A DNA stretch of 64,000 bases, taken from positions 189,859 to 253,858 of the forward strand of contig CAXXRD010000005.1 of assembly GCA_963663895.2 (NCBI GenBank), written 5' to 3'. Shown here one piece after another: positions 1 to 64,000 of this stretch; the first letter of the stretch is position 1, and each line of letters starts with the position of its first letter. A program made the translations under genes and the position numbers. Origin of the DNA: Dehalococcoidia bacterium. GTDB lineage: Bacteria; Chloroflexota; Dehalococcoidia; Bin125. The notes under the pieces are model-generated. The model was not told where the DNA came from and made no database searches. It was given only the letters and a program-made list of their open reading frames with translations.

Positions 1-429
1 CCGCGAGCCGTGACGCCTCCGGCCAGGCGAGCCGCTGGGACGGTGCCGGCAACGGAGCCTCCTGCTCCCCCGTCGCCGCCTCGTCGTCGTGAACTGTCGC
101 CGCAAGAGGAGATGCTGCGCGCGATCCGGCAGGGGGTCAAAGCGCGCGGAGACGGCGCGCTGGCTGCCTGGCTCAATTCCTCTTGTCGGATCACCGAGAT
201 GAGCGATGACACGCTCACGCTTGGTTTCTTCCCTAACTACGTGAAGATCCACAAGGGTAAGGTCGAAGAAGGCCGTGACGTGCTGGCCGCAGTGGCCAGC
301 GAAATCGTTGGTCGGCCGATGGCGATCCGCTGCACTGTGGCCGACGACGCTGAGCAGACGAAGCATAGTGCGCTGGTCGAAGAGGCGGAGCGGCTGGGTG
401 CGCGTGTGATAAGCAAGGCGGAAGGCTAA
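1..429 (+). CDS. dnaX: C-terminal part of DNA polymerase III subunit gamma/tau (5'-truncated by window edge)
   Basis: Pro-rich linker followed by a tau C-terminal-like domain (LTLGF...LVEEAERLGARVI); canonical position upstream of ybaB-recR. Confidence 0.7.
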   Translation, partial: PRAVTPPARRAAGTVPATEPPAPPSPPRRRELSPQEEMLRAIRQGVKARGDGALAAWLNSSCRITEMSDDTLTLGFFPNYVKIHKGKVEEGRDVLAAVASEIVGRPMAIRCTVADDAEQTKHSALVEEAERLGARVISKAEG

Positions 430-444
430 AGAGCGGAGCGCGAT

Positions 445-816
445 TTGGCGAAATCTCGCGGTGGAATGTTCCGGCAGCCCAAGCGCGGACCGAAGGGGGC
501 GGGGGGCGGCATGTCTCCGGACGTGCTGCGTCGCGCGCAAGAGTTGCAAGCACAGATTGCCCAGGCGCAGGGAGAGCTGAAGGAGGCGACAGTCGAGGCG
601 AGTGCGGGCGGGGGGGCGCTCACCGTCGAAATGACCGGCGCGCACAAACTCAAGGCCGTGCGCGTCGATCCGGAGATCCTGGACCCTGATGATCCCGAGA
701 TGGTGCAGGATCTGATCATCGCGGCGGTGAATGATGCGGTCGATAAGCTTGCGGCGAAGCAAGCCGATCGCATGGCGGACTTCACGGACGGCCTCTCGCT
801 GCCAGGGTTGACGTAG
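445..816 (+). CDS. ybaB: YbaB/EbfC family nucleoid-associated protein
   Basis: AQELQAQI...VEASAGGG...DPEMVQDLIIAAVNDA motifs; lies between dnaX and recR. Confidence 0.93.
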   Translation: MAKSRGGMFRQPKRGPKGAGGGMSPDVLRRAQELQAQIAQAQGELKEATVEASAGGGALTVEMTGAHKLKAVRVDPEILDPDDPEMVQDLIIAAVNDAVDKLAAKQADRMADFTDGLSLPGLT

Positions 817-819
817 GCA

Positions 820-1470
820 GTGAACGGCAGGCCGCTGGTCACGGCGCCGCCGGTGGCGCGCCTGATCGAAGCGTTCCACCGGCTGCCTGGCATTGGGCCG
901 AAGAGCGCCCAGCGGTTGGCGTATCACGTCCTGCGCGCTCCGCGGGCGGAGGCGGAAGCTCTGGCGGCTGCGCTGGTCGATGTGAAGGATCGGGTCCGCC
1001 TTTGCAGTCGCTGCCAGAACGTAACGGAGCAGGACCCCTGCGATCTCTGCTCCGACGGGGCGCGGGACCAGGGACTGATCTGTGTGGTCGAGGAGCCGCT
1101 GGACACTCTGGCGGTGGAGCGAGCGGGAGTCTACGCGGGCCTCTACCACGTGTTGCACGGCGCTCTTAGTCCGATGGACGGAGTGGGCCCCGAGAAGATC
1201 AAGATCCGGGAGCTCGTCGAGCGGGTGAGCCGTGGGGGCGTGCGGGAAGTGATCTTGGCGACAAACGCCACGATGGAGGGCGACGCGACGGCAAGCTATC
1301 TCGTGCGCTTGCTCCAGCCGTCCGGGGTGGCGGTTACGCGTATCGCGCGCGGACTGCCCGTCGGCGCAGACGTGGAGTATGCGGACGAGATCACGCTGGG
1401 CCGAGCGCTGCGGCAGCGGGTGCCGGTTGAGACGGAGGAGGGGACCGCCGTCGAAGGCGGGGAGCGGTAG
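820..1470 (+). CDS. recR: Recombination mediator RecR
   Basis: LPGIGPKSAQRLA HhH, C4 zinc finger, YHVLHGALSP, Toprim EVILATNATMEG. Confidence 0.97.
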   Translation: MNGRPLVTAPPVARLIEAFHRLPGIGPKSAQRLAYHVLRAPRAEAEALAAALVDVKDRVRLCSRCQNVTEQDPCDLCSDGARDQGLICVVEEPLDTLAVERAGVYAGLYHVLHGALSPMDGVGPEKIKIRELVERVSRGGVREVILATNATMEGDATASYLVRLLQPSGVAVTRIARGLPVGADVEYADEITLGRALRQRVPVETEEGTAVEGGER

Positions 1471-1472
1471 CG

Positions 1473-2258
1473 GTGGCGCTTCGCATCTACCGAACCGAAG
1501 CCGTCGTCCTCCGTCAGCGGCGCCTGGGCGATGCCGGTAAGATCTGCGTGCTGTTTACGCCCAACCTCGGGCGTATTGAGGCGGTCGCGAAGGGTGTACG
1601 CCGTCCCCGGAGCAAGCTAGCCGGGCATCTGGAGCCATTGACGCGAGTATCTCTGCTGCTGGCGAAGGGGCGATCGCTCGATACCATCACGCAAGCGCAG
1701 GCGTTGGATAGCTTCGCGCCGCTGCGCGAAGAGATCGAGCGTCTCAGCCGGGCGTTGTACGTAGCGGAACTCGTCGATCGCATGACGGACGCGGCTCCCG
1801 ATGTCGGCGGGCTCTACCGCTTGCTGATCGATACCATCGAGCGTCTCGGCGCGACCGAGGCGCTGGACCTCGCGGTACGCTGGTTTGAGATGCGGCTGCT
1901 GATGGAGCAGGGCTACCAGCCCAATCTGGAGCGATGCGTCCGCTGCAATGCCGAACTGGCGCTCGAGGGCAACGGCTTCGCCGCACTCGCGGGCGGCGTG
2001 GTCTGTCCGGGTTGCCGCGAAGCGCCCGGGAGCCGGCCATTGTCCGGGGCCGCGTTCAAGCTGTTACGCTACATGCAACGCAGACCGTTCGCTGAAGTGG
2101 CTCGCGTTCGCGTCGATGCGGTGTTGGGTCGAGAGCTGGAGATGCACCTTCGGCAGGCCGTTCAGGCGGCGCTGGACCAAGAGGTGAAGGCCGGAGAGTT
2201 CGTCGATGCTGTGCGTGCGACCAGCCCGGTTGCAGCCCAACGGAGCGGAAGGCGTTAG
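1473..2258 (+). CDS. recO: DNA repair protein RecO
   Basis: YRTEAVVLR...AVAKGVRRPRS...LEP N-terminal OB fold; CxxC...CxxC zinc finger. Confidence 0.95.
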   Translation: MALRIYRTEAVVLRQRRLGDAGKICVLFTPNLGRIEAVAKGVRRPRSKLAGHLEPLTRVSLLLAKGRSLDTITQAQALDSFAPLREEIERLSRALYVAELVDRMTDAAPDVGGLYRLLIDTIERLGATEALDLAVRWFEMRLLMEQGYQPNLERCVRCNAELALEGNGFAALAGGVVCPGCREAPGSRPLSGAAFKLLRYMQRRPFAEVARVRVDAVLGRELEMHLRQAVQAALDQEVKAGEFVDAVRATSPVAAQRSGRR

Positions 2259-2260
2259 CG

Positions 2261-2701
2261 ATGCCGGTGTATGAGTATTACTGCGAGCCCTGCGACGGCA
2301 TCTTCGAGCTGGTTCGAACGATGCGCGAAGCCGATGAGCCGGGTTCGTGTCCGCTCTGCGACGAGGATGCCCAGCGTGTCATGCCGTCAACCTTCAATGC
2401 CTTCATCGTGCGCGGCGGTTTTCCCCGCAAGATCCCTGACAAAGGCACTTACTGGCATATGGGTAAAGAGGTGTCACAGCTATCGCGCGGCGGTAATCCC
2501 TATACCCATGCGGAGCTCGAGGCGAAAAAGGGGAAGCAGACGCCGCCGGTGTCCAAGCAGGATTTTGTCGATGCGGTGGATAAGCGCCGAGAGGAACGCC
2601 GCGCGAAGCGCGAAAGACGTCGCGCTGAACTTGAGAATAAATGGCACTGGAAGGATAAGCGCGGCGAGTTGGTGAAGAGGAAAGGCTTTCGCAAGAGCTA
2701 G
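2261..2701 (+). CDS. FmdB-family zinc-ribbon protein with basic C-terminal tail
   Basis: MPVYEYYCEPC...CPLC signature. Confidence 0.85.
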   Translation: MPVYEYYCEPCDGIFELVRTMREADEPGSCPLCDEDAQRVMPSTFNAFIVRGGFPRKIPDKGTYWHMGKEVSQLSRGGNPYTHAELEAKKGKQTPPVSKQDFVDAVDKRREERRAKRERRRAELENKWHWKDKRGELVKRKGFRKS

Positions 2702-2723
2702 CGCTCAGGCGCTGCGCCTCTCT

Positions 2724-3704
2724 CTAGAAGCTCCGGCCGGTAATGAACGCGGCGATATCCTCCAGCGCTCGCCGGTGAGATCCGTTTGGCAAGGGCTCCA
2801 GTGCGCGCAAGGCCGTATCGCGCCACTCCAGCGCAATGGCGTTTGAGCAGCCGAGGATGTCAGCGTCCGCGATCGCCTGCAGCACTGCTTGGAGCTGCTG
2901 GGCGCGAGCATCAGGATCTTCCGTGACGAACAGCCGTCGCACCGGATTGTCTTTCGGGTTCGCTTCCATCAGTAAGATCGCGGGCAGTGTGAGCGTGCCG
3001 GCTAGCAAGTCCCCTCCGACAGGCTTGCCCAGCGTCTCGGCGTCGCTGGTGAAGTCGAGGATGTCATCCACGATTTGGAAGGCCATGCCCACGGAGTGAC
3101 CGTACGAGCGCAGCGCGCAGACGACTCTTTCGTCGGCGTGAGCCAGCATCGCACCCCCGGTGCCGGCCGTGGCGAAGAGGGAAGCGGTTTTACCGTCGAT
3201 ACGCTCGTAGTAGTCGCGCAAGTTCCCGGCTGCCATGTCGTAAGCGCTGATATCTTGGCTCAGCTCGCCTTTGGCCATGACCATGAGGGTCTCGGCGAAG
3301 AGCCGGACGACCCGGATATCGTCGGTGCGCGCGACGAGCTCCGCAGCGTGCGCGAACATGTAGTCGCCCAGCATGACGCTGGCGGCGTTGTCATAGTTGG
3401 AATTAGCGGTCGGGCGACCGCGCCGCGTGTCGGCGGTGTCGATCACGTCGTCGTGGACGAGCGTCGCCGTGTGCAACAGCTCGATCGAAGCGGCCAGCGG
3501 CACCTGTCGGTCGCTGTCGTACGTTCCAAACCCCCCGGCTAGGAGCGCAATCGCCGGGCGCAAGCGCTTACCGCCCCGGTGGAGGACGTGCTGAAGCATC
3601 TCCGTGAGGGGCGCGTAATCAGCGGTCGCTACCGAAGTGAGCGTCTCTTCGACGCGGGCGAGATCTTCGGCGACCGGTCCGTAAAGCGCCGTCACGCTTG
3701 TCAT
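2724..3704 (-). CDS. Polyprenyl diphosphate synthase
   Basis: GGKRLRP, LVHDDVIDxxDxRRG, FQIVDDILD motifs; ATG at 3704 overlaps the tatD stop (ATGA). Confidence 0.94.
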   Translation of the reverse strand: MTSVTALYGPVAEDLARVEETLTSVATADYAPLTEMLQHVLHRGGKRLRPAIALLAGGFGTYDSDRQVPLAASIELLHTATLVHDDVIDTADTRRGRPTANSNYDNAASVMLGDYMFAHAAELVARTDDIRVVRLFAETLMVMAKGELSQDISAYDMAAGNLRDYYERIDGKTASLFATAGTGGAMLAHADERVVCALRSYGHSVGMAFQIVDDILDFTSDAETLGKPVGGDLLAGTLTLPAILLMEANPKDNPVRRLFVTEDPDARAQQLQAVLQAIADADILGCSNAIALEWRDTALRALEPLPNGSHRRALEDIAAFITGRSF

Positions 3705-4516
3705 GCAGGGATTCCGCAGGTGGAGGATGCAACGGGCAGGCGGAAGAGCCGTCTTGCATTTTCGCCGCAAATGGTGAGCAATTCGTCGCCGTCGGTTCCG
3801 CGCAGCTTCGCGATGTAACGAGCCGTTTCGAAGATGCGCTCGGGCTCATTGCGTTGCCCACGCCAGCGCTGGGGTGGGAGATAGGGCGCGTCGGTCTCGA
3901 CGACCAAAGACTCCAGCGGGATGACTGTCGCTACCGAGCGGGTACGGTCGCTTTTGGGGTAGGTGACGGGCCCGGCGATCGAGATGAGGAACCCCAGCTG
4001 GATGTAGCGCATGGCGAGGGCGGTATCGCCGGCGAAGCAATGCAGCACGCCCAGCGGGTAGCCGCAAGTGGCGCTGGGCGCCCATTCTGCCAGGATGGAC
4101 GCGGCGGGCTCGTCCGCTGCGCGTACGTGCACCACCACGGGCAAGTGCAGCTCGTTCGCGGTTTCCAGCTGCTCGTGGAAGGCGCGCTGCTGGGCGCTCT
4201 GTGGTGAGAGGAGACGAAAGTAGTCCAGCCCTATCTCACCGATCGCCACGACTGCGTCGCGTCGGGCTAGGGCGACGAGTCGCTCGCGCAGGTGCGTGTC
4301 CCAGTCCTTGGCATCGTGAGGGTGCAGGCCGACCGTGGCGAAGACGTCGGATTCGGCTTCCGCCAGCGCAACGGCGGCTTCGCACTCGACTCGGTCCGTG
4401 CCGACGGTCACGATCGCTGCAAGGCCGGCCGCACGGGCGCGGGCGAGTACGGAGGCCCGGTCCGAATCGAAAGCGCGATCGTGGAGATGGGCGTGTGTGT
4501 CGATGAGGCCGCTCAT
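3701..4516 (-). CDS. tatD: TatD family hydrolase
   Basis: IDTHAHL, GLHPH, AIGEIGLDY, VLHCF, ETDAPYL, RNEP. Confidence 0.95.
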   Translation of the reverse strand: MSGLIDTHAHLHDRAFDSDRASVLARARAAGLAAIVTVGTDRVECEAAVALAEAESDVFATVGLHPHDAKDWDTHLRERLVALARRDAVVAIGEIGLDYFRLLSPQSAQQRAFHEQLETANELHLPVVVHVRAADEPAASILAEWAPSATCGYPLGVLHCFAGDTALAMRYIQLGFLISIAGPVTYPKSDRTRSVATVIPLESLVVETDAPYLPPQRWRGQRNEPERIFETARYIAKLRGTDGDELLTICGENARRLFRLPVASSTCGIPA

Positions 4517-6180
4517 GCGCCGAGCCGTGCTTCCTCTTTCTCGATGATGCTCGGATCGAGCTTGCGGAACAGCGGCTGAGGGTCGCCCAGCTTGGTTCCT
4601 GGCTCGAGCGCGGCGAGACGCCAGCCAGCCTCCTCTACGGTACCTTGCGCGCCAAGGTATCCGTGCAGCACTGTGCAGGTGAACGGCAGATAGGGATACA
4701 GCGCGGTGCGCAGCCCTGCGATGACGTTGAGCGTCGTGTACAGCGACCGGGCGGCCGCCTGCCGGTTCGAAGCGATGGTGCGCCAGGGCGCCGTAGAGTC
4801 GAGGTAGCGGTTCGCCTCTTGCGCCAGTCCGAAAGCGGTTTGCAGGCCCTGTCGGAGATGCACCGCGTGGAGTGACGCATCGACGCTGTCCAGCGCCGAC
4901 TGCGTGGCGTCCAGCAGCCGTCGTGCCTCTTCATCAAGGGGGCCCGGGTCTGGCACCTTCCCGTCGAAGTGGCGGGCGGTGAAGGTCAAGACACGGTTGA
5001 CGAGGTTGCCCCAGGTGCCGACCAGCTCGTCGTTATTGCGCCGTAAGAACTCCGACCAACTGAAGTCGCTATCGCTGGTCTCCGGCATCTGTGCGGCGAG
5101 CGCGTAGCGGAGCGGATCGGGGTCATGGCGTGATAGGTAATCGAGAACCCAGACGGCCCAGTTTTGACTTGTGCTGGCCTTGCTCCCCGACATGGTGATG
5201 TATTGGTTGGCGGGTACGTCGTAGGGGAGGGCCAGTCCGCCGACGCCCATCAACATGGCCGGCCAGACGATCGTGTGGAATGGGACGTTGTCCTTGCCGA
5301 TAAAGTAGTACGACTTCGCATCAGGGTTCTGCCAGAAGTCGCGCCAGGCATCCGGATCGCCCGTGCGCTGGGCCCACTCTTTGACGGCGGAGAGGTAGCC
5401 GATTACCGCCTCGAACCAGACGTAGATCCGTTTCTGGGTGAAACCATCAACTGGGACGGGCACGCCCCAGCCGATGTCGCGGGTAATGGGGCGGTCGTGG
5501 AGCCCTTCGCGGAGCATGCCGAGGCTGAAATTCAGCACATGCTTTCGCCAGTGGTCTTTGTCGTGGCCGAGCCACTCTTCAAGTTGGTCGTTCAGCGCCG
5601 AGAGCTTGAGGAAGTAATGCTCGCTTTCGCGCAGCACTGGGGTAGTGCCGCTGATCTTGCTCCGCGGAGCGATCAAATCCGCCGCGTTGAGCTGGCGGCC
5701 ACAGTCATCGCATTGATCACCCCGTGCCTTGTCGTAGTCGCAGTGCGGGCAGGTGCCCTCAACGTAGCGATCCGGAAGGAAGCGTTGCGCTTCGGCGTCG
5801 AAGTGGAGCGTCTGCGTTGCCGTGTAGAGGTAGCCCGCGTTGAGCAGGCTGCGGAAAATGTCCTGCGAGACGGTTGCATGGTTGGCGGTGGCGGTGGATG
5901 TGAAGAGATCGAATGAGATCCCGATCCGTTGCCAGGTTTCCAGGAAGCCGGCGTGGTATTCCTCTACTACCTCGCCCGGCGTCCGGTCCTCGTTCTCGGC
6001 GCGGACAGTGACGGGCGTACCGTGCGCATCTGAGCCGGAAACCATGAGAACGCGATTCCCCTTGGTGCGGTGGTAGCGGGCAAAGATGTCGGCGGGGAGG
6101 TAGGCGCCGCCGAGCTGTCCGTGATGAATCGGCCCGTTGGCGTAGGGCCAGGCGACCGCGACCAGGATCGTCTCACTCAC
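4513..6180 (-). CDS. metG: Methionine--tRNA ligase
   Basis: AWPYANGPIHHG (HIGH-like), GSDAHG, zinc knuckle, YVWFEAVIGY, KASTS; start taken at GTG 6180, not the ORF-finder extension. Confidence 0.96.
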   Translation of the reverse strand: MSETILVAVAWPYANGPIHHGQLGGAYLPADIFARYHRTKGNRVLMVSGSDAHGTPVTVRAENEDRTPGEVVEEYHAGFLETWQRIGISFDLFTSTATANHATVSQDIFRSLLNAGYLYTATQTLHFDAEAQRFLPDRYVEGTCPHCDYDKARGDQCDDCGRQLNAADLIAPRSKISGTTPVLRESEHYFLKLSALNDQLEEWLGHDKDHWRKHVLNFSLGMLREGLHDRPITRDIGWGVPVPVDGFTQKRIYVWFEAVIGYLSAVKEWAQRTGDPDAWRDFWQNPDAKSYYFIGKDNVPFHTIVWPAMLMGVGGLALPYDVPANQYITMSGSKASTSQNWAVWVLDYLSRHDPDPLRYALAAQMPETSDSDFSWSEFLRRNNDELVGTWGNLVNRVLTFTARHFDGKVPDPGPLDEEARRLLDATQSALDSVDASLHAVHLRQGLQTAFGLAQEANRYLDSTAPWRTIASNRQAAARSLYTTLNVIAGLRTALYPYLPFTCTVLHGYLGAQGTVEEAGWRLAALEPGTKLGDPQPLFRKLDPSIIEKEEARLGA

Positions 6181-6334
6181 ACCGGGCTCACTTCGGTGAC
6201 GGATAGGTCGCTCACGAACGAGAGATCCTGCGCAACGCTGGCTGCCGAGCGCGCGGAAGGCGCGCTGAGCGTGACGATCGCTTGTCGTTGATGGTACCAA
6301 GCACACCGCGGCGTGTCTGAGCTGGTGCGCCCGG

Positions 6335-7156
6335 CTAGTGCTGCTCTGTAGCCCACAGAGCGTAGACCGCTTGGCGCGGCCTACCCGCGGCGGCGGCGAC
6401 GGCCGCCGCCGCCTTGGAACGGCTGACGCCGTTATCGCGCTGGGCGAGGAGGGCGGCGCGGACTTCGTCATCGGACCAGGCGCGGGGCTGGTCGCTGGGG
6501 ACGAGCAAGAGCGTGAATTCCCCTCGGGGACTGCTGAAGTGCGCGAGCGCCTCCTCTGGCGTGCCACGCCAGATCTCTTCGTGGAGCTTGGTTAACTCCC
6601 GCCCGACGACCAGTTGAGCCGTGGGCAGGAGATCCGTGATCTCCGCGAGGGTCTGTCGTAGGCGATGCGGTGACTCGAAAGCGATCACGGGGTCGGTCCC
6701 CTTCGCTAGCGTGGTGAGCAGGCGCCGCCGTTCGGCCGTGCGTTTGGGCAGGAAGCCGATAATCGTGACAGTCCGGGTGCGCGTCCCCGCCACCGAGAGC
6801 AACGCCGTTGCGGCGGATGGCCCTGGAATGGGGGTGACGGCCGCCCCCGCCTCGACTGCGGCGGCGACGAGATCCTGGCCGGGATCCGAGAGGCCGGGCG
6901 TTCCTGCGTCGCAGATCAGTGCGACGCTGTCACCCGCTCGGAGCGCGTTCAGGAGACGCTGGGTGGTACGGCGCTTATTACGATCGTTGTAGGAAAGGCA
7001 ACGAGCCTCAATGGCAAGATGACGTAAGAGCTTCTTGGCTGTCTGAACACGCTCTGCCGCAACGATCTCAGCCTCGGCGAGAACGCGCGCCGCTCGGGCC
7101 GATAGGTCCTCAAGGTTGCCGATTGGCGTCGCAACGACGTAAAGCGTGCCCGGCAC
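6335..7156 (-). CDS. rsmI: 16S rRNA (C1402) 2'-O-methyltransferase
   Basis: LYVVATPIGNLEDLS, DAGTPGLSDPG, FESPHRL, RELTKLHEE. Confidence 0.95.
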   Translation of the reverse strand: MPGTLYVVATPIGNLEDLSARAARVLAEAEIVAAERVQTAKKLLRHLAIEARCLSYNDRNKRRTTQRLLNALRAGDSVALICDAGTPGLSDPGQDLVAAAVEAGAAVTPIPGPSAATALLSVAGTRTRTVTIIGFLPKRTAERRRLLTTLAKGTDPVIAFESPHRLRQTLAEITDLLPTAQLVVGRELTKLHEEIWRGTPEEALAHFSSPRGEFTLLLVPSDQPRAWSDDEVRAALLAQRDNGVSRSKAAAAVAAAAGRPRQAVYALWATEQH

Positions 7157-7265
7157 GCGGGAAAGTATAGAGCCGCCCCGCCGCAAACGTGGCGCAGCGT
7201 TCGGCCACGTGCGCGCTGTGATAAGCGCGATAAGCTGGGCTTTGCTCGGCTCCGGCGACGGCGCG

Positions 7266-7447
7266 TATACTTCGCGCACTTACTCAGTGCGCTTGAAGAG
7301 GACTGAGTGATACAGCAGCGGAGGGTGGATCGCTTGCCTGGGCCTGCTGCCCCGACCCCAGAGACTGGAAATGCCGCGCGGCCGAATGCCGCGCGGTTTG
7401 CGTATGGGGCACTGGACAGCAGTGCTCCCTACGAGGAAAGGGAAGCC
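7266..7447 (+). promoter_or_regulatory. Putative -10 box (TATACT 7266-7271) and structured 5' leader of the guaB-like gene
   Basis: Four successive stem-loops between the -10 box and the SD (GAGGAAAGGG); no known family recognised. Confidence 0.4.
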
Positions 7448-8584
7448 ATGTCGATTCCGTACTTGAAAGACCTGCGTCAAGCGTACGGTTTCGATGACGT
7501 GGCGATCGTCCCCGGCACGACCACTCTTAATCCGGATATGACCGATGTTCAGCTGGCCGTGGGCGAACTCCGGTTCGAGTTGCCGATTCTCGCGGCTGCG
7601 ATGGACGCCGTCGTCGATCCCCAGGTGGCGATCGCCTATGGCCGTATGGGCGGGCTGGCCGTGCTCAACTTGGAGGGCTTGCAGTGCCGGTTCGATGAGC
7701 CGTGCGAGATTTTGCAACGGGTCGCGGCGGCCGACAAGACCGGGGCGACCGCGATCTTGCAGGAAGCGTACCGTGCGCCTGTCCGCGATGACTTGGTCGC
7801 TCAACGGATCCAAGAGATCCGGGCAGGCGGTGTGCCCGCTGCGGTTGCTGCCACGCCGGCGAAAACCAAGCATTTGGCGTCGGTTGCCGAGGAAGCAGGC
7901 GCGGATCTCTTCGTCGTACAGTCCACGGTGACAACGGCGCGGCACATTTCACACTCGCTCCGTGGGCTGATCCTGAACGAGCTCGTGGATCAGGTTTCGA
8001 TGCCAGTGATCGTTGGCAATACCGTCAGTTATCAGGGTGCCCTGGAGTTGTTTCGTGAGGGCATCGCGGGATTGCTTGTCGGAGTGGGGCCCGGCGCTGC
8101 CTGCACCAGCCGTGAAGTGTTGGGCGTGGGGGTGCCGCAAGTCACGGCGACCATTGATTGCGCTGCCGCCCGCGACAAGTACTACGCTGATAGCGGCCGC
8201 TACGTGCCGATCATTACCGATGGAGGCATCCGCACGGGCGGCGACATGTGCAAGGCTTTCGTGGCCGGAGCGGACGCGGTCATGCTGGGATCGCCCTTCG
8301 CAGGGACGGCAGAGGCGCCGGGTGGTGGCTTCCATTGGGGCATGGCGACGGCCCACGCGGACCTGCCGCGCGGCGTGCGGGTGGAGGTTGGCCAGCGCAC
8401 GACGCTGCAGCGGCTGCTGTTCGGTCCGACAAGCAGGACGAACGGCAGCGAGAATCTCGCCGGCGCCCTCCGCACCTGCATGGCGATGGTGGGCGCACGC
8501 AACATCCGTGAGATGCACCGAGCCGAGATGGTGATCGCTCCCGCAATCAAAACCGAAGGCAAGCTCTACCAGCTTTCGCAATAG
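7448..8584 (+). CDS. guaB: GuaB3-type IMP dehydrogenase-related protein (no CBS domains)
   Basis: AYGFDDVAIVP, AAAMDAVV, VGVGPGAACTSREVLGVGVPQ, IITDGGIRTGGD. Confidence 0.9.
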   Translation: MSIPYLKDLRQAYGFDDVAIVPGTTTLNPDMTDVQLAVGELRFELPILAAAMDAVVDPQVAIAYGRMGGLAVLNLEGLQCRFDEPCEILQRVAAADKTGATAILQEAYRAPVRDDLVAQRIQEIRAGGVPAAVAATPAKTKHLASVAEEAGADLFVVQSTVTTARHISHSLRGLILNELVDQVSMPVIVGNTVSYQGALELFREGIAGLLVGVGPGAACTSREVLGVGVPQVTATIDCAAARDKYYADSGRYVPIITDGGIRTGGDMCKAFVAGADAVMLGSPFAGTAEAPGGGFHWGMATAHADLPRGVRVEVGQRTTLQRLLFGPTSRTNGSENLAGALRTCMAMVGARNIREMHRAEMVIAPAIKTEGKLYQLSQ

Positions 8585-8614
8585 CTCGCGTCGGGCAGCA
8601 GTGGTTTAGGGCTG

Positions 8615-9484
8615 TTAGCCAGCGGCGACGCGGAGCGCGCGCGCGTCCCCACCCAAGTCCTGTAGAAGATCAAGCTTGGCGTCGGGCAGGAGCTGGCGTG
8701 CTGCGTCGCTGACCTGATCGGCGCAGTGTGGATCGATCTCCAGCACGGCTATCCCTCGGGGAGCCAGCCGGCGTGCGAGCTGCGTGAGTAGCCGTAGGAT
8801 GAGATCGGCGCCGTTGCCACCGGGCGTGACGAGCGCTTGGCGCGGCTCGAAGTCGGCGATCTCGGGCGGGAGCTGCTCCAGTGCTTCCTCGGAGATATAC
8901 GGGAGATTGGCGACGATGCAGTCGACCGGGCCGGCCAGGGCCGTGAGCAAGTCCGCCTGTAGCCAGAGTCGAGGGGTTTTGGGGATGAGACGGGCGCCGT
9001 TCGCGGCCGCGACGCGCAGCGCCGAGCGCGACTGATCGATGCCGACCAGCCGGACGCCGCGGCGATTCTTCGCGATGGCGATGCCGAGGGCGCCGGAACC
9101 GGTTCCCACGTCCACGACGAGCGCTTGACGCACCCGTTGTCCTTTGAGGGCATCCAAGGCTGTCTCGACCAGCAGCTCCGACTCCGGGCGGGGGATGAGG
9201 ACGTCGGGTGTGACCTGTATGTCGAGACCATAGAACTCGCGGTGCCCAATGATGTAGGCCAACGGCTCACGTCGTGCCCGCCGTGCCAGGGCTGCCTCGA
9301 ATTCCAGCTGGGCTGCGGGATCGACGGTTTCGGTGAGGTTGGCGTAGAGATCGGAGCGCGTGCGGCCGCTGGCGTGACGCAGGAGGACTTCCGCCTCGAA
9401 GCGGGCGTCGTCCACGCCTGCACGGTTCAGACGATCGGCGCCATCCATCCAGGCGTCCCGCAGCGTCGCTGGAAGCGGGCTCAT
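8615..9484 (-). CDS. prmC: Release factor glutamine methyltransferase
   Basis: [30 protein letters not shown]; follows prfA with ATGA overlap. Confidence 0.95.
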
Positions 9485-10551
9485 GCGACCTGTTGCTGGA
9501 GTTGCTTGGCTTCCGCCGCGGCGGCGACAGCGGCAAGGAGATCGCCCAGCTCGCCGTCCAGCGCCGCTGTGAGGTTGTGCATGGTGATGCCGGCGCGATG
9601 GTCGGAGATACGGTTCTCCGGGAAGTTGTAGGTTCGGATCTTTTCCGAGCGCTCTCCCGTTCCAACCTGGGCGCGCCGGCTCTCCGAGCGCTCGTCCTGC
9701 AGGCGCTGCCGCTCGCGCTCGTAGAGGCGAGCCCGAAGGATGCTCATCGCTTGCATGCGATTCTTGAGCTGCGAGCGCTCGCCGGTGCAGGTCACGACGA
9801 TGCCGGTCGGCTCGTGGGTGAGACGCACGCCGGTTTCCACCTTGTTGACGTTTTGCCCGCCGGCCCCGCCGGAGTGGAAGCGGTCCATCCGGATATCCGC
9901 TTCGTTGAGTTCGATATCGATATCCTGCGCTTTCGGCAGCACCGCCACCGTTGCCGTTGACGTGTGGATGCGCCCCTGCGCCTCCGTCTGCGGGACGCGC
10001 TGCACGCGGTGGACTCCGCTCTCGTACTTGAACCGCGAAAACGCCCCCGTCCCTTGCACTTCGAAGATGATCTCTTTGAAGCCGCCTGCGGCGTTCTCGC
10101 TGGCAGCCAGCACGTCGGTACGCCAGCCGTTGCTTTCGGCGTGGCGCGTATAGGCGCGGAAGAGGTCGGCGGCCCATAACCCTGCCTCGTCGCCGCCCGT
10201 CCCGGCGCGAATCTCAATGATGACGTCTCGCTCGTCGTTGACGTCCTTGGGGAGGAGCGCCTTCTTGGCGCGTGCAGTCAGATCTTCGAGGCGCTCGCTC
10301 AGCGCGGCGATCTCTTGATGGGCCATCTCTTGAAGCGCGGCGTCCTGCTCGTTTTCGAGCAGCTCGCGCGCCTGCCGCAGGTTATCTTCGAGTTGCGTGT
10401 GCTCGCCGGCGATGGCGACCAGCTCCTCCAGCTCTGCACGCTTCTTCGCGAGCGCCTGTAGGCGTGCGGCATCCGTCGCGACCGCCGGCGCGGCCATCTC
10501 CGCTTCGAGTGCGTCGAAGCGACGGCGTGTCGCGTGAACGTGATCCCACAT
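9481..10551 (-). CDS. prfA: Peptide chain release factor 1
   Basis: [25 protein letters not shown] (PxT), [14 protein letters not shown]. Confidence 0.97.
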
Positions 10552-10573
10552 ACCGGTGTTTTCCGCAGATGCG

Positions 10574-11857
10574 TCAGCCACCTGCTCGCTCTTCAGTATA
10601 AAGACCGGCGGCGGCAAGCTCGGCGACGACCCGATCGATCGCAACTTCGCGCTGCTGGCTATCGGCCAGATCACGGATGGTGGCTTGGCCCTGCTGGAGT
10701 TCACGCTCCCCGATGATCACCGCCATGCGCGCGCCTGTTCGCCCCGCGTGCCGCAGTTGCGCTTTCAACGAGCGATCGCCGAAGACGAGGTGTGCGCCGA
10801 TCCCTTCGCGTCGCAAGGCGGATGCAATCCGCGCCGCCGCTCTGCGCGCCGCTGCTCCGAGGTGGACCAGGACGACCGGGGGCGCGGGCGGCGATACGGC
10901 CCCGAGCCCTTGCGCGTCGAGCGTCAATGCGAAACGCTCGATCCCCATTCCAAAGCCGATCCCTGGGGTGTGCGGCCCGCCGAGCTCCTCGATCAAGCCG
11001 TCGTAGCGCCCGCCGGCGATCAGCGTCACCTGCGAGCCGCTGGTGGGCGGTTCGATCTCGAAGACGGTGTGCGTGTAATAGTCCAGGCCGCGCACGAGTG
11101 TTGGACGTTCCTTGAAGGGGATGCCGATCGCCTCCAGCGAGAGCTTGAGTTCGTCGTAATAGGCTCTCGACTCGGGACGCAAGTGCTCGCTCATCCGAGG
11201 TGCGCCGGTGCGGAAGGGCCGGCAACGATCTTGCTTGCAATCGAGTAGCCGCAGGGGAGCTCGCTCGAAGCGGTCGCGACAGTCATCGCAGAGGTGGTCC
11301 TGGTGGGGCCGGAAATGATCGCGCAGCAGCGGAACGTAGCGCTGGCGGTCCTGCGCGTCTCCGATGCTGTTGATGGAGAGCGTCAGCTGCTTGATGCCGA
11401 GCGCCTCGGGGATTCGCCAGCCTAGTTCGATGACCTCCGCATCAAGGGCGGCGTCCCGGATGCCGATCGCCTCGATCCCGAACTGCGTATGTTGACGGAA
11501 GCGCCCGGCCTGCGGGCGTTCGTAGCGAAAGATGGGCAGGTGGTAGTGGAGCTTGACCGGTTGGAGCTGGTTAGCCATCCCGTGCTCGAGATAGGCGCGG
11601 CAGGCTGAGGCCGTGCCCTCGGGACGCAATGCGAGCCGGTCGCCACTGCGGTCTTCGAAGAGGTACATCTCTTTCTCGACGATGTCCGTCCCCGCGCCCA
11701 CGCCGCGGATGAAGAGATCGGCTTGCTCGAAGGTCGGGGGCTCGAAGCCGCGGTAGCCGGCCAGTTCCGCCAGCTGTTGCGCCGTGGCGACGATGTGTCG
11801 GCGAGTGGGCTGGTCGCTGGGGAGAATGTCGTGGGTGCCGCGGGGGGCGCGCAACAC
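10574..11857 (-). CDS. hisS: Histidine--tRNA ligase
   Basis: [43 protein letters not shown]; GTG start with GAGGAG SD. Confidence 0.97.
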
Positions 11858-11965
11858 GGTGCCACTCCTCATGATCATCCACGGGGATGCTGCGTGGTTG
11901 ACCGCTGTGCACCGAACATCGTACGGGCGGTCTCTGCCCTGCGGAAGCACGCGCTAGACTGAAGC

Positions 11966-14176
11966 ATGGTCGCGGAGGCGGAACGGCAGCGGGCGGAGCC
12001 GATCCGGCCGACCTATGAAGATCTCCACCAGCGTGTGGAGCGTTACCTGGATGAGGCGCAGATTGCGGAGGTCCGGCGCGCGTACGCGTTCGCCGAGGCG
12101 GCGCACCAAGGCCAGTCGCGGCTGACCGGCGATCCGTACATCGTCCATCCGCTGGCGGCGGCGGTTTCCTGCGCGGAGCTCAAACTAGACGTGGCGACGC
12201 TTAAGGCGGCGCTGCTGCACGATGTTGAAGAGGACTGTGGCGTCAGCCACGGCGAACTCGCCGCGGCGTTTGGAGAGGAAACCGCCCGCCTTGTGGACGG
12301 CGTGACCAAGCTGGGCACGATTCCCTGGGGTGATCGGAGCGAGGCGCCCGGTGCCGAAGCAGTGCAGGCCGAGAACCTGCGCAAGATGTTCATTGCGATG
12401 GCGGAGGATGTTCGCGTCGTCATCGTGAAGCTGGCTGACCGCCTCCACAACATGCGCACGCTGGAACCGCTACCAGCCGAGAAGCGTGTAGCGGTCGCCC
12501 AAGAGACGATGGAGATCTACGCGCCGCTGGCGTCGCGGCTTGGGATTTGGCAGCTCAAATGGGAGCTGGAAGATCTCGCCTTCCGCTATCTCGACCCCGA
12601 GCAGTACCGGCATATCGCCAGGCTGGTGGCGAACCGCCGGGCGACGCGCGAGCGCTACGTTGAGCAACTCCGTCGCAAGCTGCAAGAGGCGCTTTCGGCG
12701 GAAGGCCTGGCGGCGGACGTGAAGGGGCGTGTCAAGAACATCTACTCGATCCACCAGAAGATCCGGAAATACGCGAAGCAAGGACGTTCCTTCAGCGAGA
12801 TCTACGACCTGCTCGCGCTGCGGGTCCTCGTGCAGCGCAAGGAGGATTGCTACAACGCGCTCGGCAGCGTGCACGCCCTCTGGCGCCCGATCGCGGGCGA
12901 ATTCGACGACTACATCGGGAACCCCAAGCCCAACGGGTACCAGTCGCTACACACGACGGTGTACTGGCAGGGAATCCGCCCGCTGGAGGTCCAAATCCGG
13001 ACCCGGGAGATGGATCGTGAGGCCGAGTACGGCGTCGCGGCGCACTGGAGCTACAAGGAAGGGGATGTGGGGCGCCGTCCCGACGAAGAGCGCATCGCCT
13101 GGCTGCGCCGGTTGGTCGATTGGCAGCGCGACCTGTCGGGCGCCGCTGAGTTCGTCGAAACGATCAAGGCGGATATCTTCCAAGACCAGGTCTACGTCTT
13201 CACGCCCAAGGGCGAAGTGAAAGACCTACCCGCAGGCGCGACGCCGCTGGATTTTGCCTTCCTCATCCACACGGAGGTCGGATATTCGTGTGTGGGCGCG
13301 AAGGTGAATGGGCGCCTTGTGCAGCTCTCCACGCCGCTGCAGAACGGGGATGTCGTCGAGATCCTCACCAGTCGCACGTCGCGCGGGCCTTCCCGCGACT
13401 GGCTCAATCCGACTCTGGGGTACCTCAAGACGCAGCACGCGCGGGTCCGGGTCCGGCAGGCGTTCCGGCGACAAGAGCGCGAAGAGAACATCGCGCGTGG
13501 CCGCGAGCAGATGGAGCGTGAGCTGCGGCGCCTCAATCTCAGGCTAGGAGAGATCGAAGCGGATCTCTTGCGGATCACGGCACACGACACGTTGGATGAC
13601 CTCTGCCAGGCGATCGGGCGCGGCGATCTCTCGGCGCACCAAGTGGCGCTCAAGCTGGCTACCCACGCCCTGGCCGACGAGATCCCTTCTGGGTCGGTAC
13701 CGCTGGCGCAGTCGACACGGGCCCGGGACCGTGCCATGACGGGTGTGCACGTCCTCGGCGCCCGCAACGTTCTCACCCGTCTCGCCAATTGCTGTGGCCC
13801 GGTCTCCGGGGACCCCATTGCAGGCTATATCACGCGTGGGCGGGGGGTGACGGTGCATCGCAGCGACTGCCGTAGCATCGTGAACAGCGCCGAGCCGGAG
13901 CGCGTCGTCGAGGTACAGTGGGGGAGTGCGCCGGGCACGCACTACGCTTCCCAGATTCGAATCGTGGGCTGGGATCGCGTGGGGCTGGTCCGGGATGTTT
14001 CCACGATTCTGGCGGATGAAGATATCAATATGGTCGGGCTCCGCACCGACGAATCGGGCGACGGGTTGGTCACGCTGCGGATGGCGGTGGAGGCCAGCGG
14101 GGTCGCGCAGTTGCAGCGCGTCATGACCAAGGTCGACGCGGTTCGCGGTGTCTTGAGCGTGGAGCGCGCACGCTAG
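11966..14176 (+). CDS. relA: Bifunctional (p)ppGpp synthetase/hydrolase (long RSH)
   Basis: LLHDVEED HD motif, KLADRLHNMRTL, PKPNGYQSLHT, EVQIRT, TGS and ACT domains. Confidence 0.96.
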   Translation: MVAEAERQRAEPIRPTYEDLHQRVERYLDEAQIAEVRRAYAFAEAAHQGQSRLTGDPYIVHPLAAAVSCAELKLDVATLKAALLHDVEEDCGVSHGELAAAFGEETARLVDGVTKLGTIPWGDRSEAPGAEAVQAENLRKMFIAMAEDVRVVIVKLADRLHNMRTLEPLPAEKRVAVAQETMEIYAPLASRLGIWQLKWELEDLAFRYLDPEQYRHIARLVANRRATRERYVEQLRRKLQEALSAEGLAADVKGRVKNIYSIHQKIRKYAKQGRSFSEIYDLLALRVLVQRKEDCYNALGSVHALWRPIAGEFDDYIGNPKPNGYQSLHTTVYWQGIRPLEVQIRTREMDREAEYGVAAHWSYKEGDVGRRPDEERIAWLRRLVDWQRDLSGAAEFVETIKADIFQDQVYVFTPKGEVKDLPAGATPLDFAFLIHTEVGYSCVGAKVNGRLVQLSTPLQNGDVVEILTSRTSRGPSRDWLNPTLGYLKTQHARVRVRQAFRRQEREENIARGREQMERELRRLNLRLGEIEADLLRITAHDTLDDLCQAIGRGDLSAHQVALKLATHALADEIPSGSVPLAQSTRARDRAMTGVHVLGARNVLTRLANCCGPVSGDPIAGYITRGRGVTVHRSDCRSIVNSAEPERVVEVQWGSAPGTHYASQIRIVGWDRVGLVRDVSTILADEDINMVGLRTDESGDGLVTLRMAVEASGVAQLQRVMTKVDAVRGVLSVERAR

Positions 14177-14225
14177 CCTTTTCCCTGGCATTCATTCCCC
14201 TGGCGCGCGGTACTCTATGCGGGTG

Positions 14226-15761
14226 ATGCTCGCGAGGGTCATGGGCTGCGCAGTGGTCGGGCTGGTCGGTGAGCCCGTCAGCGTGGAAGTGGATATCGCA
14301 CCCACGGGTCTGCCCGCCTTTAACATTGTTGGTCTGCCTGACGCCGCAGTGTCGGAGGCGAAAGAGCGCGTGCGGGCGGCGATCCGCAACGCGGGCGCGA
14401 CCTTTCCGCAGAAGCGAATCACTGTCAACCTCGCGCCGGCCGATCTGCGCAAGGAAGGGTCGGGCTACGACCTGCCCATCGCGGCGGGCATTCTCGTCGC
14501 CTCCGAGCAGATGCCAGCGGCCGTTTGCGACCAGACCGTTTTTCTCGGAGAGCTGGCTCTCGATGGAGAGGTACGGCACGTACCGGGTGCGCTGTCCGTC
14601 GCTGCCATGGCCCGCGACGGTGGGCTGCGGCGCCTCGTCGTCGGCGCCGTCGACGCGCCCGAGGCCGCGCTGATCCGGGAGATCGAGGTGCAGCCCCTCC
14701 CATCATTGCGACAGCTCATTGACGTGGCGCGTGGGTCCGCGGCCTTGGAGCTGTTCGATCGGGATGCTGCGGTGGTGGACGAGCCCGAGCCCGAGCCCGT
14801 CGTCGACTTCGGCGATGTGCGGGGCCAAGAACATGTGAAACGCGCACTGGAGGTCGCCGCGGCTGGCGGGCATAACGTTCTGATGGTCGGTCCTCCTGGG
14901 GCCGGCAAAACCCTCCTCGCCAAGGCGATGCGCGATGTCCTTCCGCGCCTCACGCTGGAGGAAGCACTGGAGGTGGCCAAGATCTACAGCGTCAACGGCT
15001 CGCTCCCGGAAGGGGGCGCCCTGCTGCGTCAGCGCCCCTTCCGAGCGCCGCATCACACGATCTCCAACGCAGGACTCGTGGGCGGAGGGCGCCAGCCTCG
15101 GCCGGGCGAGATCAGCCTGAGTAATCACGGGATGTTGTTTCTCGACGAGTTGCCCGAGTTTGGGGTCGCGGCGCTCGAGGCGCTGCGCCAGCCGCTGGAG
15201 GATCACCAGGTGACGATCGCGCGGGCTCACGGCGCGGTGACCTATCCGGCCCGCTTCATGCTGGTAGCGGCGATGAACCCCTGTCCTTGCGGCTACTACG
15301 GCGACGCGGTCCGCGCCTGTACCTGCTCGGAAGGCAGCGTGCAACGGTACCAGCGCCGCATCTCCGGCCCGCTTCTTGACCGCATCGATATTTTCGTCGA
15401 GGTCCCGCGCCTGGACTATGAGAAGCTGGCGGGGACCACCGTGGGCGAATCGTCGGCCGCCGTTCGCGAGCGGATCACCGCCGCTCAGGCGCGCCAGCGA
15501 TCGCGCCTTGCGGCGGACGGTTCGGGCCTGAACGCGGGAATGTCGCCGCGGCAGGTGCGGGTGCATTGTCAGGAGCTGCTGGCGCCCGAGGCGGCGTCGA
15601 TCCTGCGCATGGCGATGGCGCAGCTTTCCTTGTCGGCCCGGGCCTTCCACCGGGTGCTGAAGGTCGCTCGCAGCATTGCCGACCTCGGCGGCGCCGAGGA
15701 GATCGGCCCGGAGCAGATGGCCGAGGCGCTGGTCTATCGTCAGCGGGGCGCGGATCGCTAG
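14226..15761 (+). CDS. comM: YifB/ComM family Mg-chelatase-like AAA ATPase
   Basis: VGLPDAAVSEAKERV, NLAPADLRKEG, GPPGAGKT, FLDELPEF, MNPCPCG; start may be GTG 14223. Confidence 0.93.
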   Translation: MLARVMGCAVVGLVGEPVSVEVDIAPTGLPAFNIVGLPDAAVSEAKERVRAAIRNAGATFPQKRITVNLAPADLRKEGSGYDLPIAAGILVASEQMPAAVCDQTVFLGELALDGEVRHVPGALSVAAMARDGGLRRLVVGAVDAPEAALIREIEVQPLPSLRQLIDVARGSAALELFDRDAAVVDEPEPEPVVDFGDVRGQEHVKRALEVAAAGGHNVLMVGPPGAGKTLLAKAMRDVLPRLTLEEALEVAKIYSVNGSLPEGGALLRQRPFRAPHHTISNAGLVGGGRQPRPGEISLSNHGMLFLDELPEFGVAALEALRQPLEDHQVTIARAHGAVTYPARFMLVAAMNPCPCGYYGDAVRACTCSEGSVQRYQRRISGPLLDRIDIFVEVPRLDYEKLAGTTVGESSAAVRERITAAQARQRSRLAADGSGLNAGMSPRQVRVHCQELLAPEAASILRMAMAQLSLSARAFHRVLKVARSIADLGGAEEIGPEQMAEALVYRQRGADR

Positions 15762-15784
15762 GACGTCTGGAGGCGAAGCGCCCG

Positions 15785-16228
15785 ATGAACCGCTTGGATC
15801 ACGCACATCTCTTCTCATCCGACATCGAGAAGACGGTCGAATTCTTCACGACCATGTTCGGGGGCACCATCGTCTACGACACCGAGCTCGTGGGCCAGCG
15901 CAACGTGCGGGTGGATATCGGTGGCGGCGCCGTACATGTCTATGAGCAGCCGCCGCGCGGCGCGGGGCGGCCTTTGATTCACCACCTCGGGATCCGCACG
16001 GACGACCTAGACGCGCTGGTCGCGCATATGCGGGCGCAGGGGGCTGCTTTCCCGAGAGGAATCCGTGAGGCTCCCGCTTTCCGTTACACGATGTGCGAAG
16101 CGCCCGATGGTTTGCTCTTGGAGCTCTACCAGGTCAAGCCCGGTGGGGAGTGGATGGTGGGCGCGGGGGAGCCGCCCCCGCAAGACCCAGCAGCGGCCCC
16201 ATCTCGACAGATCGGTGCGGTGGGATAA
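15785..16228 (+). CDS. VOC (glyoxalase) family protein
   Basis: LDHAHL...FF, HHLGIRTDDLD, APDGLLLEL. Confidence 0.88.
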   Translation: MNRLDHAHLFSSDIEKTVEFFTTMFGGTIVYDTELVGQRNVRVDIGGGAVHVYEQPPRGAGRPLIHHLGIRTDDLDALVAHMRAQGAAFPRGIREAPAFRYTMCEAPDGLLLELYQVKPGGEWMVGAGEPPPQDPAAAPSRQIGAVG

Positions 16229-16243
16229 GATCGGGGGAAGCGT

Positions 16244-16319
16244 GCCCCCGTAGCTCAGCCGGATAGAGCGTCGGCCTCCGGAGCCGGAAGCGCAGGTTCG
16301 AGTCCTGCCGGGGGTACCA
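16244..16319 (+). tRNA. tRNA-Arg(CCG)
   Basis: Full cloverleaf GCCCCCG...CGGGGGT-A-CCA, anticodon loop CT-CCG-GA, T loop TTCGAGT. Confidence 0.97.
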
Positions 16320-16353
16320 GACGAGACTGTACACGTTGCCGCAGCCCCCTGGC

Positions 16354-17958
16354 CTAGCACTTCCGAAGGACGATGACCTCGTTCTCGGTGATCGCGTTCT
16401 TTACATGCGCAAAGTTCTGTGTTGTCACAGTAATGGGAATCGACTTCTCCCAAGAAAAGCCAACCTGTTCCGCTATCCGAACGATGTGGGAGCAGGTCGT
16501 AATTTGGAACTGTCGCCCGTCACCAAGAACGGTCTTACTGTCACCCAGAACCAGGCGGGCTTCCGCCCCAACTCTCATGGCTGCAGAAACATTTTCTAGA
16601 GAACGACGCATTCCTGTAAAGTACCGGTATAATAACGCCGCAGTGTTCCGTTTCCTGAACCCAACCTCAAATTTCTCATTAGTCTCCATAATTTCACGAA
16701 TATCTCCTCCCACCTCCGAAGGTAGCCTCGCCAAGCCTCCTTCAAGCATCTCCTGCTCAATGCTCCTACGCCACCTTTCTGGAATCTCTCTACTTCCAAT
16801 AATCTCCTTTTCCAACCTAGATCTGTCTTTGTGCGACATCAATCCAAGTACGGTAAATGACAAGCGTTCCGTGTCCACATAGGGAAGAGCGGTCGCGTAG
16901 GGTGGACTGCTGACGACAGCATCTACCGGATGCTGGGCCAAGACAGGATGCAGCCCTGGCGCTAGGGTCCTTGTATCCTCCTCCTGGACATCAACGTTGG
17001 GCTCTTTCCACGGGTAATGTCTCGTGAGGTCCTGCCCCGCTCTGATTTTTTTCATCTCACTTATCGCCTTGTTCACTGTCATAGTGAACAGAGGAGCGTC
17101 CCGGATAGGTTCCGGCCTTCGTCGCATCCGCAGATCCCGTGGGTCTTGCTGAGAGCACGACCGTAGCTGGTCGGACAAGCAGACCTTCAAAAAGTCCTGA
17201 ATGCCGGGCTCTGCGATGCTGTCTATCGCCTGCAGCGTAATCGCAAGCTTGTGGCGGACGGACCCGGGAAACCAGCCTCGCAGTTCTGCTTCCGCCCCCG
17301 GCACACCACACAGCGCAGCGAGCCGGCTCGCTTCGTAGTCGGAACGCCCTGGTGGCTCCTTTTCTCCAAGGCCGCCCCATGCAATGCCCTCTGCCTTCGC
17401 CAAGCGGATCAGGTCGTCCTCAAATCTCTCGATAGCCACAGCAATTGAGTGAGCGGGGGTTCGAAGCATTCGCACCTTCGTCCTGGCAATGAGAACGGCA
17501 AGCGGGTTGACATCGAAACCAAGGGCGTCGACTCCAAGCAGCCAGGCCTCGACTAGCGAAGTCCCACTACCAGCGAACGGGTCGACCACGAGATCGCCCG
17601 GCGACACCTTCGCATGATTGAGAAGGGCCCGGGCAAGCTGCGGGTAGAACTTTCCCTTAAACCGGTGGAGACCATGTGTGAGGTAGTTCGACTCTTTCCG
17701 GCCACTGTGACGACCTTGCAGTGCCAGTGTGGCCTGCTCAAGGAGAGAGACGTCAGTGGTGACTTCAACGCCGTGTCCGGAAACCCTCGACGAAAAGGCA
17801 ATGCGACGCAGCACTTCGGGTGAGATTCTCAGTGGCGTAGCAACCGTACTCCCGGAAAGAGGCGTGCCGTTAGCGAGAGCAACAAGTTCGTGCTGGGCAA
17901 GCGTCTCCTCGTAGGGAAACGGCTGGTAGCCAGGCTTCGCGATCTTGTACTCAAACAC
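16354..17958 (-). CDS. DNA methyltransferase, alpha-class, probably N4-cytosine (M2)
   Basis: THGLHRFKGKF, DPFAGSGT (motif I) preceding SPPY (motif IV). Confidence 0.88.
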   Translation of the reverse strand: MFEYKIAKPGYQPFPYEETLAQHELVALANGTPLSGSTVATPLRISPEVLRRIAFSSRVSGHGVEVTTDVSLLEQATLALQGRHSGRKESNYLTHGLHRFKGKFYPQLARALLNHAKVSPGDLVVDPFAGSGTSLVEAWLLGVDALGFDVNPLAVLIARTKVRMLRTPAHSIAVAIERFEDDLIRLAKAEGIAWGGLGEKEPPGRSDYEASRLAALCGVPGAEAELRGWFPGSVRHKLAITLQAIDSIAEPGIQDFLKVCLSDQLRSCSQQDPRDLRMRRRPEPIRDAPLFTMTVNKAISEMKKIRAGQDLTRHYPWKEPNVDVQEEDTRTLAPGLHPVLAQHPVDAVVSSPPYATALPYVDTERLSFTVLGLMSHKDRSRLEKEIIGSREIPERWRRSIEQEMLEGGLARLPSEVGGDIREIMETNEKFEVGFRKRNTAALLYRYFTGMRRSLENVSAAMRVGAEARLVLGDSKTVLGDGRQFQITTCSHIVRIAEQVGFSWEKSIPITVTTQNFAHVKNAITENEVIVLRKC

Positions 17959-17961
17959 CAG

Positions 17962-19350
17962 CTATTCCTTTACCAACAGCAAGATGTGCTCCTTGCGGGC
18001 CCGGCGTGCGGCGTGGATCATTGAACGTTTCCTTGGGTGAATTACCCGGCCGACGCATGCGATGGTGCGGAGACCAAGCCGCCGGGAGACTCCAGAGAGC
18101 ACTACAGCGTTGTTCACGAGCCTGCCACCAAACACGGAGTCCCCAACTACGAAGGCAATCGGCCGTCTAGGCTGCAGGCAGGTCATGACTGAGGCGAGAC
18201 ACTCCCTGAGGTCGTCCTGGTAGATGCTGATGGCGTTCGCCTGACCTTGGTGGTTTAGGTGAGAGCCAATCTCCGCCTCGCGAACCTGCTTTGGGTCGAA
18301 TCCGAGCCAATAGAGGCGGTGGCGGTGGTACAAGTGGTAGTCGAAAGCGTTGGCATAGGGTGGGGAGGTGATGACTGCGTCCACGAGCCCGATTTCACTG
18401 GCGTCAAGTTGACGAGCATCCCCGACAAGGGCTGTGGCCGCCGAGGATGAAGCGCCCCTTAGCCACCCGCGGTGCATCCGCACGGTATGCATCAGCTTTT
18501 CCCGAAAGCGGCGGAGGACATCGCCAACTTCGACGGTCTTCGCCCTCGCCGTGTAGCGCGTCTCGGAGTCCTGATTGGAAGCTTGGACGAGGATGGCTGA
18601 GAAGCATGCCCGCGCCACTGTAGCTGCGGACGGATGAGCCAGCTCGTCAACCCTCGCTAGGATCATGCCCAGCTCATGCATCGCCTGGGGCGTGAACCAA
18701 CGTTCTCGATTCGGGATCTGTGGAGGGGTAACTGGTGCGATGTCCGGTGTGACTGTTGCCATGAGGATTGGCTGGCCGGTGATGCGGGAGATATCCGCCT
18801 CAACAGCCTTGTCGAGCCCATCCAGGGCACTAAAGCCGGGACTATCCAGAACAAGGGTCTTGGCTAGCGATGCAAGAACCGCGACAGGGTTTGAATCGAT
18901 CCCGATGCTGCTTCGGCCGAGAGCCCTTGCTTCGACCAAGGTAGTGCCCGATCCGCAGAAGGGGTCAAGGACCGTATCTCCTGGACTCGTGAGGACGTTG
19001 ATCAGCCGGCGCGGGATTTGGGGGGGAAACTTGGCCGGATAGGGGTGGAGATTGTGGGTCCATTCGTCGGTCCGCTCGTCCTCGAACGCCCAGTCGGAAT
19101 CATCGAGGATGCGCTTCCACTCGCGCTCAGAGTCATCCCTGGGTTCGTCAAGGGGAACTTCATCGTGATGCTCTTCAGCAGACTGCTGCGCGAGCCACGC
19201 CTCCAGAGCGGCGGGCTCATACCGAACATTCGAGCCTACCCTGACGAAAGGAATGTCCCCTCGAGTTCGGAGTCGCCAGAGCGTCGTCCGAGACACCCCC
19301 AGAATATCTTCGACCTCAGCCTCTGTGAGGAGATGATCTGGGTGAAACAT
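17962..19350 (-). CDS. HTH (excisionase/MerR-like)-fused DNA methyltransferase, probably N4-cytosine (M1)
   Basis: N-terminal LLTEAEVEDILGVSRTTLWRLR HTH; THNLHPYPAKF, DPFCGSGT, ITSPPY. Confidence 0.88.
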   Translation of the reverse strand: MFHPDHLLTEAEVEDILGVSRTTLWRLRTRGDIPFVRVGSNVRYEPAALEAWLAQQSAEEHHDEVPLDEPRDDSEREWKRILDDSDWAFEDERTDEWTHNLHPYPAKFPPQIPRRLINVLTSPGDTVLDPFCGSGTTLVEARALGRSSIGIDSNPVAVLASLAKTLVLDSPGFSALDGLDKAVEADISRITGQPILMATVTPDIAPVTPPQIPNRERWFTPQAMHELGMILARVDELAHPSAATVARACFSAILVQASNQDSETRYTARAKTVEVGDVLRRFREKLMHTVRMHRGWLRGASSSAATALVGDARQLDASEIGLVDAVITSPPYANAFDYHLYHRHRLYWLGFDPKQVREAEIGSHLNHQGQANAISIYQDDLRECLASVMTCLQPRRPIAFVVGDSVFGGRLVNNAVVLSGVSRRLGLRTIACVGRVIHPRKRSMIHAARRARKEHILLLVKE

Positions 19351-19398
19351 GGGGAAACGATAGTCGCAGTGTGAGGAACCGTCAAGACGAGTCCGTGT

Positions 19399-20607
19399 TC
19401 AGACCCACCCCATCCTGCGCGCCCGTGGCTTACCACCGGATGGCAGTGTCTGGTCGCACCGCGTAATCCACTTCCGGTAGCCAGGGGAACCTTCCGGGTG
19501 GACCTCCATCTCGTAGTTCGTCCCCTGCTCCAAGCCTTCGTCGGCATGGCGAATGAGGAGGAGAGAGTACGGAGGAATGTACTGACGCAGCTCCTGACCA
19601 ACAGTCATCCGTACGTCGGCGTTGTGGTATTTCATGATCTCAGGCCGAATCGTGGTCTTCTCAGCAACCTTGCCTGTGCTGTCGAAGGCAACGAATCGTA
19701 CAGTCGGGTGAGGATCCATCTTAGGGTAGGGTTTGTTGCCGGCGACTTTTGGAGTCGTTTGTCCAGACCAAGGCCACCCAAAGAATCCGGGGTTTTGGTC
19801 AATGGCCCTGGCGCTGAGAAAAACCTCAGAGTTGGGTCTTGGTACAACCTCGATCAGCAACACTGAGGCGATGGCACTGAATCCGCTCGCGGCACTCTCA
19901 TGTGTCCTCAAAAACCCTTTGTTTGTGTGTGCGGGTATCGCAGACGGTGGCGCAATCCCAGAGGTCCTGAATGGAAGCTGGGCCTCCCGCTCCTCGGTGC
20001 CTCCGTGCTCGCCACGCTCAACCCGTGACCGCGCTTGAATCGCCCGTTCTGGCTCAACGAGCCCTGCGCTGACCAGCTCGTCTATCAGTTCCGTATCCAG
20101 TGCAGCCGCGCTCGGCGAAGCGGAAGGCAGCATCGCAGACCACGCGACGTCGAATTGGGACCACTGCTCAGACTCCGCGGGAAGGGAAAACTCAAAGGCA
20201 ACCCCCGCTTCGTAGTTAAGCTCCAGTCCACCGAGAGTCAGGTTGTGGGAGCCGACAAGTGCTTGCGCTTCGGTAGCACCGTCGAACAAGTACAGTTTCG
20301 GATGGAAAGTCACGCTCGGATTCGGTTCGTAAAGGACACTCACCGCATCGAAGCGATCAAGCAGCAGGCGGAGTGCTTCCTCGCTGGTCCCACGATGGTC
20401 GATTCCAATAATGGCTTCCGCGCGACCACCCCGGGCACGGAACTCGTCAACGGCCTGGATGATTCGGACGACACCAGCCTTGCGAGCAAAGGCAACTGCG
20501 ACCCGAGCTCGTGTGAACCTCTCGTCGTGGAGGTAACCAGCTACGAACTCTCGTGCCCGAACCTTGCCGGCCGGCGCCTCATGAGGGGCAAGAAGCTTGA
20601 AGTTCAC
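19399..20607 (-). CDS. Phospholipase D (HKD)-family restriction endonuclease
   Basis: VAFA...GID...TS..AL, FHPKLYLF, VGSHNLTLGGL..NYEAG; separate C-terminal putative recognition domain; start uncertain (GTG 20607 or ATG 20691). Confidence 0.82.
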   Translation of the reverse strand: MNFKLLAPHEAPAGKVRAREFVAGYLHDERFTRARVAVAFARKAGVVRIIQAVDEFRARGGRAEAIIGIDHRGTSEEALRLLLDRFDAVSVLYEPNPSVTFHPKLYLFDGATEAQALVGSHNLTLGGLELNYEAGVAFEFSLPAESEQWSQFDVAWSAMLPSASPSAAALDTELIDELVSAGLVEPERAIQARSRVERGEHGGTEEREAQLPFRTSGIAPPSAIPAHTNKGFLRTHESAASGFSAIASVLLIEVVPRPNSEVFLSARAIDQNPGFFGWPWSGQTTPKVAGNKPYPKMDPHPTVRFVAFDSTGKVAEKTTIRPEIMKYHNADVRMTVGQELRQYIPPYSLLLIRHADEGLEQGTNYEMEVHPEGSPGYRKWITRCDQTLPSGGKPRARRMGWV

Positions 20608-20906
20608 GGCCGTCTGGCATCCAGTGGGGCTGCGATTCTCACGTGCGGCGCATTTTGACACACTCAGACGGTGGTAGTCCGGTCCCTGCATGGGTTGCAG
20701 CCCCTATGTGGGGCTCGTGTCAGGTCCCCTTCCTACGGAGACCCGAAGTACGCTCAGAACGAGAGCTTTACGTAGAATCGGGCGCATCTCTTTTCGCACG
20801 AGCGCGTCGTCATGCCGATGTCTCTGCTGTGCTAGGGGGATGACACAGCCTGTTTCGGGCGGACCGGCTGAACACCAGGATCTAGGTGCCTGGCTACAGA
20901 GCCATG

Positions 20907-20948
20907 GCCAACTCGAACGTGCGTAGTACAGTCCCGTCGGGTGTACCA
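20907..20948 (+). repeat. Dispersed att-like repeat, copy A
   Basis: GCCAACTCGAACGTGCGTAGTACAGTCCCGTCGGGTGTACCA; 23/26 identical to copy C; 3' half resembles the tRNA-Arg 3' end. Confidence 0.6.
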
Positions 20949-21010
20949 ATGTGGACTGTGGGAGTAATTGGCTCTGGTGGCCGAAGCGGATTGTGGTCGC
21001 CTGGACGACG

Positions 21011-21580
21011 CTAGATCTGCCCGTAGCGGGAGCAGCTTGTGAGGTGGTCGTTCACGAGGCCGGCGGACTGCATGAAGGCGTAGCAGATCGTCGGGCCGAC
21101 GAAGGAGAAGCCGTAGCGGCGCAGCGTCTTGCTCATGGTGCGTGACTCGTCTGTCTGCGCTGGCAGGTCGGCGAGGCTGAGGAAGGCGTTGCGGCGGGAC
21201 TCGCCCTTGACGAAACTCCAGAGGAAAGCGTCGAGGGAGCCCTGCTCGGCCTGCACGGCGAGCGTCGCGCGGGCGTTGGCGATGGCGGCGGCGATCTTGG
21301 CGCGGTTGCGGATGATGCGGGCGTCGCCGCGGAGCCGTTCGCAGTCGGCATCGTCGTAAGCAACGACGGTCGCGATGTCGAAGCCGTCGAAGGCGGCGCG
21401 GTAGCCCTCGCGCCTGTGGAGAACGGTGCGCCAGGAGAGCCCCGCCTGCGCCCCTTCGAGGACGAGGAGCTCGAAGAGAGCGCGGTCGTCGCGGATGGGG
21501 ACGCCCCACTCTTCATCGTGGTAGCGCTGCATGAGGGGGTCGTCGCCGGCCCACGCGCAGCGGGTGAAGAGATCGGTCAC
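21011..21580 (-). CDS. tag: DNA-3-methyladenine glycosylase I
   Basis: RCAW, YHDEEWG, LEGAQAGLSW, IIRNRAKI, FVGPTICYAFMQ, NDHL..C. Confidence 0.97.
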   Translation of the reverse strand: MTDLFTRCAWAGDDPLMQRYHDEEWGVPIRDDRALFELLVLEGAQAGLSWRTVLHRREGYRAAFDGFDIATVVAYDDADCERLRGDARIIRNRAKIAAAIANARATLAVQAEQGSLDAFLWSFVKGESRRNAFLSLADLPAQTDESRTMSKTLRRYGFSFVGPTICYAFMQSAGLVNDHLTSCSRYGQI

Positions 21581-21739
21581 GGCGGGAGAGGGTAGCAGGG
21601 CGTACGAGGGCGACGCTTACGATCCGCACACACCCGGCAGGGCCAGGAGGCCAACCTGTCAGAAGACGCTACGCCGACTAGCCAGCAGCCAACGACGGTG
21701 GTAGGACAGGAGGCCATGGCAGCCAGCGGGAGAGGGCCC

Positions 21740-23098
21740 ATGCCACGGCGCATTGCCATTGTTGGTGGCGGCATTTCAGGGCTGGGCGCCGCCTGGGCGC
21801 TGTATCACCACCCGGACCGTTTTGATTTTCGGCTGTTCGAGGCGCGGGAACAGGTTGGCGGCAATGCGATTACCGCTGATATGCCGCAGGATGACGGCAG
21901 CTCGATTCCCTTCGACATCTCTGTCACCGCTTGTATCCCGTCGGTCTATCACCACGTTCTGCTGCTGATGGAAAAGTTCGGCATCGAGCTGATCGATACC
22001 CGGTTCAGCTACAGCGTGAAGTACGGCGGGCAGGTCTACGCCCACGATTTCGATTCCGAGATCAGGGAGCAGCTGCAAGCGGAGATCGCGAGGTTCCAGC
22101 GAGTCTTGAGATGGTTGCATTGGTTTGGTTGGCTGAGCCGCTCCCAATCGAAGTTGCTGAACGCCCTCAATCCGTTCAATTACCTCAGCATGGGGACGAT
22201 CCTGAATCTGGGAGGATTTTCTGGAGACTTCCGCTACAAGATTCTGAAGCCTATGTTCGTCAATTTCCTGATGGCGACGAACGTATTCGATATGCCTGCG
22301 GCGCTCTTCGCGAGGTATCTCGAATTCTTCGATATCGAAACCGCGACGCCCATGCGGACCTGGGACCAGGGAACGCGACGCATCTACGAAAACTTAGCGG
22401 CCAACTTTCGGGACAAGATCTACCTCAACCGGCCCGTCCGAAAGGTGTACCGGCGGGCGTCCCGCGTCGTAGTCGAGGACGAGGACGGCGTACGGGAGAC
22501 GTTCGACCAAGTGGTGTTCGCCTGCAATGCGAACCAGACGCTGATGATCCTCGACAACCCCACGCTTCTTGAGCGCTATATCCTCTCGTCGATCCGCTAT
22601 GAGAGTGAACTTCACAACCACGCGGTCGTCCACTCCGACGCCTCAGTCCTGCCGGACAACGAGGTGAAGCCCCTGACAACGCGGAGCACGCATGTCGAGC
22701 AGTACGGCGCGAGACCGGACAACTATGAGATCACATACATCATGCACAACCAGCAACCATGGGCGAATCGGTCCGATAAGCCTTGTCTGGTGACCTACAA
22801 CCCGATCAGCTCCATTGATGAACGAAAGATCGTCAAGAGGTGGTGGTTTCAGCACATCGTCCATGACGTGCGCCACGTGGTATTGCTCGTCAACTTGTTC
22901 CGCTTCATTCAGGGCAAGAGGCGCACGTGGCACTGTGGCGCTCACACGCTGATCAACAGCCAGGAAACCTGCCTCGTTACCGGGCTCGCCACTGCCAGAC
23001 AGATCGGCGCCGACTACCCCTTCGACGATCCTGCGGCGAAGCGGTCGTTCAACTATTACGGGAGCATCATGTACGGCTCGCGATTCCGGAAGGCGTAG
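21740..23098 (+). CDS. FAD-dependent oxidoreductase (COG2907/amine-oxidase-like, possible lipid desaturase/reductase)
   Basis: IAIVGGGISGLGAAW, LFEA..QVGGNA.T, FDQVVFAC, QGKRRTWHCGA; alternative start 21716. Confidence 0.82.
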   Translation: MPRRIAIVGGGISGLGAAWALYHHPDRFDFRLFEAREQVGGNAITADMPQDDGSSIPFDISVTACIPSVYHHVLLLMEKFGIELIDTRFSYSVKYGGQVYAHDFDSEIREQLQAEIARFQRVLRWLHWFGWLSRSQSKLLNALNPFNYLSMGTILNLGGFSGDFRYKILKPMFVNFLMATNVFDMPAALFARYLEFFDIETATPMRTWDQGTRRIYENLAANFRDKIYLNRPVRKVYRRASRVVVEDEDGVRETFDQVVFACNANQTLMILDNPTLLERYILSSIRYESELHNHAVVHSDASVLPDNEVKPLTTRSTHVEQYGARPDNYEITYIMHNQQPWANRSDKPCLVTYNPISSIDERKIVKRWWFQHIVHDVRHVVLLVNLFRFIQGKRRTWHCGAHTLINSQETCLVTGLATARQIGADYPFDDPAAKRSFNYYGSIMYGSRFRKA

Positions 23099-23176
23099 CG
23101 CTGGATGCCATGGAACCTCCGCGGCCGGAGATCATCCGAGCGGGGAGCGCGTCCGTCCTGGAGTCGTAACATGAGG

Positions 23177-24232
23177 CTATGTCGTCGATGTGGAGTCCCC
23201 GTAATCGCTCAGATCGGGATAGAACTGGGCGCAATAAGCTCGAAAGGTCCGCATCTCCCCATCGGAGCGGCAGAGGCGCGGATGGGAGAGGTACTGTTTG
23301 CGGCCCCAGATCACCACGTCCTGCAGCACGTCATGCTTCTGCTGCAGCGACATGAACTTGTTCATGAGGGGCGCGCGCAGCCTCCGCGGCAGAAATCCCA
23401 GACCGACAATCCGCCGCCTCGGGTTGCGTATCTCCCGCACCTGCGAGACCAGCGACAGGTCGATGAGCGTGCCGTCGACCGGCGTCGCCAATACCCACAG
23501 ACGCAGATCCATGTCGATCGAACGCTCGTGGATCTCCACGAACGAGTAGCCCAGCCCATAGATGCGGGCTTTGGCGGAGATGTCGAAGTTGAGGGTCATG
23601 ATTCCGGCGATCCGCCGGGATGACCGGAAGTCGAAGCCGGTCTTGAGCAAGGGACCGTCCACCGCTACCGGATCGACGCCGCCCACATTGTCGTATCCGT
23701 GGACGTAGCGAAGGTGAGCCAGATCCACGGAGTTCTCCGTGGTCTCCTGGGGATGGCCGGGGAAGCGCAGGGTTTGGATCTTGAAGTCACTCCAGCCGGC
23801 CTGGTCCGGGTCCGCAGGCAGGTGCCATTGCGGCGCTCGGCCCTCGATCCCCCACCAGGCGAAGATCAGGCCGTGGATCACTCGTGTCTCGAAGACTCGC
23901 AACCTCGCGGACCTGGGTGGGGCGGCGAAGGGAGTGGCGACGCATTGACCGGTAGTATCGAACTCAAAGCCGTGGAAGGGGCAGACGAGCCGGCCATCGC
24001 AAATGCGCCCCCCCGCGGCGGGTCCCAGATCGGAGCCCAGGTGCGGGCAGACGGCCTCGGCGACGCAGACGCGCCCGTTCTCTTCACTCCAGACGACAAC
24101 GTTCTCGTCCATCCAGGTCTTTTGGATGAGCTTCGCCTTCAGGATGTCCCGGCGGCTTGCGACGAAATACCATCCCTCGGGAAACAGGGAAGGGAATGGG
24201 GCGATCGCGGGTTCCCCACGCTGGGTTGGCAT
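23177..24232 (-). CDS. Rieske [2Fe-2S] non-heme iron oxygenase (Neverland/DAF-36- or KshA-like)
   Basis: FPEGWY, CPHLG...CPFHG, ENSVDLAHLRYVH, QDVVIW.RK.Y...P.LC..DG....FR.Y..QFY C-terminus. Confidence 0.88.
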   Translation of the reverse strand: MPTQRGEPAIAPFPSLFPEGWYFVASRRDILKAKLIQKTWMDENVVVWSEENGRVCVAEAVCPHLGSDLGPAAGGRICDGRLVCPFHGFEFDTTGQCVATPFAAPPRSARLRVFETRVIHGLIFAWWGIEGRAPQWHLPADPDQAGWSDFKIQTLRFPGHPQETTENSVDLAHLRYVHGYDNVGGVDPVAVDGPLLKTGFDFRSSRRIAGIMTLNFDISAKARIYGLGYSFVEIHERSIDMDLRLWVLATPVDGTLIDLSLVSQVREIRNPRRRIVGLGFLPRRLRAPLMNKFMSLQQKHDVLQDVVIWGRKQYLSHPRLCRSDGEMRTFRAYCAQFYPDLSDYGDSTSTT

Positions 24233-24407
24233 CCTTCGATACTCCTCACTCGGAATCTCGGGTTGCCGGCCTCCATTGCCAAGATACCCGTCTAGGATAC
24301 GAGAACCGCTTGCCCATCACACCCGGTCCACCCACTTGCCTGTGCGTCCCGCGTCCCCTGCGGGACGGTCATCCGTCTTTTTCCCTGCCCGGTAAGTAAG
24401 GTAGACT

Positions 24408-24456
24408 GTCCATTATGGGGAAAGTCTAAGCCGCTTAGGCTTTCCCCATAATGGAC
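24408..24456. promoter_or_regulatory. 49-bp near-perfect palindrome in the divergent Rieske/P450 promoter region
   Basis: GTCCATTATGGGGAAAGTCTAAG-ccg-CTTAGGCTTTCCCCATAATGGAC (22/23 paired); directly follows TAGACT (24402-24407). Confidence 0.75.
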
Positions 24457-26496
24457 GGGGCAAAACTCATGGCTATCGCGACGAAAGCTGGGGTCACCCA
24501 GTCGCTCAGTTTGCCCGACGAGCTCGTCCTGATGCTCCTCAACGAAGAGAGCGGCTACTTTCGCCAAATACCCGGCTGGAATTTGAACTGCGCCGTCGTC
24601 GGCGCCGTACTCGCGGAACTGTCGCTGGACTCTCGCATTGACACGGATATGGAGTCCCTGATCCTTCTGGACCAGACGGAGACGGGCGACCCGGCCCTGG
24701 ACCCCATCCTGAAGGAGATTGCAAGCGAACCAGTGCAACGGAACGCCCAGTATTGGGTTGAGCGGCTCGCTCCCCATGCGGAGTCGATCATTGATTTGAC
24801 CATGGATCGCTTGGTTGACCTGAAGATCCTGCAACGCCACGAAGGCGATTTTTGGTCGCTGGCCAGTACTGCTTGGCAGACGGATCTACTCAGCAACTCC
24901 CATGAAGGCACCGCGGCTGAGTTCGTCAGAACGCGCATCAACAGAGTGATCTTCAGCAACGAGATTCCGAGCCCGAGAGATATCATCCTTGTTTGCCTCA
25001 TCGATACGTGCGATCTCTTTCGCTTCATGTTCCAACTCGAGGACGAGTCGGAGGAACGGATCCAGCTCATCTGCAAGATGGATTTGATCGGCCGGTCCAT
25101 CGCCGAGGCGGTCTCCGTCAACATCGCCAGTCCGGCGCTTCGGCGCCCCGCCTTGACTAAGTCAATTCCGACTGTCCCGCTGCGGCGGCTCCTGCTCAAT
25201 CCCCATGCTCGCGGCGGCAATATTCCCGCACTCTTTGCGGATCTCGCCGAGAAGCACGGCCCGGTGTTCGAGATCCGCCCGCCGTTTAAGAAACCCATGA
25301 TCTTTCTGGCCGGGCCCGAGACAAATCACTGGGCACATCGGCACGGGCGGATGTACCTGAGAGCCAGGGACTATCTCCATGACTTCGAGAAGATCTATGG
25401 CGCGTCTGGACTACTGCCGGCGCTGGACGGCGCCGATCATTTTCGCTTGCGCAAGTCCCTGCAGCAGGGTTACTCGCGCGCGAGATTGGAAGGGCAGGTG
25501 GATCAGCTCTACCGTCTTGCCCGGACGCACATGGCGGATTGGACGGTTGGAGACATTGTCCCCATGGTCACCCTGTGCCGGCGTTTGATGAACGCGCAAA
25601 TCTCGCCGCTCTTAACCAGCGTGGATTCGCAGGATCTCTTCGACGATCTAGTCAAATTCAAGGACCGGGCACTCAAAACGACGCTCTTGGGGGTCATGCC
25701 CAAGTTCATGCTGCATACCCCGAGCATGAAACGCCGGGCGAAGCAGATCGACGTACTGATGGAGCGGGTCCAGAGTAGCCATACGCCCGCCCAGCGGACT
25801 GGCCGTCCTCGTGATCTTGCGGATGAGTTTCTCAGCCTGCACGCGAGCGATCCACAGTTCCTACCGGAGTCGAATCTGCGCTTCAAATTTACGGCGCCGG
25901 TGATCGCCAGCATGTACAGCGGCGATACGCTGAGCTTCGTGGTCCACGCCATGGTGTCGCAGCCTGCGTTCTACGAGAGAATCCGGAGTGAAGCCGATGC
26001 CTTGTTTGACGGCGGCGATCCGGACGGCAAGGATTTCACCCCATCCGCGATCGATGTCACTCGCCGTTTCATCATGGAGTGCCTGCGCCTGTATCCGATC
26101 ATCCCGATGTCGATTCGAAACGTGATGAATACGTGCGTGGTTGAGGACTACGAACTGCCGGAGGGGGCGCAGGTTTACGTAGCCCAAACCGCCACGCATT
26201 ACATGAGCGACGCTTTCCCGGAGCCCCTCTCTTTCGATATCGATCGCTACCTGCCTCCGCGCGGTGAACATATTGGTCCCAACTACGCCCCGTTCGGACT
26301 GGGCACGCACACATGTCTCGGCGGCCGGTGGGTGGAACTGCAAGTGGCGATCAACCTGCTGATGCTCGCGCATTACTTCACGTTCGAGCTGTCGCCCCCG
26401 AACTCCAAGCTCCGGGTCAACATGTTTCCGTCGATGTCTATCAAGAAGAAGGTGAAGTGCGTCATCGCTGAGCAGAGACGCGAGTTGAACGTCTAA
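24451..26496 (+). CDS. GPP34 (GOLPH3-like) domain-cytochrome P450 fusion
   Basis: N-terminal LSLPDELVLMLL...AVLAEL...TGDPALDPIL...WV (GPP34); ECLR (ExxR), FDIDRY, PFGLGTHTCLG heme motif; start 24451 or 24469. Confidence 0.88.
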   Translation: MDGAKLMAIATKAGVTQSLSLPDELVLMLLNEESGYFRQIPGWNLNCAVVGAVLAELSLDSRIDTDMESLILLDQTETGDPALDPILKEIASEPVQRNAQYWVERLAPHAESIIDLTMDRLVDLKILQRHEGDFWSLASTAWQTDLLSNSHEGTAAEFVRTRINRVIFSNEIPSPRDIILVCLIDTCDLFRFMFQLEDESEERIQLICKMDLIGRSIAEAVSVNIASPALRRPALTKSIPTVPLRRLLLNPHARGGNIPALFADLAEKHGPVFEIRPPFKKPMIFLAGPETNHWAHRHGRMYLRARDYLHDFEKIYGASGLLPALDGADHFRLRKSLQQGYSRARLEGQVDQLYRLARTHMADWTVGDIVPMVTLCRRLMNAQISPLLTSVDSQDLFDDLVKFKDRALKTTLLGVMPKFMLHTPSMKRRAKQIDVLMERVQSSHTPAQRTGRPRDLADEFLSLHASDPQFLPESNLRFKFTAPVIASMYSGDTLSFVVHAMVSQPAFYERIRSEADALFDGGDPDGKDFTPSAIDVTRRFIMECLRLYPIIPMSIRNVMNTCVVEDYELPEGAQVYVAQTATHYMSDAFPEPLSFDIDRYLPPRGEHIGPNYAPFGLGTHTCLGGRWVELQVAINLLMLAHYFTFELSPPNSKLRVNMFPSMSIKKKVKCVIAEQRRELNV

Positions 26497-27581
26497 CGCA
26501 CCAATGGATCACAACCCAGAGATTGGGAAGGAGATGGCCTGAGGGGTTTGCGTGCCAGGAAACAGTACAATGGCGTGAAGATTCCGGCCCTGCCGCCGGC
26601 GACATAGGCATTTGCGGTCCGATCCATCAACCTGACAACGTCCGCAGAACCCTTGGGGAACGCCCCAAGGACCTCAGCCAGCCTGGATGCCCCGATGAGC
26701 GCTTTACGGCCCAGCGGAGTTCTCCGCAAGCGCGTTGCCCGTGTTCTGTGTGTGGTTTCCATGGGTTGATACCACGGCGTGGTCAGACCGTTTCTCCTCG
26801 GCGAGACGGCACGGTCCAATCCCTCAATGACCTCGAATCCCGCCGTTACGAGCGCCCGATTCACTCCATCCATCGTCGCGATATCCTTGAGCGCGATGCC
26901 GTGCATCAGGTCCTGCTTGATGGCCCGATGCCGATTATCGTCGGGATGAAACTTGTCCGTCATGCACATTTCCTGACCCCAGAAGAGGGCTCCGGGCTTC
27001 AGCACCCGGTAGATCTCGGCGAACGCGCTTACCTTGTCAGGCGCATGGCACGTCGATTCGATCGCATAACCCCGGTCGAACGTGTCGTCCGCAATGGCGC
27101 CCATGTCCATGAAGCTGCACTCAAGGTAGTCGACCATGTGGTCAAGTCCCGCCTCAGCGTTCAAGGATTTCGCCTTGTCAAGCTGGAGTTTATTGTTGTT
27201 GACCCCGACGACCCTAACACCGGCCTCACGGACGACCCGGCGCATCGGGCCGCCGATCCCGCAACCGACATCGACCACCGTCATGCCTGGCGTAACCTCC
27301 AGCTTGGCGATCATCAGTCGCTGATGCCGGATCTTGGACTCCTCCAAGCTCTCCCCTGGCGATAGTGGCGCGAAGTGCAGGGATTCGCCCCAACCAAAAA
27401 CCATGAACTCGCCGCAAAGGTCGTAGTATTCCTTGACGGTTTCGGTGTGGTCGTAGCCCAGTGCGCCAGCCTCCTCTGTGGACATTCTGTCGGTCCATCC
27501 ATCAAAGCGTTGCACGCGACGGGCGACACTCGACCCTTGATACGCGACCTTCAAGCCTTTTCCTAGCTTGCGGAGTTGCAT
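26493..27581 (-). CDS. Sterol 24-C-methyltransferase-like (ERG6/SMT family)
   Basis: YYD...FGWGESLHFAP, DVGCGIGGP, GVNNN, YAIESTCHAP, YRVLKPG, GIFTPLY..ARKP: all SMT regions incl. the C-terminal domain. Confidence 0.88.
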   Translation of the reverse strand: MQLRKLGKGLKVAYQGSSVARRVQRFDGWTDRMSTEEAGALGYDHTETVKEYYDLCGEFMVFGWGESLHFAPLSPGESLEESKIRHQRLMIAKLEVTPGMTVVDVGCGIGGPMRRVVREAGVRVVGVNNNKLQLDKAKSLNAEAGLDHMVDYLECSFMDMGAIADDTFDRGYAIESTCHAPDKVSAFAEIYRVLKPGALFWGQEMCMTDKFHPDDNRHRAIKQDLMHGIALKDIATMDGVNRALVTAGFEVIEGLDRAVSPRRNGLTTPWYQPMETTHRTRATRLRRTPLGRKALIGASRLAEVLGAFPKGSADVVRLMDRTANAYVAGGRAGIFTPLYCFLARKPLRPSPSQSLGCDPLVR

Positions 27582-27714
27582 GAGATCCCCTTTCAAAACA
27601 GCTAAGGCGAGCGGATTGTTCGCCGGAGACCCGACTGAGCGGCATCCGTGCCGTGGCCGAGGCCGGCTAGACCATTGAGGTCGTCGGCCGGTAGCGGTGT
27701 TCCCCTACGATCGC

Positions 27715-30198
27715 CTACGACGAGGCCTGTTCCTGCTCGTGGCGTTGATGGACTTGCTCGATCACCACGTCAAGCTCCTCCGCCATACGCTCCGCCATCG
27801 AGCGGAGCCGCGCGTTCTGGTACGCGCCCCAGACCGTCATCGCGGGCGGGACGACCAGGATGGCGACGATCAGCGAATAGGCGATCGTGATCGCCGCCGT
27901 GATGCCGAACTGCTGGAACGCCAGCAGCGGCGAGGCCACCAGTACTCCTAACCCGAGCGCCGTCGTGAGCCCGGAGCCCAACAGCGCCGAGCCCGTGGTC
28001 GAAAGCGTCCGGATCGCCGCCTTCTCCGGGTTGCGCAGGCGCGCGAACTCCTCCCGGTAGCGATGAATCACATGGATCGTGTAGTCCACCCCGATCCCGA
28101 TCGAGAGCGCCGTAATGATCGAGGTGACGAGGGTGTAGGGAATACCCAGCAGCGCCATCGTGCCCAGCACCCAGATGAGGACGAATACGATCGGGCCCAC
28201 CGCGATGATGGCCAGCACGGGTTGGCGCAGCGTCAGCCAGAAGAAGATGGCGAGGATGCCGAGGGCCAGCGCAATGGTCGCGCTGATCGACTCTGTCTGT
28301 CGGCTCGTGATCTCGTCCGTGACCGTAACCGCGGTGATACTCGACGAAGTCGCCGTGATCGCATGGTCGTCGCCCAACCAGAGCGCGTCGATCTCCTCCT
28401 GGATCCGCTCCGTTTCCTCGGGATCGTCCGTATAGGCCGGGAACTGGAGCAGCATTGCGTCAATGCCCTCTGGGTCGTTGATCAAAACATGCGCGACGGC
28501 GGGATCCCTCGCCTCCAGCTTGTCGAGGAGCTCCTGCATCAGCGCTGAATCGAGCTCTACTCCCACCGAGGCTTCCCGGAAGAGCGCGGCGAGCTCCGGG
28601 TCGTATTTGTCGCCGGGCTCCCCGCTGTCGTTGGTCCAGTCACGTACGAGCAACTCGTACGATGCCAGAATCGGTCCCGCTGCCGCCCGGGGGCGGCGCC
28701 GTTCGTCCTCAAAGGCGGTCGTGAGATCCTGCAGGTTCAGAAGCGTGCGGGTCTCGGTGGCCTCGGCCTTCACGAGGACGCTGGCCATCTCCGTTGAGCC
28801 GCCGACGGCTGCGTCGAGGGTCTCCATGTCTTCCACCACGCTCCCGTCACTGGGCAGGATGTCGCGGATGCTGAATTCCGATTTGAGCCCCGTGGCCGCG
28901 AACCCGAGCCCGATCGTCGCCGCGACCACGACGACGAAGTAAGGTGCTGGCCTGCGTGCGGCCCCCGCTCCCAGCAACTCCGCCCCCCGTTTGATTCCGG
29001 GCAGGGCGTTCGCGATCGGGCGGGGCGGTTTCAGCGTGCCCCGTGACTCGCGCCGCCGGTCGATGATCGTCCGCGCGGCCGGGAGCAGCGTCAGCATCAC
29101 GATCAGGCTCATCCCCACACCCAGCCCCGCGACGATGCCGAAGTCGCCGATCACGCCGATAGGGGAGAACAGATTCGCCAACAGACTCACGATCGTCGTG
29201 ACAGCGGCGAGCGTGAGCGGGGCGGCGACGTTTCGCAGTCCCCTCCGGACCGCTCCCCGCACCGGCTCGCCGGCAGCGCGCTGCTCGCGGTAGTGCGAGA
29301 CGGCCTGAATCGCATAGTCCACGGTGAGGCTGATCATGATGATCGGCACTACCACTGTGAGCGAACTGGGCGGGCCGATCAGACCCAGCGCATCCGGCCC
29401 AAGCCAGCCCTCCGCCCCGATGATCCAGATCACCGCAATCAGTAGCCCCCCCAGGGTGAGCAGCAGATCGGAGAGCGATCGCATGAAGACCAAGATCAGC
29501 GCTGCGATCAGCAGCAGCGCCACCCCAATCAGCTGCTGCATCCCCTGCTCCGTGGCCTCCTTGTACTCATCTTCAACCACCACGGGCGACACGCTGCTCA
29601 CGCGCAGCAGACCCTCGTCCCCGGCCGCCAGATCGCTGATCTTCCGTTCGGCGTCCTGAATTCTCTCGTCGTCCGTGTCACGCAGGCGGATGGTGGCGAT
29701 GGCGACCGGCGTGCCGTCCGTGTCGGTTCCCGTCATCCCGGCGAGCGCCCCATCGATCTCCGGGGCGCTGCGGGCGGAGTCGATCTCGGCCTGCGTGACC
29801 GACTCGAAGCCGTCCACTCGGAGAAGGTCCTTGATCAGCGACGTCGGTGTGGCAATGGGATCGGCAGGCGCCAGTAGCTCCCTTACGCTTGGGTCGCTAA
29901 CGATCGCATCGACCAGGGTGTCCATCTGAGAGAGTCCGGCGGGCGTGAGCGCCTCCCCGCGGAAGACGAGCGTGACAACACGGACCTCGCCGGAGTCCCC
30001 AAAGCGCGCATCGATCTCCTCAATCGCCTCGGCGACGGCGTTCCCTGGGGGAAGGAACGCCAAGGATGCGCCCTCCACCAGTGGTGCGCGCCGCATCGTG
30101 CCCGCAGCCAGCAGAACGGTAATGATGAGGAGAACAAGGATCGTGATGTACGGGCGGGCCGTGACCAGCCGGCTCAACCTGTCGAGTACCTGATTCAT
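27715..30198 (-). CDS. MMPL/RND family lipid transporter (copy 1)
   Basis: Two repeats of TM + periplasmic loop + TM bundle; LTVDYAIQ and GIGVDYTIH motifs. Confidence 0.9.
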   Translation of the reverse strand: MNQVLDRLSRLVTARPYITILVLLIITVLLAAGTMRRAPLVEGASLAFLPPGNAVAEAIEEIDARFGDSGEVRVVTLVFRGEALTPAGLSQMDTLVDAIVSDPSVRELLAPADPIATPTSLIKDLLRVDGFESVTQAEIDSARSAPEIDGALAGMTGTDTDGTPVAIATIRLRDTDDERIQDAERKISDLAAGDEGLLRVSSVSPVVVEDEYKEATEQGMQQLIGVALLLIAALILVFMRSLSDLLLTLGGLLIAVIWIIGAEGWLGPDALGLIGPPSSLTVVVPIIMISLTVDYAIQAVSHYREQRAAGEPVRGAVRRGLRNVAAPLTLAAVTTIVSLLANLFSPIGVIGDFGIVAGLGVGMSLIVMLTLLPAARTIIDRRRESRGTLKPPRPIANALPGIKRGAELLGAGAARRPAPYFVVVVAATIGLGFAATGLKSEFSIRDILPSDGSVVEDMETLDAAVGGSTEMASVLVKAEATETRTLLNLQDLTTAFEDERRRPRAAAGPILASYELLVRDWTNDSGEPGDKYDPELAALFREASVGVELDSALMQELLDKLEARDPAVAHVLINDPEGIDAMLLQFPAYTDDPEETERIQEEIDALWLGDDHAITATSSSITAVTVTDEITSRQTESISATIALALGILAIFFWLTLRQPVLAIIAVGPIVFVLIWVLGTMALLGIPYTLVTSIITALSIGIGVDYTIHVIHRYREEFARLRNPEKAAIRTLSTTGSALLGSGLTTALGLGVLVASPLLAFQQFGITAAITIAYSLIVAILVVPPAMTVWGAYQNARLRSMAERMAEELDVVIEQVHQRHEQEQASS

Positions 30199-30424
30199 GG
30201 CGCGCATTCTAACCGAGGAGGGCACCGGAGGCGGTACCGGCCGGCGCGAGCGGCTTCGCCGGTAGGTCGAACTGCTACTGTGACTTTCCCCGTCCGCGCC
30301 GGTGTCCAGCGGCCGGGCATGTCCCTCGCCGCTGCCGCCTGGAGGTTGTCGAGGCGCCCCGCATCTCCAGCAGCCCAGCCGTCTGGGAGCTGGCCCTCCG
30401 AGGGGCGTGACCTAGTGGCTCACG

Positions 30425-30469
30425 GCCAGCCCGACCGGTCGGTCGTAGTACAGTTTCGGTCGGTGTACC
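30425..30469 (+). repeat. Dispersed att-like repeat, copy B
   Basis: GCCAGCCCGACCGGTCGGTCGTAGTACAGTTTCGGTCGGTGTACC; shares CGTAGTACAGT...GGTGTACC with copy A. Confidence 0.55.
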
Positions 30470-30633
30470 GACGCTCGCCGATGAGAATAGCGAAGGGCAT
30501 GGGAGGGGTTAAGTCGCGCAGCCGGACGGGATGCGGCGGAGCCTCGTCTTCCGCTCTACCCTTCCTGCCTCAACGCTCTCGAAGCGGGGGCGAGGTTCCA
30601 TCGATCGCTGACCCGCTTTACCCTCGGCCGCCT

Positions 30634-31359
30634 GTGAAGCTCACGATCATCGTCCCCGCTTTCAACGAAGAGAGCTACCTCGCCGCGACTCTGGATTCGA
30701 TCCAGGCCACCGCGGCGCAGTTACGCGCTCGCTCCGATGTCGACATCGAGACGATCGTCGTCGACAACAACAGCGCCGATGAGACCGCCGCCATTGCCCG
30801 GAGCAAGGGCGCGACGGTCGTGCACGAGCTGGTGCAGGGCATTGCGCGGGCTCGCAACGCCGGGGCGCGCCATGCCCAAGGGGACGTGCTCGTCTTCGTC
30901 GACGCGGACGTGATCGTGCCCTGCGCGCTCCTCGCCGCGATCCACGCGACCATGAGCGACCCGGCTTGCATCGGCGGTGGCGTGGACGTGGATTACCGGC
31001 CCCGACGCCTCTCCATCAGGCTCTACCTGTGCGCTTGGCGGCTCCTCGGCCGTCTCCTGGGGATGGGCCAAGGTGCCACGCAGTTCTGCCGGAAGTGCGT
31101 CTTTGAACGGGTCGGCGGCTACGACGAACGGGTCTGGATCGGCGAGGATGTCGACTTCTATTGGAGCCTCAAGCGTCTCGCAAGGGAAACAGGCCACTCG
31201 GTCCGGTTCATACGGAATCCGCGCGTGCGGCCATCCTGCCGCCGCTTCGACCAGTGGCCGCTGTGGAAGGTTCTGATCTGGACCAACCCGCTCTTCATCG
31301 TGGTGTTCCGCCGCCGCAAGGCCTTCTGGCAGGGCTGGTACTCGCATGCGGTACGGTAG
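30634..31359 (+). CDS. Family 2 glycosyltransferase
   Basis: IIVPAFNEE, VVDNNSADET, ARARNAGA, FVDAD, VGGYDE...GEDVD. Confidence 0.92.
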   Translation: MKLTIIVPAFNEESYLAATLDSIQATAAQLRARSDVDIETIVVDNNSADETAAIARSKGATVVHELVQGIARARNAGARHAQGDVLVFVDADVIVPCALLAAIHATMSDPACIGGGVDVDYRPRRLSIRLYLCAWRLLGRLLGMGQGATQFCRKCVFERVGGYDERVWIGEDVDFYWSLKRLARETGHSVRFIRNPRVRPSCRRFDQWPLWKVLIWTNPLFIVVFRRRKAFWQGWYSHAVR

Positions 31360-31444
31360 AGCGCGAGGAACCCGAGCAGAAAAAGACGGTCGCTACGCCA
31401 CGAATGCTACGTGCAGGGGCGGGCCGTGCCGTGATGGCGCAGCT

Positions 31445-31480
31445 GCCAGCGCGAACGTTCGTAGTACAGTTTCCCTACCA
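31445..31480 (+). repeat. Dispersed att-like repeat, copy C
   Basis: GCCAGCGCGAACGTTCGTAGTACAGTTTCCCTACCA. Confidence 0.55.
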
Positions 31481-31543
31481 TCCTTGTTAGAGGAGGGGTG
31501 CCGGTCGAACGTCTCCCGGCGGGTGGAGTGAAAGGGTCGTCCA

Positions 31544-32395
31544 GTGACGAGGAAGCGTCGGCTGAGCCCGCGCCAGCACGCCCAGCGTGTCCGGCAGCGC
31601 CAGGCCGGAACACGCGGCTTCGACCGCGGCGGCGGTCGCCGCTCCATCTTTCGCTCGAAATACGCCAAGGTGTTCTATGTCGTCGGCATCGTCGGCATCG
31701 TCGGCAGCCTGGTGCCCCTGCTGCTGGTCGGCGGAGGGCAGCCGTCCGGACCGGCGGCGAGCCGCGGCGAGGGACCCGCGCCGATTTCGCCGCTCGATGA
31801 AGATTCCGACGCCGCAAGTCTCGACGAAGCATTGGAGGATGCTGCAGTGAAGCCTCGATTCGACGCCCCGCCCGCGCTCGCGCTCGATCCTGATACCGAA
31901 TACTCCGCCATCATGACGCTCGAGGGGGGTGGGGTAATCGAGTTCGAGTTGTTCGCGGATGTCGCACCGATCCACGCGAACAACTTCATCTTCTTGGCCG
32001 AGCAGGGATTCTACGACGGCCTCACCTTTCACCGGGTCCTGGCGGACTTCGTGGCGCAGGGCGGCGATCCCACCGCGACGGGGACGGGGAGCGCCGGCTA
32101 CACGCTTCCCGACGAGGTGGTGGGAGGCAATGCGGCGGCGCTGAGCCTCGGCGGGACCGGGGTCATCTCGATGGCTCGTGGCCCGCGGGGCGCCTCGTCC
32201 TCGCAGTTTTTCATCACCCTGACGCCGCAGAGCAGGCTGGACGCCCAGGGCTTTACGGCCTTCGGCCGCGTCGTCGCCGGCTTCGACGCCGTGCAGGGGA
32301 TCCGGCTGCGGGATCCCGAAGCGTTCCCGACTCCTCCCGCCGGTACCCGCATCGTCGGCGTCACGATCGAGCGCGACGGAGCCGGCCGGGAGTGA
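31544..32395 (+). CDS. Membrane-anchored cyclophilin-type peptidyl-prolyl isomerase
   Basis: N-terminal TM; NNFIFLA..GFYDGLTFHRV, QGGDP, SMA, SQFFI, AFGRV. Confidence 0.92.
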   Translation: MTRKRRLSPRQHAQRVRQRQAGTRGFDRGGGRRSIFRSKYAKVFYVVGIVGIVGSLVPLLLVGGGQPSGPAASRGEGPAPISPLDEDSDAASLDEALEDAAVKPRFDAPPALALDPDTEYSAIMTLEGGGVIEFELFADVAPIHANNFIFLAEQGFYDGLTFHRVLADFVAQGGDPTATGTGSAGYTLPDEVVGGNAAALSLGGTGVISMARGPRGASSSQFFITLTPQSRLDAQGFTAFGRVVAGFDAVQGIRLRDPEAFPTPPAGTRIVGVTIERDGAGRE

Positions 32396-32463
32396 GTCGG
32401 CGGGTTCGAGGCGGGAAAAGCCGCCGCCGGCTTGGCTGCTGAGCGGGAGGGAATTGCGGGCGG

Positions 32464-32733
32464 CTATTCCGGTAGTTGGGGAATCAGCCGCTCGACGATA
32501 TACATCATCCCAAAGAACGGGATCGAAGCGGCGGCGGAGACGCCCGCCCAGAGCCATTCCGCTGCGACCAGCAGCAGGATCACCGCACCCAGCGAGAGGC
32601 CCATCCCCAGGATGGCGATCACCCGCAACACGACGGCCGTCACCGGAATCGGGGGCTGTTGGATCGTCACAACGGTGCGAGCGTACCACTCGGCCTCACC
32701 GTAATGGCGGGTAGGGAGCGGGTGCCGCGTCAC
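32464..32733 (-). CDS. Small two-TM hypothetical membrane protein
   Basis: Two hydrophobic helices; true start probably near 32670. Confidence 0.5.
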   Translation of the reverse strand: MTRHPLPTRHYGEAEWYARTVVTIQQPPIPVTAVVLRVIAILGMGLSLGAVILLLVAAEWLWAGVSAAASIPFFGMMYIVERLIPQLPE

Positions 32734-32949
32734 GGCCGGGCCTGCGGCCGTCCCGTACGGACACGAATCGAGCCACGTTTCGTCCGTTTTCGTGCGTTGG
32801 CGACGCTTATGTTCCTATCTGGCGTGCCGGGTACGTGCGCGGAAATCCCGAGAAATGATCCCCAAGAGCGCGACGGCCGTTAGCCTCCTGTCGGGCATCC
32901 GACGATTCCCAATCTCGTTCTCACCGGACGCTTCCTGGCGAAGCCGCGG

Positions 32950-35427
32950 TCACTCACCAGCCGGTTGTGCGACCGCCACTTCGATTGCGCTGCTGCGGAG
33001 CCAGACTCCGACCGGCAATTCCGCCGGCAGGAACAGGAGATCGGGCGTGATGGCGCGGCCGGTCGTGTCGCGGAAGCCCAACTCGATGCGGCCGTCGGCG
33101 AGGCGCCGGGTGCGGACCTTGCCGAGCGTCTCCTCGGAGAACACGATGTCGCTGGTCACGTGCCACAGAGCGATCGGGGCATCGGCCAGCAGGAGGCGCG
33201 CGCGCGGCAGGATCTGCTGGCCGTTGGCCAACTCCACCCCGTGCTCGACACTCCCATCCTCGGTCAGCCGCGCGATGATGCGCAGCTGATGGGGTTCGGC
33301 CGGCGGGTCCAGCACTACCTCCGGCGGTTGATCCGGCGCGTGTAGCGAACCGACCTCCGGGTCGGAGGAGATCCCAAGACGGTCCAGGAAGCGCGAGTTC
33401 TCGCCGTCCCCGGAGGAAGCCGCGCAGAGCGCTGCGTCGCTCCCGAACCCGAAGAGGGGCAAGGCGGCGCGAAGCTCCGCGTCTTGCGCGTGCGGGTAGG
33501 GTTCGGCGCCGCAAGAGGCCTGTGCGGCCAGCTCATTGATCATCGCCCGGACGGCCGGGTCCTGCCAGCCCGCTTCCGCCTCCCGCGCGGCCCGGACGGT
33601 GTCGCCCGCGGCCGCCAGCGGCGCGAGGATGCGCTCCGCGTAGGCCAGCTCGCTGTGGAGCGCGACCGCCTCCGCGAACGAGATCGCCCCGCCGCCTGCG
33701 ATCCGCTCCGCAAGCGCGCTCCAGGAGGCCGACAGCGCTGCGTAATGCCGGGCTCCCCTGTCGGCCATCCGCAGCACGAGCTCCTCCACCGCGAGCGGAT
33801 TGATCGCCTCGCTCGCAGCCAGCGTCTCCTCAAGGCCGGATCGCTCGATGGCGTCTGCGTACTGCTCCGCGAACGCTTGGAACAGCGTGTCCGATGATGC
33901 GTTCGCGATGCTGATTGCCAGTGGCTCTTCGCTCGCCGTCAGGCCCGCGAGCCCGGGCCGCTCGAAGATCCCGTCCAAGAGGAGCGCATGCACGGCCGCG
34001 GCGTAGATCGCCTTGGCCCGCACTGTCTCAGCGACCTCCCCCTCGGGCTCCATGATGGCGGTGACCGTGGTGGTCACGAGCCCTTCGGCGTCGGCCGTGG
34101 CCGCGACCGCGTATTCCGAGCCGTCGATCGTGACCGTGACCGGGCCGAAGGTGGTGGGGCCGCTCACCACCCGCAGGTTCTGCCAAAGGCCGTGCCAGGC
34201 GATCTCCTCGTCGTCTGCGTCGAAAGCGAGGACGGCGACGAACACCCATGAGGGGCCTGGCCGGGAGAGAGTCATCGTGATCGGCTGCACCTCGGCCAGC
34301 GTCGTGCTGGTGGCATTGGCCAGCTCTGGGCTGGAGTGGTAGGCCACTCCGGCTTGCCAGCGGTCCTCGGACACTGAAATCGTGTTGAGCCGTTCGAACT
34401 CGCGCGGGGCGACCGCGTAGAGGATGACGCTCGTCCCCTCGGGGAGTGCCCCGCCGCCCAGGTTGCCGATCCGATAGTTGGCGGCGAAGGGCTCGCCTGC
34501 AATCACCTCGTCGGGGACAGCCGTTTCCTCGATCTTGAGGAGGAAGGTACGCTGCGCCGCTGCTTCGTCGACCAAGTGGATTCGCAGCGTGAAGTCGGCC
34601 ACCAGGGGCTGGAGGTCCCGTTCCAGATAGGTCGTGGCCTCGATCAGGTAGGGACCGGCGGGGAGGTATTGCTCGATGCGGGCGTTGCGACCCCCGCCCC
34701 CGTCGTCGTTGGCGCCGATCACGCCCGCCGTCGGCGACACCAGAGAGAGCACGGGATCCCCGTGCTCCGAGATCAGGTCGATGAGCACGCGGCCGTCCTG
34801 CGGCAGGGTGAAGGCATAGGCGTAGGCGGGGTGATCCACCACGAAGCGGGAGCCGCAGGTATCCAGCGTCCAGGTCCCCGCTGCCGTCAGGTCGACGCCC
34901 GCTTCCAGGGATCCCAGCGGGATCGCCTCACAGCCGGACACGTGACCGATGGCAAGCGCAAAGTCCGCCGGGCCGCGTCCCCGTCCTCCCACCGTGGTCG
35001 CTTCGACCAGGTAGACGCCTGGCTCCAAGTCGCGCTCTACACGGGCGTCGAGCCCGCCGGCACCATCATCATTGTCGGCGATGCGGCTGCCGTCTGCGGC
35101 CAGCAGGTAGAGGTAAGAGTCGACCTCCTCAGACATCAGGTCGATGCGGATGCGGCCCCCTTCGCTGAGCTCGAAGCGATAGGTATGGGCATCGTTCCCG
35201 GGGCGGAAGCGCGAGTCGCAGTCCTCCGTCGTCCAGCGTCCGGCCGCCGTCAGCTGGCTCTCAGGGTCCGCGTCGAGGGTGCCGAGATCACGGACCTCGC
35301 AGTCCGGATGGTCGGCCAGGACGGGACGGGCACTTGCCAGCACCCCAATCCCGGCAAGGAGGGCAATGGCGGCGAGTGCGATTCCCAGTGTGCGCAGGGC
35401 AGGCTTATCAGGCACGACATTCTCCAA
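32950..35427 (-). CDS. Secreted protein with two PPC (pre-peptidase C-terminal)-like repeats
   Basis: Signal peptide; tandem repeats Y.F.L...RI.IDL.S...D.YL.L....IA.NDDG.GG.NAR.E..L..G.Y.IEATT. Confidence 0.8.
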   Translation of the reverse strand: MENVVPDKPALRTLGIALAAIALLAGIGVLASARPVLADHPDCEVRDLGTLDADPESQLTAAGRWTTEDCDSRFRPGNDAHTYRFELSEGGRIRIDLMSEEVDSYLYLLAADGSRIADNDDGAGGLDARVERDLEPGVYLVEATTVGGRGRGPADFALAIGHVSGCEAIPLGSLEAGVDLTAAGTWTLDTCGSRFVVDHPAYAYAFTLPQDGRVLIDLISEHGDPVLSLVSPTAGVIGANDDGGGGRNARIEQYLPAGPYLIEATTYLERDLQPLVADFTLRIHLVDEAAAQRTFLLKIEETAVPDEVIAGEPFAANYRIGNLGGGALPEGTSVILYAVAPREFERLNTISVSEDRWQAGVAYHSSPELANATSTTLAEVQPITMTLSRPGPSWVFVAVLAFDADDEEIAWHGLWQNLRVVSGPTTFGPVTVTIDGSEYAVAATADAEGLVTTTVTAIMEPEGEVAETVRAKAIYAAAVHALLLDGIFERPGLAGLTASEEPLAISIANASSDTLFQAFAEQYADAIERSGLEETLAASEAINPLAVEELVLRMADRGARHYAALSASWSALAERIAGGGAISFAEAVALHSELAYAERILAPLAAAGDTVRAAREAEAGWQDPAVRAMINELAAQASCGAEPYPHAQDAELRAALPLFGFGSDAALCAASSGDGENSRFLDRLGISSDPEVGSLHAPDQPPEVVLDPPAEPHQLRIIARLTEDGSVEHGVELANGQQILPRARLLLADAPIALWHVTSDIVFSEETLGKVRTRRLADGRIELGFRDTTGRAITPDLLFLPAELPVGVWLRSSAIEVAVAQPAGE

Positions 35428-35720
35428 CGCTTAGGCCGCCGTATCAGGCGCGCCGCAGTACGCTCTCCGAGTATCCCGAGGTGGTTCTCTTTCCTGGTAG
35501 GGCTTCTGTGATGAGGTGCGTCAAGGTGCGGCCTTGCCGCTCCTGAGCCCGCGGTACGTGCTCGCAGCCACAGCACACCGGCCGGCCAGCCCCGCGAGGC
35601 TCGCGAGCGTCAAGGCCGCAAGTACCTGCGCCGGCCGCGAGAACCCCGCCCCTCGCCAGTGATGCACCTCCAGAACAGGGCTAAGGCCACGCATCATGAT
35701 CAGGATAGGCGAGGCCTTTT

Positions 35721-35739
35721 GATAACGATAAGCGATATC
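35721..35739. promoter_or_regulatory. Fur/Zur-family-like operator
   Basis: GATAACGATAAGCGATATC, 15/19 to the Fur consensus GATAATGATAATCATTATC, in an AT-rich patch. Confidence 0.45.
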
Positions 35740-36572
35740 ATCTTTGGATAATAGTCGGCTTGGGAGTGGGGCCCCTCACCCTTGGCGTTTCCACAGCTAG
35801 ACGCTATCAGTGAGGACTGGGATCGCTCCCTATGTTCCCTCGCCCGGACCGTGGTGAACGGGCCGCGAGCTATGACGATATCATGCTCCCGGGACTCCAC
35901 CGGCGGCTCCTTCCCGTCCCGCTTTCGTGTTCGATCGCCACGCGAAGACCGTGGCGCGTCGCGGGGGACAGACGGGCGATGGGGCCGCCCGCCACCCGCA
36001 GCGCGCTGGCGTCGGATGTTTTCTCGACAGCGGTGGTGGCAAAGCATCCGGCGACAGCACGGGTCGTGCGAACGCTGTGAGGTGACCGCGCGGATAGATT
36101 CAAGCCGCCAGCCCCCTCCCCGCGGCGCATGGTCCGTCGCCTCCATGCCGGTGCTCGGAGTGGAGGGGCTGGTCGAGCGGCTCCGCGTGATGGGAACGGC
36201 GTGATCGCGGCACAGGCGTCGAATGAGGGCGCGCGGCAGTTCGGTCTAGGTTCGATGCGACCGTCTGCCCTGCCCGGAGCCTCTCTTCCAGTCGCTCGGT
36301 CTAGGTGGCTGGATCGTTATCAATCACCCGATGTCAGGGACAAAGAGATGCGCGCCGCAGACGCGATTGCTGTCCACATCGACTCGGCGGCGGAAAGCTG
36401 TCGGCCGAGCTTCTCGGTCATCCTTCGCCAAGTCGAGAGCAGGCACACCGTCAATGTGTGGAAGGCAATCGTCATGGCCTGCCTACGAAGGGTCTGCCAG
36501 GAGGCGATCGGCGCCGAGACCGATATGTACAGTGGTGGCTCCTATCCAAGCGAAATGGCTCAGTCGACCAAC

Positions 36573-38540
36573 TCATTCTGCATCCCCGGTGGGCAGCAGG
36601 ACCGCGGTCAGGGGCAAGTGGTCCGACGCCGTGGTCTGAGTCGCTCTGACCTCATTCAGCACGAAGTGGTCGGTCGTCAGGATGTAGTCGATTTGCCGTC
36701 GCGGACGTTCTGCCGGGTAGGTCGGGATGGGGCTGGCGCTTGTCAGCAGACCCGATTGCGTCAGGAGTTGCACTTCCTCGTCGTGCGGCTGCGCGTTTAG
36801 GTCGCCCAGGAGGATGGTGGGATGCGTCCAGTCGATCCCATTGAGCAGGGCGCGCACTTGTGGCAATCGCTGCTGCGGCTCTTGTTGGACGTGGTGCAGA
36901 TGCGTGGCGACGACCTGGATCCGCTCGCCGGAGACGGCGATCGTCACGACCAAATAGGCGCGATCGAAGCGGAGAGTCCCGTTGTTGGGCATCGGCCTGT
37001 TCTCGACCGCGACGATCGGATAGCGGCTGAGAACAGCGTTCCCCCACAGCGGATCGGCGGCCGGTCCCCAGGCGGCCTCCATCCCGAGCCGCTCTGAGAG
37101 CCAGCTCAGGGAGTCGACCGAGCCGTTGACCGCCCAGCCCCGTGGAACCTCTTGCAGCGCGACGATCTGCGGCTGCTCTGTTTCAAGCATGTCGGCGATC
37201 GCGTCGAGGCTGGGCCGGCCAGAGACATCGAAGCCCTGGTGAATGTTGTACGTCGCCACGCGCAATGGAAATACGGCGGCGGGAGGCGCCGGCGGCGAGT
37301 TCCAGGTAACGAGCTGATGCAGGGGCAGCAACAGCAGCAGGAACGCCAGAGTCAGGACGCCGAACTCCCATGTCCGTTCCCGGCTCGGGGGAAGATGCCG
37401 CGAGACGGCTCGCCTCAGGTCGACGCCGTGGACGGAAAGAGACCTGCGCAGACAGGCAGGAACTCCCACGACCGCGGCTGCGACGATTGGAATGACCCAC
37501 TGAGGAATGGGCATGTCGATCTCGTAGTGCGCGTACCAGCCGAACAGGACCACCGGCATGGCGAGCAGTCCCAGCGCCGCAGCAAACCAGCCGCGGCCGC
37601 CGCCGTCGCGAGCCGCCAGTGCAGGCGTCCACAGCAACGCGATCGCGACCGGCCCCACGACCGCGCTGATCGCAGCCAACGTCGGAGCCGGAGTCGGGGC
37701 GGCGCATGCGATGAGGCACGCCGCAGCCGGCAATGACACCCAGCGTGGCGCGACTGAGCCGCGCCGGGACAGTTCGATCGCCACCCAGATCGCGATCAGA
37801 TTCGCGGTCAGAGTCCAAGCGAACACCGCCGGCAGCTCCCAGCCGATCAACGCCGCGTGGCGAGCGAGGTTTTGAAACACCAACACGCTCAGTGCGAAGC
37901 CGGCGCCGACGACGAATGAGGAGAGCGGCGGGGTGTCCCTGGTAGCTGCCCCGGATCGCACACGCGTCAGCCACAGGATGAGCGCGAGCTGGATAGACGT
38001 GAACGTCACGGTCGTGATCTGTGGGGGCAGTCCGGGTGCGGCGCCAAGATCGAGCGTCCCAAACGCGCCCTTGATCGCCGAGTCGATGGTGAGGCCGAGC
38101 AAGAGGGCCATGATTGGTGGAGCACCCGCGCGAGCCTTGGCCGGCGAATGAGCGCCGGCGACCACCAGCGGCACCAGCCACAGCCAGATCACAACACCGG
38201 CGATCTGGATCCCGAGACGTGCGTCGGGCTCCGCCGTGAACTGTTCCGCGACTCGCAACAGGGACAGCACGGCGGCCAAGGCCAGGAACGCACGACGGGT
38301 ATTGAGCAGCCGCCGAATCAGCGGCGCCCCAAATCCCGCGAGAAAGATCGTGAAGATCATGGCGGCGAGAAGCGGTGAATCGATCTCTCGCACCTGCCCG
38401 AGGTAGACGGACAGGCTCGCAAGTGCGCCTCGCAGCAACGGCAAGCCCTCGGCGATGGCGAACGCCGCCGCGAGCAAGGGGATGGCCGGCGCCAATGCGG
38501 TCGTCGTCCTGATCATGAGCGAGTTGAAGGTACCGCCCAT
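36573..38540 (-). CDS. Polytopic membrane protein with C-terminal endonuclease/exonuclease/phosphatase (EEP) domain
   Basis: Many TM helices, then TYNIHQG, VALQEV, GNAVLSRYP, THL, GDLNA, IDYI, SDHLP; start 38540 or 38516. Confidence 0.88.
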   Translation of the reverse strand: MGGTFNSLMIRTTTALAPAIPLLAAAFAIAEGLPLLRGALASLSVYLGQVREIDSPLLAAMIFTIFLAGFGAPLIRRLLNTRRAFLALAAVLSLLRVAEQFTAEPDARLGIQIAGVVIWLWLVPLVVAGAHSPAKARAGAPPIMALLLGLTIDSAIKGAFGTLDLGAAPGLPPQITTVTFTSIQLALILWLTRVRSGAATRDTPPLSSFVVGAGFALSVLVFQNLARHAALIGWELPAVFAWTLTANLIAIWVAIELSRRGSVAPRWVSLPAAACLIACAAPTPAPTLAAISAVVGPVAIALLWTPALAARDGGGRGWFAAALGLLAMPVVLFGWYAHYEIDMPIPQWVIPIVAAAVVGVPACLRRSLSVHGVDLRRAVSRHLPPSRERTWEFGVLTLAFLLLLLPLHQLVTWNSPPAPPAAVFPLRVATYNIHQGFDVSGRPSLDAIADMLETEQPQIVALQEVPRGWAVNGSVDSLSWLSERLGMEAAWGPAADPLWGNAVLSRYPIVAVENRPMPNNGTLRFDRAYLVVTIAVSGERIQVVATHLHHVQQEPQQRLPQVRALLNGIDWTHPTILLGDLNAQPHDEEVQLLTQSGLLTSASPIPTYPAERPRRQIDYILTTDHFVLNEVRATQTTASDHLPLTAVLLPTGDAE

Positions 38541-39176
38541 TTAGGGAGCAGCGCCCATGTTCCTGCCGCGAAACAGTGTCGGCGCCGGCTCGGTTGGGAA
38601 ACCGGGCTCAGTTCCCGCTGGCCGCGTCGGGCTCGTCCGAGATCACTTGCATCCGGGCGCCAGCCAAGACGTCCACGCTCAGAATCGCCGCATTGAGCCC
38701 ATCGCCCGAACTTTCCGGGAACCAGCTCAGCAACCCGGAGGAAAGTCGAGTGAGCGAATCAACCGACCCCTGCCGGTGGGTCCACGCGATTCGAGTAGCG
38801 CGGGCTATCGCTGTCTCCAGGCTCACAAGCGCTCGGACGCGGACTTTCCGCTGGAAAGTTCGCAGTACGGCTTCGGTAGGTCCGCCCAACTGGACAAATG
38901 AAGAGCCTTCTCCAGTGCCTTCGCTTGGGTACGGGAATCAGCTTCTCGCTTGGCGGCGGCGACCGCCGGGACAGCCGTCGGCGATTCCGCTGGTAGTGTA
39001 AGGACTCTCGGGAAGGCTGCTGTTTCGAAAGCAGCGACCCCTTGCCGGATCGACGCGGCGAGCGCTGGCGCTCCCAGACGTGCAGGCCGCAAAGGCGGTG
39101 GCAGACGGGCTCGGAAGTTTCCCGCGGATGCTTCCCGCGGAAAATTGGTTGCCCTGCGGGTCCCCAGGAGGCCGGG

Positions 39177-40022
39177 ATGAAGTGGTTGGAGCGCTTGGAG
39201 TGGCGGGTCATCTTCCGCCCGACGGCGGCCATCCAGTCCACCCCCGCCGCATACGATGTGGACTATGAGAGCGTGTCCTTCCCCACCGACGATGGGGAGA
39301 CCCTGCACGGGTGGTTTCTTCCGGCTCCTACCAGCGAAGCGGACACCCCCGGCGCGACCATCCTCTGGTTTCACGGCAACGGCGGCAACGTCGGAGCCCA
39401 GGCGCGCGACGTGGCGTGGCTGCACCGCCGTCTGCAGGTGAACGTCTTGGTCTTCGATTACCGCGGGTATGGCCGCAGCACGGGGCGGCCCACGGAGCCG
39501 CCCACGGAGCCGGGGGTGTACCGGGACGCCCGGGCGGCCCTGGCCTACCTCTCGTCTCGCAAGGATGTCGCCGCCGACCGGATTGTCTATCTGGGCCGGT
39601 CCCTCGGCGCGGCGATCGCGGTCGAACTGGCCCAGGCGGGGGCCGGCACGCAGTCTCCCGCCGGACTGGTCCTCGATTCGGCCTTCACCAGCACGAAGGA
39701 CATGGCGCGGGCGTTGCACCGGTACAACCCGCTGCGATTCCTGGTCCCCCAGCGGTTCAACAGCCTGGCTCGCATCTCCCAGGTGAATTGCCCCCTGCTG
39801 ACCATCCACGGCGAAAGGGATGAGCTGGTTCCCCTGGAGCAGGCCCGGCGGCTGTTCGATGCCGCCCGCGGTCCCAAGACCTTCCTCCTGCGGCGTGAGG
39901 CCGGCCACAATGCGGACTTCGGGTTGGACCAGGAGGACCTGTGGGCAGCGCTTGGGAGGTTCCTGGCAGCGGTGGTCCGTAACACGGCTAGTCCTGCCGG
40001 AAAGGGTGGATTCCAGCAGTAG
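39177..40022 (+). CDS. Alpha/beta hydrolase (Bem46/ABHD13-like)
   Basis: FHGNGGN, FDYRGYGRS, GRSLG, IHGERDELVP, GHN; AGGAGG SD. Confidence 0.9.
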   Translation: MKWLERLEWRVIFRPTAAIQSTPAAYDVDYESVSFPTDDGETLHGWFLPAPTSEADTPGATILWFHGNGGNVGAQARDVAWLHRRLQVNVLVFDYRGYGRSTGRPTEPPTEPGVYRDARAALAYLSSRKDVAADRIVYLGRSLGAAIAVELAQAGAGTQSPAGLVLDSAFTSTKDMARALHRYNPLRFLVPQRFNSLARISQVNCPLLTIHGERDELVPLEQARRLFDAARGPKTFLLRREAGHNADFGLDQEDLWAALGRFLAAVVRNTASPAGKGGFQQ

Positions 40023-40153
40023 CGGGATGAAGCGGCGGCGCCGAAGTTTGCCGCGTCGCAGAACACTGATGCAAACTAAAGTCGCGACGCCACCGCCTCC
40101 CCCGGAGGGAAAGCGAAGATCACAGGGGTATCGCCGACGGTTACGATGTGGGT

Positions 40154-40567
40154 ATGAGACCACGACTGATCAAAGCCGTGACCCGGATGCAGCAGCCGCT
40201 GTTCACGTTGATGCGCGGGCGGTGGCAGGGGCCGCCGACGCTGCGGCTGTGGACGAAGGGACGGCAGTCGGGCCGCGAGCGGTCGGTGCTGCTGCTGTAT
40301 CTCGACGATGGGCCTCGGGTGGTCGTGGTGGGGTCGTACGGGGGACACGCGGAGCATCCGGAATGGTGGAAGAACCTGTTGGTCGAGCCAACCTGCCGGA
40401 TCTGGTCGGCGAAGCGCCGCGCGGAGGTGATGGCGGCGTCGGAGTTGGAGGGGGAAGAGCGGGAAGCGGTCTGGGAGCGACTGCTTGCGATGTACGCACC
40501 GTATAAGGGTTATCAGCGGAAGACGTCGAGACGGATCCCCGTGGTCGCGTTGTCGCCGGCGGAGTGA
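40154..40567 (+). CDS. F420(deazaflavin)-dependent oxidoreductase, Ddn/nitroreductase family
   Basis: TKGRQSGRER, GSYGG...HPEWWKNL, YQRKTSRRIPVVAL. Confidence 0.9.
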   Translation: MRPRLIKAVTRMQQPLFTLMRGRWQGPPTLRLWTKGRQSGRERSVLLLYLDDGPRVVVVGSYGGHAEHPEWWKNLLVEPTCRIWSAKRRAEVMAASELEGEEREAVWERLLAMYAPYKGYQRKTSRRIPVVALSPAE

Positions 40568-40890
40568 GACGGGCTAGCCCACCGGACATAACTATACTGG
40601 TCCATGTCCACAGCGGGCGCTGGACCCGCGGTTGCACCCAGGAGAGCGTGATCGGCGAGGCCAAACGATGGCCGCAGCGCACCGCCGGATGTGCCGCTGT
40701 ATCTCCGTGTTCGGACCGATCGGGGCGCTGACCCGGCAGCGGCCGAGCGGGGAGGAGTTTGCAGGACAGTCCACTGTGGTAGGTTGACCCGAGGTGCGGC
40801 GCGGGAACGCAGCGGGCCCTCTCGTCGCTCACACGCCGCCTCCGGACCACGCAGGGTGAGCGCGGGCTCCGTACAAAGTCATGCGCGCTG

Positions 40891-43368
40891 ATGGGGTTGC
40901 TTGCGGTGGGCAGACTGCTCGACGCTCTCAGCGGGCTCGTCACGGTTCGACCGCGCGTGACGCTGTGCCTCCTCGCCGTTATCACGATTGTGCTCGGCGC
41001 CGGCGCGACACAGCGCGCCCCGCAAGCGGACACGCAGGTATTCCTTGCCGACGACAGCGCCGTGGCAGTGGCGCTGTCGAAGATTGAGCGGCTGTTTGGG
41101 GATTCCGCGCAGAGCGTAGCGGTCACCCTGGTGTTTCGCGGGCCGATCCTCACGCCCGATGGCTTGGCCCAGATCGATGCCGTGATCGCACGCGCGACGT
41201 CGGATGCGCGGGTCGCCGACTTGCTGGCGGCGGATGCTGGGGTGATCGGACCCACGCACGTCCTGGCATCCGTGCTGGGACACCGCGATTTCGCCGGGAC
41301 AACGCAGGAGGAGCTTGAGGCCGCGCTCGGCCGCGTCCAGCGTGATCCGGAGCTTGTGGACGCGCGCGCGGCGCTCGACGCGCTGACGGGGACCGACGTC
41401 GACGGCACCGCGGTCGGCGTCGCCACGATTCGGCTGCGCGGCCTCGGCGATGCGGAGCGGGTGGTCGAGGCGGAGTTCGCCATTCACGCGATCGCCGAGG
41501 AAAGCGAAGGGCCCCTCGCGGCGCGCAGCCTGTCGTCCGCGACCATCGCTGCGGAGAAGGACGGCGCCACCGGCTCGACGATGACGCGGCTGATGGGGCT
41601 GGCGCTCGTCGTGATCGCGGCGGTGACGTTCCTCTTCACGCGCGCGCTCGCGGACGTGCTGCTAACGGTGGCGAGCCTCCTCATCGCGATCGTGTGGATC
41701 GTGGGGGCGCAGGGCTGGCTGGGGCCTCAGGCCCTGGGGCTGATCGGCCCGCCCAATACCCTCACCAGCATGGTGCCGGTCATGCTCATCGGCCTGGCCG
41801 TGGACTATGCGATTCAAACGGTTGCGCTCTATCGCGAGCAGCGCGGCAGGGGCCAGGCGGCGGCGGTCGCCGTGCGGGCAGGGCTGCGCAGGGTGATCAT
41901 CCCGCTGACGCTCGCAGCCGCCACGACGATCGCCGGCTTCCTCACCAACCTCGTCTCTCCGATTCCGGCCAACGGCGATTTCGGCATCACCGCGGGGTTG
42001 GGGGTGGCGTTCGCCCTGATCGTCATGCTGACGCTGATCCCGTCGGGGCGCGCGCTGATCGACGGGCACCGGGAAGCGCGCGGCCGTCTCCCGCGCGCGC
42101 GGCTCATTGCGAACGCGCTCCCGGGCGTCGGAGGAGCAGCGGCCGCGATTGGGCGCGAGCTGGCGCGCCGACCGGCGCCCTACCTGGCCGTCGTCGTCGT
42201 TGCCACGGTGCTGTTGGGCATCGCGGCCACCCAGATCGAATCGACCTTCGACCGGCGCGATCTGCTTCCCGCCAGCGGTGCTTCGCGGACCGACCTGGCA
42301 ACGCTCGATGCCGCCTTCGGCGGCGCGACGGCGGACGTCAGCGTGCTAATCGAAGCGGAGGTGACGCAGGCCCGCACGGTCCTCAACCTGCTTGACTTCA
42401 CGGACGCATTCCGGGACGACCTGCGCCGGCCGCGAGGGGTCGAAGGCGATATCGAGGCCTCGTTGGGATTGGTCGTGCTGGATTGGACCACCGATAGTGG
42501 CACGCCCGGCGATAAGTACGATCCCGAGCTCGTGGAGCTGTTCGAGCGCGCATCCGTCGGCGTGCGGGTCGATCCCGTGCTCGCGCAGGCGTTTCTCGAC
42601 CGCCTGGCGGCGAACGATCCGGACACGGTCGCCCGCGTGCTGGTCGACAATCCCGACGGCGTCGATGCCCTGCTGCTGCGCTTCCGGGCGCTGGAGGGCG
42701 ACCTGGAGCACACCACCGCCATGCGGGATGACATCAACGGGCTCTGGTTTGGGAAAGACGCGGAGTTCACGGCCACATCGGGCGACATCGTGAGCCTGAC
42801 GATCGCCAACACTATCACCGAGAGTCAGACCCGGTCGATCGTCACGACCATCGCCGTAGCCTTGGCGATTCTGGTTATCTTCTTTTGGATCACGCAAGGG
42901 CAGCCGGCGTTGGGCTTCATCGCGGTGGTGCCGATCGGGCTGGTGTTGATCTGGGTGCTGGGCACCATGGCGCTCCTCAACATCCCCTACAACGTGGTGA
43001 CCGCCTTGATCACGGCGCTCTCGATTGGGATCGGCGTCGACTACACGATCCATGTCATCCACCGCTACAAAGAGGAGTACGCCGCTCTGCGCGACCCGGA
43101 GGCGGCGGCCAGCCGCACGCTCGCGACGACCGGCTCCGCGCTGATCGGGTCGGCGCTGACCACGGCGCTCGGGTTTGGGATGTTGGCCTTCTCGCCGCTG
43201 ACGCCCTTCCAGCAATTCGGCCTGCTCACGGCGATCACGATTGTCTACGCCCTGATCGCGGCCGTGCTGGTCGTTCCTCCGGCGATGATCGTCTGGGGGG
43301 CCTACCAGAATCTGCGGCTGCGCCATGCCGTCGAGCGGGCGCGCACCCAAATCGACGATCAGGCGTAA
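40891..43368 (+). CDS. MMPL/RND family lipid transporter (copy 2)
   Basis: Same architecture as copy 1 with shared blocks (GWLGP.ALGLIGPP, DWT.DSG.PGDKYDPEL, ITALSIGIGVDYTIHVIHRY). Confidence 0.9.
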   Translation: MGLLAVGRLLDALSGLVTVRPRVTLCLLAVITIVLGAGATQRAPQADTQVFLADDSAVAVALSKIERLFGDSAQSVAVTLVFRGPILTPDGLAQIDAVIARATSDARVADLLAADAGVIGPTHVLASVLGHRDFAGTTQEELEAALGRVQRDPELVDARAALDALTGTDVDGTAVGVATIRLRGLGDAERVVEAEFAIHAIAEESEGPLAARSLSSATIAAEKDGATGSTMTRLMGLALVVIAAVTFLFTRALADVLLTVASLLIAIVWIVGAQGWLGPQALGLIGPPNTLTSMVPVMLIGLAVDYAIQTVALYREQRGRGQAAAVAVRAGLRRVIIPLTLAAATTIAGFLTNLVSPIPANGDFGITAGLGVAFALIVMLTLIPSGRALIDGHREARGRLPRARLIANALPGVGGAAAAIGRELARRPAPYLAVVVVATVLLGIAATQIESTFDRRDLLPASGASRTDLATLDAAFGGATADVSVLIEAEVTQARTVLNLLDFTDAFRDDLRRPRGVEGDIEASLGLVVLDWTTDSGTPGDKYDPELVELFERASVGVRVDPVLAQAFLDRLAANDPDTVARVLVDNPDGVDALLLRFRALEGDLEHTTAMRDDINGLWFGKDAEFTATSGDIVSLTIANTITESQTRSIVTTIAVALAILVIFFWITQGQPALGFIAVVPIGLVLIWVLGTMALLNIPYNVVTALITALSIGIGVDYTIHVIHRYKEEYAALRDPEAAASRTLATTGSALIGSALTTALGFGMLAFSPLTPFQQFGLLTAITIVYALIAAVLVVPPAMIVWGAYQNLRLRHAVERARTQIDDQA

Positions 43369-43653
43369 GCGGCTTCTTCGGCGTTTCCGGTTCCGATCAA
43401 AGGAGATTTCAGAGGGAGCGGGTTGTTCTCGCGAGCGAGGACGCGGTCGATGCGTGTCTCGATAGATTCGCGACCACCGCTTCGCGCTATGCGTGACGCC
43501 GTTCGGCGAGGTTGGTCTTGCGCGCCGAGTTCCTCCGTGACCTCGGTGCGCTCTGATCGCATTCCGCTACCACCAACGAGCACCGCAGTCGCGTCCGTGC
43601 GGCCGCACGACGAGTACGCGCCGCTGGTGGCCATCGCCGTGGCAAGGGGGCCT

Positions 43654-43730
43654 TGGTCGGGGTGGGCAGATTTGAACTGCCGGCCTCACGGCCCCAAACC
43701 GCGCGCTCTGCCGGGCTGAGCTACACCCCG
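43654..43730 (-). tRNA. tRNA-Pro(TGG)
   Basis: Reverse complement CGGGGTG-TAGCTCAG...CGCGG-TTTGGGG-CCGTG...GTTCAAATC...CACCCCG-A-CCA. Confidence 0.96.
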
Positions 43731-43818
43731 AATTTGCCCGTCCGCCGGATGTTGCGTGCTCCGTGGACGATCTTCACCGTACGGCGCTGGCCGGGAGGCG
43801 GCAAGGCAGCGGACGGCG

Positions 43819-44754
43819 CTAGGCGCTTGCGCCGGGGTTGGCAGCGCCGATCAGCTCCCCGATCGCTCCTACGCCCTGCTCGCGGCAGTATGTTTCCAGC
43901 TCATTGAGCACGGTCAGGGGCGCGCTGGGGTCGCGGTAGCTGGCCGTGCCGACCTGCACCGCGCTGGCGCCGGCCAGCAGATACTCGACGGCGTCGCGGC
44001 CACTCTCGATGCCGCCGCAGCCGATCACCGGGATGGTGACGGCCGCCGCCGTCTCATAGACCAAGCGGAGAGCCAGCGGCCGGACCGCCGGCCCGGTCAG
44101 GCCGGCGGCAGGCCGGGCCGTGCGAGGCCGGCGGGTCCGTACGTCGATCGCCATTCCGAGGAACGAGTTGGCGACGCAGAGTGCGTGAGCGCCGGCCTCC
44201 TCCGCGGCGCGCGCGATCGGGACGATGTCCGTGACCTGCGGGGTGAGCTTGACGATGACCGGAAGCGTGGTGGAGCGCGCGACCGCTGCGGTGACGTCCG
44301 CCGTGAGCTGTGGGTCTTGGCCAAACTCCATGCCGCCGCTGTCGAGATTGGGGCAGGAGACGTTGAGTTCGAGAGCGGCGACGCCGGGCACTGTGTCTAA
44401 TTCGCTTGCGAGAGTGGCGAACTCGCCGACGGTGTCGCCAAGGATGTTGATGATCACCGGCACATCCCACGTCGCCCAGATGGGACAGATATCGCGGACG
44501 AGGCGCGAGAGCCCCATGTTCTGAAAGCCGATGCTGTTGAGCATTCCGGCGGGGGTCTCGGCGATCCGCGGAGTGGGGTTGCCCTGGCGCGGCTTGAGCG
44601 TGAGGCCTTTCGAGACGATCGCCCCCAATCGCTGAATATCGAAGACTTTGGCCAGTTCGGTGCCGTTGGAGAACGTGCCCGAGGCCGTCATCACGGGATT
44701 GCGCAGATGCAGGCTGCGCTTGCTGTCACGCGCGAGTTCGATCGCCAAGTCCAT
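43819..44754 (-). CDS. pyrD: Dihydroorotate dehydrogenase (family 1B) catalytic subunit
   Basis: NPVMTASGT, GNPTPRIAET, NSIG.QN, ELNVSCPN, VKLTP, IGCGGI. Confidence 0.96.
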   Translation of the reverse strand: MDLAIELARDSKRSLHLRNPVMTASGTFSNGTELAKVFDIQRLGAIVSKGLTLKPRQGNPTPRIAETPAGMLNSIGFQNMGLSRLVRDICPIWATWDVPVIINILGDTVGEFATLASELDTVPGVAALELNVSCPNLDSGGMEFGQDPQLTADVTAAVARSTTLPVIVKLTPQVTDIVPIARAAEEAGAHALCVANSFLGMAIDVRTRRPRTARPAAGLTGPAVRPLALRLVYETAAAVTIPVIGCGGIESGRDAVEYLLAGASAVQVGTASYRDPSAPLTVLNELETYCREQGVGAIGELIGAANPGASA

Positions 44755-44850
44755 AGGCTTTGGTCCTACCGGTGTCTGACGAGCCGATGCGGAAAACGCA
44801 ACAGCGCCGCCCCCGGCGGCGCTGTTCGGCAGACAACTGGATTCATCGGC

Positions 44851-45144
44851 TCACACGCTGACGGCGTTCTCCCCCACGACGGGCTCCTCGGAAGCGGGCC
44901 GCCGGCGACGAGCGATACCCATGTCGTTCCAGCGGGACCGCCCTTCCGCACCGTCCCAGATCGAGTCTTCAGACGAATTCGGGAACCGGCGCTTGAGGCC
45001 GCAGAGCTTGCAGCTTCCTGGGCTCGTGGGACCATTCGGCGGGTCAATGACCCAGTGATGGTTACAGGCACCGTGCGGCACCGTCTGTCGCCGTGCGGCG
45101 CTGCTCCGTCCCCGGCTCGCTCGCTCTTTGTTTTGAGTTCTCAT
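44851..45144 (-). CDS. Small hypothetical protein with CxH...CxxC metal-binding motif
   Basis: CNHHWVIDPPNGPTSPGSCKLCG..F.N; GGAG SD and own promoter. Confidence 0.7.
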   Translation of the reverse strand: MRTQNKERASRGRSSAARRQTVPHGACNHHWVIDPPNGPTSPGSCKLCGLKRRFPNSSEDSIWDGAEGRSRWNDMGIARRRRPASEEPVVGENAVSV

Positions 45145-45218
45145 CGTTTCTCCATTGAAGCGGTCCCGCATCGGCCTCCTCGTCGCAGCGCGCCGCTTCC
45201 TCTTCGCTCCTCGTTTCC

Positions 45219-45311
45219 AACATATGAACCGCCTGATCGGGCGTCAAGAAACGGGCTTTCGTACGATGTGCCTCGTGTAATTCTTGACACCACTTCTGTA
45301 ATAGATACGCT
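45219..45311. promoter_or_regulatory. Back-to-back sigma70-type promoters
   Basis: Minus: TTGACG-17-TATGTT; plus: TTGACA-16-TACGCT; the -35 boxes form GTCAAGAA-N30-TTCTTGAC. Confidence 0.55.
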
Positions 45312-45554
45312 GAATGAGAGATTAGGGATTGATATTCCTCCGGCGATCGCAGAGTCGCGCCCTTGTCGTTACAGCCGCCAATGAGTCCCGTCATCCGGCT
45401 TCGGCGTATAGCTTGACGTCCGGCAGCCCCGATTGGTTCCCCGCTCTGGCTCCCGCCCTCTTTCGCGCCCACGGTTCTCGTTCTCCCGTGCTACCGGTAG
45501 ACGCCGCGGACACTATGCAGTGCGGGTCCCGCCGCGATCACCTGGAGGACGCGA

Positions 45555-46367
45555 GTGCCTGATTCGATGCCGCCGCAGGAAGCAAAGCAAGTGGAGGGGG
45601 TAGGGCATATCATCGCCGTCGCCTCCAACAAAGGCGGCGTCGGCAAGACGACCGTGGCGGTCAATCTCGCCGTATCCCTGGCTCGCCGTGGGGCCAAGGT
45701 CGGCCTGATCGACGCTGATATCACCGGACCCAACGTTCCGACGATGTTTGGACTGAGCGCGGGTTTCCAAGCGGAGAGCGAACAGGGGCTGCATCCCATT
45801 TCGCGCTTCGGCGTGAAGCTCGTTTCGATCGGCTTCATCGTGCCGCGCGCGGCGCCTGTCGTTTGGCGAGGACCCATGATCGGTACGGCGGTACGGCAGT
45901 TGCTTCACGACGTGCCGTGGGGGGAGCTGGACTATCTACTGATCGACCTGCCGCCGGGCACCAGTGACGCGCCGATGTCCATGGCGCAGGAGGCTGCGAT
46001 CGCCGGGGCCATCATCGTCACGACGCCGCAGCTCGTGGCGTTGGAGGATGCGGCCAAAGCCGTAACGATGTTTGAGAAGCTCAACGTGCCGATCTTCGGC
46101 ATCGTCGAGAACATGTCGTATTACATCACGCCGGATACGGGCCAGCGCGTTGAGATCTTCGGCCACGGCGGGGGACGGACCGCCGCCGGGGCGCAGGGGG
46201 TCGACTTTCTCGGTGAGATTCCGCTGTCGCAGGGCGTGCGCGAGGGTGGGGACAGCGGCCAACCGATTGCGGAGAGCCATCCCGATTCGGAGGTGGCGAG
46301 CGCGTTCGGCGAGATCGGCGACAAGATCGCCGCCAAGCTCAGCGCGTTGGACCTGTTGCGGATCTGA
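45555..46367 (+). CDS. mrp: Mrp/ApbC/NBP35 Fe-S carrier ATPase
   Basis: KGGVGKTT, DADITGP, WRGPM, DLPPGTSD, VENMS, IFGHGG. Confidence 0.94.
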   Translation: MPDSMPPQEAKQVEGVGHIIAVASNKGGVGKTTVAVNLAVSLARRGAKVGLIDADITGPNVPTMFGLSAGFQAESEQGLHPISRFGVKLVSIGFIVPRAAPVVWRGPMIGTAVRQLLHDVPWGELDYLLIDLPPGTSDAPMSMAQEAAIAGAIIVTTPQLVALEDAAKAVTMFEKLNVPIFGIVENMSYYITPDTGQRVEIFGHGGGRTAAGAQGVDFLGEIPLSQGVREGGDSGQPIAESHPDSEVASAFGEIGDKIAAKLSALDLLRI

Positions 46368-46378
46368 GGAGAGCAAGC

Positions 46379-47308
46379 TTGCCTAGTATCTTGAGACGGA
46401 AGACCAAGGAATCGGCGCCGGCCGAAGCTGAGAAGACGAGCGCGGAGCCTGCTCGGAAACGTGCCAGCTCCAGCGGACGGAGTCGTAGCGCACGCTCACG
46501 AGCGAGTGCGAGCACCACTGCCGCGACCAAGACGGCTGTAAAGACGACAAAGACGACGGCGGCAACGAGAGGCCGCCGCAGTCCGCGATCATCCAAGTCC
46601 GCGGCACGCGGCGGTGAGAACGGGCGGGAGGTGGCCGCCGAGGCCGTCGAGCCGAACCTTACGGCCTTGTTGACTCGACAGAACGCGCTTCTCGAATCGC
46701 TCATCGGAGTACAGGAGCGAAATAGCGCCCTCCTTGCGGACCTCGCCGGTCGCGTCTCGTCCAGCCGCGAGCCAGGCGGCATCGCGCCGGCTGAGTTAAC
46801 CGTCGGGCTACGGCCGCGACTCGCCGTCTTCGTCGACGTGCCCAACATCCTTTACGCAGCGGAGCGGTCCGGTATCGAGCTGGACTGGGGAAAGATTGCG
46901 AATTTCCTGAGCGAAGGCCGCACGTTGGTGCGCGCCATGGCTTACGCGCCCATCTCCGATGACCCGAACGCGCGTGTGGAGAACGAGCGCTTTGTCGTGC
47001 CCTTCGTCGATCACGGCTACCGCATCGTCACCAAGCCGCTGAAGCGCTTCAGCGGCGGCGGGGTCAAGGCCAACTTCGACGTGGAGCTCGCACTCGATAT
47101 TCTCACGTTGGCCGATCGCTTGGATGTCGTCGCGTTGGTGTCCGGCGATGGCGATTTCCGCCGCTTGGTCGAGATCGTCGCGAGTCGGGGGGTACGGGTG
47201 GAAGTGGTGGCCTTCGGGCAGAGCACGGCCGCGGACTTGCGTGCTGTCGCCGATCGCTACATCGACATCGCTGCCTACGTGCCGGAGTTCAGCGCCAGCC
47301 CGAAGTAA
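46379..47308 (+). CDS. NYN (LabA/DUF88) domain protein with basic low-complexity N-terminus
   Basis: VFVDVPNI, KANFDVELALD, LVSGDGDF, GVRVEV. Confidence 0.88.
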   Translation: MPSILRRKTKESAPAEAEKTSAEPARKRASSSGRSRSARSRASASTTAATKTAVKTTKTTAATRGRRSPRSSKSAARGGENGREVAAEAVEPNLTALLTRQNALLESLIGVQERNSALLADLAGRVSSSREPGGIAPAELTVGLRPRLAVFVDVPNILYAAERSGIELDWGKIANFLSEGRTLVRAMAYAPISDDPNARVENERFVVPFVDHGYRIVTKPLKRFSGGGVKANFDVELALDILTLADRLDVVALVSGDGDFRRLVEIVASRGVRVEVVAFGQSTAADLRAVADRYIDIAAYVPEFSASPK

Positions 47309-47340
47309 TCGCCCCGCAGGCGCTGCAGTCCGTTGATCTG

Positions 47341-48189
47341 CTAAATCGGGCGGAAAACGCGCTGGCCGTTGCGCCGCTCGGCGTAACCGAGGCCCGGATA
47401 GGGAAAATGCCCGCTGGCGATCAGCGCGCCCTCGCGCTCCGCGTTCCGGAACAGTTCGTCTCGTCCGCTCGCCGATTGTTCCTTGTCAATGTCGACCCAC
47501 AGGGACCAGTCGGGCCGGTTCACTTGCGCGGGTGAGTGGGCGGCGTCGCCGAGGATATAGACGCGTTCCCCTTCACTGGCGAGCACGTAGGAGACGTGCC
47601 CCACGGTATGGCCACGGGTGGGAATGCTGCTGACGTGCGCCGTGGCGGTATAGTCACCGTCGAACAGCTCGAGCTGGCCCGACCGCTCGATCGGATCGAG
47701 CACTTGGTCGTAGAACGCGATTCCTCTCCGCGCATCGGTCGCGGTCCAGAACTCCCATTCCGCCCGCTGGACGACATGTTTGGCGTTGGGGAAGTGCGGC
47801 ACGTTGGCGCCGTCCTGCTCCAGCGTGTTCCAGCCGGTGTGGTCGAAGTGCAGATGCGTGTGGACGACCAGGTCGATATCCGCGGGCTGCACGCCCACTT
47901 TGGCCAGCAGCATGGGGAACGCCGGCGGTACTTCGATCGGCAGGCGCGCGGTCTGCGCGTCGCGGAAGCCGATGCCGCTGTCGACGAGGATGGTTTTTCC
48001 CTCGCTGCGAATCAGCCAGATGCCCAAGTTCATCGTGAAGAGGCCGTCGGTGTCGAGGAGCTGCCGGAAGGGTTGCCACTCCTCAAGGGTCGACATCGGA
48101 AACGACTCGATCGGATCGCGACGCGCCCAAGTCTCTTGGAGCGCGATCAGCTCCGTCGCCCCGATCACAAGCTTGCGGAAGTTACTCAC
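47341..48189 (-). CDS. MBL-fold metallo-hydrolase
   Basis: LVDSGIG, THLHFDHTGWN, GHTVGH, GDAAH, GHFP. Confidence 0.9.
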   Translation of the reverse strand: MSNFRKLVIGATELIALQETWARRDPIESFPMSTLEEWQPFRQLLDTDGLFTMNLGIWLIRSEGKTILVDSGIGFRDAQTARLPIEVPPAFPMLLAKVGVQPADIDLVVHTHLHFDHTGWNTLEQDGANVPHFPNAKHVVQRAEWEFWTATDARRGIAFYDQVLDPIERSGQLELFDGDYTATAHVSSIPTRGHTVGHVSYVLASEGERVYILGDAAHSPAQVNRPDWSLWVDIDKEQSASGRDELFRNAEREGALIASGHFPYPGLGYAERRNGQRVFRPI

Positions 48190-48203
48190 AGCGGGGACGC
48201 GGG

Positions 48204-49034
48204 TTACGTGACCGGTACGAAGCGGCGCCTGCCGCCTTCGCGTTTGGCGTGGCCGAAGCCCGGATGGGGGAAGTGATTCACTGCCATCAGCGCTCCCTCC
48301 TGCTCGATCCGATCGAGGATGCGGTGACGGCTCATGCCAGAGTCACTGGGTTCGACGTCGAAGCCGCACGGCCAATCCGTCATGGTGACTTGAGCGGGGT
48401 GGTGCGCGGCATCCCCCAGGATATACGCGCGCGCGCCCCCGCTCGCGACCGCGAAGCCGACGTGCCCCGGCGTGTGGCCGGGAAGGGGCACCGTGACGAT
48501 TTCGCTATTCACCACGTGCTCGCCCTCGACTAAGTCGAGGAGTCCAGCCTCCTCGATCGGCAGCAAGTTCGTCGGCGCCTGTCCGAGCTCCAGGTTCTCG
48601 TCCTTGATCCAGAAATCCCAATCCTTCTGCTGCATCACGTGCCGGGCGTTCGGGAAGAGGGGGGTGGGCTTCCCGCCCTCGTCGACTGTGTTCCAACCGG
48701 TGTGGTCGAAGTGCAGGTGAGTGAAGAGCACCAGGTCGATATCGGTCGGCTTGACCGAGAGTTCAGCCAGAATGGCCGGTAAGGAGGGCGTCTCCAGGAT
48801 CGGGAACTCGGTAGGGCGTCCCCCAAAGCCCGTGTCGACGAGCATCGTCTGGCCTTGACTGTGCAGCAGCCAGCAAGCCGAGTTGAGCGTGATGCGCCCC
48901 TCTTCGTCGAGGAACTCGCCGAAAGCGCTCCAGTCTGTGTCGGGGAAGACATCGGTTGGAGGGAGCTTCATCCAGGTGTCTTGGAGACAGTGGATCTCGA
49001 CATTGCCGACTCGCTGCTTTTGGTGCTTGCCCAT
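48204..49034 (-). CDS. MBL-fold metallo-hydrolase (tandem paralog)
   Basis: LVDTGFG, THLHFDHTGWN, PGHTPGH, GDAAHH, HFP. Confidence 0.9.
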   Translation of the reverse strand: MGKHQKQRVGNVEIHCLQDTWMKLPPTDVFPDTDWSAFGEFLDEEGRITLNSACWLLHSQGQTMLVDTGFGGRPTEFPILETPSLPAILAELSVKPTDIDLVLFTHLHFDHTGWNTVDEGGKPTPLFPNARHVMQQKDWDFWIKDENLELGQAPTNLLPIEEAGLLDLVEGEHVVNSEIVTVPLPGHTPGHVGFAVASGGARAYILGDAAHHPAQVTMTDWPCGFDVEPSDSGMSRHRILDRIEQEGALMAVNHFPHPGFGHAKREGGRRRFVPVT

Positions 49035-49171
49035 GTGGACCCTCCTCAGCCTTGGTCACGCTTCTTGCGGCGGCGCGCGGCGCGCGCGGCCTTGAGCCGG
49101 GCGCGTGCGAGGGTAGCGTATTCGGGCGTCGATTCGACCAGCATCCAGTCGCGACCGTGGAGATGGCGATG

Positions 49172-50512
49172 CTAGCCGACCTCGCCACTCTTCAACTCGT
49201 CGATCCAATGGCGGAGTATCTGGACACGACGCTTGGCAGTGTCCTCGGCGAGACCAAACCACTCGCCAAGCTTGCTCGCGAATGCCTTCTCGTCGGAGAT
49301 TCCAGCTTCAAGACTTATATCCAAATCGTCCGCGACGAACCCGAAATGACTGTCCTTGATGTCTTCCCAGATTCGTTGTCGAAGTGAGGCGCCGGAGGCA
49401 TTTGAGATCGTTTCGCCTCGTTCGGTCAGAACGAACGAACCGTTGCTGAGCCTAACCCAGCCGAGCACCATCGCAGCGTCGGCGTAATAGGCTCCTTGGC
49501 GCGGAGTGTAGTTATTCTTCTCGTCCGAGCTTAGTCGCTTACCGATGGCCGTCCGGGTATTCGTGCCTTCACGCACGCTCTCGATCACCTCAAGGACAAG
49601 GCTCAGTCGATCGGCTTGAGGAACTGGTGCGTCAAGAGCGTCAATCTTCTGTTCGCTCAATGGCTGTGCCTTCAATTCAGCCCAGCGATGCAACGCACCA
49701 GATGGGTTGCGCTTCTCGTCCCTTACGTTCTCTTGGGCAATAGCATGATATTTCGGGTTTTTCTCTATCAAAAGGTACTCGCGTCCGCGTCGGATCGCAG
49801 CCTGTCCCAGTGCACCGGTACCAGCAAATGGGTCTAAGACAAGGTCACCCCGCTTGGTGAACAGGGAGATTAGAGTTTCAACAAGCTTCACGGGCTTTTG
49901 GGAGGGATGCCGCCCAGTTCGCTTCTCCTTTGGGCTGGCGACCGGATTGGCAATCGTGATGGTGGGGAGGCCGTTGATCCTGGTTGGCAGCAGGTTCCTA
50001 TGCTGTTTATCGCCACTGAGCTCTTTGGCCTTCCAGTAGTTGAATGTCCAGCCGGTCGCCTTGCCCCGGCCAGAGGGCGTGCCGTTGACCGCCCAGATGA
50101 GCTGCTCGGTGCTCTCAGTCAGCATGCGCGCCGTGATATTGGGCTGGGCGTTGGGCTTATACCAGACGATCGAGTTGAGGATGCGGCGGTGGAGTCCACT
50201 CTGCAGGATGAAGCCAAGCTGGTAGATGTTGTGGTAGGTGCCGAAGACGATGATGTTGCCGTTGGGCTTCACAACGCGGCAAACCTCGCGCAGCCACTCC
50301 ACGTTGAAGCGGAAGAAGTCATCGTTCTCAAACTGGTCCCAGGCCTCTTGCATGGTCACGTGCGAGGAGAAAGCCCACCCTAGGCCCTTCTTCTTGCTCA
50401 TGTTGAAGGGCGGGTCGGCGATGCAGTGATCGATGCAAGCCTCGGGCCACTCGCGCATGACGGCGAGCGCGTCGCCGCGGATCACGCGGTTCGGCTGGGG
50501 AGGCTTGGTCAT
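49172..50512 (-). CDS. Beta-class amino-DNA methyltransferase (DpnA/CcrM-like) with extra C-terminal domain
   Basis: ADPPF (motif IV) before HPSQKP and DPFAGTG (motif I); C-terminal VPQAD...RQGAYYADAAMVLGW domain. Confidence 0.88.
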   Translation of the reverse strand: MTKPPQPNRVIRGDALAVMREWPEACIDHCIADPPFNMSKKKGLGWAFSSHVTMQEAWDQFENDDFFRFNVEWLREVCRVVKPNGNIIVFGTYHNIYQLGFILQSGLHRRILNSIVWYKPNAQPNITARMLTESTEQLIWAVNGTPSGRGKATGWTFNYWKAKELSGDKQHRNLLPTRINGLPTITIANPVASPKEKRTGRHPSQKPVKLVETLISLFTKRGDLVLDPFAGTGALGQAAIRRGREYLLIEKNPKYHAIAQENVRDEKRNPSGALHRWAELKAQPLSEQKIDALDAPVPQADRLSLVLEVIESVREGTNTRTAIGKRLSSDEKNNYTPRQGAYYADAAMVLGWVRLSNGSFVLTERGETISNASGASLRQRIWEDIKDSHFGFVADDLDISLEAGISDEKAFASKLGEWFGLAEDTAKRRVQILRHWIDELKSGEVG

Positions 50513-50577
50513 GGCCCTATTTGATCACGCGGCCCCGATCGATGGAAGAGGCGGACCGTTGATTGCGAGTGCCACTC

Positions 50578-51351
50578 TTAGAAAACATCGAACAACTCGA
50601 AGCGCGGCCCGTCCTTGCAGCAGAGCCGGACGCCTTTGCGGGTGAAAACGGCGCAGCCGTAGCAAATTCCCGTGCCGCAGGCCATCTCCGTCTCCATCAA
50701 GATCTGCACCGAGCGGCGCATCCCCTCACGGCGCACGATGTCGGCCATGGCGCGGAACATCGGTACGGGTCCGCAGGCCAACGTTTGATCCGCCCAGGGG
50801 AGGTACTGGGAGACGAGATCGGTGACCAAGCCCTTCTTGCCGAGTGAGCCGTCCTCCGTCGCGACGGCGTACTCCACCTCCGGCGGCAGCAGCGTTGCAG
50901 GGAACACTTGCTGCGCGGTCCGCGCGCCGCAGCACACCACGATGGTCTGTCCCTTGGCGAGTTCTTGGTCCGCGAGGGCGACCAACGGCGCCATGCCCAC
51001 GCCGCCACCGGCGAGAAGCAGGTTGCGCGTTCCCGGCCGTACCTGGAAACCGTGGCCGAGTGGGCCTGTCATGCGCAACTGATCGTTGCGCTGCTGGGCG
51101 GCCATCAGCGTCGTGGTTTCACCGACGACCGTGTAGAGCAGCGCGAACGCGCGGCTCTTCCCTTCGCCGCGGAAGCGATAGAACGAGAAGGCACGCGGGA
51201 GGAAAGGGTCGAGCCCGTCGCGTGGCTGCACCATCACGAACTGACCCGGATACGCGGATTGGCAGAATTCGTTGCCCTCGTACCAAGTGACAAACGTGCC
51301 CGGGTAGATCTCGTCGGTGTCGATGACGCGTGCGAGTCCGTGATGGATCAC
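50578..51351 (-). CDS. pyrK: Dihydroorotate dehydrogenase electron-transfer subunit
   Basis: PGQFVM, GPLGHGF, GGGVGMAP, CGP, MACGTGICYGC...C.DGP. Confidence 0.94.
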   Translation of the reverse strand: MIHHGLARVIDTDEIYPGTFVTWYEGNEFCQSAYPGQFVMVQPRDGLDPFLPRAFSFYRFRGEGKSRAFALLYTVVGETTTLMAAQQRNDQLRMTGPLGHGFQVRPGTRNLLLAGGGVGMAPLVALADQELAKGQTIVVCCGARTAQQVFPATLLPPEVEYAVATEDGSLGKKGLVTDLVSQYLPWADQTLACGPVPMFRAMADIVRREGMRRSVQILMETEMACGTGICYGCAVFTRKGVRLCCKDGPRFELFDVF

Positions 51352-51357
51352 GAGCGT

Positions 51358-54300
51358 TCAGGTTCCAGAGCGCCCCACGCTGCTGACATGCGGACGTCTC
51401 CTTGTGTAATCGCCGAGGGGGAGAACGCTGTAGTCGCCGCGATGGGTCATCATTGCCGTAACCGCATGAGCGGCGGTGTCGATGCTCGTGAAGCACGGGA
51501 TCCGCTCTTCGGCGGCGGCGCGCCGGATCTCAAAGCCGTCCCGCAGCGGCGCACGCTGTCCCTCCGGTGTGTTGACGATGAAATTCACCGTCTTGTTGCG
51601 GATCACGTCGACGACGTTGGGCCCCACGCCCTCCTGCAGCCGCGGCACTACAGTCGCCTGGAAGCCCAGCCCCTTCACCAAGTCGGCTGTGCCGGCCGTA
51701 GCGAAGATGGCGTAGTCTGCGGTGCCGAGGTTGCGGATCATCGGGATCGCGGCAGGCTTGTCGCGATCGGCGATGCTGAGCAGCGCGGCACCCTCGGGCG
51801 GCAGCGCCGCGTCAGCGGCGAGCAGGGCTTTGGCCAATGCGCGCTCGTAGGTGTGGTCGATTCCCATTACCTCGCCCGTCGACTTCATCTCCGGGCCGAG
51901 ATAGGTGTCGACGCCGGTCAGCTTGGACATGCTGAAGACGGGCGCCTTGATCGCGACCAAGTCGCGCGCCGGCCAGAGGCCCGGCGCGTACCCGAGGTCG
52001 GCCAGCGATCGCCCCAGCATGATGTCGATGGCAACCTGCACCATGGGCACCGTCGTGACCTTGCTGAGGAACGGCACCGTGCGGCTGGAGCGAGGGTTGA
52101 CTTCCAGGACGTAGACGTTGCTCTGATCACTTTCCGCTTTGGCGTCTCGCATGATCACGAACTGGATATTCATCAGGCCGCGGACGTTAAGAGCCGCCCC
52201 GATGCGCTCCGTAAAATCGACGATCGTCTCGATCTCATGGGGATGCAAGCTGGGCGCCGGATAGACGGCCATGGAGTCACCGGAGTGCACGCCCGCCCGC
52301 TCGACATGCTCCATAATCCCAGGGATGAGGATCTGCTTTCCGTCACAGATCGCGTCTACTTCCACTTCCAACCCCGCAAGGTATTTGTCGATGAGCACCG
52401 GTTTATCCGGCGATGACTCCAGCGCGTGGTTCATATAGCGAGCGAGTTCGCCCGCGTGCTGGACGATCTCCATCGCCCGTCCCCCGAGCACGTACGAGGG
52501 GCGCACCAACACGGGGTAGCCTAAGGACTGCGCCGCCACCACAGCATCCTCCACGGATCGCACGGCGGTTCCCGGGGGCTGTGGAATTCCGAGCTCCGCC
52601 AGGAAGGCTTCGAAGCGCTTGCGGTCCTCCGCACGATCGATCGCCTCGGCGGATGAGCCGAAGATCGGGAGCGCCGCAACGCTGAGGGGCACGGCGAGGT
52701 TGATCGCCGTCTGTCCGCCGAACTGGAGGATGCTGGGTATGGCCGTGTCGGGATCGCGGCGCTCGTTGTCTAGGATGTTGCGGACGCTTTCCTCGTCGAG
52801 CGGCTCGAAATAGAGCCGGTCGGACGTATCGAAGTCCGTGGAGACCGTTTCGGGGTTGCTGTTGGCCAGGATGGCGGCATAGCCGGCGCGCTGTAGGGCT
52901 TGTGCCGCCTTGACGGAACAGTAGTCGAACTCGATCCCTTGACCGATCCGAATCGGACCGCTGCCCACGACAAGGACGCCAGCGCCCTCCTGCGGCAGCG
53001 CTTCGTTCTCCTCGTCGTATGAGGAATAGAAGTACGGCGTTCCGGCGTCGAACTCGGCTGCGCAGGTGTCGACCATCTTGTAGACGGGAAGGATTTCCCA
53101 GTCGAGGCGCTGCTGGCGGACTTTGTCCGTCACCGAGCCGGCGAGGTTGGCGATCTGCTCGTCACTAAAACCGGCACGTTTCGCCTCGCGCATCAGTTCA
53201 GGAGCCAGCGGTTCACTTAGCAGCCGTTGCTCTAGCTCGATCAACTCCAGTAACTGGTCCAAGAACCAGGGGTCGACGTGGGTCTCCTGCGCCAGCGCGA
53301 TCGGATCGGGGCGCCGACGCAGGGCGGCGGCAAGCTGCCAAAGCCGGTTGTCGGTTGGGCGGATGGCGGCTGCAGCAGGGTCCTGGCTAGAGTGGTCTTC
53401 CCAGAGCAGGCTGCGACCGCCGATTTCCAAGGACCGCACCGCTTTCTGCAGCGCCGCCGGGAAAGTGCGGTCGATCGCCATGACCTCGCCGGTTGCTTTC
53501 ATCTGCGTTCCGAGTGTGCGGTCACCGGCGCCGAATTTGTCAAAGGGCCAGCGCGGAATCTTCACGACGCAGTAGTCGAGTGCAGGCTCGAAAGCGGCCG
53601 TCGTCCTGCCGGTGACGGCGTTGCGGATCTCATCGAGTCGCTTGCCGACCGCGATCTTGGCCGCCACGCGTGCGATCGGATAGCCGGTTGCCTTGCTCGC
53701 CAGCGCCGATGAGCGACTGACGCGCGGATTCACCTCGATCACGTGGTAGGGGAGGGAGCCGTCGTCCGCCCCTTCCCGATCCCATTCGACAACGTCGGAG
53801 CGGGGAGCCAGCGCGAATTGTACGTTGCAGCCGCCCTCAATCCCGAGCGCGCGGATGATGCGGAGCGCGGCGGATCGGAGCTGCTGGTAATCCTTGTCCG
53901 ACAACGTCTGGCTGGGCGCTACCACGATGGAATCGCCGGTATGCACCCCCATCGGGTCGAGATTCTCCATGTTGCAGACGGTGATGCAGGTGTCGGCGGC
54001 GTCGCGCATCACCTCGTATTCGATCTCTTTCCAGCCCAGCAGCGAGCGTTCGATGAGCACTTGGTCGATCGGGCTGGCGGCGATGCCGGTACGCACGAGC
54101 GTCTCGAACTCGGCTTCGTCATGCGCGACGCCGCCACCGGTTCCGCCCAGGGTGTAGGCGGGGCGGATCACTGCAGGGAGCCCGATGACGGGCAGCGCCT
54201 CGATCGCTTGATCCAGGGTGGTGACCGTGCGACTTGGTGGCGAGGGCTCGCCGATCTGGGCCAGGATCGTCTTGAAGCGCTCGCGGTCCTCCGCGTCCTT

Positions 54301-54687
54301 AATCGTCTCCAGCGGCGTACCCAGCAATCGCACGTTGTGCTGCGCCAGCACGCCGGCATCGGCGAGCGCGACGGCGAGGTTGAGAGCGGTCTGACCGCCG
54401 AGCGTTGGGAGCAGGCCGTCCGGTTTCTCGCGCTTGATGATCCGCGTCAGCACATCGACCGTGAGCGGCTCGATGTACACGATGTCCGCCACGCCTTCGT
54501 CGGTCATGATCGTGGCGGGGTTGGAGTTGACGAGGACGGAGGTCACGCCTTCTTCGCGCATCGCCTTGCAGGCCTGCGTGCCGGCGTAGTCGAATTCGGC
54601 GGCCTGCCCGATCACGATCGGGCCACTGCCGATCACCAGCACCTTCTCCGGCTTGCGCGGGCGCGTTGAAGCGCGCGGCTCAGCCAT
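51358..54687 (-). CDS. carB: Carbamoyl-phosphate synthase large subunit
   Basis: [16 protein letters not shown], duplicated ATP-grasp (GVHTGDS/GVHSGDS), MGS domain. Confidence 0.98.
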
Positions 54688-54961
54688 GGGGCGTGTCTCC
54701 GCTCTCACCGAGCGCGCCGTGTGACGATCCTGTCCCTTCGGCTGGGTCGGAGGTCAGCCAGCCGCGCCAGGTGGCGCCGAGGATCGCCATTCCCAGGGCC
54801 AGCGGCAGCGTGATCAGGGGGACAACCACTGTGAGCACCGCGCAGGTGGCGTCGCGGTCACCGCCCACGAAGCAGGCGACGCCAAAGCCGAGTGCGGTCA
54901 GCCCACCCCCGGCCGCGGCACCGAACAGCCCGAACAGGACGAGATCCGCGCGGGCGCTCAC
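54680..54961 (-). CDS. Small two-TM hypothetical protein between carA and carB
   Basis: Overlaps the carA stop (GTGA) and the carB start; two hydrophobic helices. Confidence 0.6.
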
Positions 54962-56064
54962 CCAGCTCCCTTTCGGACGAGGTCGAGGAAGTCGTCGAAG
55001 AGGTGGTTGTTGTCGAGCGGCCCGGGCGAGGCTTCCGAGTGATACTGGATCGAGATCACGGGGTATTCGTCATGCGTGATTCCCTCGACGGTATCGTCGT
55101 GGAGGTTGACGTGGCTGACGCGTGCTCCGCCGCGGAGTCCCTCCGGATCGACCGCGTAGCCGTGGTTTTGCACTGTGATCGAGACGCGCCCGCTCGCCAA
55201 CTCCCTTACGGGGTGGTTGCCGCCGCGGTGCCCGAACTTGAGCTTGAAGGTGTCGGCGCCCAATGCCCGGGCGATCAATTGGTGCCCCAAGCAGATCCCC
55301 ATGAGTGGGACCTGCCCGAGAAGCTGACGCGTGGTCTCGATCTGGGCGTCGCGGAGGGCGGGGTCGCCGGGTCCCGGGGAGAGCAGGACGCCCTCTGGTT
55401 TGATCGCCAGAATCTCTTGGGCGGAGGCAGCCACCGGCAGGACCGTGACCCGGCAGTCTCGCGCCTGCAAGTGGCGCAGAATGTTGTACTTCAGACCCTC
55501 ATCGAGAACCGCGATGTGGTAGCGGCCGTGCTCCTGCGCCGGATCGACGGGTCCGCCGCGCCAGCCGTATGGCTTGGACGTGCTCACGGAGTCGGCGAAG
55601 TCCTGGCTGTCGTAAGCGGGGAGATCGGCGAGGCGCGCACGGGCGCGCTCTACTCCGTCCAGATCCGTGACCACGCCTTGCATCACGCCGCGGGCGCGCA
55701 ATGCGCGCGTCAGCGCGCGCGTATCGACGCCGGACAGCCCGGGGATACCGGCGGCGAGCAGATACTCGTGCAGCGTGATCCCGCCGTGGGGGTGACTGGG
55801 GTTGCGGCAATCGCTGCGGACGATGAGCGCGCGCGGCTGCACGCGCGCGCTCTCGTCGATCGGCGGTTCCAGGCCATAGTTTCCGATGAGCGGGTAGGTC
55901 AGGGTTAGGACTTGGCCGGCGTAGGAAGGGTCGGTCAGCATCTCTTGATAGCCGGTCATCGCGGTGTTGAAGACGACCTCGCCCCAAGCGTCGCCGGCCG
56001 CGCCGATACGCTGTCCGAAGAAGACACGCCCGTCTTCGAGCACCAGTGCGGCGTCTCTGGTCAT
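54958..56064 (-). CDS. carA: Carbamoyl-phosphate synthase small subunit
   Basis: GEVVFNTAMTGYQE, SPGPGDP, GICLGHQ, QNHGYAV, QYHSEA. Confidence 0.97.
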   Translation of the reverse strand: MTRDAALVLEDGRVFFGQRIGAAGDAWGEVVFNTAMTGYQEMLTDPSYAGQVLTLTYPLIGNYGLEPPIDESARVQPRALIVRSDCRNPSHPHGGITLHEYLLAAGIPGLSGVDTRALTRALRARGVMQGVVTDLDGVERARARLADLPAYDSQDFADSVSTSKPYGWRGGPVDPAQEHGRYHIAVLDEGLKYNILRHLQARDCRVTVLPVAASAQEILAIKPEGVLLSPGPGDPALRDAQIETTRQLLGQVPLMGICLGHQLIARALGADTFKLKFGHRGGNHPVRELASGRVSITVQNHGYAVDPEGLRGGARVSHVNLHDDTVEGITHDEYPVISIQYHSEASPGPLDNNHLFDDFLDLVRKGAG

Positions 56065-57419
56065 GCGGGCGCCTCTTCCGCGCGCGCGTCGAAAACAAGA
56101 CGGCCACCGAGCACGGTGGCGACCACGCGCCCCGTGAGCGTTCGCCCGGTGAGAGGCGTGTTCTTGCCGAGTGACGCGAACCGCTCCGGGTTGACGACCC
56201 AGCGGCACGCTGGATCGATGATGGCGAGGTCGCCTGGTGCGCCCTCCGCCAGTGTCCCGAGGCCCCAGCGCGCCTCGCGGTCGAGTCTCCAGGCGCGGAC
56301 GGGCCCGATCGTCAGCCGCTCGATTACGGCGGTGAGCGTCAGCTTGCGCTCCGATACGAGGGTTCCCAAGACGCCGAACGCCGTTTCGAGGCCGCTGATC
56401 CCGTAGGCTGCGTGCTGGAATTCACACTGTTTGTCGGGAAGTGCGTGGGGAGCATGATCGGTGGCGACCGCGTCCAGCACTCCTGTTGTCAGCGCGTCGA
56501 TACAGGCCGCGACGTGCGTGGCGGGCCGCAGGGGCGGGGCGACTTTGGCGTTGGTGTCATAGGAACTGGGGTCGAGGCCGTTGGTCGTCTCTCCTGCAAC
56601 GGCGGCGTCGGTGAGGAAGAGATGGTGTGGCGTGACCTCTGCGCTGATGCGCAGGCCATGTTCCTTGGCGGTGGCGACGGCTGCGCAGCCGGCGGCGGTG
56701 CTGACGTGTGCAAAGTGCAGTTGAGCGCCCGTCAGCTCGGCTAAGCGGATGTCACGCTCGAGCATCGCGAGCTCCGCCGCTGCAGGTTGCCCCGACAGGC
56801 CGAGACGAGCGGAGACGGCTCCCTCATGCATCACGCCACGCTCTTGCCCTGTGCCGGCGATCGCGAGGTCCTCGCAATGCTCGCTGATCGGTAGATCCAA
56901 GGCGGCGGCGTAGTCAAAAGCGCGGCGGGCGACGCCCGCGTCGGCGATGCCTTCGCCGTCGTCGGAATAAGCCACGACGCCGGCTGCGCGGAGCGCTTCC
57001 ATTTCCGCCAGCTCTTTGCCTCGTCGTCCCTTGGTGATCGCACCGACGGGGAGGACCCGCGCCGAGGCTCCGCGGGCACGCTCCAGCACCTGGGCCACGA
57101 CCGCCACGCTATCCATTGTCGGATCGGTGTTGGCCATGGCGCACACGGTGGTGTAGCCGCCGCGGGCGGCGGCGATCGTACCCGAGGCGATGGTCTCCTT
57201 GTGTTCGAAGCCCGGCTCGCGGAGGTGCGTGTGCAGATCGACGAAGCCGGGAGCAACCACGAGCCCAGTGGCGTCAAAGACCGGAGCGTTGGCGGCCGGT
57301 TCGGCAGCTACCGCCGCGACACGACCGTCGCGGATGAGAACGTCGAGCGTTCCGTCGACACCGTTGGCGGGATCGATGAGGCGTCCCCCTCGCACAAGGA
57401 GATCCGTCGGCGATGTCAT
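56061..57419 (-). CDS. pyrC: Dihydroorotase
   Basis: DLHTHLREPG, EVTPHHL, PPLR, ATDHAPH, GKNTP. Confidence 0.96.
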   Translation of the reverse strand: MTSPTDLLVRGGRLIDPANGVDGTLDVLIRDGRVAAVAAEPAANAPVFDATGLVVAPGFVDLHTHLREPGFEHKETIASGTIAAARGGYTTVCAMANTDPTMDSVAVVAQVLERARGASARVLPVGAITKGRRGKELAEMEALRAAGVVAYSDDGEGIADAGVARRAFDYAAALDLPISEHCEDLAIAGTGQERGVMHEGAVSARLGLSGQPAAAELAMLERDIRLAELTGAQLHFAHVSTAAGCAAVATAKEHGLRISAEVTPHHLFLTDAAVAGETTNGLDPSSYDTNAKVAPPLRPATHVAACIDALTTGVLDAVATDHAPHALPDKQCEFQHAAYGISGLETAFGVLGTLVSERKLTLTAVIERLTIGPVRAWRLDREARWGLGTLAEGAPGDLAIIDPACRWVVNPERFASLGKNTPLTGRTLTGRVVATVLGGRLVFDARAEEAPA

Positions 57420-58426
57420 GCACCGCCTCGCGCGAGCAGGTAGAGCACGGCCATGCGCACGGCCACGCCGTGTTGTACCTGCCGCTCGATCTCGCTCTGC
57501 AGGCCACGGGCGACGTCCGGAGAGATCTCGACCCCTTCGTTCAGCGGTCCGGGGTGCAGCACCGGTGCGTTATCGCGGGCCAGCCCAAGACGCTCGCGAG
57601 TGATTTGGTAGCGACGCGCGTACTCCCGGAGCGAGGGTACCTGCACGCCCGCCGCTCGCTCACGCTGGAGTCGCAGCGCCATTACCGCGTCGGTGCCTTC
57701 CAGCGCCCGGTCGAGATCGTCGTCGATGCGGACGGTAGGTAGGCCGAGTGGATGATTTTGATTGAGCCCGGGTGGTAACAGTGACTGCGGAGCGACGAGC
57801 GTGACCGCGGCCCCGAGTCGCGTCAGTATCCAGAGATTCGAGCGGGCGACTCGCGAGTGCTTGATGTCTCCCACGATGCAGATGCGCTTTCCTTGGAGCT
57901 CCCCGAGCGCTTTTTGCAGGGTGTAGGCGTCGAGCAGAGCTTGGGTCGGGTGCGCGTGGGTACCGTCGCCCGCGTTGATGATGCGGGCGACGCTGTGGCG
58001 TGCAGCGAGGTACGGCGCTCCTGCTTGCGGGTGCCGCATGACGACGATATCGGCTCCGATCGCCCCGATCGTGCGGACGGTGTCGATGAGTGACTCGCCT
58101 TTCTCCACGCTGGACCCTTTGGCGCTGAGATTGATCACGTCCGCGCCGAGGATCTTGCCTGCCAGCTCGAACGAAGCCCGGGTACGGGTACTGGCCTCGT
58201 AAAAGAGCGTGACCACGGTGATGCCTCGCAGGGCCGGCGTGCGGGCGACGCGGCGCTGCAGGACCTCCTCCATTGCAGCGGTGCTCTGCAGCAGGCGCTC
58301 GATCTCAGCGGTATCGAGCGCGTCGACGTCAAGGAGATGGCGATGGCGCCAGGAAACTTGTTGGCCTGTGGGATCGCTGGCGGAGGCGGGACTCGCGGGC
58401 GCTTCTGTTCGAGGTTGCGTAATCAT
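57416..58426 (-). CDS. pyrB: Aspartate carbamoyltransferase
   Basis: FYEASTRTRASF, NAGDG.HAHPTQ, GDIKHSRVARS, HPGP. Confidence 0.97.
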   Translation of the reverse strand: MITQPRTEAPASPASASDPTGQQVSWRHRHLLDVDALDTAEIERLLQSTAAMEEVLQRRVARTPALRGITVVTLFYEASTRTRASFELAGKILGADVINLSAKGSSVEKGESLIDTVRTIGAIGADIVVMRHPQAGAPYLAARHSVARIINAGDGTHAHPTQALLDAYTLQKALGELQGKRICIVGDIKHSRVARSNLWILTRLGAAVTLVAPQSLLPPGLNQNHPLGLPTVRIDDDLDRALEGTDAVMALRLQRERAAGVQVPSLREYARRYQITRERLGLARDNAPVLHPGPLNEGVEISPDVARGLQSEIERQVQHGVAVRMAVLYLLARGGA

Positions 58427-58437
58427 GACTGTGCTAC

Positions 58438-59013
58438 CTACATCTGTGCGCTGGCAGTAGGTGTACGCGACCGCAAGACGACTTCGTCGCGGCCGTCCGT
58501 TTCGGCAAGGCGCACGAGCACCTCGTCTTCACGATGCGTGGGCAGGTTCTTGCCGATGTAGTCCGGCCGGATCGGCAGCTCGCGGTGTCCGCGGTCGATC
58601 AGCACGGCGAATTCGATCGCGGCAGGCCGGCCATAGTCGATCAAGGCGTCAAGCGCCGCCCGGATGGAGCGCCCGGTGAAAAGTACGTCGTCCACTAATA
58701 CGATGACGCGATCGTCGATCGCGGCGGGCAGGACGCTGGTACGCAGCGGTGCGGTCGCGTTGCGGAGCGGGATGTCGTCGCGGTGAAGGCTGATGTCGAG
58801 GGCACCGGTAGGTGGCGGCGCGCTTGCAAAGTGACTGATCGACTGTGCGATCCTCTCGGCTAGTGGCACGCCGCGCGTGCGCATGCCGATCAGAACGGGC
58901 GGTGCCTCCTCGGAGTGGCGCTCCACGATCTCGTGGCTGATGCGCACGAGAGTGCGCTGGAGCGCGCGCGCGCCAAGCACTTCGGTCTCCGTGACGCTGG
59001 TCACGAAGGACAC
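58438..59013 (-). CDS. pyrR: Pyr operon attenuation regulator / uracil PRTase
   Basis: RISHEI.E, LDISLHRDD, LVDDVLFTGRS, DRGHRELPIRPDYIGKN. Confidence 0.97.
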   Translation of the reverse strand: MSFVTSVTETEVLGARALQRTLVRISHEIVERHSEEAPPVLIGMRTRGVPLAERIAQSISHFASAPPPTGALDISLHRDDIPLRNATAPLRTSVLPAAIDDRVIVLVDDVLFTGRSIRAALDALIDYGRPAAIEFAVLIDRGHRELPIRPDYIGKNLPTHREDEVLVRLAETDGRDEVVLRSRTPTASAQM

Positions 59014-59135
59014 TCTGGGCCGCTCGCTGCGGATCGTTCAGAGACGGACTGGTCGGGGGTATGAGGAGAAAGGTTCGTGTACATCTGCCGCCACCGCTGT
59101 CCTTTCCGGCCTCACGGGACCGGTTTTAAAGTCCA
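59014..59135 (-). promoter_or_regulatory. PyrR-binding RNA leader
   Basis: Minus strand CTTTAAAACCGGTCCCGTGAGGCCGGAAAGG (59101-59131) matches the PyrR binding-loop consensus. Confidence 0.85.
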
Positions 59136-59392
59136 ACGACGATCGCCTTGAGGAGGTTAGCACGGCGAGTTGCTCATGGAGCGTCGACTGCTCTACACCC
59201 CTGCTTCACCGCTGCGTCGTGCTGCCGCTGAGATGCATGCGCACATGCACTCCTAGCAGGAAGCGACGAGTGTATTCCGGGACCGACCTACGGAAACACG
59301 CGGCTCTTCAATCGTCAATCGATATGCGGCGTCGCGTGGGGTCGTACACTGTGGCGCGACGCCGAGGACGGGCGGCGGCGGGATCGCGCGAG

Positions 59393-60076
59393 ATGACGAC
59401 AAGGCGAGCGCTGCTTGGTGCACGACTCCCTGCGGTAGGAATCGCCGTCGCGCTCACAGTGGTGTTCGCCGGCGCCTGCGCGGGTGGTGACGCTCCCGGT
59501 TCCAGCACTCCCCCGCCCGGCAGCGCCGATTCGCTTCCCATCGACGTCGATCGAGTCCCGCAACCGCTCGACTTTGTCAACGACCCGGCATTGGAGGCGT
59601 ACCTGCTACGGGACACCCCGGAGCTGCCTGAGCGTTTCGTCGAGGTCCAGCGCGGCGATCGTCAACCCATTCTCTCCCTCGGCCGCGTCCAGGCGGCCGC
59701 CCGGGCGAGCTACGTCAGTGGCATTACCCGCGAGTACTTGGCCGTCGACGTGCTCCGGATTCAGTCCGATATCGAGCCAATGGGATTTTTCGCCGCCTTT
59801 GTTGCGGCGTTGGTGCAGGATCCGAATTTCCACGATTTGCGGCGGATTGGAGTGGTGCGGGGCGTTGGCGACAGCGCTAGGCACTTCGCATTCATTCTGG
59901 AAGGCGACGATGCTGAGGTGACGGCGCTTTTGCGAGGAGAGATCATCGCCCTGCTTTTCTACCGGCGCCCGGCCGCCTTCCGGCAACCGCTCGATCTCTC
60001 GTCGCTACTCGTGATGGTCGATTTGCTGATCCAGTTCGATGCACAGGTGGCCACCGCCGGTAGCGAGGCCAAGTAA
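59393..60076 (+). CDS. Hypothetical lipoprotein
   Basis: Basic N-terminus, hydrophobic stretch, lipobox-like FAGAC. Confidence 0.65.
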   Translation: MTTRRALLGARLPAVGIAVALTVVFAGACAGGDAPGSSTPPPGSADSLPIDVDRVPQPLDFVNDPALEAYLLRDTPELPERFVEVQRGDRQPILSLGRVQAAARASYVSGITREYLAVDVLRIQSDIEPMGFFAAFVAALVQDPNFHDLRRIGVVRGVGDSARHFAFILEGDDAEVTALLRGEIIALLFYRRPAAFRQPLDLSSLLVMVDLLIQFDAQVATAGSEAK

Positions 60077-60083
60077 CGACGCG

Positions 60084-60287
60084 CTAACGGTTCTCGGCCT
60101 GCTGCATCTCAGGCGGCAGTAGGTTGGGGATCCCGTCCTCAATGGGGTACTTGAAGTCGATCGACTTCGAGTAGAGATGACCCTGCAGGATCTCGTTCTC
60201 GTCTTCCGGATCGAGTTCGTCGATGACGAGATCGAGTGGCTCCTTCGTCACCGGGCATACCAGGATCTCGACTAGGTCCCGCTGCAT
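60084..60287 (-). CDS. Trm112 family protein
   Basis: LVEILVCPVTKEPL...YPIEDGIPNLLP. Confidence 0.9.
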   Translation of the reverse strand: MQRDLVEILVCPVTKEPLDLVIDELDPEDENEILQGHLYSKSIDFKYPIEDGIPNLLPPEMQQAENR

Positions 60288-60394
60288 GGAGAGATACCTT
60301 GCTTCTAGGCCCGCTGCCCGCCCTTCCGCTGATCCTAACAGCTGATTCTCCCCCGAGACGGGAGGAGCCTTGACGCTTTCTTCTCTAGGGGCAG

Positions 60395-60919
60395 TCAGGC
60401 GTCCGCACGTCCTAGCGAATAGGTGATTCGTCCCTTCGCGACGAGACGTCCGGCGTCATCGTGGATCTCCGCGTCGCCCACGGCAAGGCTCCCTCCCTTG
60501 CGGAGGATCGTGCCGCTGATGAATAACGCGCTCCCGTTGGCGGGGCGCAGGTAGGAGATATTGAGTTCGGCGGTGCCGCGCATAATGTCGCCGCGCACGC
60601 AGAGGGTCCGCACCGCTGACACGACTGCGATGTCGATGAGGGCCGCCATGATGCCGCCGTGCACACCGCCGGCCGCGCCGCCTCCTAGGAGCGGTGAGAT
60701 AGGGAGCCGGAACTCGGTCCGCCCCCGCTCGATGGAGGAGAGCTCGGCGCCGAACAGCGCCTGCCCGCCGATCATTTGATAGGTCTGCCGGATCCGATCA
60801 AGCGACTCAAGCCAGTCGGGCTCAGCACCCTCGGCGTTCCTCGCACGGTCGCTGGCGGCTTCGGTCATGTGCTCTCGGAATGCGGCCATCCACCGCTTCG
60901 ACCGTGGCCGCGCTGCCAC
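60395..60919 (-). CDS. PaaI family thioesterase
   Basis: VHGGIMAALID, TAELNISYLRP, G.LVAKG. Confidence 0.88.
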   Translation of the reverse strand: MAARPRSKRWMAAFREHMTEAASDRARNAEGAEPDWLESLDRIRQTYQMIGGQALFGAELSSIERGRTEFRLPISPLLGGGAAGGVHGGIMAALIDIAVVSAVRTLCVRGDIMRGTAELNISYLRPANGSALFISGTILRKGGSLAVGDAEIHDDAGRLVAKGRITYSLGRADA

Positions 60920-61913
60920 GATAGCGCAGTCTCACGATCGGGACCGCTTCGGATGGGGGAAGGACGCGCGTTCAGGGGAGGAATTGGCGCCAGCGCAAAC
61001 CAGCTGTTGGCGGGGCGCTCTGCCAGTCGCCGCATGAAGTAGGGATACCAGCGCTGGCCGTACGGCAGGTAGATGCGAACGGGATACTGCTCGTGCAAGA
61101 GGCGCTCCTGCAGTAGCGGACGCACCCCGTAGAGGAGTTGGACTTCCCAGCGATCCGCCTCGATATGGCGGCGGAATGCGAGTGAGCGGGCGCTTGCGAG
61201 CAGAGGCTCGTCGTGCGTGGCGACGGCGATAAAGCTGCCTCGGGCGAGGCTCTCCGGTGCGAACGCCGCTCGCAGCAGGCCGCTGGTAGGCTTGGAAGAC
61301 CGACTTCCGCGACTGGTGGGCAATGGCCTTCGGTTCAGCGTAGGCGCCTTTGACGAGCCGCACCCGAGCGTTCCGATCCTCCAGGAGCGTGCGGAGGTCG
61401 TTGGGTGTGCGATGGAGATAGGCTTGCAGCGCCATGCCGAGGCTCTCGTGTCGTTGGCCTACGGCACGGTAGAGCGCGAGTGTGGGGTCGACCGCGTTCG
61501 AGCGCTCGATGTCGAGTTCCACGCGGGCCCCGGTTGCCTCCGCGGCCGCCACAACTCGTTCTAAGTTGCGCTCGGCGAGGCCGGCATCGAGCTGCAGGCC
61601 CGATGAGCGACGGCTTAATCGCGACCTTGGTTTGCTCACCGATCGCTGCTGCGGCGACCAAATGGATCAGCGTTTCGTATTCCGCCACTGCCGAGGCAGT
61701 CTCGGCCTCGGTGGCAACGTCTTCGCCGAGGTAAGAGAAGGTCACGCTGTAGCCTCGATCAACGAGGGAGCAGGCGGCTGCGACCGCGGCTTGGGCGTTG
61801 CTTCCTGCGATAAACCGGTTGATCAGCCGTCCCGCGTAGGGCGCGCGCTCAATCGCATTGCCGATGGCAGGCTTCCCAGCCAACCAGAGCAAGAGGGGTC
61901 TGAGGAGGTTCAT
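60865..61913 (-). pseudogene. Proline dehydrogenase, frameshifted twice (or sequencing error)
   Basis: RFIAG...LGE / QAYLHR...RLVKGAYAE / ATHD...QLLYGVR...YLPYG..WYPYFMRRLAERPAN lie in three frames; shifts near 61600 and 61279. Confidence 0.8.
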
Positions 61914-61963
61914 GCTGCTCGGGGCGGAGCCGGTGGGGGCAGCGTGTGAGCCGGCGGGCGGAT

Positions 61964-62080
61964 TTAGCCCTGCCGCTGTTTGTTGCGAGGATTTTTCTTA
62001 TTAATGATGTAGACACGGCCCTTCCGTCTGACGATCTGATCGTCTCTCGATCGCTTCTTGACGGAAGCATGAACTTTCAT
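61964..62080 (-). CDS. rpmJ: 50S ribosomal protein L36, zinc-free type
   Basis: [38 protein letters not shown]; GGAGGA SD. Confidence 0.93.
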
Positions 62081-62195
62081 GTGTTCCTCCGGTGCCGCCG
62101 TCACCCTAGCACAGCGCGCGCGCAACAACTGTTTCGGAAGCAGACCGCCATTGATTAGCACAGGGCCGCCGGTTGGCGGGCGGTAGCATGTCAGC

Positions 62196-63385
62196 GTGAC
62201 TACAACTGATCTCATCTGTACGACCGGGGCTGCCGACACTCTTCTCGATGAAATACGGCACGCCGGCCGCTTTGCTCTCGACACGGAGTTCGTCTCGGAG
62301 CGCACATACCGACCACGACTAGCGCTGGTGCAGATCGCGGACGCCCGACCGTGTTGCGGCGATCGATCCGCTCGCCATCGAGGATCTCGATGCGTTGTGG
62401 CGGCTCGTCGCCGACCCGGCTGTCGTCACGGTCGTGCATGGCGGCGAACAGGAGGCGCGATTCTGCCGTCTGGCGACGGGATGTCTGCCGGCTGCTTACG
62501 TCGACGTGCAGCTCGCTGCGGGATTCGCCGGGGAGCGCTTTCCGATGTCGTACGCCAACTTGTCGAACGCGTCTTGAAGCGGCGACCCCGGCAAGGACAG
62601 GCGCGAACGGTTGGCTCCGGCGGCCCCTGTCCGATTCGCAGATGGATTACGCTCTGGAGGACGTGCGGCATCTGCATGCGCTGTGGGAGCGGCTAGAGCG
62701 GCTGCTTGATGCGCGCAACCGTCGCTCTTGGCTGGAGGAGGAAGAGGAATCGCCGCTTGGCCGCAGTCGAGCGCGATCTGATGGGCGCCCGCTGGCGCCG
62801 TGTGGCAGGCGCGCAGAAGCTGAGCCGCCGCGGCTTGGCTGTTGTCCGTGAGCTTTCGGCTTGGCGGGAACGGGAGGCGGCGCAGCGCAATCATCCCCGT
62901 GCCTGGGTCCTCTCCGATCATCTGATCGTCGCGATCGCGGAGTCGCTGCCGAGGTCGCTCACTGATCTCCGGCCGCGCGGCCTGGATCGCGTCAAGGATC
63001 GGTATGCGGCGACTCTGCTGGCTAGCGTCGAGCGGGCGCTGGCCCTGCCCGAGGATGAACTTCCTTCCAGAGGCCGCCCGTCTCGGAAAGAGGCGCAGGT
63101 CCGGATGTTGGGGCTCCTGCTTGAAGCCGTGTTGGAGTCGCACTGTGCGAAAGAGGGGATTGATACGTCCCCTTGTCGGCGGGGCGAACGACCCTGCGCG
63201 ATTTGGTGCGCTGGCACCTCGACGGCAAGCGGGGAGAAGCAGGCCTTGCCCTGATCGAGGGTTGGCGCGCCGAGTTGGTCGGCGATCTATTCGAGCAGGC
63301 CTTGCAGGGCGAGGTGACCGTGCGCGTGCGCGACGCTTGGGCGCGAGACGCGCTCGAAGTAGCGCAGTGTGAGGGTTCTGGCTGA
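62196..63385 (+). pseudogene. rnd: Ribonuclease D, multiply frameshifted (or sequencing error)
   Basis: ALDTEF..ERTY.P.LALVQ, DVQLAAG, WLRRPLS..Q..YA.EDV, HRDC L.AWRE..A...N.PR, GWRAELVG spread over several frames. Confidence 0.8.
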
Positions 63386-63560
63386 GCGACTGCTCTCGGG
63401 TGGCCGTGGGTCTCTGTTAGGCGACGGACACCCGTAATTCTTTCGTGTGCCGGATCGATGCTTGGCGCAGCGCTGGAAGCCATAGGAGAGCGCACGGAGG
63501 TTCCGGGTAAGCCGCATTGCTTCGCCTGCCCCGCAGGCCCCGCTCAGCTACGGCAGCCGC

Positions 63561-64000
63561 TCACCTGTTCATATTCGCTCGTTGTCTTCGCGTCTTCTCG
63601 ATCGACTGGCGTACCAAGGCGCGCTCGGCCTCTAGGGCAGCGCTCATATGGACCGGATAAGGTGGCTGCCGCTTGCTCGAGCGAGTGCAGGTTCGCAGGA
63701 AGCGCTGCGATCTCGGCAGCCGCGCGGTCGCGGGCGGTGCGGAGCGAGTCAGATCCGGCCGGCAGGCGCTGGCCGTGCCGCATGACGACACCAGCAGGGG
63801 GCGGCCTGCGAGCCGTTCGTCGTGCCGCGCGATCGTGTCGCCTGTGGCGATGCCGTTCTCCTCTGCACGGAACACTTGCTTTCGTCCCGGCAGGACGGAC
63901 TTGTTTGACGAGAGCTTCATCCGGGCCCCGGCCCGCGTACTCCGTCAGCTTGTAGGCGCTATCGAAATGCGGCGCATCCTCGGAGACGCCCATGCGCGTG
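63561..64000 (-). pseudogene. pncB: Nicotinate phosphoribosyltransferase C-terminal part, frameshifted, truncated by window edge
   Basis: GVSEDAP..DSAYKL.EY.G / MKLSS.K..LPGRKQVFR / VMRHG..L....L..AR / YPV. Confidence 0.75.

Follow-up and report, generated by a model that had tools for sequence, protein, structure and literature searches.

A putative sterol-tailoring and sterol-trafficking gene module in a Dehalococcoidia bacterium and other sponge-associated bacteria

What might an SMT homologue, a GPP34-P450 fusion, a Rieske oxygenase, an FAD enzyme and an MMPL transporter do together in a Dehalococcoidia bacterium? The genes lie in a window of 64,000 nucleotides, which is the whole stretch of DNA that was analysed. 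The original prediction placed five adjacent genes at 21740-30198, limits that fall slightly within the outermost longest frames, and all five (5/5) are confirmed as open frames with Pfam support (Table 1). The SMT homologue does lie co-oriented behind the MMPL transporter, downstream on the same strand after a gap of 118 bp, and a motif scan found the cofactor motifs of the P450, the Rieske oxygenase and the FAD enzyme intact. The reading that we lean towards is that these genes form a sterol-tailoring and sterol-trafficking module, which is horizontally shared among sponge-associated bacteria and whose substrate here would be sterols that the bacterium does not make itself and that would come from the host or the community and enter its membrane by partitioning.

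Table 1. Features of the window discussed in the text
Feature	Position	Strand	Length	Family support
FAD-dependent oxidoreductase, amine-oxidase fold (LkcE-like)	21698..23098	+	466 aa	Pfam Amino_oxidase 64.5 bits
Rieske non-heme-iron oxygenase, KshA type	23177..24232	-	351 aa	Pfam Rieske 66.6 + KshA_C 83.5 bits
GPP34 (GOLPH3-like)-P450 fusion, 'GPP34_L' architecture	24451..26496	+	681 aa	Pfam GPP34 107.3 + p450 121.7 bits
SMT homologue	26493..27596	-	367 aa (longest frame)	Pfam Methyltransf_11 61.6 + Sterol_MT_C 57.8 bits
MMPL-family RND transporter, sterol-sensing-type domain	27715..30225	-	836 aa	Pfam MMPL 166.5, Sterol-sensing 52.9, Patched 46.6 bits
tRNA, island border	16244..16316	+		Rfam tRNA 66.9 bits
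Second MMPL/sterol-sensing RND transporter	40891..43368	+		Pfam MMPL 121.8, Sterol-sensing 36.2 bits

The grouping of the five genes is not due to chance. At 80 related loci, mostly from Chloroflexota MAGs and fetched by the SMT alone, partners were called by tblastn (coverage of at least 0.5, within 10 kb of the SMT), and this recovered the P450 fusion at 56 loci, the MMPL transporter at 54, the Rieske oxygenase at 53 and the FAD enzyme at 36, the last being the most conserved member (median identity 84%). All four partners were present at 32 of the 80 loci, which answers the concern that the genes might not co-occur elsewhere; three were present at 18, two at 5 and one at 7. Gene order differs among the loci and the gene set stays together, and any other gene family is shared by at most 17 of the 80. 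Among 151 class genomes sampled evenly, 16 had both the SMT and the two-domain fusion, 2 the fusion only, 4 the SMT only and 129 neither; the two genes co-occur though unlinked in G049, G096, G005 and G114. The module is not obligatory, which speaks against our reading, as none of the partners lies within 10 kb at 18 of the 80 SMT loci. Five genomes with such loci were checked, and a full-length fusion was found elsewhere in two, remnants in two and none in one.

The fusion comprises a GPP34 domain (residues 21-221) and a p450 domain (residues 254-660; Pfam) with the heme-cysteine motif FGLGTHTCLG and ECLR, and a sequence scan revealed neither a signal peptide nor a TM anchor. As a CYP51 it was rejected, being only distantly similar (about 1e-18 against CYP51 structures, and 26% identity over 232 aa to the true CYP51 of the relative G022). 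The present genome has only two P450s. The SMT is about 345 aa long in relatives and 330 aa in the database gene call; 1886 homologues were found, and the best 120 of these 1886 share 77-100% identity. Region II (DxGxGxxGP) is present, and Region I reads FMVFGWGESLHF, which puts L at F89 and G at T78. SMTs of this window type form a deep clade apart from canonical SMTs, with L at F89, S, G or N at T78 and, in some members, S at G84 or G86. According to a recent preprint, F89 and T78 are conserved in every working SMT, and 7 of 11 SMTs failing on desmosterol and 24-methylenecholesterol deviate from the conserved set (bioRxiv 10.64898/2025.12.19.695621). The departure of the window's clade at these two residues, which are kept in active SMTs, is a further observation against our reading.

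The Rieske oxygenase has KshA as its best PDB match (2zyl, 7.2e-24), over residues 12-178 only, and carries the motifs CPH...CPFH and the iron site D..H....H (DLAHLRYVH); no other gene of the genome has KshA_C. An assignment to SdmA was rejected (34 bits on the SdmA model, cut-off 600). The enzyme may also be compared with Neverland-type cholesterol 7-desaturases. The FAD enzyme shows its FAD motif GGGISG at residue 23, and its best PDB match is LkcE (2.2e-30), with 2b9w, an entry titled 'putative aminooxidase', coming next. These closest characterised PDB relatives are not titled sterol enzymes, which also counts against our reading, and no sterol-acting member of the LkcE/amine-oxidase type was found among the PDB or family matches.

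The transporter of the module belongs to the MMPL/HAE3 branch, has 12 TM-like segments in a crude hydropathy scan, and matches MmpL4/3/5, Patched, NPC1 and HpnN in the PDB. Candidate identities as HpnN (118 and 72 bits against cut-offs of 752 and 1100) and BstA (45 bits against 1400) were rejected. The second MMPL transporter of the window is its paralogue (55% identity over 820 aa). The uptake of sterol in the original prediction gains no support here, and RND/MMPL proteins usually export. An LprG-like lipoprotein and MFS pair lies inside the cluster at 17 of the 80 loci and is unlinked in the present genome (C2:14545-16673), where contig C2 also carries an unlinked ERG4/ERG24 homologue (127 bits). 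Scores above the cut-off of the ERG4/ERG24 family were obtained for 13 of the 151 class genomes, all from module-bearing families, and the full-length low-scoring type of this family is confined, among these 151, to genomes that carry the SMT together with the fusion.

Judged from gene context alone, the substrate class is most likely sterol. At locus L075 of a Binatia MAG, a KshA-type Rieske gene, two GPP34-P450 genes, the FAD enzyme gene and a window-type SMT gene are interleaved with sterol genes (an SE-OSC fusion, an ERG4/24 gene, and SdmA-like and SdmB-like genes of 408 and 301 bits), and a further P450 matches the CYP51 of G022 in position and family profile. The cluster of G022 itself contains SdmB-like, SdmA-like, ERG24, true CYP51 and SE-OSC genes. 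In G148, a relative from the same class, SE, OSC, MMPL and GPP34-P450 are contiguous on one strand. OSC-level matches (632-754 bits) occur in 4 of the 151 class genomes, and 4 of 4 carry the fusion. Membership in a conserved module and contiguity with OSC in two relatives point to the fusion being a sterol enzyme. Because module genes lie within de novo sterol clusters of relatives and are also found in cyclase-less carriers of the Dadabacteria type, sterol is the most likely substrate, and the original prediction gains support from finding these genes in genuine clusters for sterol biosynthesis.

The source of this sterol depends on the rest of the genome (2.37 Mb, 91.38% complete, 5 contigs). 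The earlier statement that there is no cyclase holds within the window and only in part for the genome, whose sole cyclase is a squalene-hopene cyclase (SHC) on contig C2 (TIGR01507, 832 bits against a cut-off of 431; 234 bits on the OSC model against 851) that adjoins HpnC. Family searches and tblastn found no OSC, squalene epoxidase, CYP51 or SdmA in this 91%-complete genome; Pfam SE had no match, and tblastn with the SE, OSC, CYP51 and SdmA of relatives returned only the SHC and module genes at 22-30% identity. The proposed lack of a de novo sterol route is thus borne out, and the sterol here is most likely exogenous.

Should the OSC, SE, CYP51 and SdmAB genes lie in the unassembled part of about 9%, the bacterium would be a de novo producer like G022 and G060, and the module would be the late part of an endogenous pathway. 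An assembly 91% complete in five contigs makes a missing OSC cluster possible for the present genome alone, OSC-level matches of 632-754 bits occur in three of six other sampled genomes of the family (G022, G060 and G121), and G022 has a full sterol cluster. We nevertheless consider this unlikely, because the family and tblastn searches were negative, the nearest relative G155 has an SHC-level match only (229 bits), the single-contig family members G103 and G138 carry the SMT with SHC-level matches only, and an OSC-level match is missing from 18 of the 20 class genomes that are SMT-positive.

The hopanoid pathway offers another substrate. With its SHC next to HpnC, the genome is predicted to make squalene-derived hopanoids, and an endogenous triterpenoid would be available, which counts against an exogenous sterol; the divergent SMT might methylate squalene or the double bond of diploptene, and the MMPL transporter might export the product as HpnN does. 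Squalene-methylating SMT-like enzymes are known from Botryococcus, Region I of the SMT is off the sterol-binding consensus, and the transporter does reach 118 bits on an HpnN model, yet this is far under both HpnN cut-offs. Moreover, any cyclase match is absent in 9 of 20 SMT-positive class genomes, several of them single-contig, and in the carriers G151 and G152 (Dadabacteria/Thermodesulfobacteriota) both a cyclase match and squalene synthase (SQS_PSY) are missing, although SMT, Rieske and fusion are present. The module is linked to OSC, not SHC, in L075 and G148, and action on the cell's own squalene or hopanoids seems improbable as well.

Researchers have found that 656 of 663 long GPP34 forms combine GPP34 with a P450, that all of these are from sponge symbionts and monophyletic, and that the fusion occurs in no other bacteria and is transcribed in a sponge metatranscriptome; they proposed this GPP34_L as a secreted PI4P-binding effector that would keep phagosomes of sponge cells from maturing (PMC11706023, Microbiome 2025). 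On that view, its neighbours in the present locus would be unrelated or loosely related. The enrichment of GPP34 in sponge symbionts of many phyla and the binding of PI4P by eukaryotic GPP34 fit this proposal (PMC11706023). The main text of that paper mentions only a P450 among the neighbours of short GPP34 genes and contains zero occurrences of sterol, methyltransferase, MMPL and lipid, which indicates that the effector hypothesis was formed without sterol context. The fusion lacks a signal peptide and a TM anchor in our scan, its P450 requires heme and cytoplasmic redox partners, it is tightly linked to cytoplasmic enzymes (at 56 of 80 SMT loci), it is contiguous with OSC in G148 and L075, and it is present in all four genomes with OSC-level matches. 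We therefore regard an effector role as quite improbable. Least probable of all is the start of a steroid catabolism in which the KshA-type oxygenase opens ring B and the other enzymes ready sterols for use as carbon: among solved structures, KshA is the best match to the Rieske enzyme, a KshA_C domain is present, and divergent KshA clusters in sponge MAGs have been read as steroid degradation (PMC5790920), but SAM-dependent side-chain methylation and ERG4/24 reduction belong to biosynthesis, Rieske genes of the same type lie inside de novo sterol clusters, the KshA match is limited to residues 12-178, and the Chloroflexi matches reported in that study cover only some of 10 catabolic protein families, with no hsaC.

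Returning to a horizontally shared sterol module, the GC content of the FAD, P450 and SMT genes is about 58-59% (FAD 57.9%), whereas that of the genome is 66.5%. In the nearest relative, a tRNA-Arg(ccg) lies about 750 bp past the FAD gene at the module end, and the gene order at L003 is MMPL-SMT-P450-Rieske-FAD-tRNA-Arg-ComM/ChlI. The low GC, the nearby tRNA and an SMT identity of 75-78% across phyla are counted for a putative foreign origin. Contigs at least 90% identical in a run labelled as sponge metagenome (X7) cover 29 of 30 bins; the guess that the organism is a symbiont fits such close relatives in sponge-metagenome runs, as it does the reported exclusivity of the fusion to sponge symbionts (PMC11706023).

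We infer the reaction types, the product and the direction of transport as follows. The MMPL transporter would shift sterol between the membrane and either the envelope or the outside of the cell, and the unlinked LprG-like lipoprotein and MFS pair may assist it. The GPP34 domain would hold the P450 at the cytoplasmic membrane face, standing in for the N-terminal anchor of eukaryotic sterol P450s. The SMT homologue would transfer a methyl group from SAM onto a side-chain double bond, the three redox enzymes (P450, KshA-type Rieske oxygenase and LkcE-like flavoenzyme) would act on the ring system or side chain by oxidation, desaturation or isomerisation, and the unlinked ERG4/ERG24-type reductase would saturate a double bond. 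The likeness to the late ergosterol pathway in the original prediction gained no support, as no particular reaction could be assigned to any of the three redox enzymes. Electrons for the oxidative enzymes would come from ferredoxins and reductases encoded elsewhere; no such partner was found within the window, and outside it there are seven Fer2-domain genes, none assigned to the module.

The claim that this combination had not been characterised needs qualification, because its parts are in print, namely bacterial SMTs (PMC10070321) and the GPP34-P450 fusion (PMC11706023), whereas a description of the SMT-GPP34-P450 linkage was not found in the literature. The fusion of the window shares the two-domain architecture and the host group of the published GPP34_L (PMC11706023), and differs in being a member of a conserved module with SMT, Rieske oxygenase, FAD enzyme and MMPL transporter. 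If the sterol reading is true, the module links this recently described symbiont-only P450 fusion to sterol chemistry. With the sterol C-24 methyltransferases of uncultured and sponge-symbiont bacteria (Brown et al. 2023, PMC10070321), the window's SMT shares the Methyltransf_11 + Sterol_MT_C architecture and the Region II motif; such SMTs are reported from symbiont metagenomes, in some cases in clusters that include sdmAB, OSC and erg genes, the arrangement seen in L075. G84 and G86, retained by all SMTs tested in the preprint (bioRxiv 10.64898/2025.12.19.695621), vary among relatives of the window's SMT. Unlike the published bacterial SMTs, the window's SMT falls in a deep clade of its own, shows L and G at F89 and T78, and comes from a genome that shows no OSC.

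De novo sterol clusters with SE, OSC, CYP51, ERG24 and SdmA/SdmB, as in Methylococcus and myxobacteria, are exactly what G022 and L075 possess, the latter with module genes embedded, whereas the present genome shows no core gene, the module P450 is not a CYP51 and the Rieske enzyme is not SdmA. A Rieske centre and KshA_C are common to this enzyme and its best solved relative KshA, the 3-ketosteroid 9-alpha-hydroxylase, but the alignment is limited to the N-terminal half, and the gene context is biosynthetic, not catabolic. BstA, BstB and BstC reportedly form the sterol transport system of Methylococcus capsulatus. Like BstA and HpnN, the module's MMPL is an RND-superfamily inner-membrane transporter genetically tied to a polycyclic triterpenoid pathway, although it is orthologous to neither, and the LprG-like lipoprotein of 17 of the 80 loci could act as a periplasmic carrier. 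A precedent for sterol-modifying enzymes in a host-associated bacterium without sterol synthesis is Coxiella burnetii, in which Stmp1/CBU1206 and other eukaryote-like enzymes, including the ERG4/24 family, are said to act on host sterol. Those are single enzymes of an intracellular pathogen, whereas here a five-gene module that includes a methyltransferase, together with unlinked accessory genes, is common to extracellular sponge symbionts of several phyla.

The five neighbouring genes of the original prediction were recovered as open frames that agree with its description, each with Pfam support (see the table). The window genome (2.37 Mb, 5 contigs, 91% complete, 66.5% G+C) carries the module among housekeeping genes (RecO, MetRS, HisRS, RelA/SpoT, ComM and the pyrimidine genes CarAB, PyrB and PyrC), and these neighbours place it in the chromosome. 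Within the module, only the neighbours MMPL and SMT are co-oriented; the genes of the FAD/Rieske and P450/SMT pairs run towards each other, and a 218-bp gap separates the divergent Rieske and P450 genes. A scan of 21000-30700 was uninformative, with one promoter-like site against 1.6 expected and three terminator-like sites against 5.3 expected. In X20, an RNA-library run labelled coral metagenome, 77 contigs of 90-99% identity map to the genes for the FAD enzyme, Rieske, SMT and MMPL, and one 263-nt piece spanning 23360-23622 differs at a single position; most of these contigs belong to relatives and DNA carry-over is possible, hence they do not demonstrate expression of this locus.

Module genes and other features of the window
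Feature	Position	Strand	Description
tRNA gene	16244-16316		
Restriction-modification block	16354-20691		58.2% GC; encodes DNA methyltransferases of 534 and 462 aa and a 430-aa PLD-family nuclease
Amine-oxidase-fold flavoprotein	21698-23098	+	466 aa; Pfam Amino_oxidase
Rieske oxygenase	23177-24232	-	351 aa; Pfam Rieske and KshA_C
GPP34-P450 fusion	24451-26496	+	681 aa; Pfam GPP34 and p450
SMT homologue	26493-27596	-	367 aa; Pfam Methyltransf_11 and Sterol_MT_C
MMPL/RND transporter	27715-30225	-	836 aa; Pfam MMPL and Sterol-sensing
Protein with PPC pre-peptidase domain	32950-35427	-	825 aa; just past the module; among the best 80 of 444 SMT loci, kept only in that of the nearest relative (L003)
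Protein with Exo_endo_phos domain	36573-38540	-	655 aa; just past the module
Second MMPL/sterol-sensing RND transporter	40891-43368	+	55% identity to the module MMPL; 10 kb distant
Another N6/N4 DNA methyltransferase	49172-50512	-	DUF7226 tail; adjoins two metallo-beta-lactamase-fold genes

The cofactor motifs of the module enzymes are intact, a crude hydropathy scan found no signal peptide or membrane anchor in the four soluble proteins, and none of the five proteins exceeded the cut-off of an NCBIfam equivalog. The fusion has the architecture of the published GPP34_L proteins of sponge symbionts, with GPP34 at residues 21-221 and p450 at residues 254-660 of a single frame, and it retains the heme-thiolate motif FGLGTHTCLG at residue 615 (FxxGxRxCxG) and ECLR at residue 543 (ExxR). 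A CYP51 identity was rejected, as the match to CYP51 structures (about 1e-18) covers only the C-terminal half and the identity to the true CYP51 of the family relative G022, which itself scores 2.5e-104, is 26% over 232 aa. The Rieske protein is of the KshA type (CPH..CPFH at residue 62, DLAHLRYVH at residue 170, KshA_C 83.5 bits), and its nearest characterised relative is KshA (7.2e-24), aligned over residues 12-178 only. It is not SdmA, the bacterial C-4 methyl sterol oxidase: on the equivalog model NF052579, whose cut-off is 600 bits, it reaches 34.4 bits, and SdmA-like proteins from G022 and from the Binatia locus L075 reach 407-408 bits. The FAD enzyme belongs to the flavin amine-oxidase family (Amino_oxidase 64.5 bits, GGGISG motif), with LkcE (2.2e-30 over residues 17-447) and then PDB 2b9w ("putative aminooxidase") as its nearest characterised relatives. 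The transporter is of the RND type, with an MMPL domain of 166.5 bits in two stretches and 12 TM-like segments in the crude hydropathy scan; it is neither HpnN (118.5 bits against a cut-off of 752, and 71.9 against 1100) nor BstA (45.2 bits against 1400). The only other P450 of the window genome is a 703-aa protein on contig C1 (G000:C1:492205-494317; L084:6206-8317), in which the P450 model matches residues 507-672 only and the first approximately 500 residues have no Pfam family match, and which may be another fusion.

The co-occurrence expected from the original prediction was borne out across MAGs. With the SMT as sole query and one genome per prokaryotic species, 444 carriers were found, and the best 80 loci, taken with 10-kb flanks, come mostly from Chloroflexota/Dehalococcoidia MAGs, with some from Thermodesulfobacteriota/Dadabacteria, Acidimicrobiia and Binatia. 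In these best 80 of 444 loci, the P450 fusion lies near the SMT in 56, the MMPL in 54, the Rieske in 53 and the FAD enzyme in 36; all four partners are present in 32 loci, three in 18, two in 5, one in 7 and none in 18. Gene order varies among these loci, and no other family occurs near the SMT in more than 17 of the 80, the next commonest being a pair of an LppX/LprG-type lipoprotein and an MFS transporter (17 loci), and ERG4/ERG24 (5 loci). Among 151 class genomes sampled evenly, Sterol_MT_C was found in 20 and the two-domain GPP34-P450 in 18, with both in 16, the fusion alone in 2, the SMT alone in 4 and neither in 129; these counts are given without a test statistic because the genomes are related. 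The two genes also co-occur though unlinked in four genomes (G049, G096, G005 and G114). Five genomes with a lone SMT have the fusion elsewhere (2), remnants only (2) or no fusion (1); carriage of the full set is thus not obligatory. Module genes also appear degraded in several class relatives: GPP34-P450 is in two pieces or interrupted by a stop in G103, G131, G059, G075 and for one of the G060 copies, G148 has a split MMPL, and stop-containing fragments of ERG4/24 were seen in G049 and G131. This pattern suggests that some lineages are still losing the module.

Gene context in relatives indicates that the substrate of the module is most likely a sterol. Within approximately 20 kb, the Binatia locus L075 carries a KshA-type Rieske, GPP34-P450, FAD enzyme, SdmB-like and SdmA-like proteins, a canonical SMT, a window-type SMT and a second GPP34-P450, and continues with two genes of unknown kind, a fusion of squalene epoxidase (SE) and oxidosqualene cyclase (OSC), a P450 with the family profile of the G022 CYP51, and ERG4/24. 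The class relative G148 has SE, OSC, MMPL and GPP34-P450 contiguous on one strand, and the fusion is present in all 4 sampled genomes with OSC-level matches (632-754 bits), matches at the level of squalene-hopene cyclase (SHC) being at most 301 bits. Another relative, G075, has a canonical-type SMT (40% identity to that of the window) together with the same FAD, P450, MMPL and Rieske set. The apparent SE-OSC fusion forms one open frame of 1263-1269 aa in G022 (L087:7167-10958) and in Binatia (L075:15427-19236), and long open frames around OSC were also seen in G060 and G121. Inside the Binatia sterol cluster lies a 275-aa protein without a Pfam match (L075:13139-13966); its 60%-identical homologue in the window genome (G000:C1:791283-791894) makes it a candidate further member of the system.

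The view that the module works on pre-formed sterol agrees with the gene content of the 91%-complete window genome, in which SHC was found and neither OSC nor squalene epoxidase (PF08491) was matched. The sole cyclase, adjoining HpnC on contig C2, is an SHC (TIGR01507 832 bits against a cut-off of 431; OSC model 234 against 851), and tblastn searches of the genome with SE, OSC, CYP51 and SdmA of relatives returned only this SHC (SE/OSC queries, 28-30% identity) and the module's own genes. The pattern extends to other carriers: an OSC-level match is absent in 18 of the 20 SMT-positive class genomes, and any cyclase match in 9 of the 20, several of which are single-contig assemblies; the Dadabacteria-type carriers G151 and G152 have neither a cyclase match nor SQS_PSY. 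Thus, the sterol used by the module in the window genome is most likely exogenous. That this bacterium would instead produce sterol de novo, with the cluster falling in an assembly gap, draws on the full de novo cluster carried by its family relatives G022 and G060, and we consider it very unlikely; because of these relatives, loss, non-acquisition and an assembly gap are indistinguishable for the window genome alone. Use of exogenous sterol may also involve accessory genes outside the module. An ERG4/ERG24 homologue (127 bits) lies on C2, unlinked to the module; among the 151 class genomes, ERG4/ERG24 is above the cut-off in 13, all from module-bearing families, and its full-length low-scoring type is confined to genomes that have both SMT and fusion. 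An LprG-like and MFS pair (C2:14545-16673) is likewise unlinked, and none of the seven Fer2-domain genes, which could supply electrons to the module, is linked to it.

The SMT homologue is a member of its family by domain (Methyltransf_11 61.6 bits; Sterol_MT_C 57.8 bits, cut-off 21.7), and it has the Region II SAM-binding motif DxGxGxxGP, shared by 87 of 89 examined SMT sequences, as VDVGCGIGGP. However, it departs from the functional signature, with a Region I of GWGESLHF that places L at position 89, and with G at position 78. A recent preprint counts 84-GWGxxFHF-91 and T78 among 25 residues that every functional SMT retains, and reports deviation from this set in 7 of 11 inactive SMTs (bioRxiv 10.64898/2025.12.19.695621). 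Judged by these residues, activity on the usual test substrates appears doubtful, and it is mainly for this reason that our confidence in the sterol-tailoring explanation is not higher. The deviation is shared by a whole clade, whose Region I reads EFMVF[G/S]W[G/S]ESLHF against TDFYEYGWGxSFHF in canonical SMTs: among 79 SMT frames from the best 80 of 444 loci, 57 have GWG[EAD]SLHF, 15 have SLHF with S at position 84 or 86, 5 belong to second copies of the canonical type and 2 could not be assigned. In a quick maximum-likelihood tree from the same loci, midpoint-rooted and giving neither donors nor transfer direction, a long branch separates the window-type clade (78 rows) from the canonical clade (12 rows). 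A PDB sequence search found no SMT structure to compare with the window SMT.

The same deviation is the basis for a bolder reading, to which we give only a slim chance: the window-type clade would comprise not C-24 methyltransferases but the missing side-chain methyltransferase of the sponge holobiont, acting at another carbon, and GPP34-P450 would be a membrane-docked sterol oxygenase rather than a phagocytosis effector. One candidate reaction is the C-26 methylation of delta-25 sterols such as codisterol, a reported product of canonical bacterial SMTs. If so, the products would be aplysterol-type 26-methyl sterols, precursors of the 26-methylstigmastane "sponge" biomarker, and OSC-less genomes without a canonical SMT, like that of the window, would finish sterols begun by the host or by other symbionts. 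The altered Region I, the proximity of canonical and window-type SMTs (at most 10 kb apart in 5 of the best 80 of 444 loci, and back to back in L075) and the apparent restriction of SMT and GPP34-P450 to sponge-associated lineages are consistent with this reading, as a fit and not as proof.

Close relatives of the module occur in runs labelled sponge metagenome, but also in coral and marine metagenomes, and the titles of the locus records carry no host names. Among the 24 runs listed, 20 entries from 13 studies contain part of the 8.5-kb stretch, and in the sponge-metagenome run X7 contigs of at least 90% identity cover 29 of 30 bins. At 58-59%, the G+C content of the FAD, P450 and SMT genes is below the genome value of 66.5%, and SMT identity between phyla is 75-78%, which points to horizontal spread; since the tree is silent on donors and direction, we limit the claim to this high cross-phylum identity. 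In the nearest relative (L003), the gene order is GT2, MMPL, SMT, P450, Rieske, FAD, tRNA-Arg and ComM. The restriction-modification block between the tRNA and the FAD gene of the module is a strain-specific insertion, because no matching genes were found at the corresponding site of L003, where the sole hit has 29% identity to the 462-aa methyltransferase.

The sterol-tailoring explanation bears on the sponge steranes 24-isopropylcholestane and 26-methylstigmastane, which serve as the earliest chemical evidence of animal life, and the debate on them now hinges on the ability of symbiotic bacteria to build or alter such sterols. The module's SMT is present in at least 444 species-level genomes, mostly Chloroflexota, several of them without sterol synthesis. 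If host sterols are edited by the module, host and microbes would jointly shape the sterols found in a sponge, and counting OSC-bearing bacteria would underestimate the bacterial contribution. The main value of this work is that GPP34-P450 can be re-read as a sterol enzyme and that abundant sponge Chloroflexota are implicated in shaping the sterols of the holobiont. This offers a concrete, testable biochemical role for GPP34-P450, a 2025 hallmark of sponge symbiosis until now attributed to phagosome manipulation, and the work also yields a set of uncharacterised putative sterol enzymes, namely the divergent SMT, the KshA-like oxygenase, the LkcE-like flavoenzyme and the ERG4/24 variant.

Parts of this system are already known. 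Bacterial SMTs have been published, as has the fact that they cluster with sterol genes in metagenomes of sponges (PMC10070321). Also published is the GPP34-P450 fusion, which is reported as an expressed, monophyletic group exclusive to sponge symbionts of different phyla, and is proposed to be a secreted PI4P-binding effector; the main text of that paper makes no mention of sterol, methyltransferase, MMPL or lipid (PMC11706023). The literature covered contained no account of the five genes together or of their occurrence in OSC-less symbionts; some of the neighbours may already be shown in the neighbour-gene supplements of these two papers. As the SMTs and the fusion are published and the combination was not found described, we rate the module as a variant form of the known bacterial sterol gene clusters, that is, as a putative cluster limited to sterol tailoring and dependent on the host.
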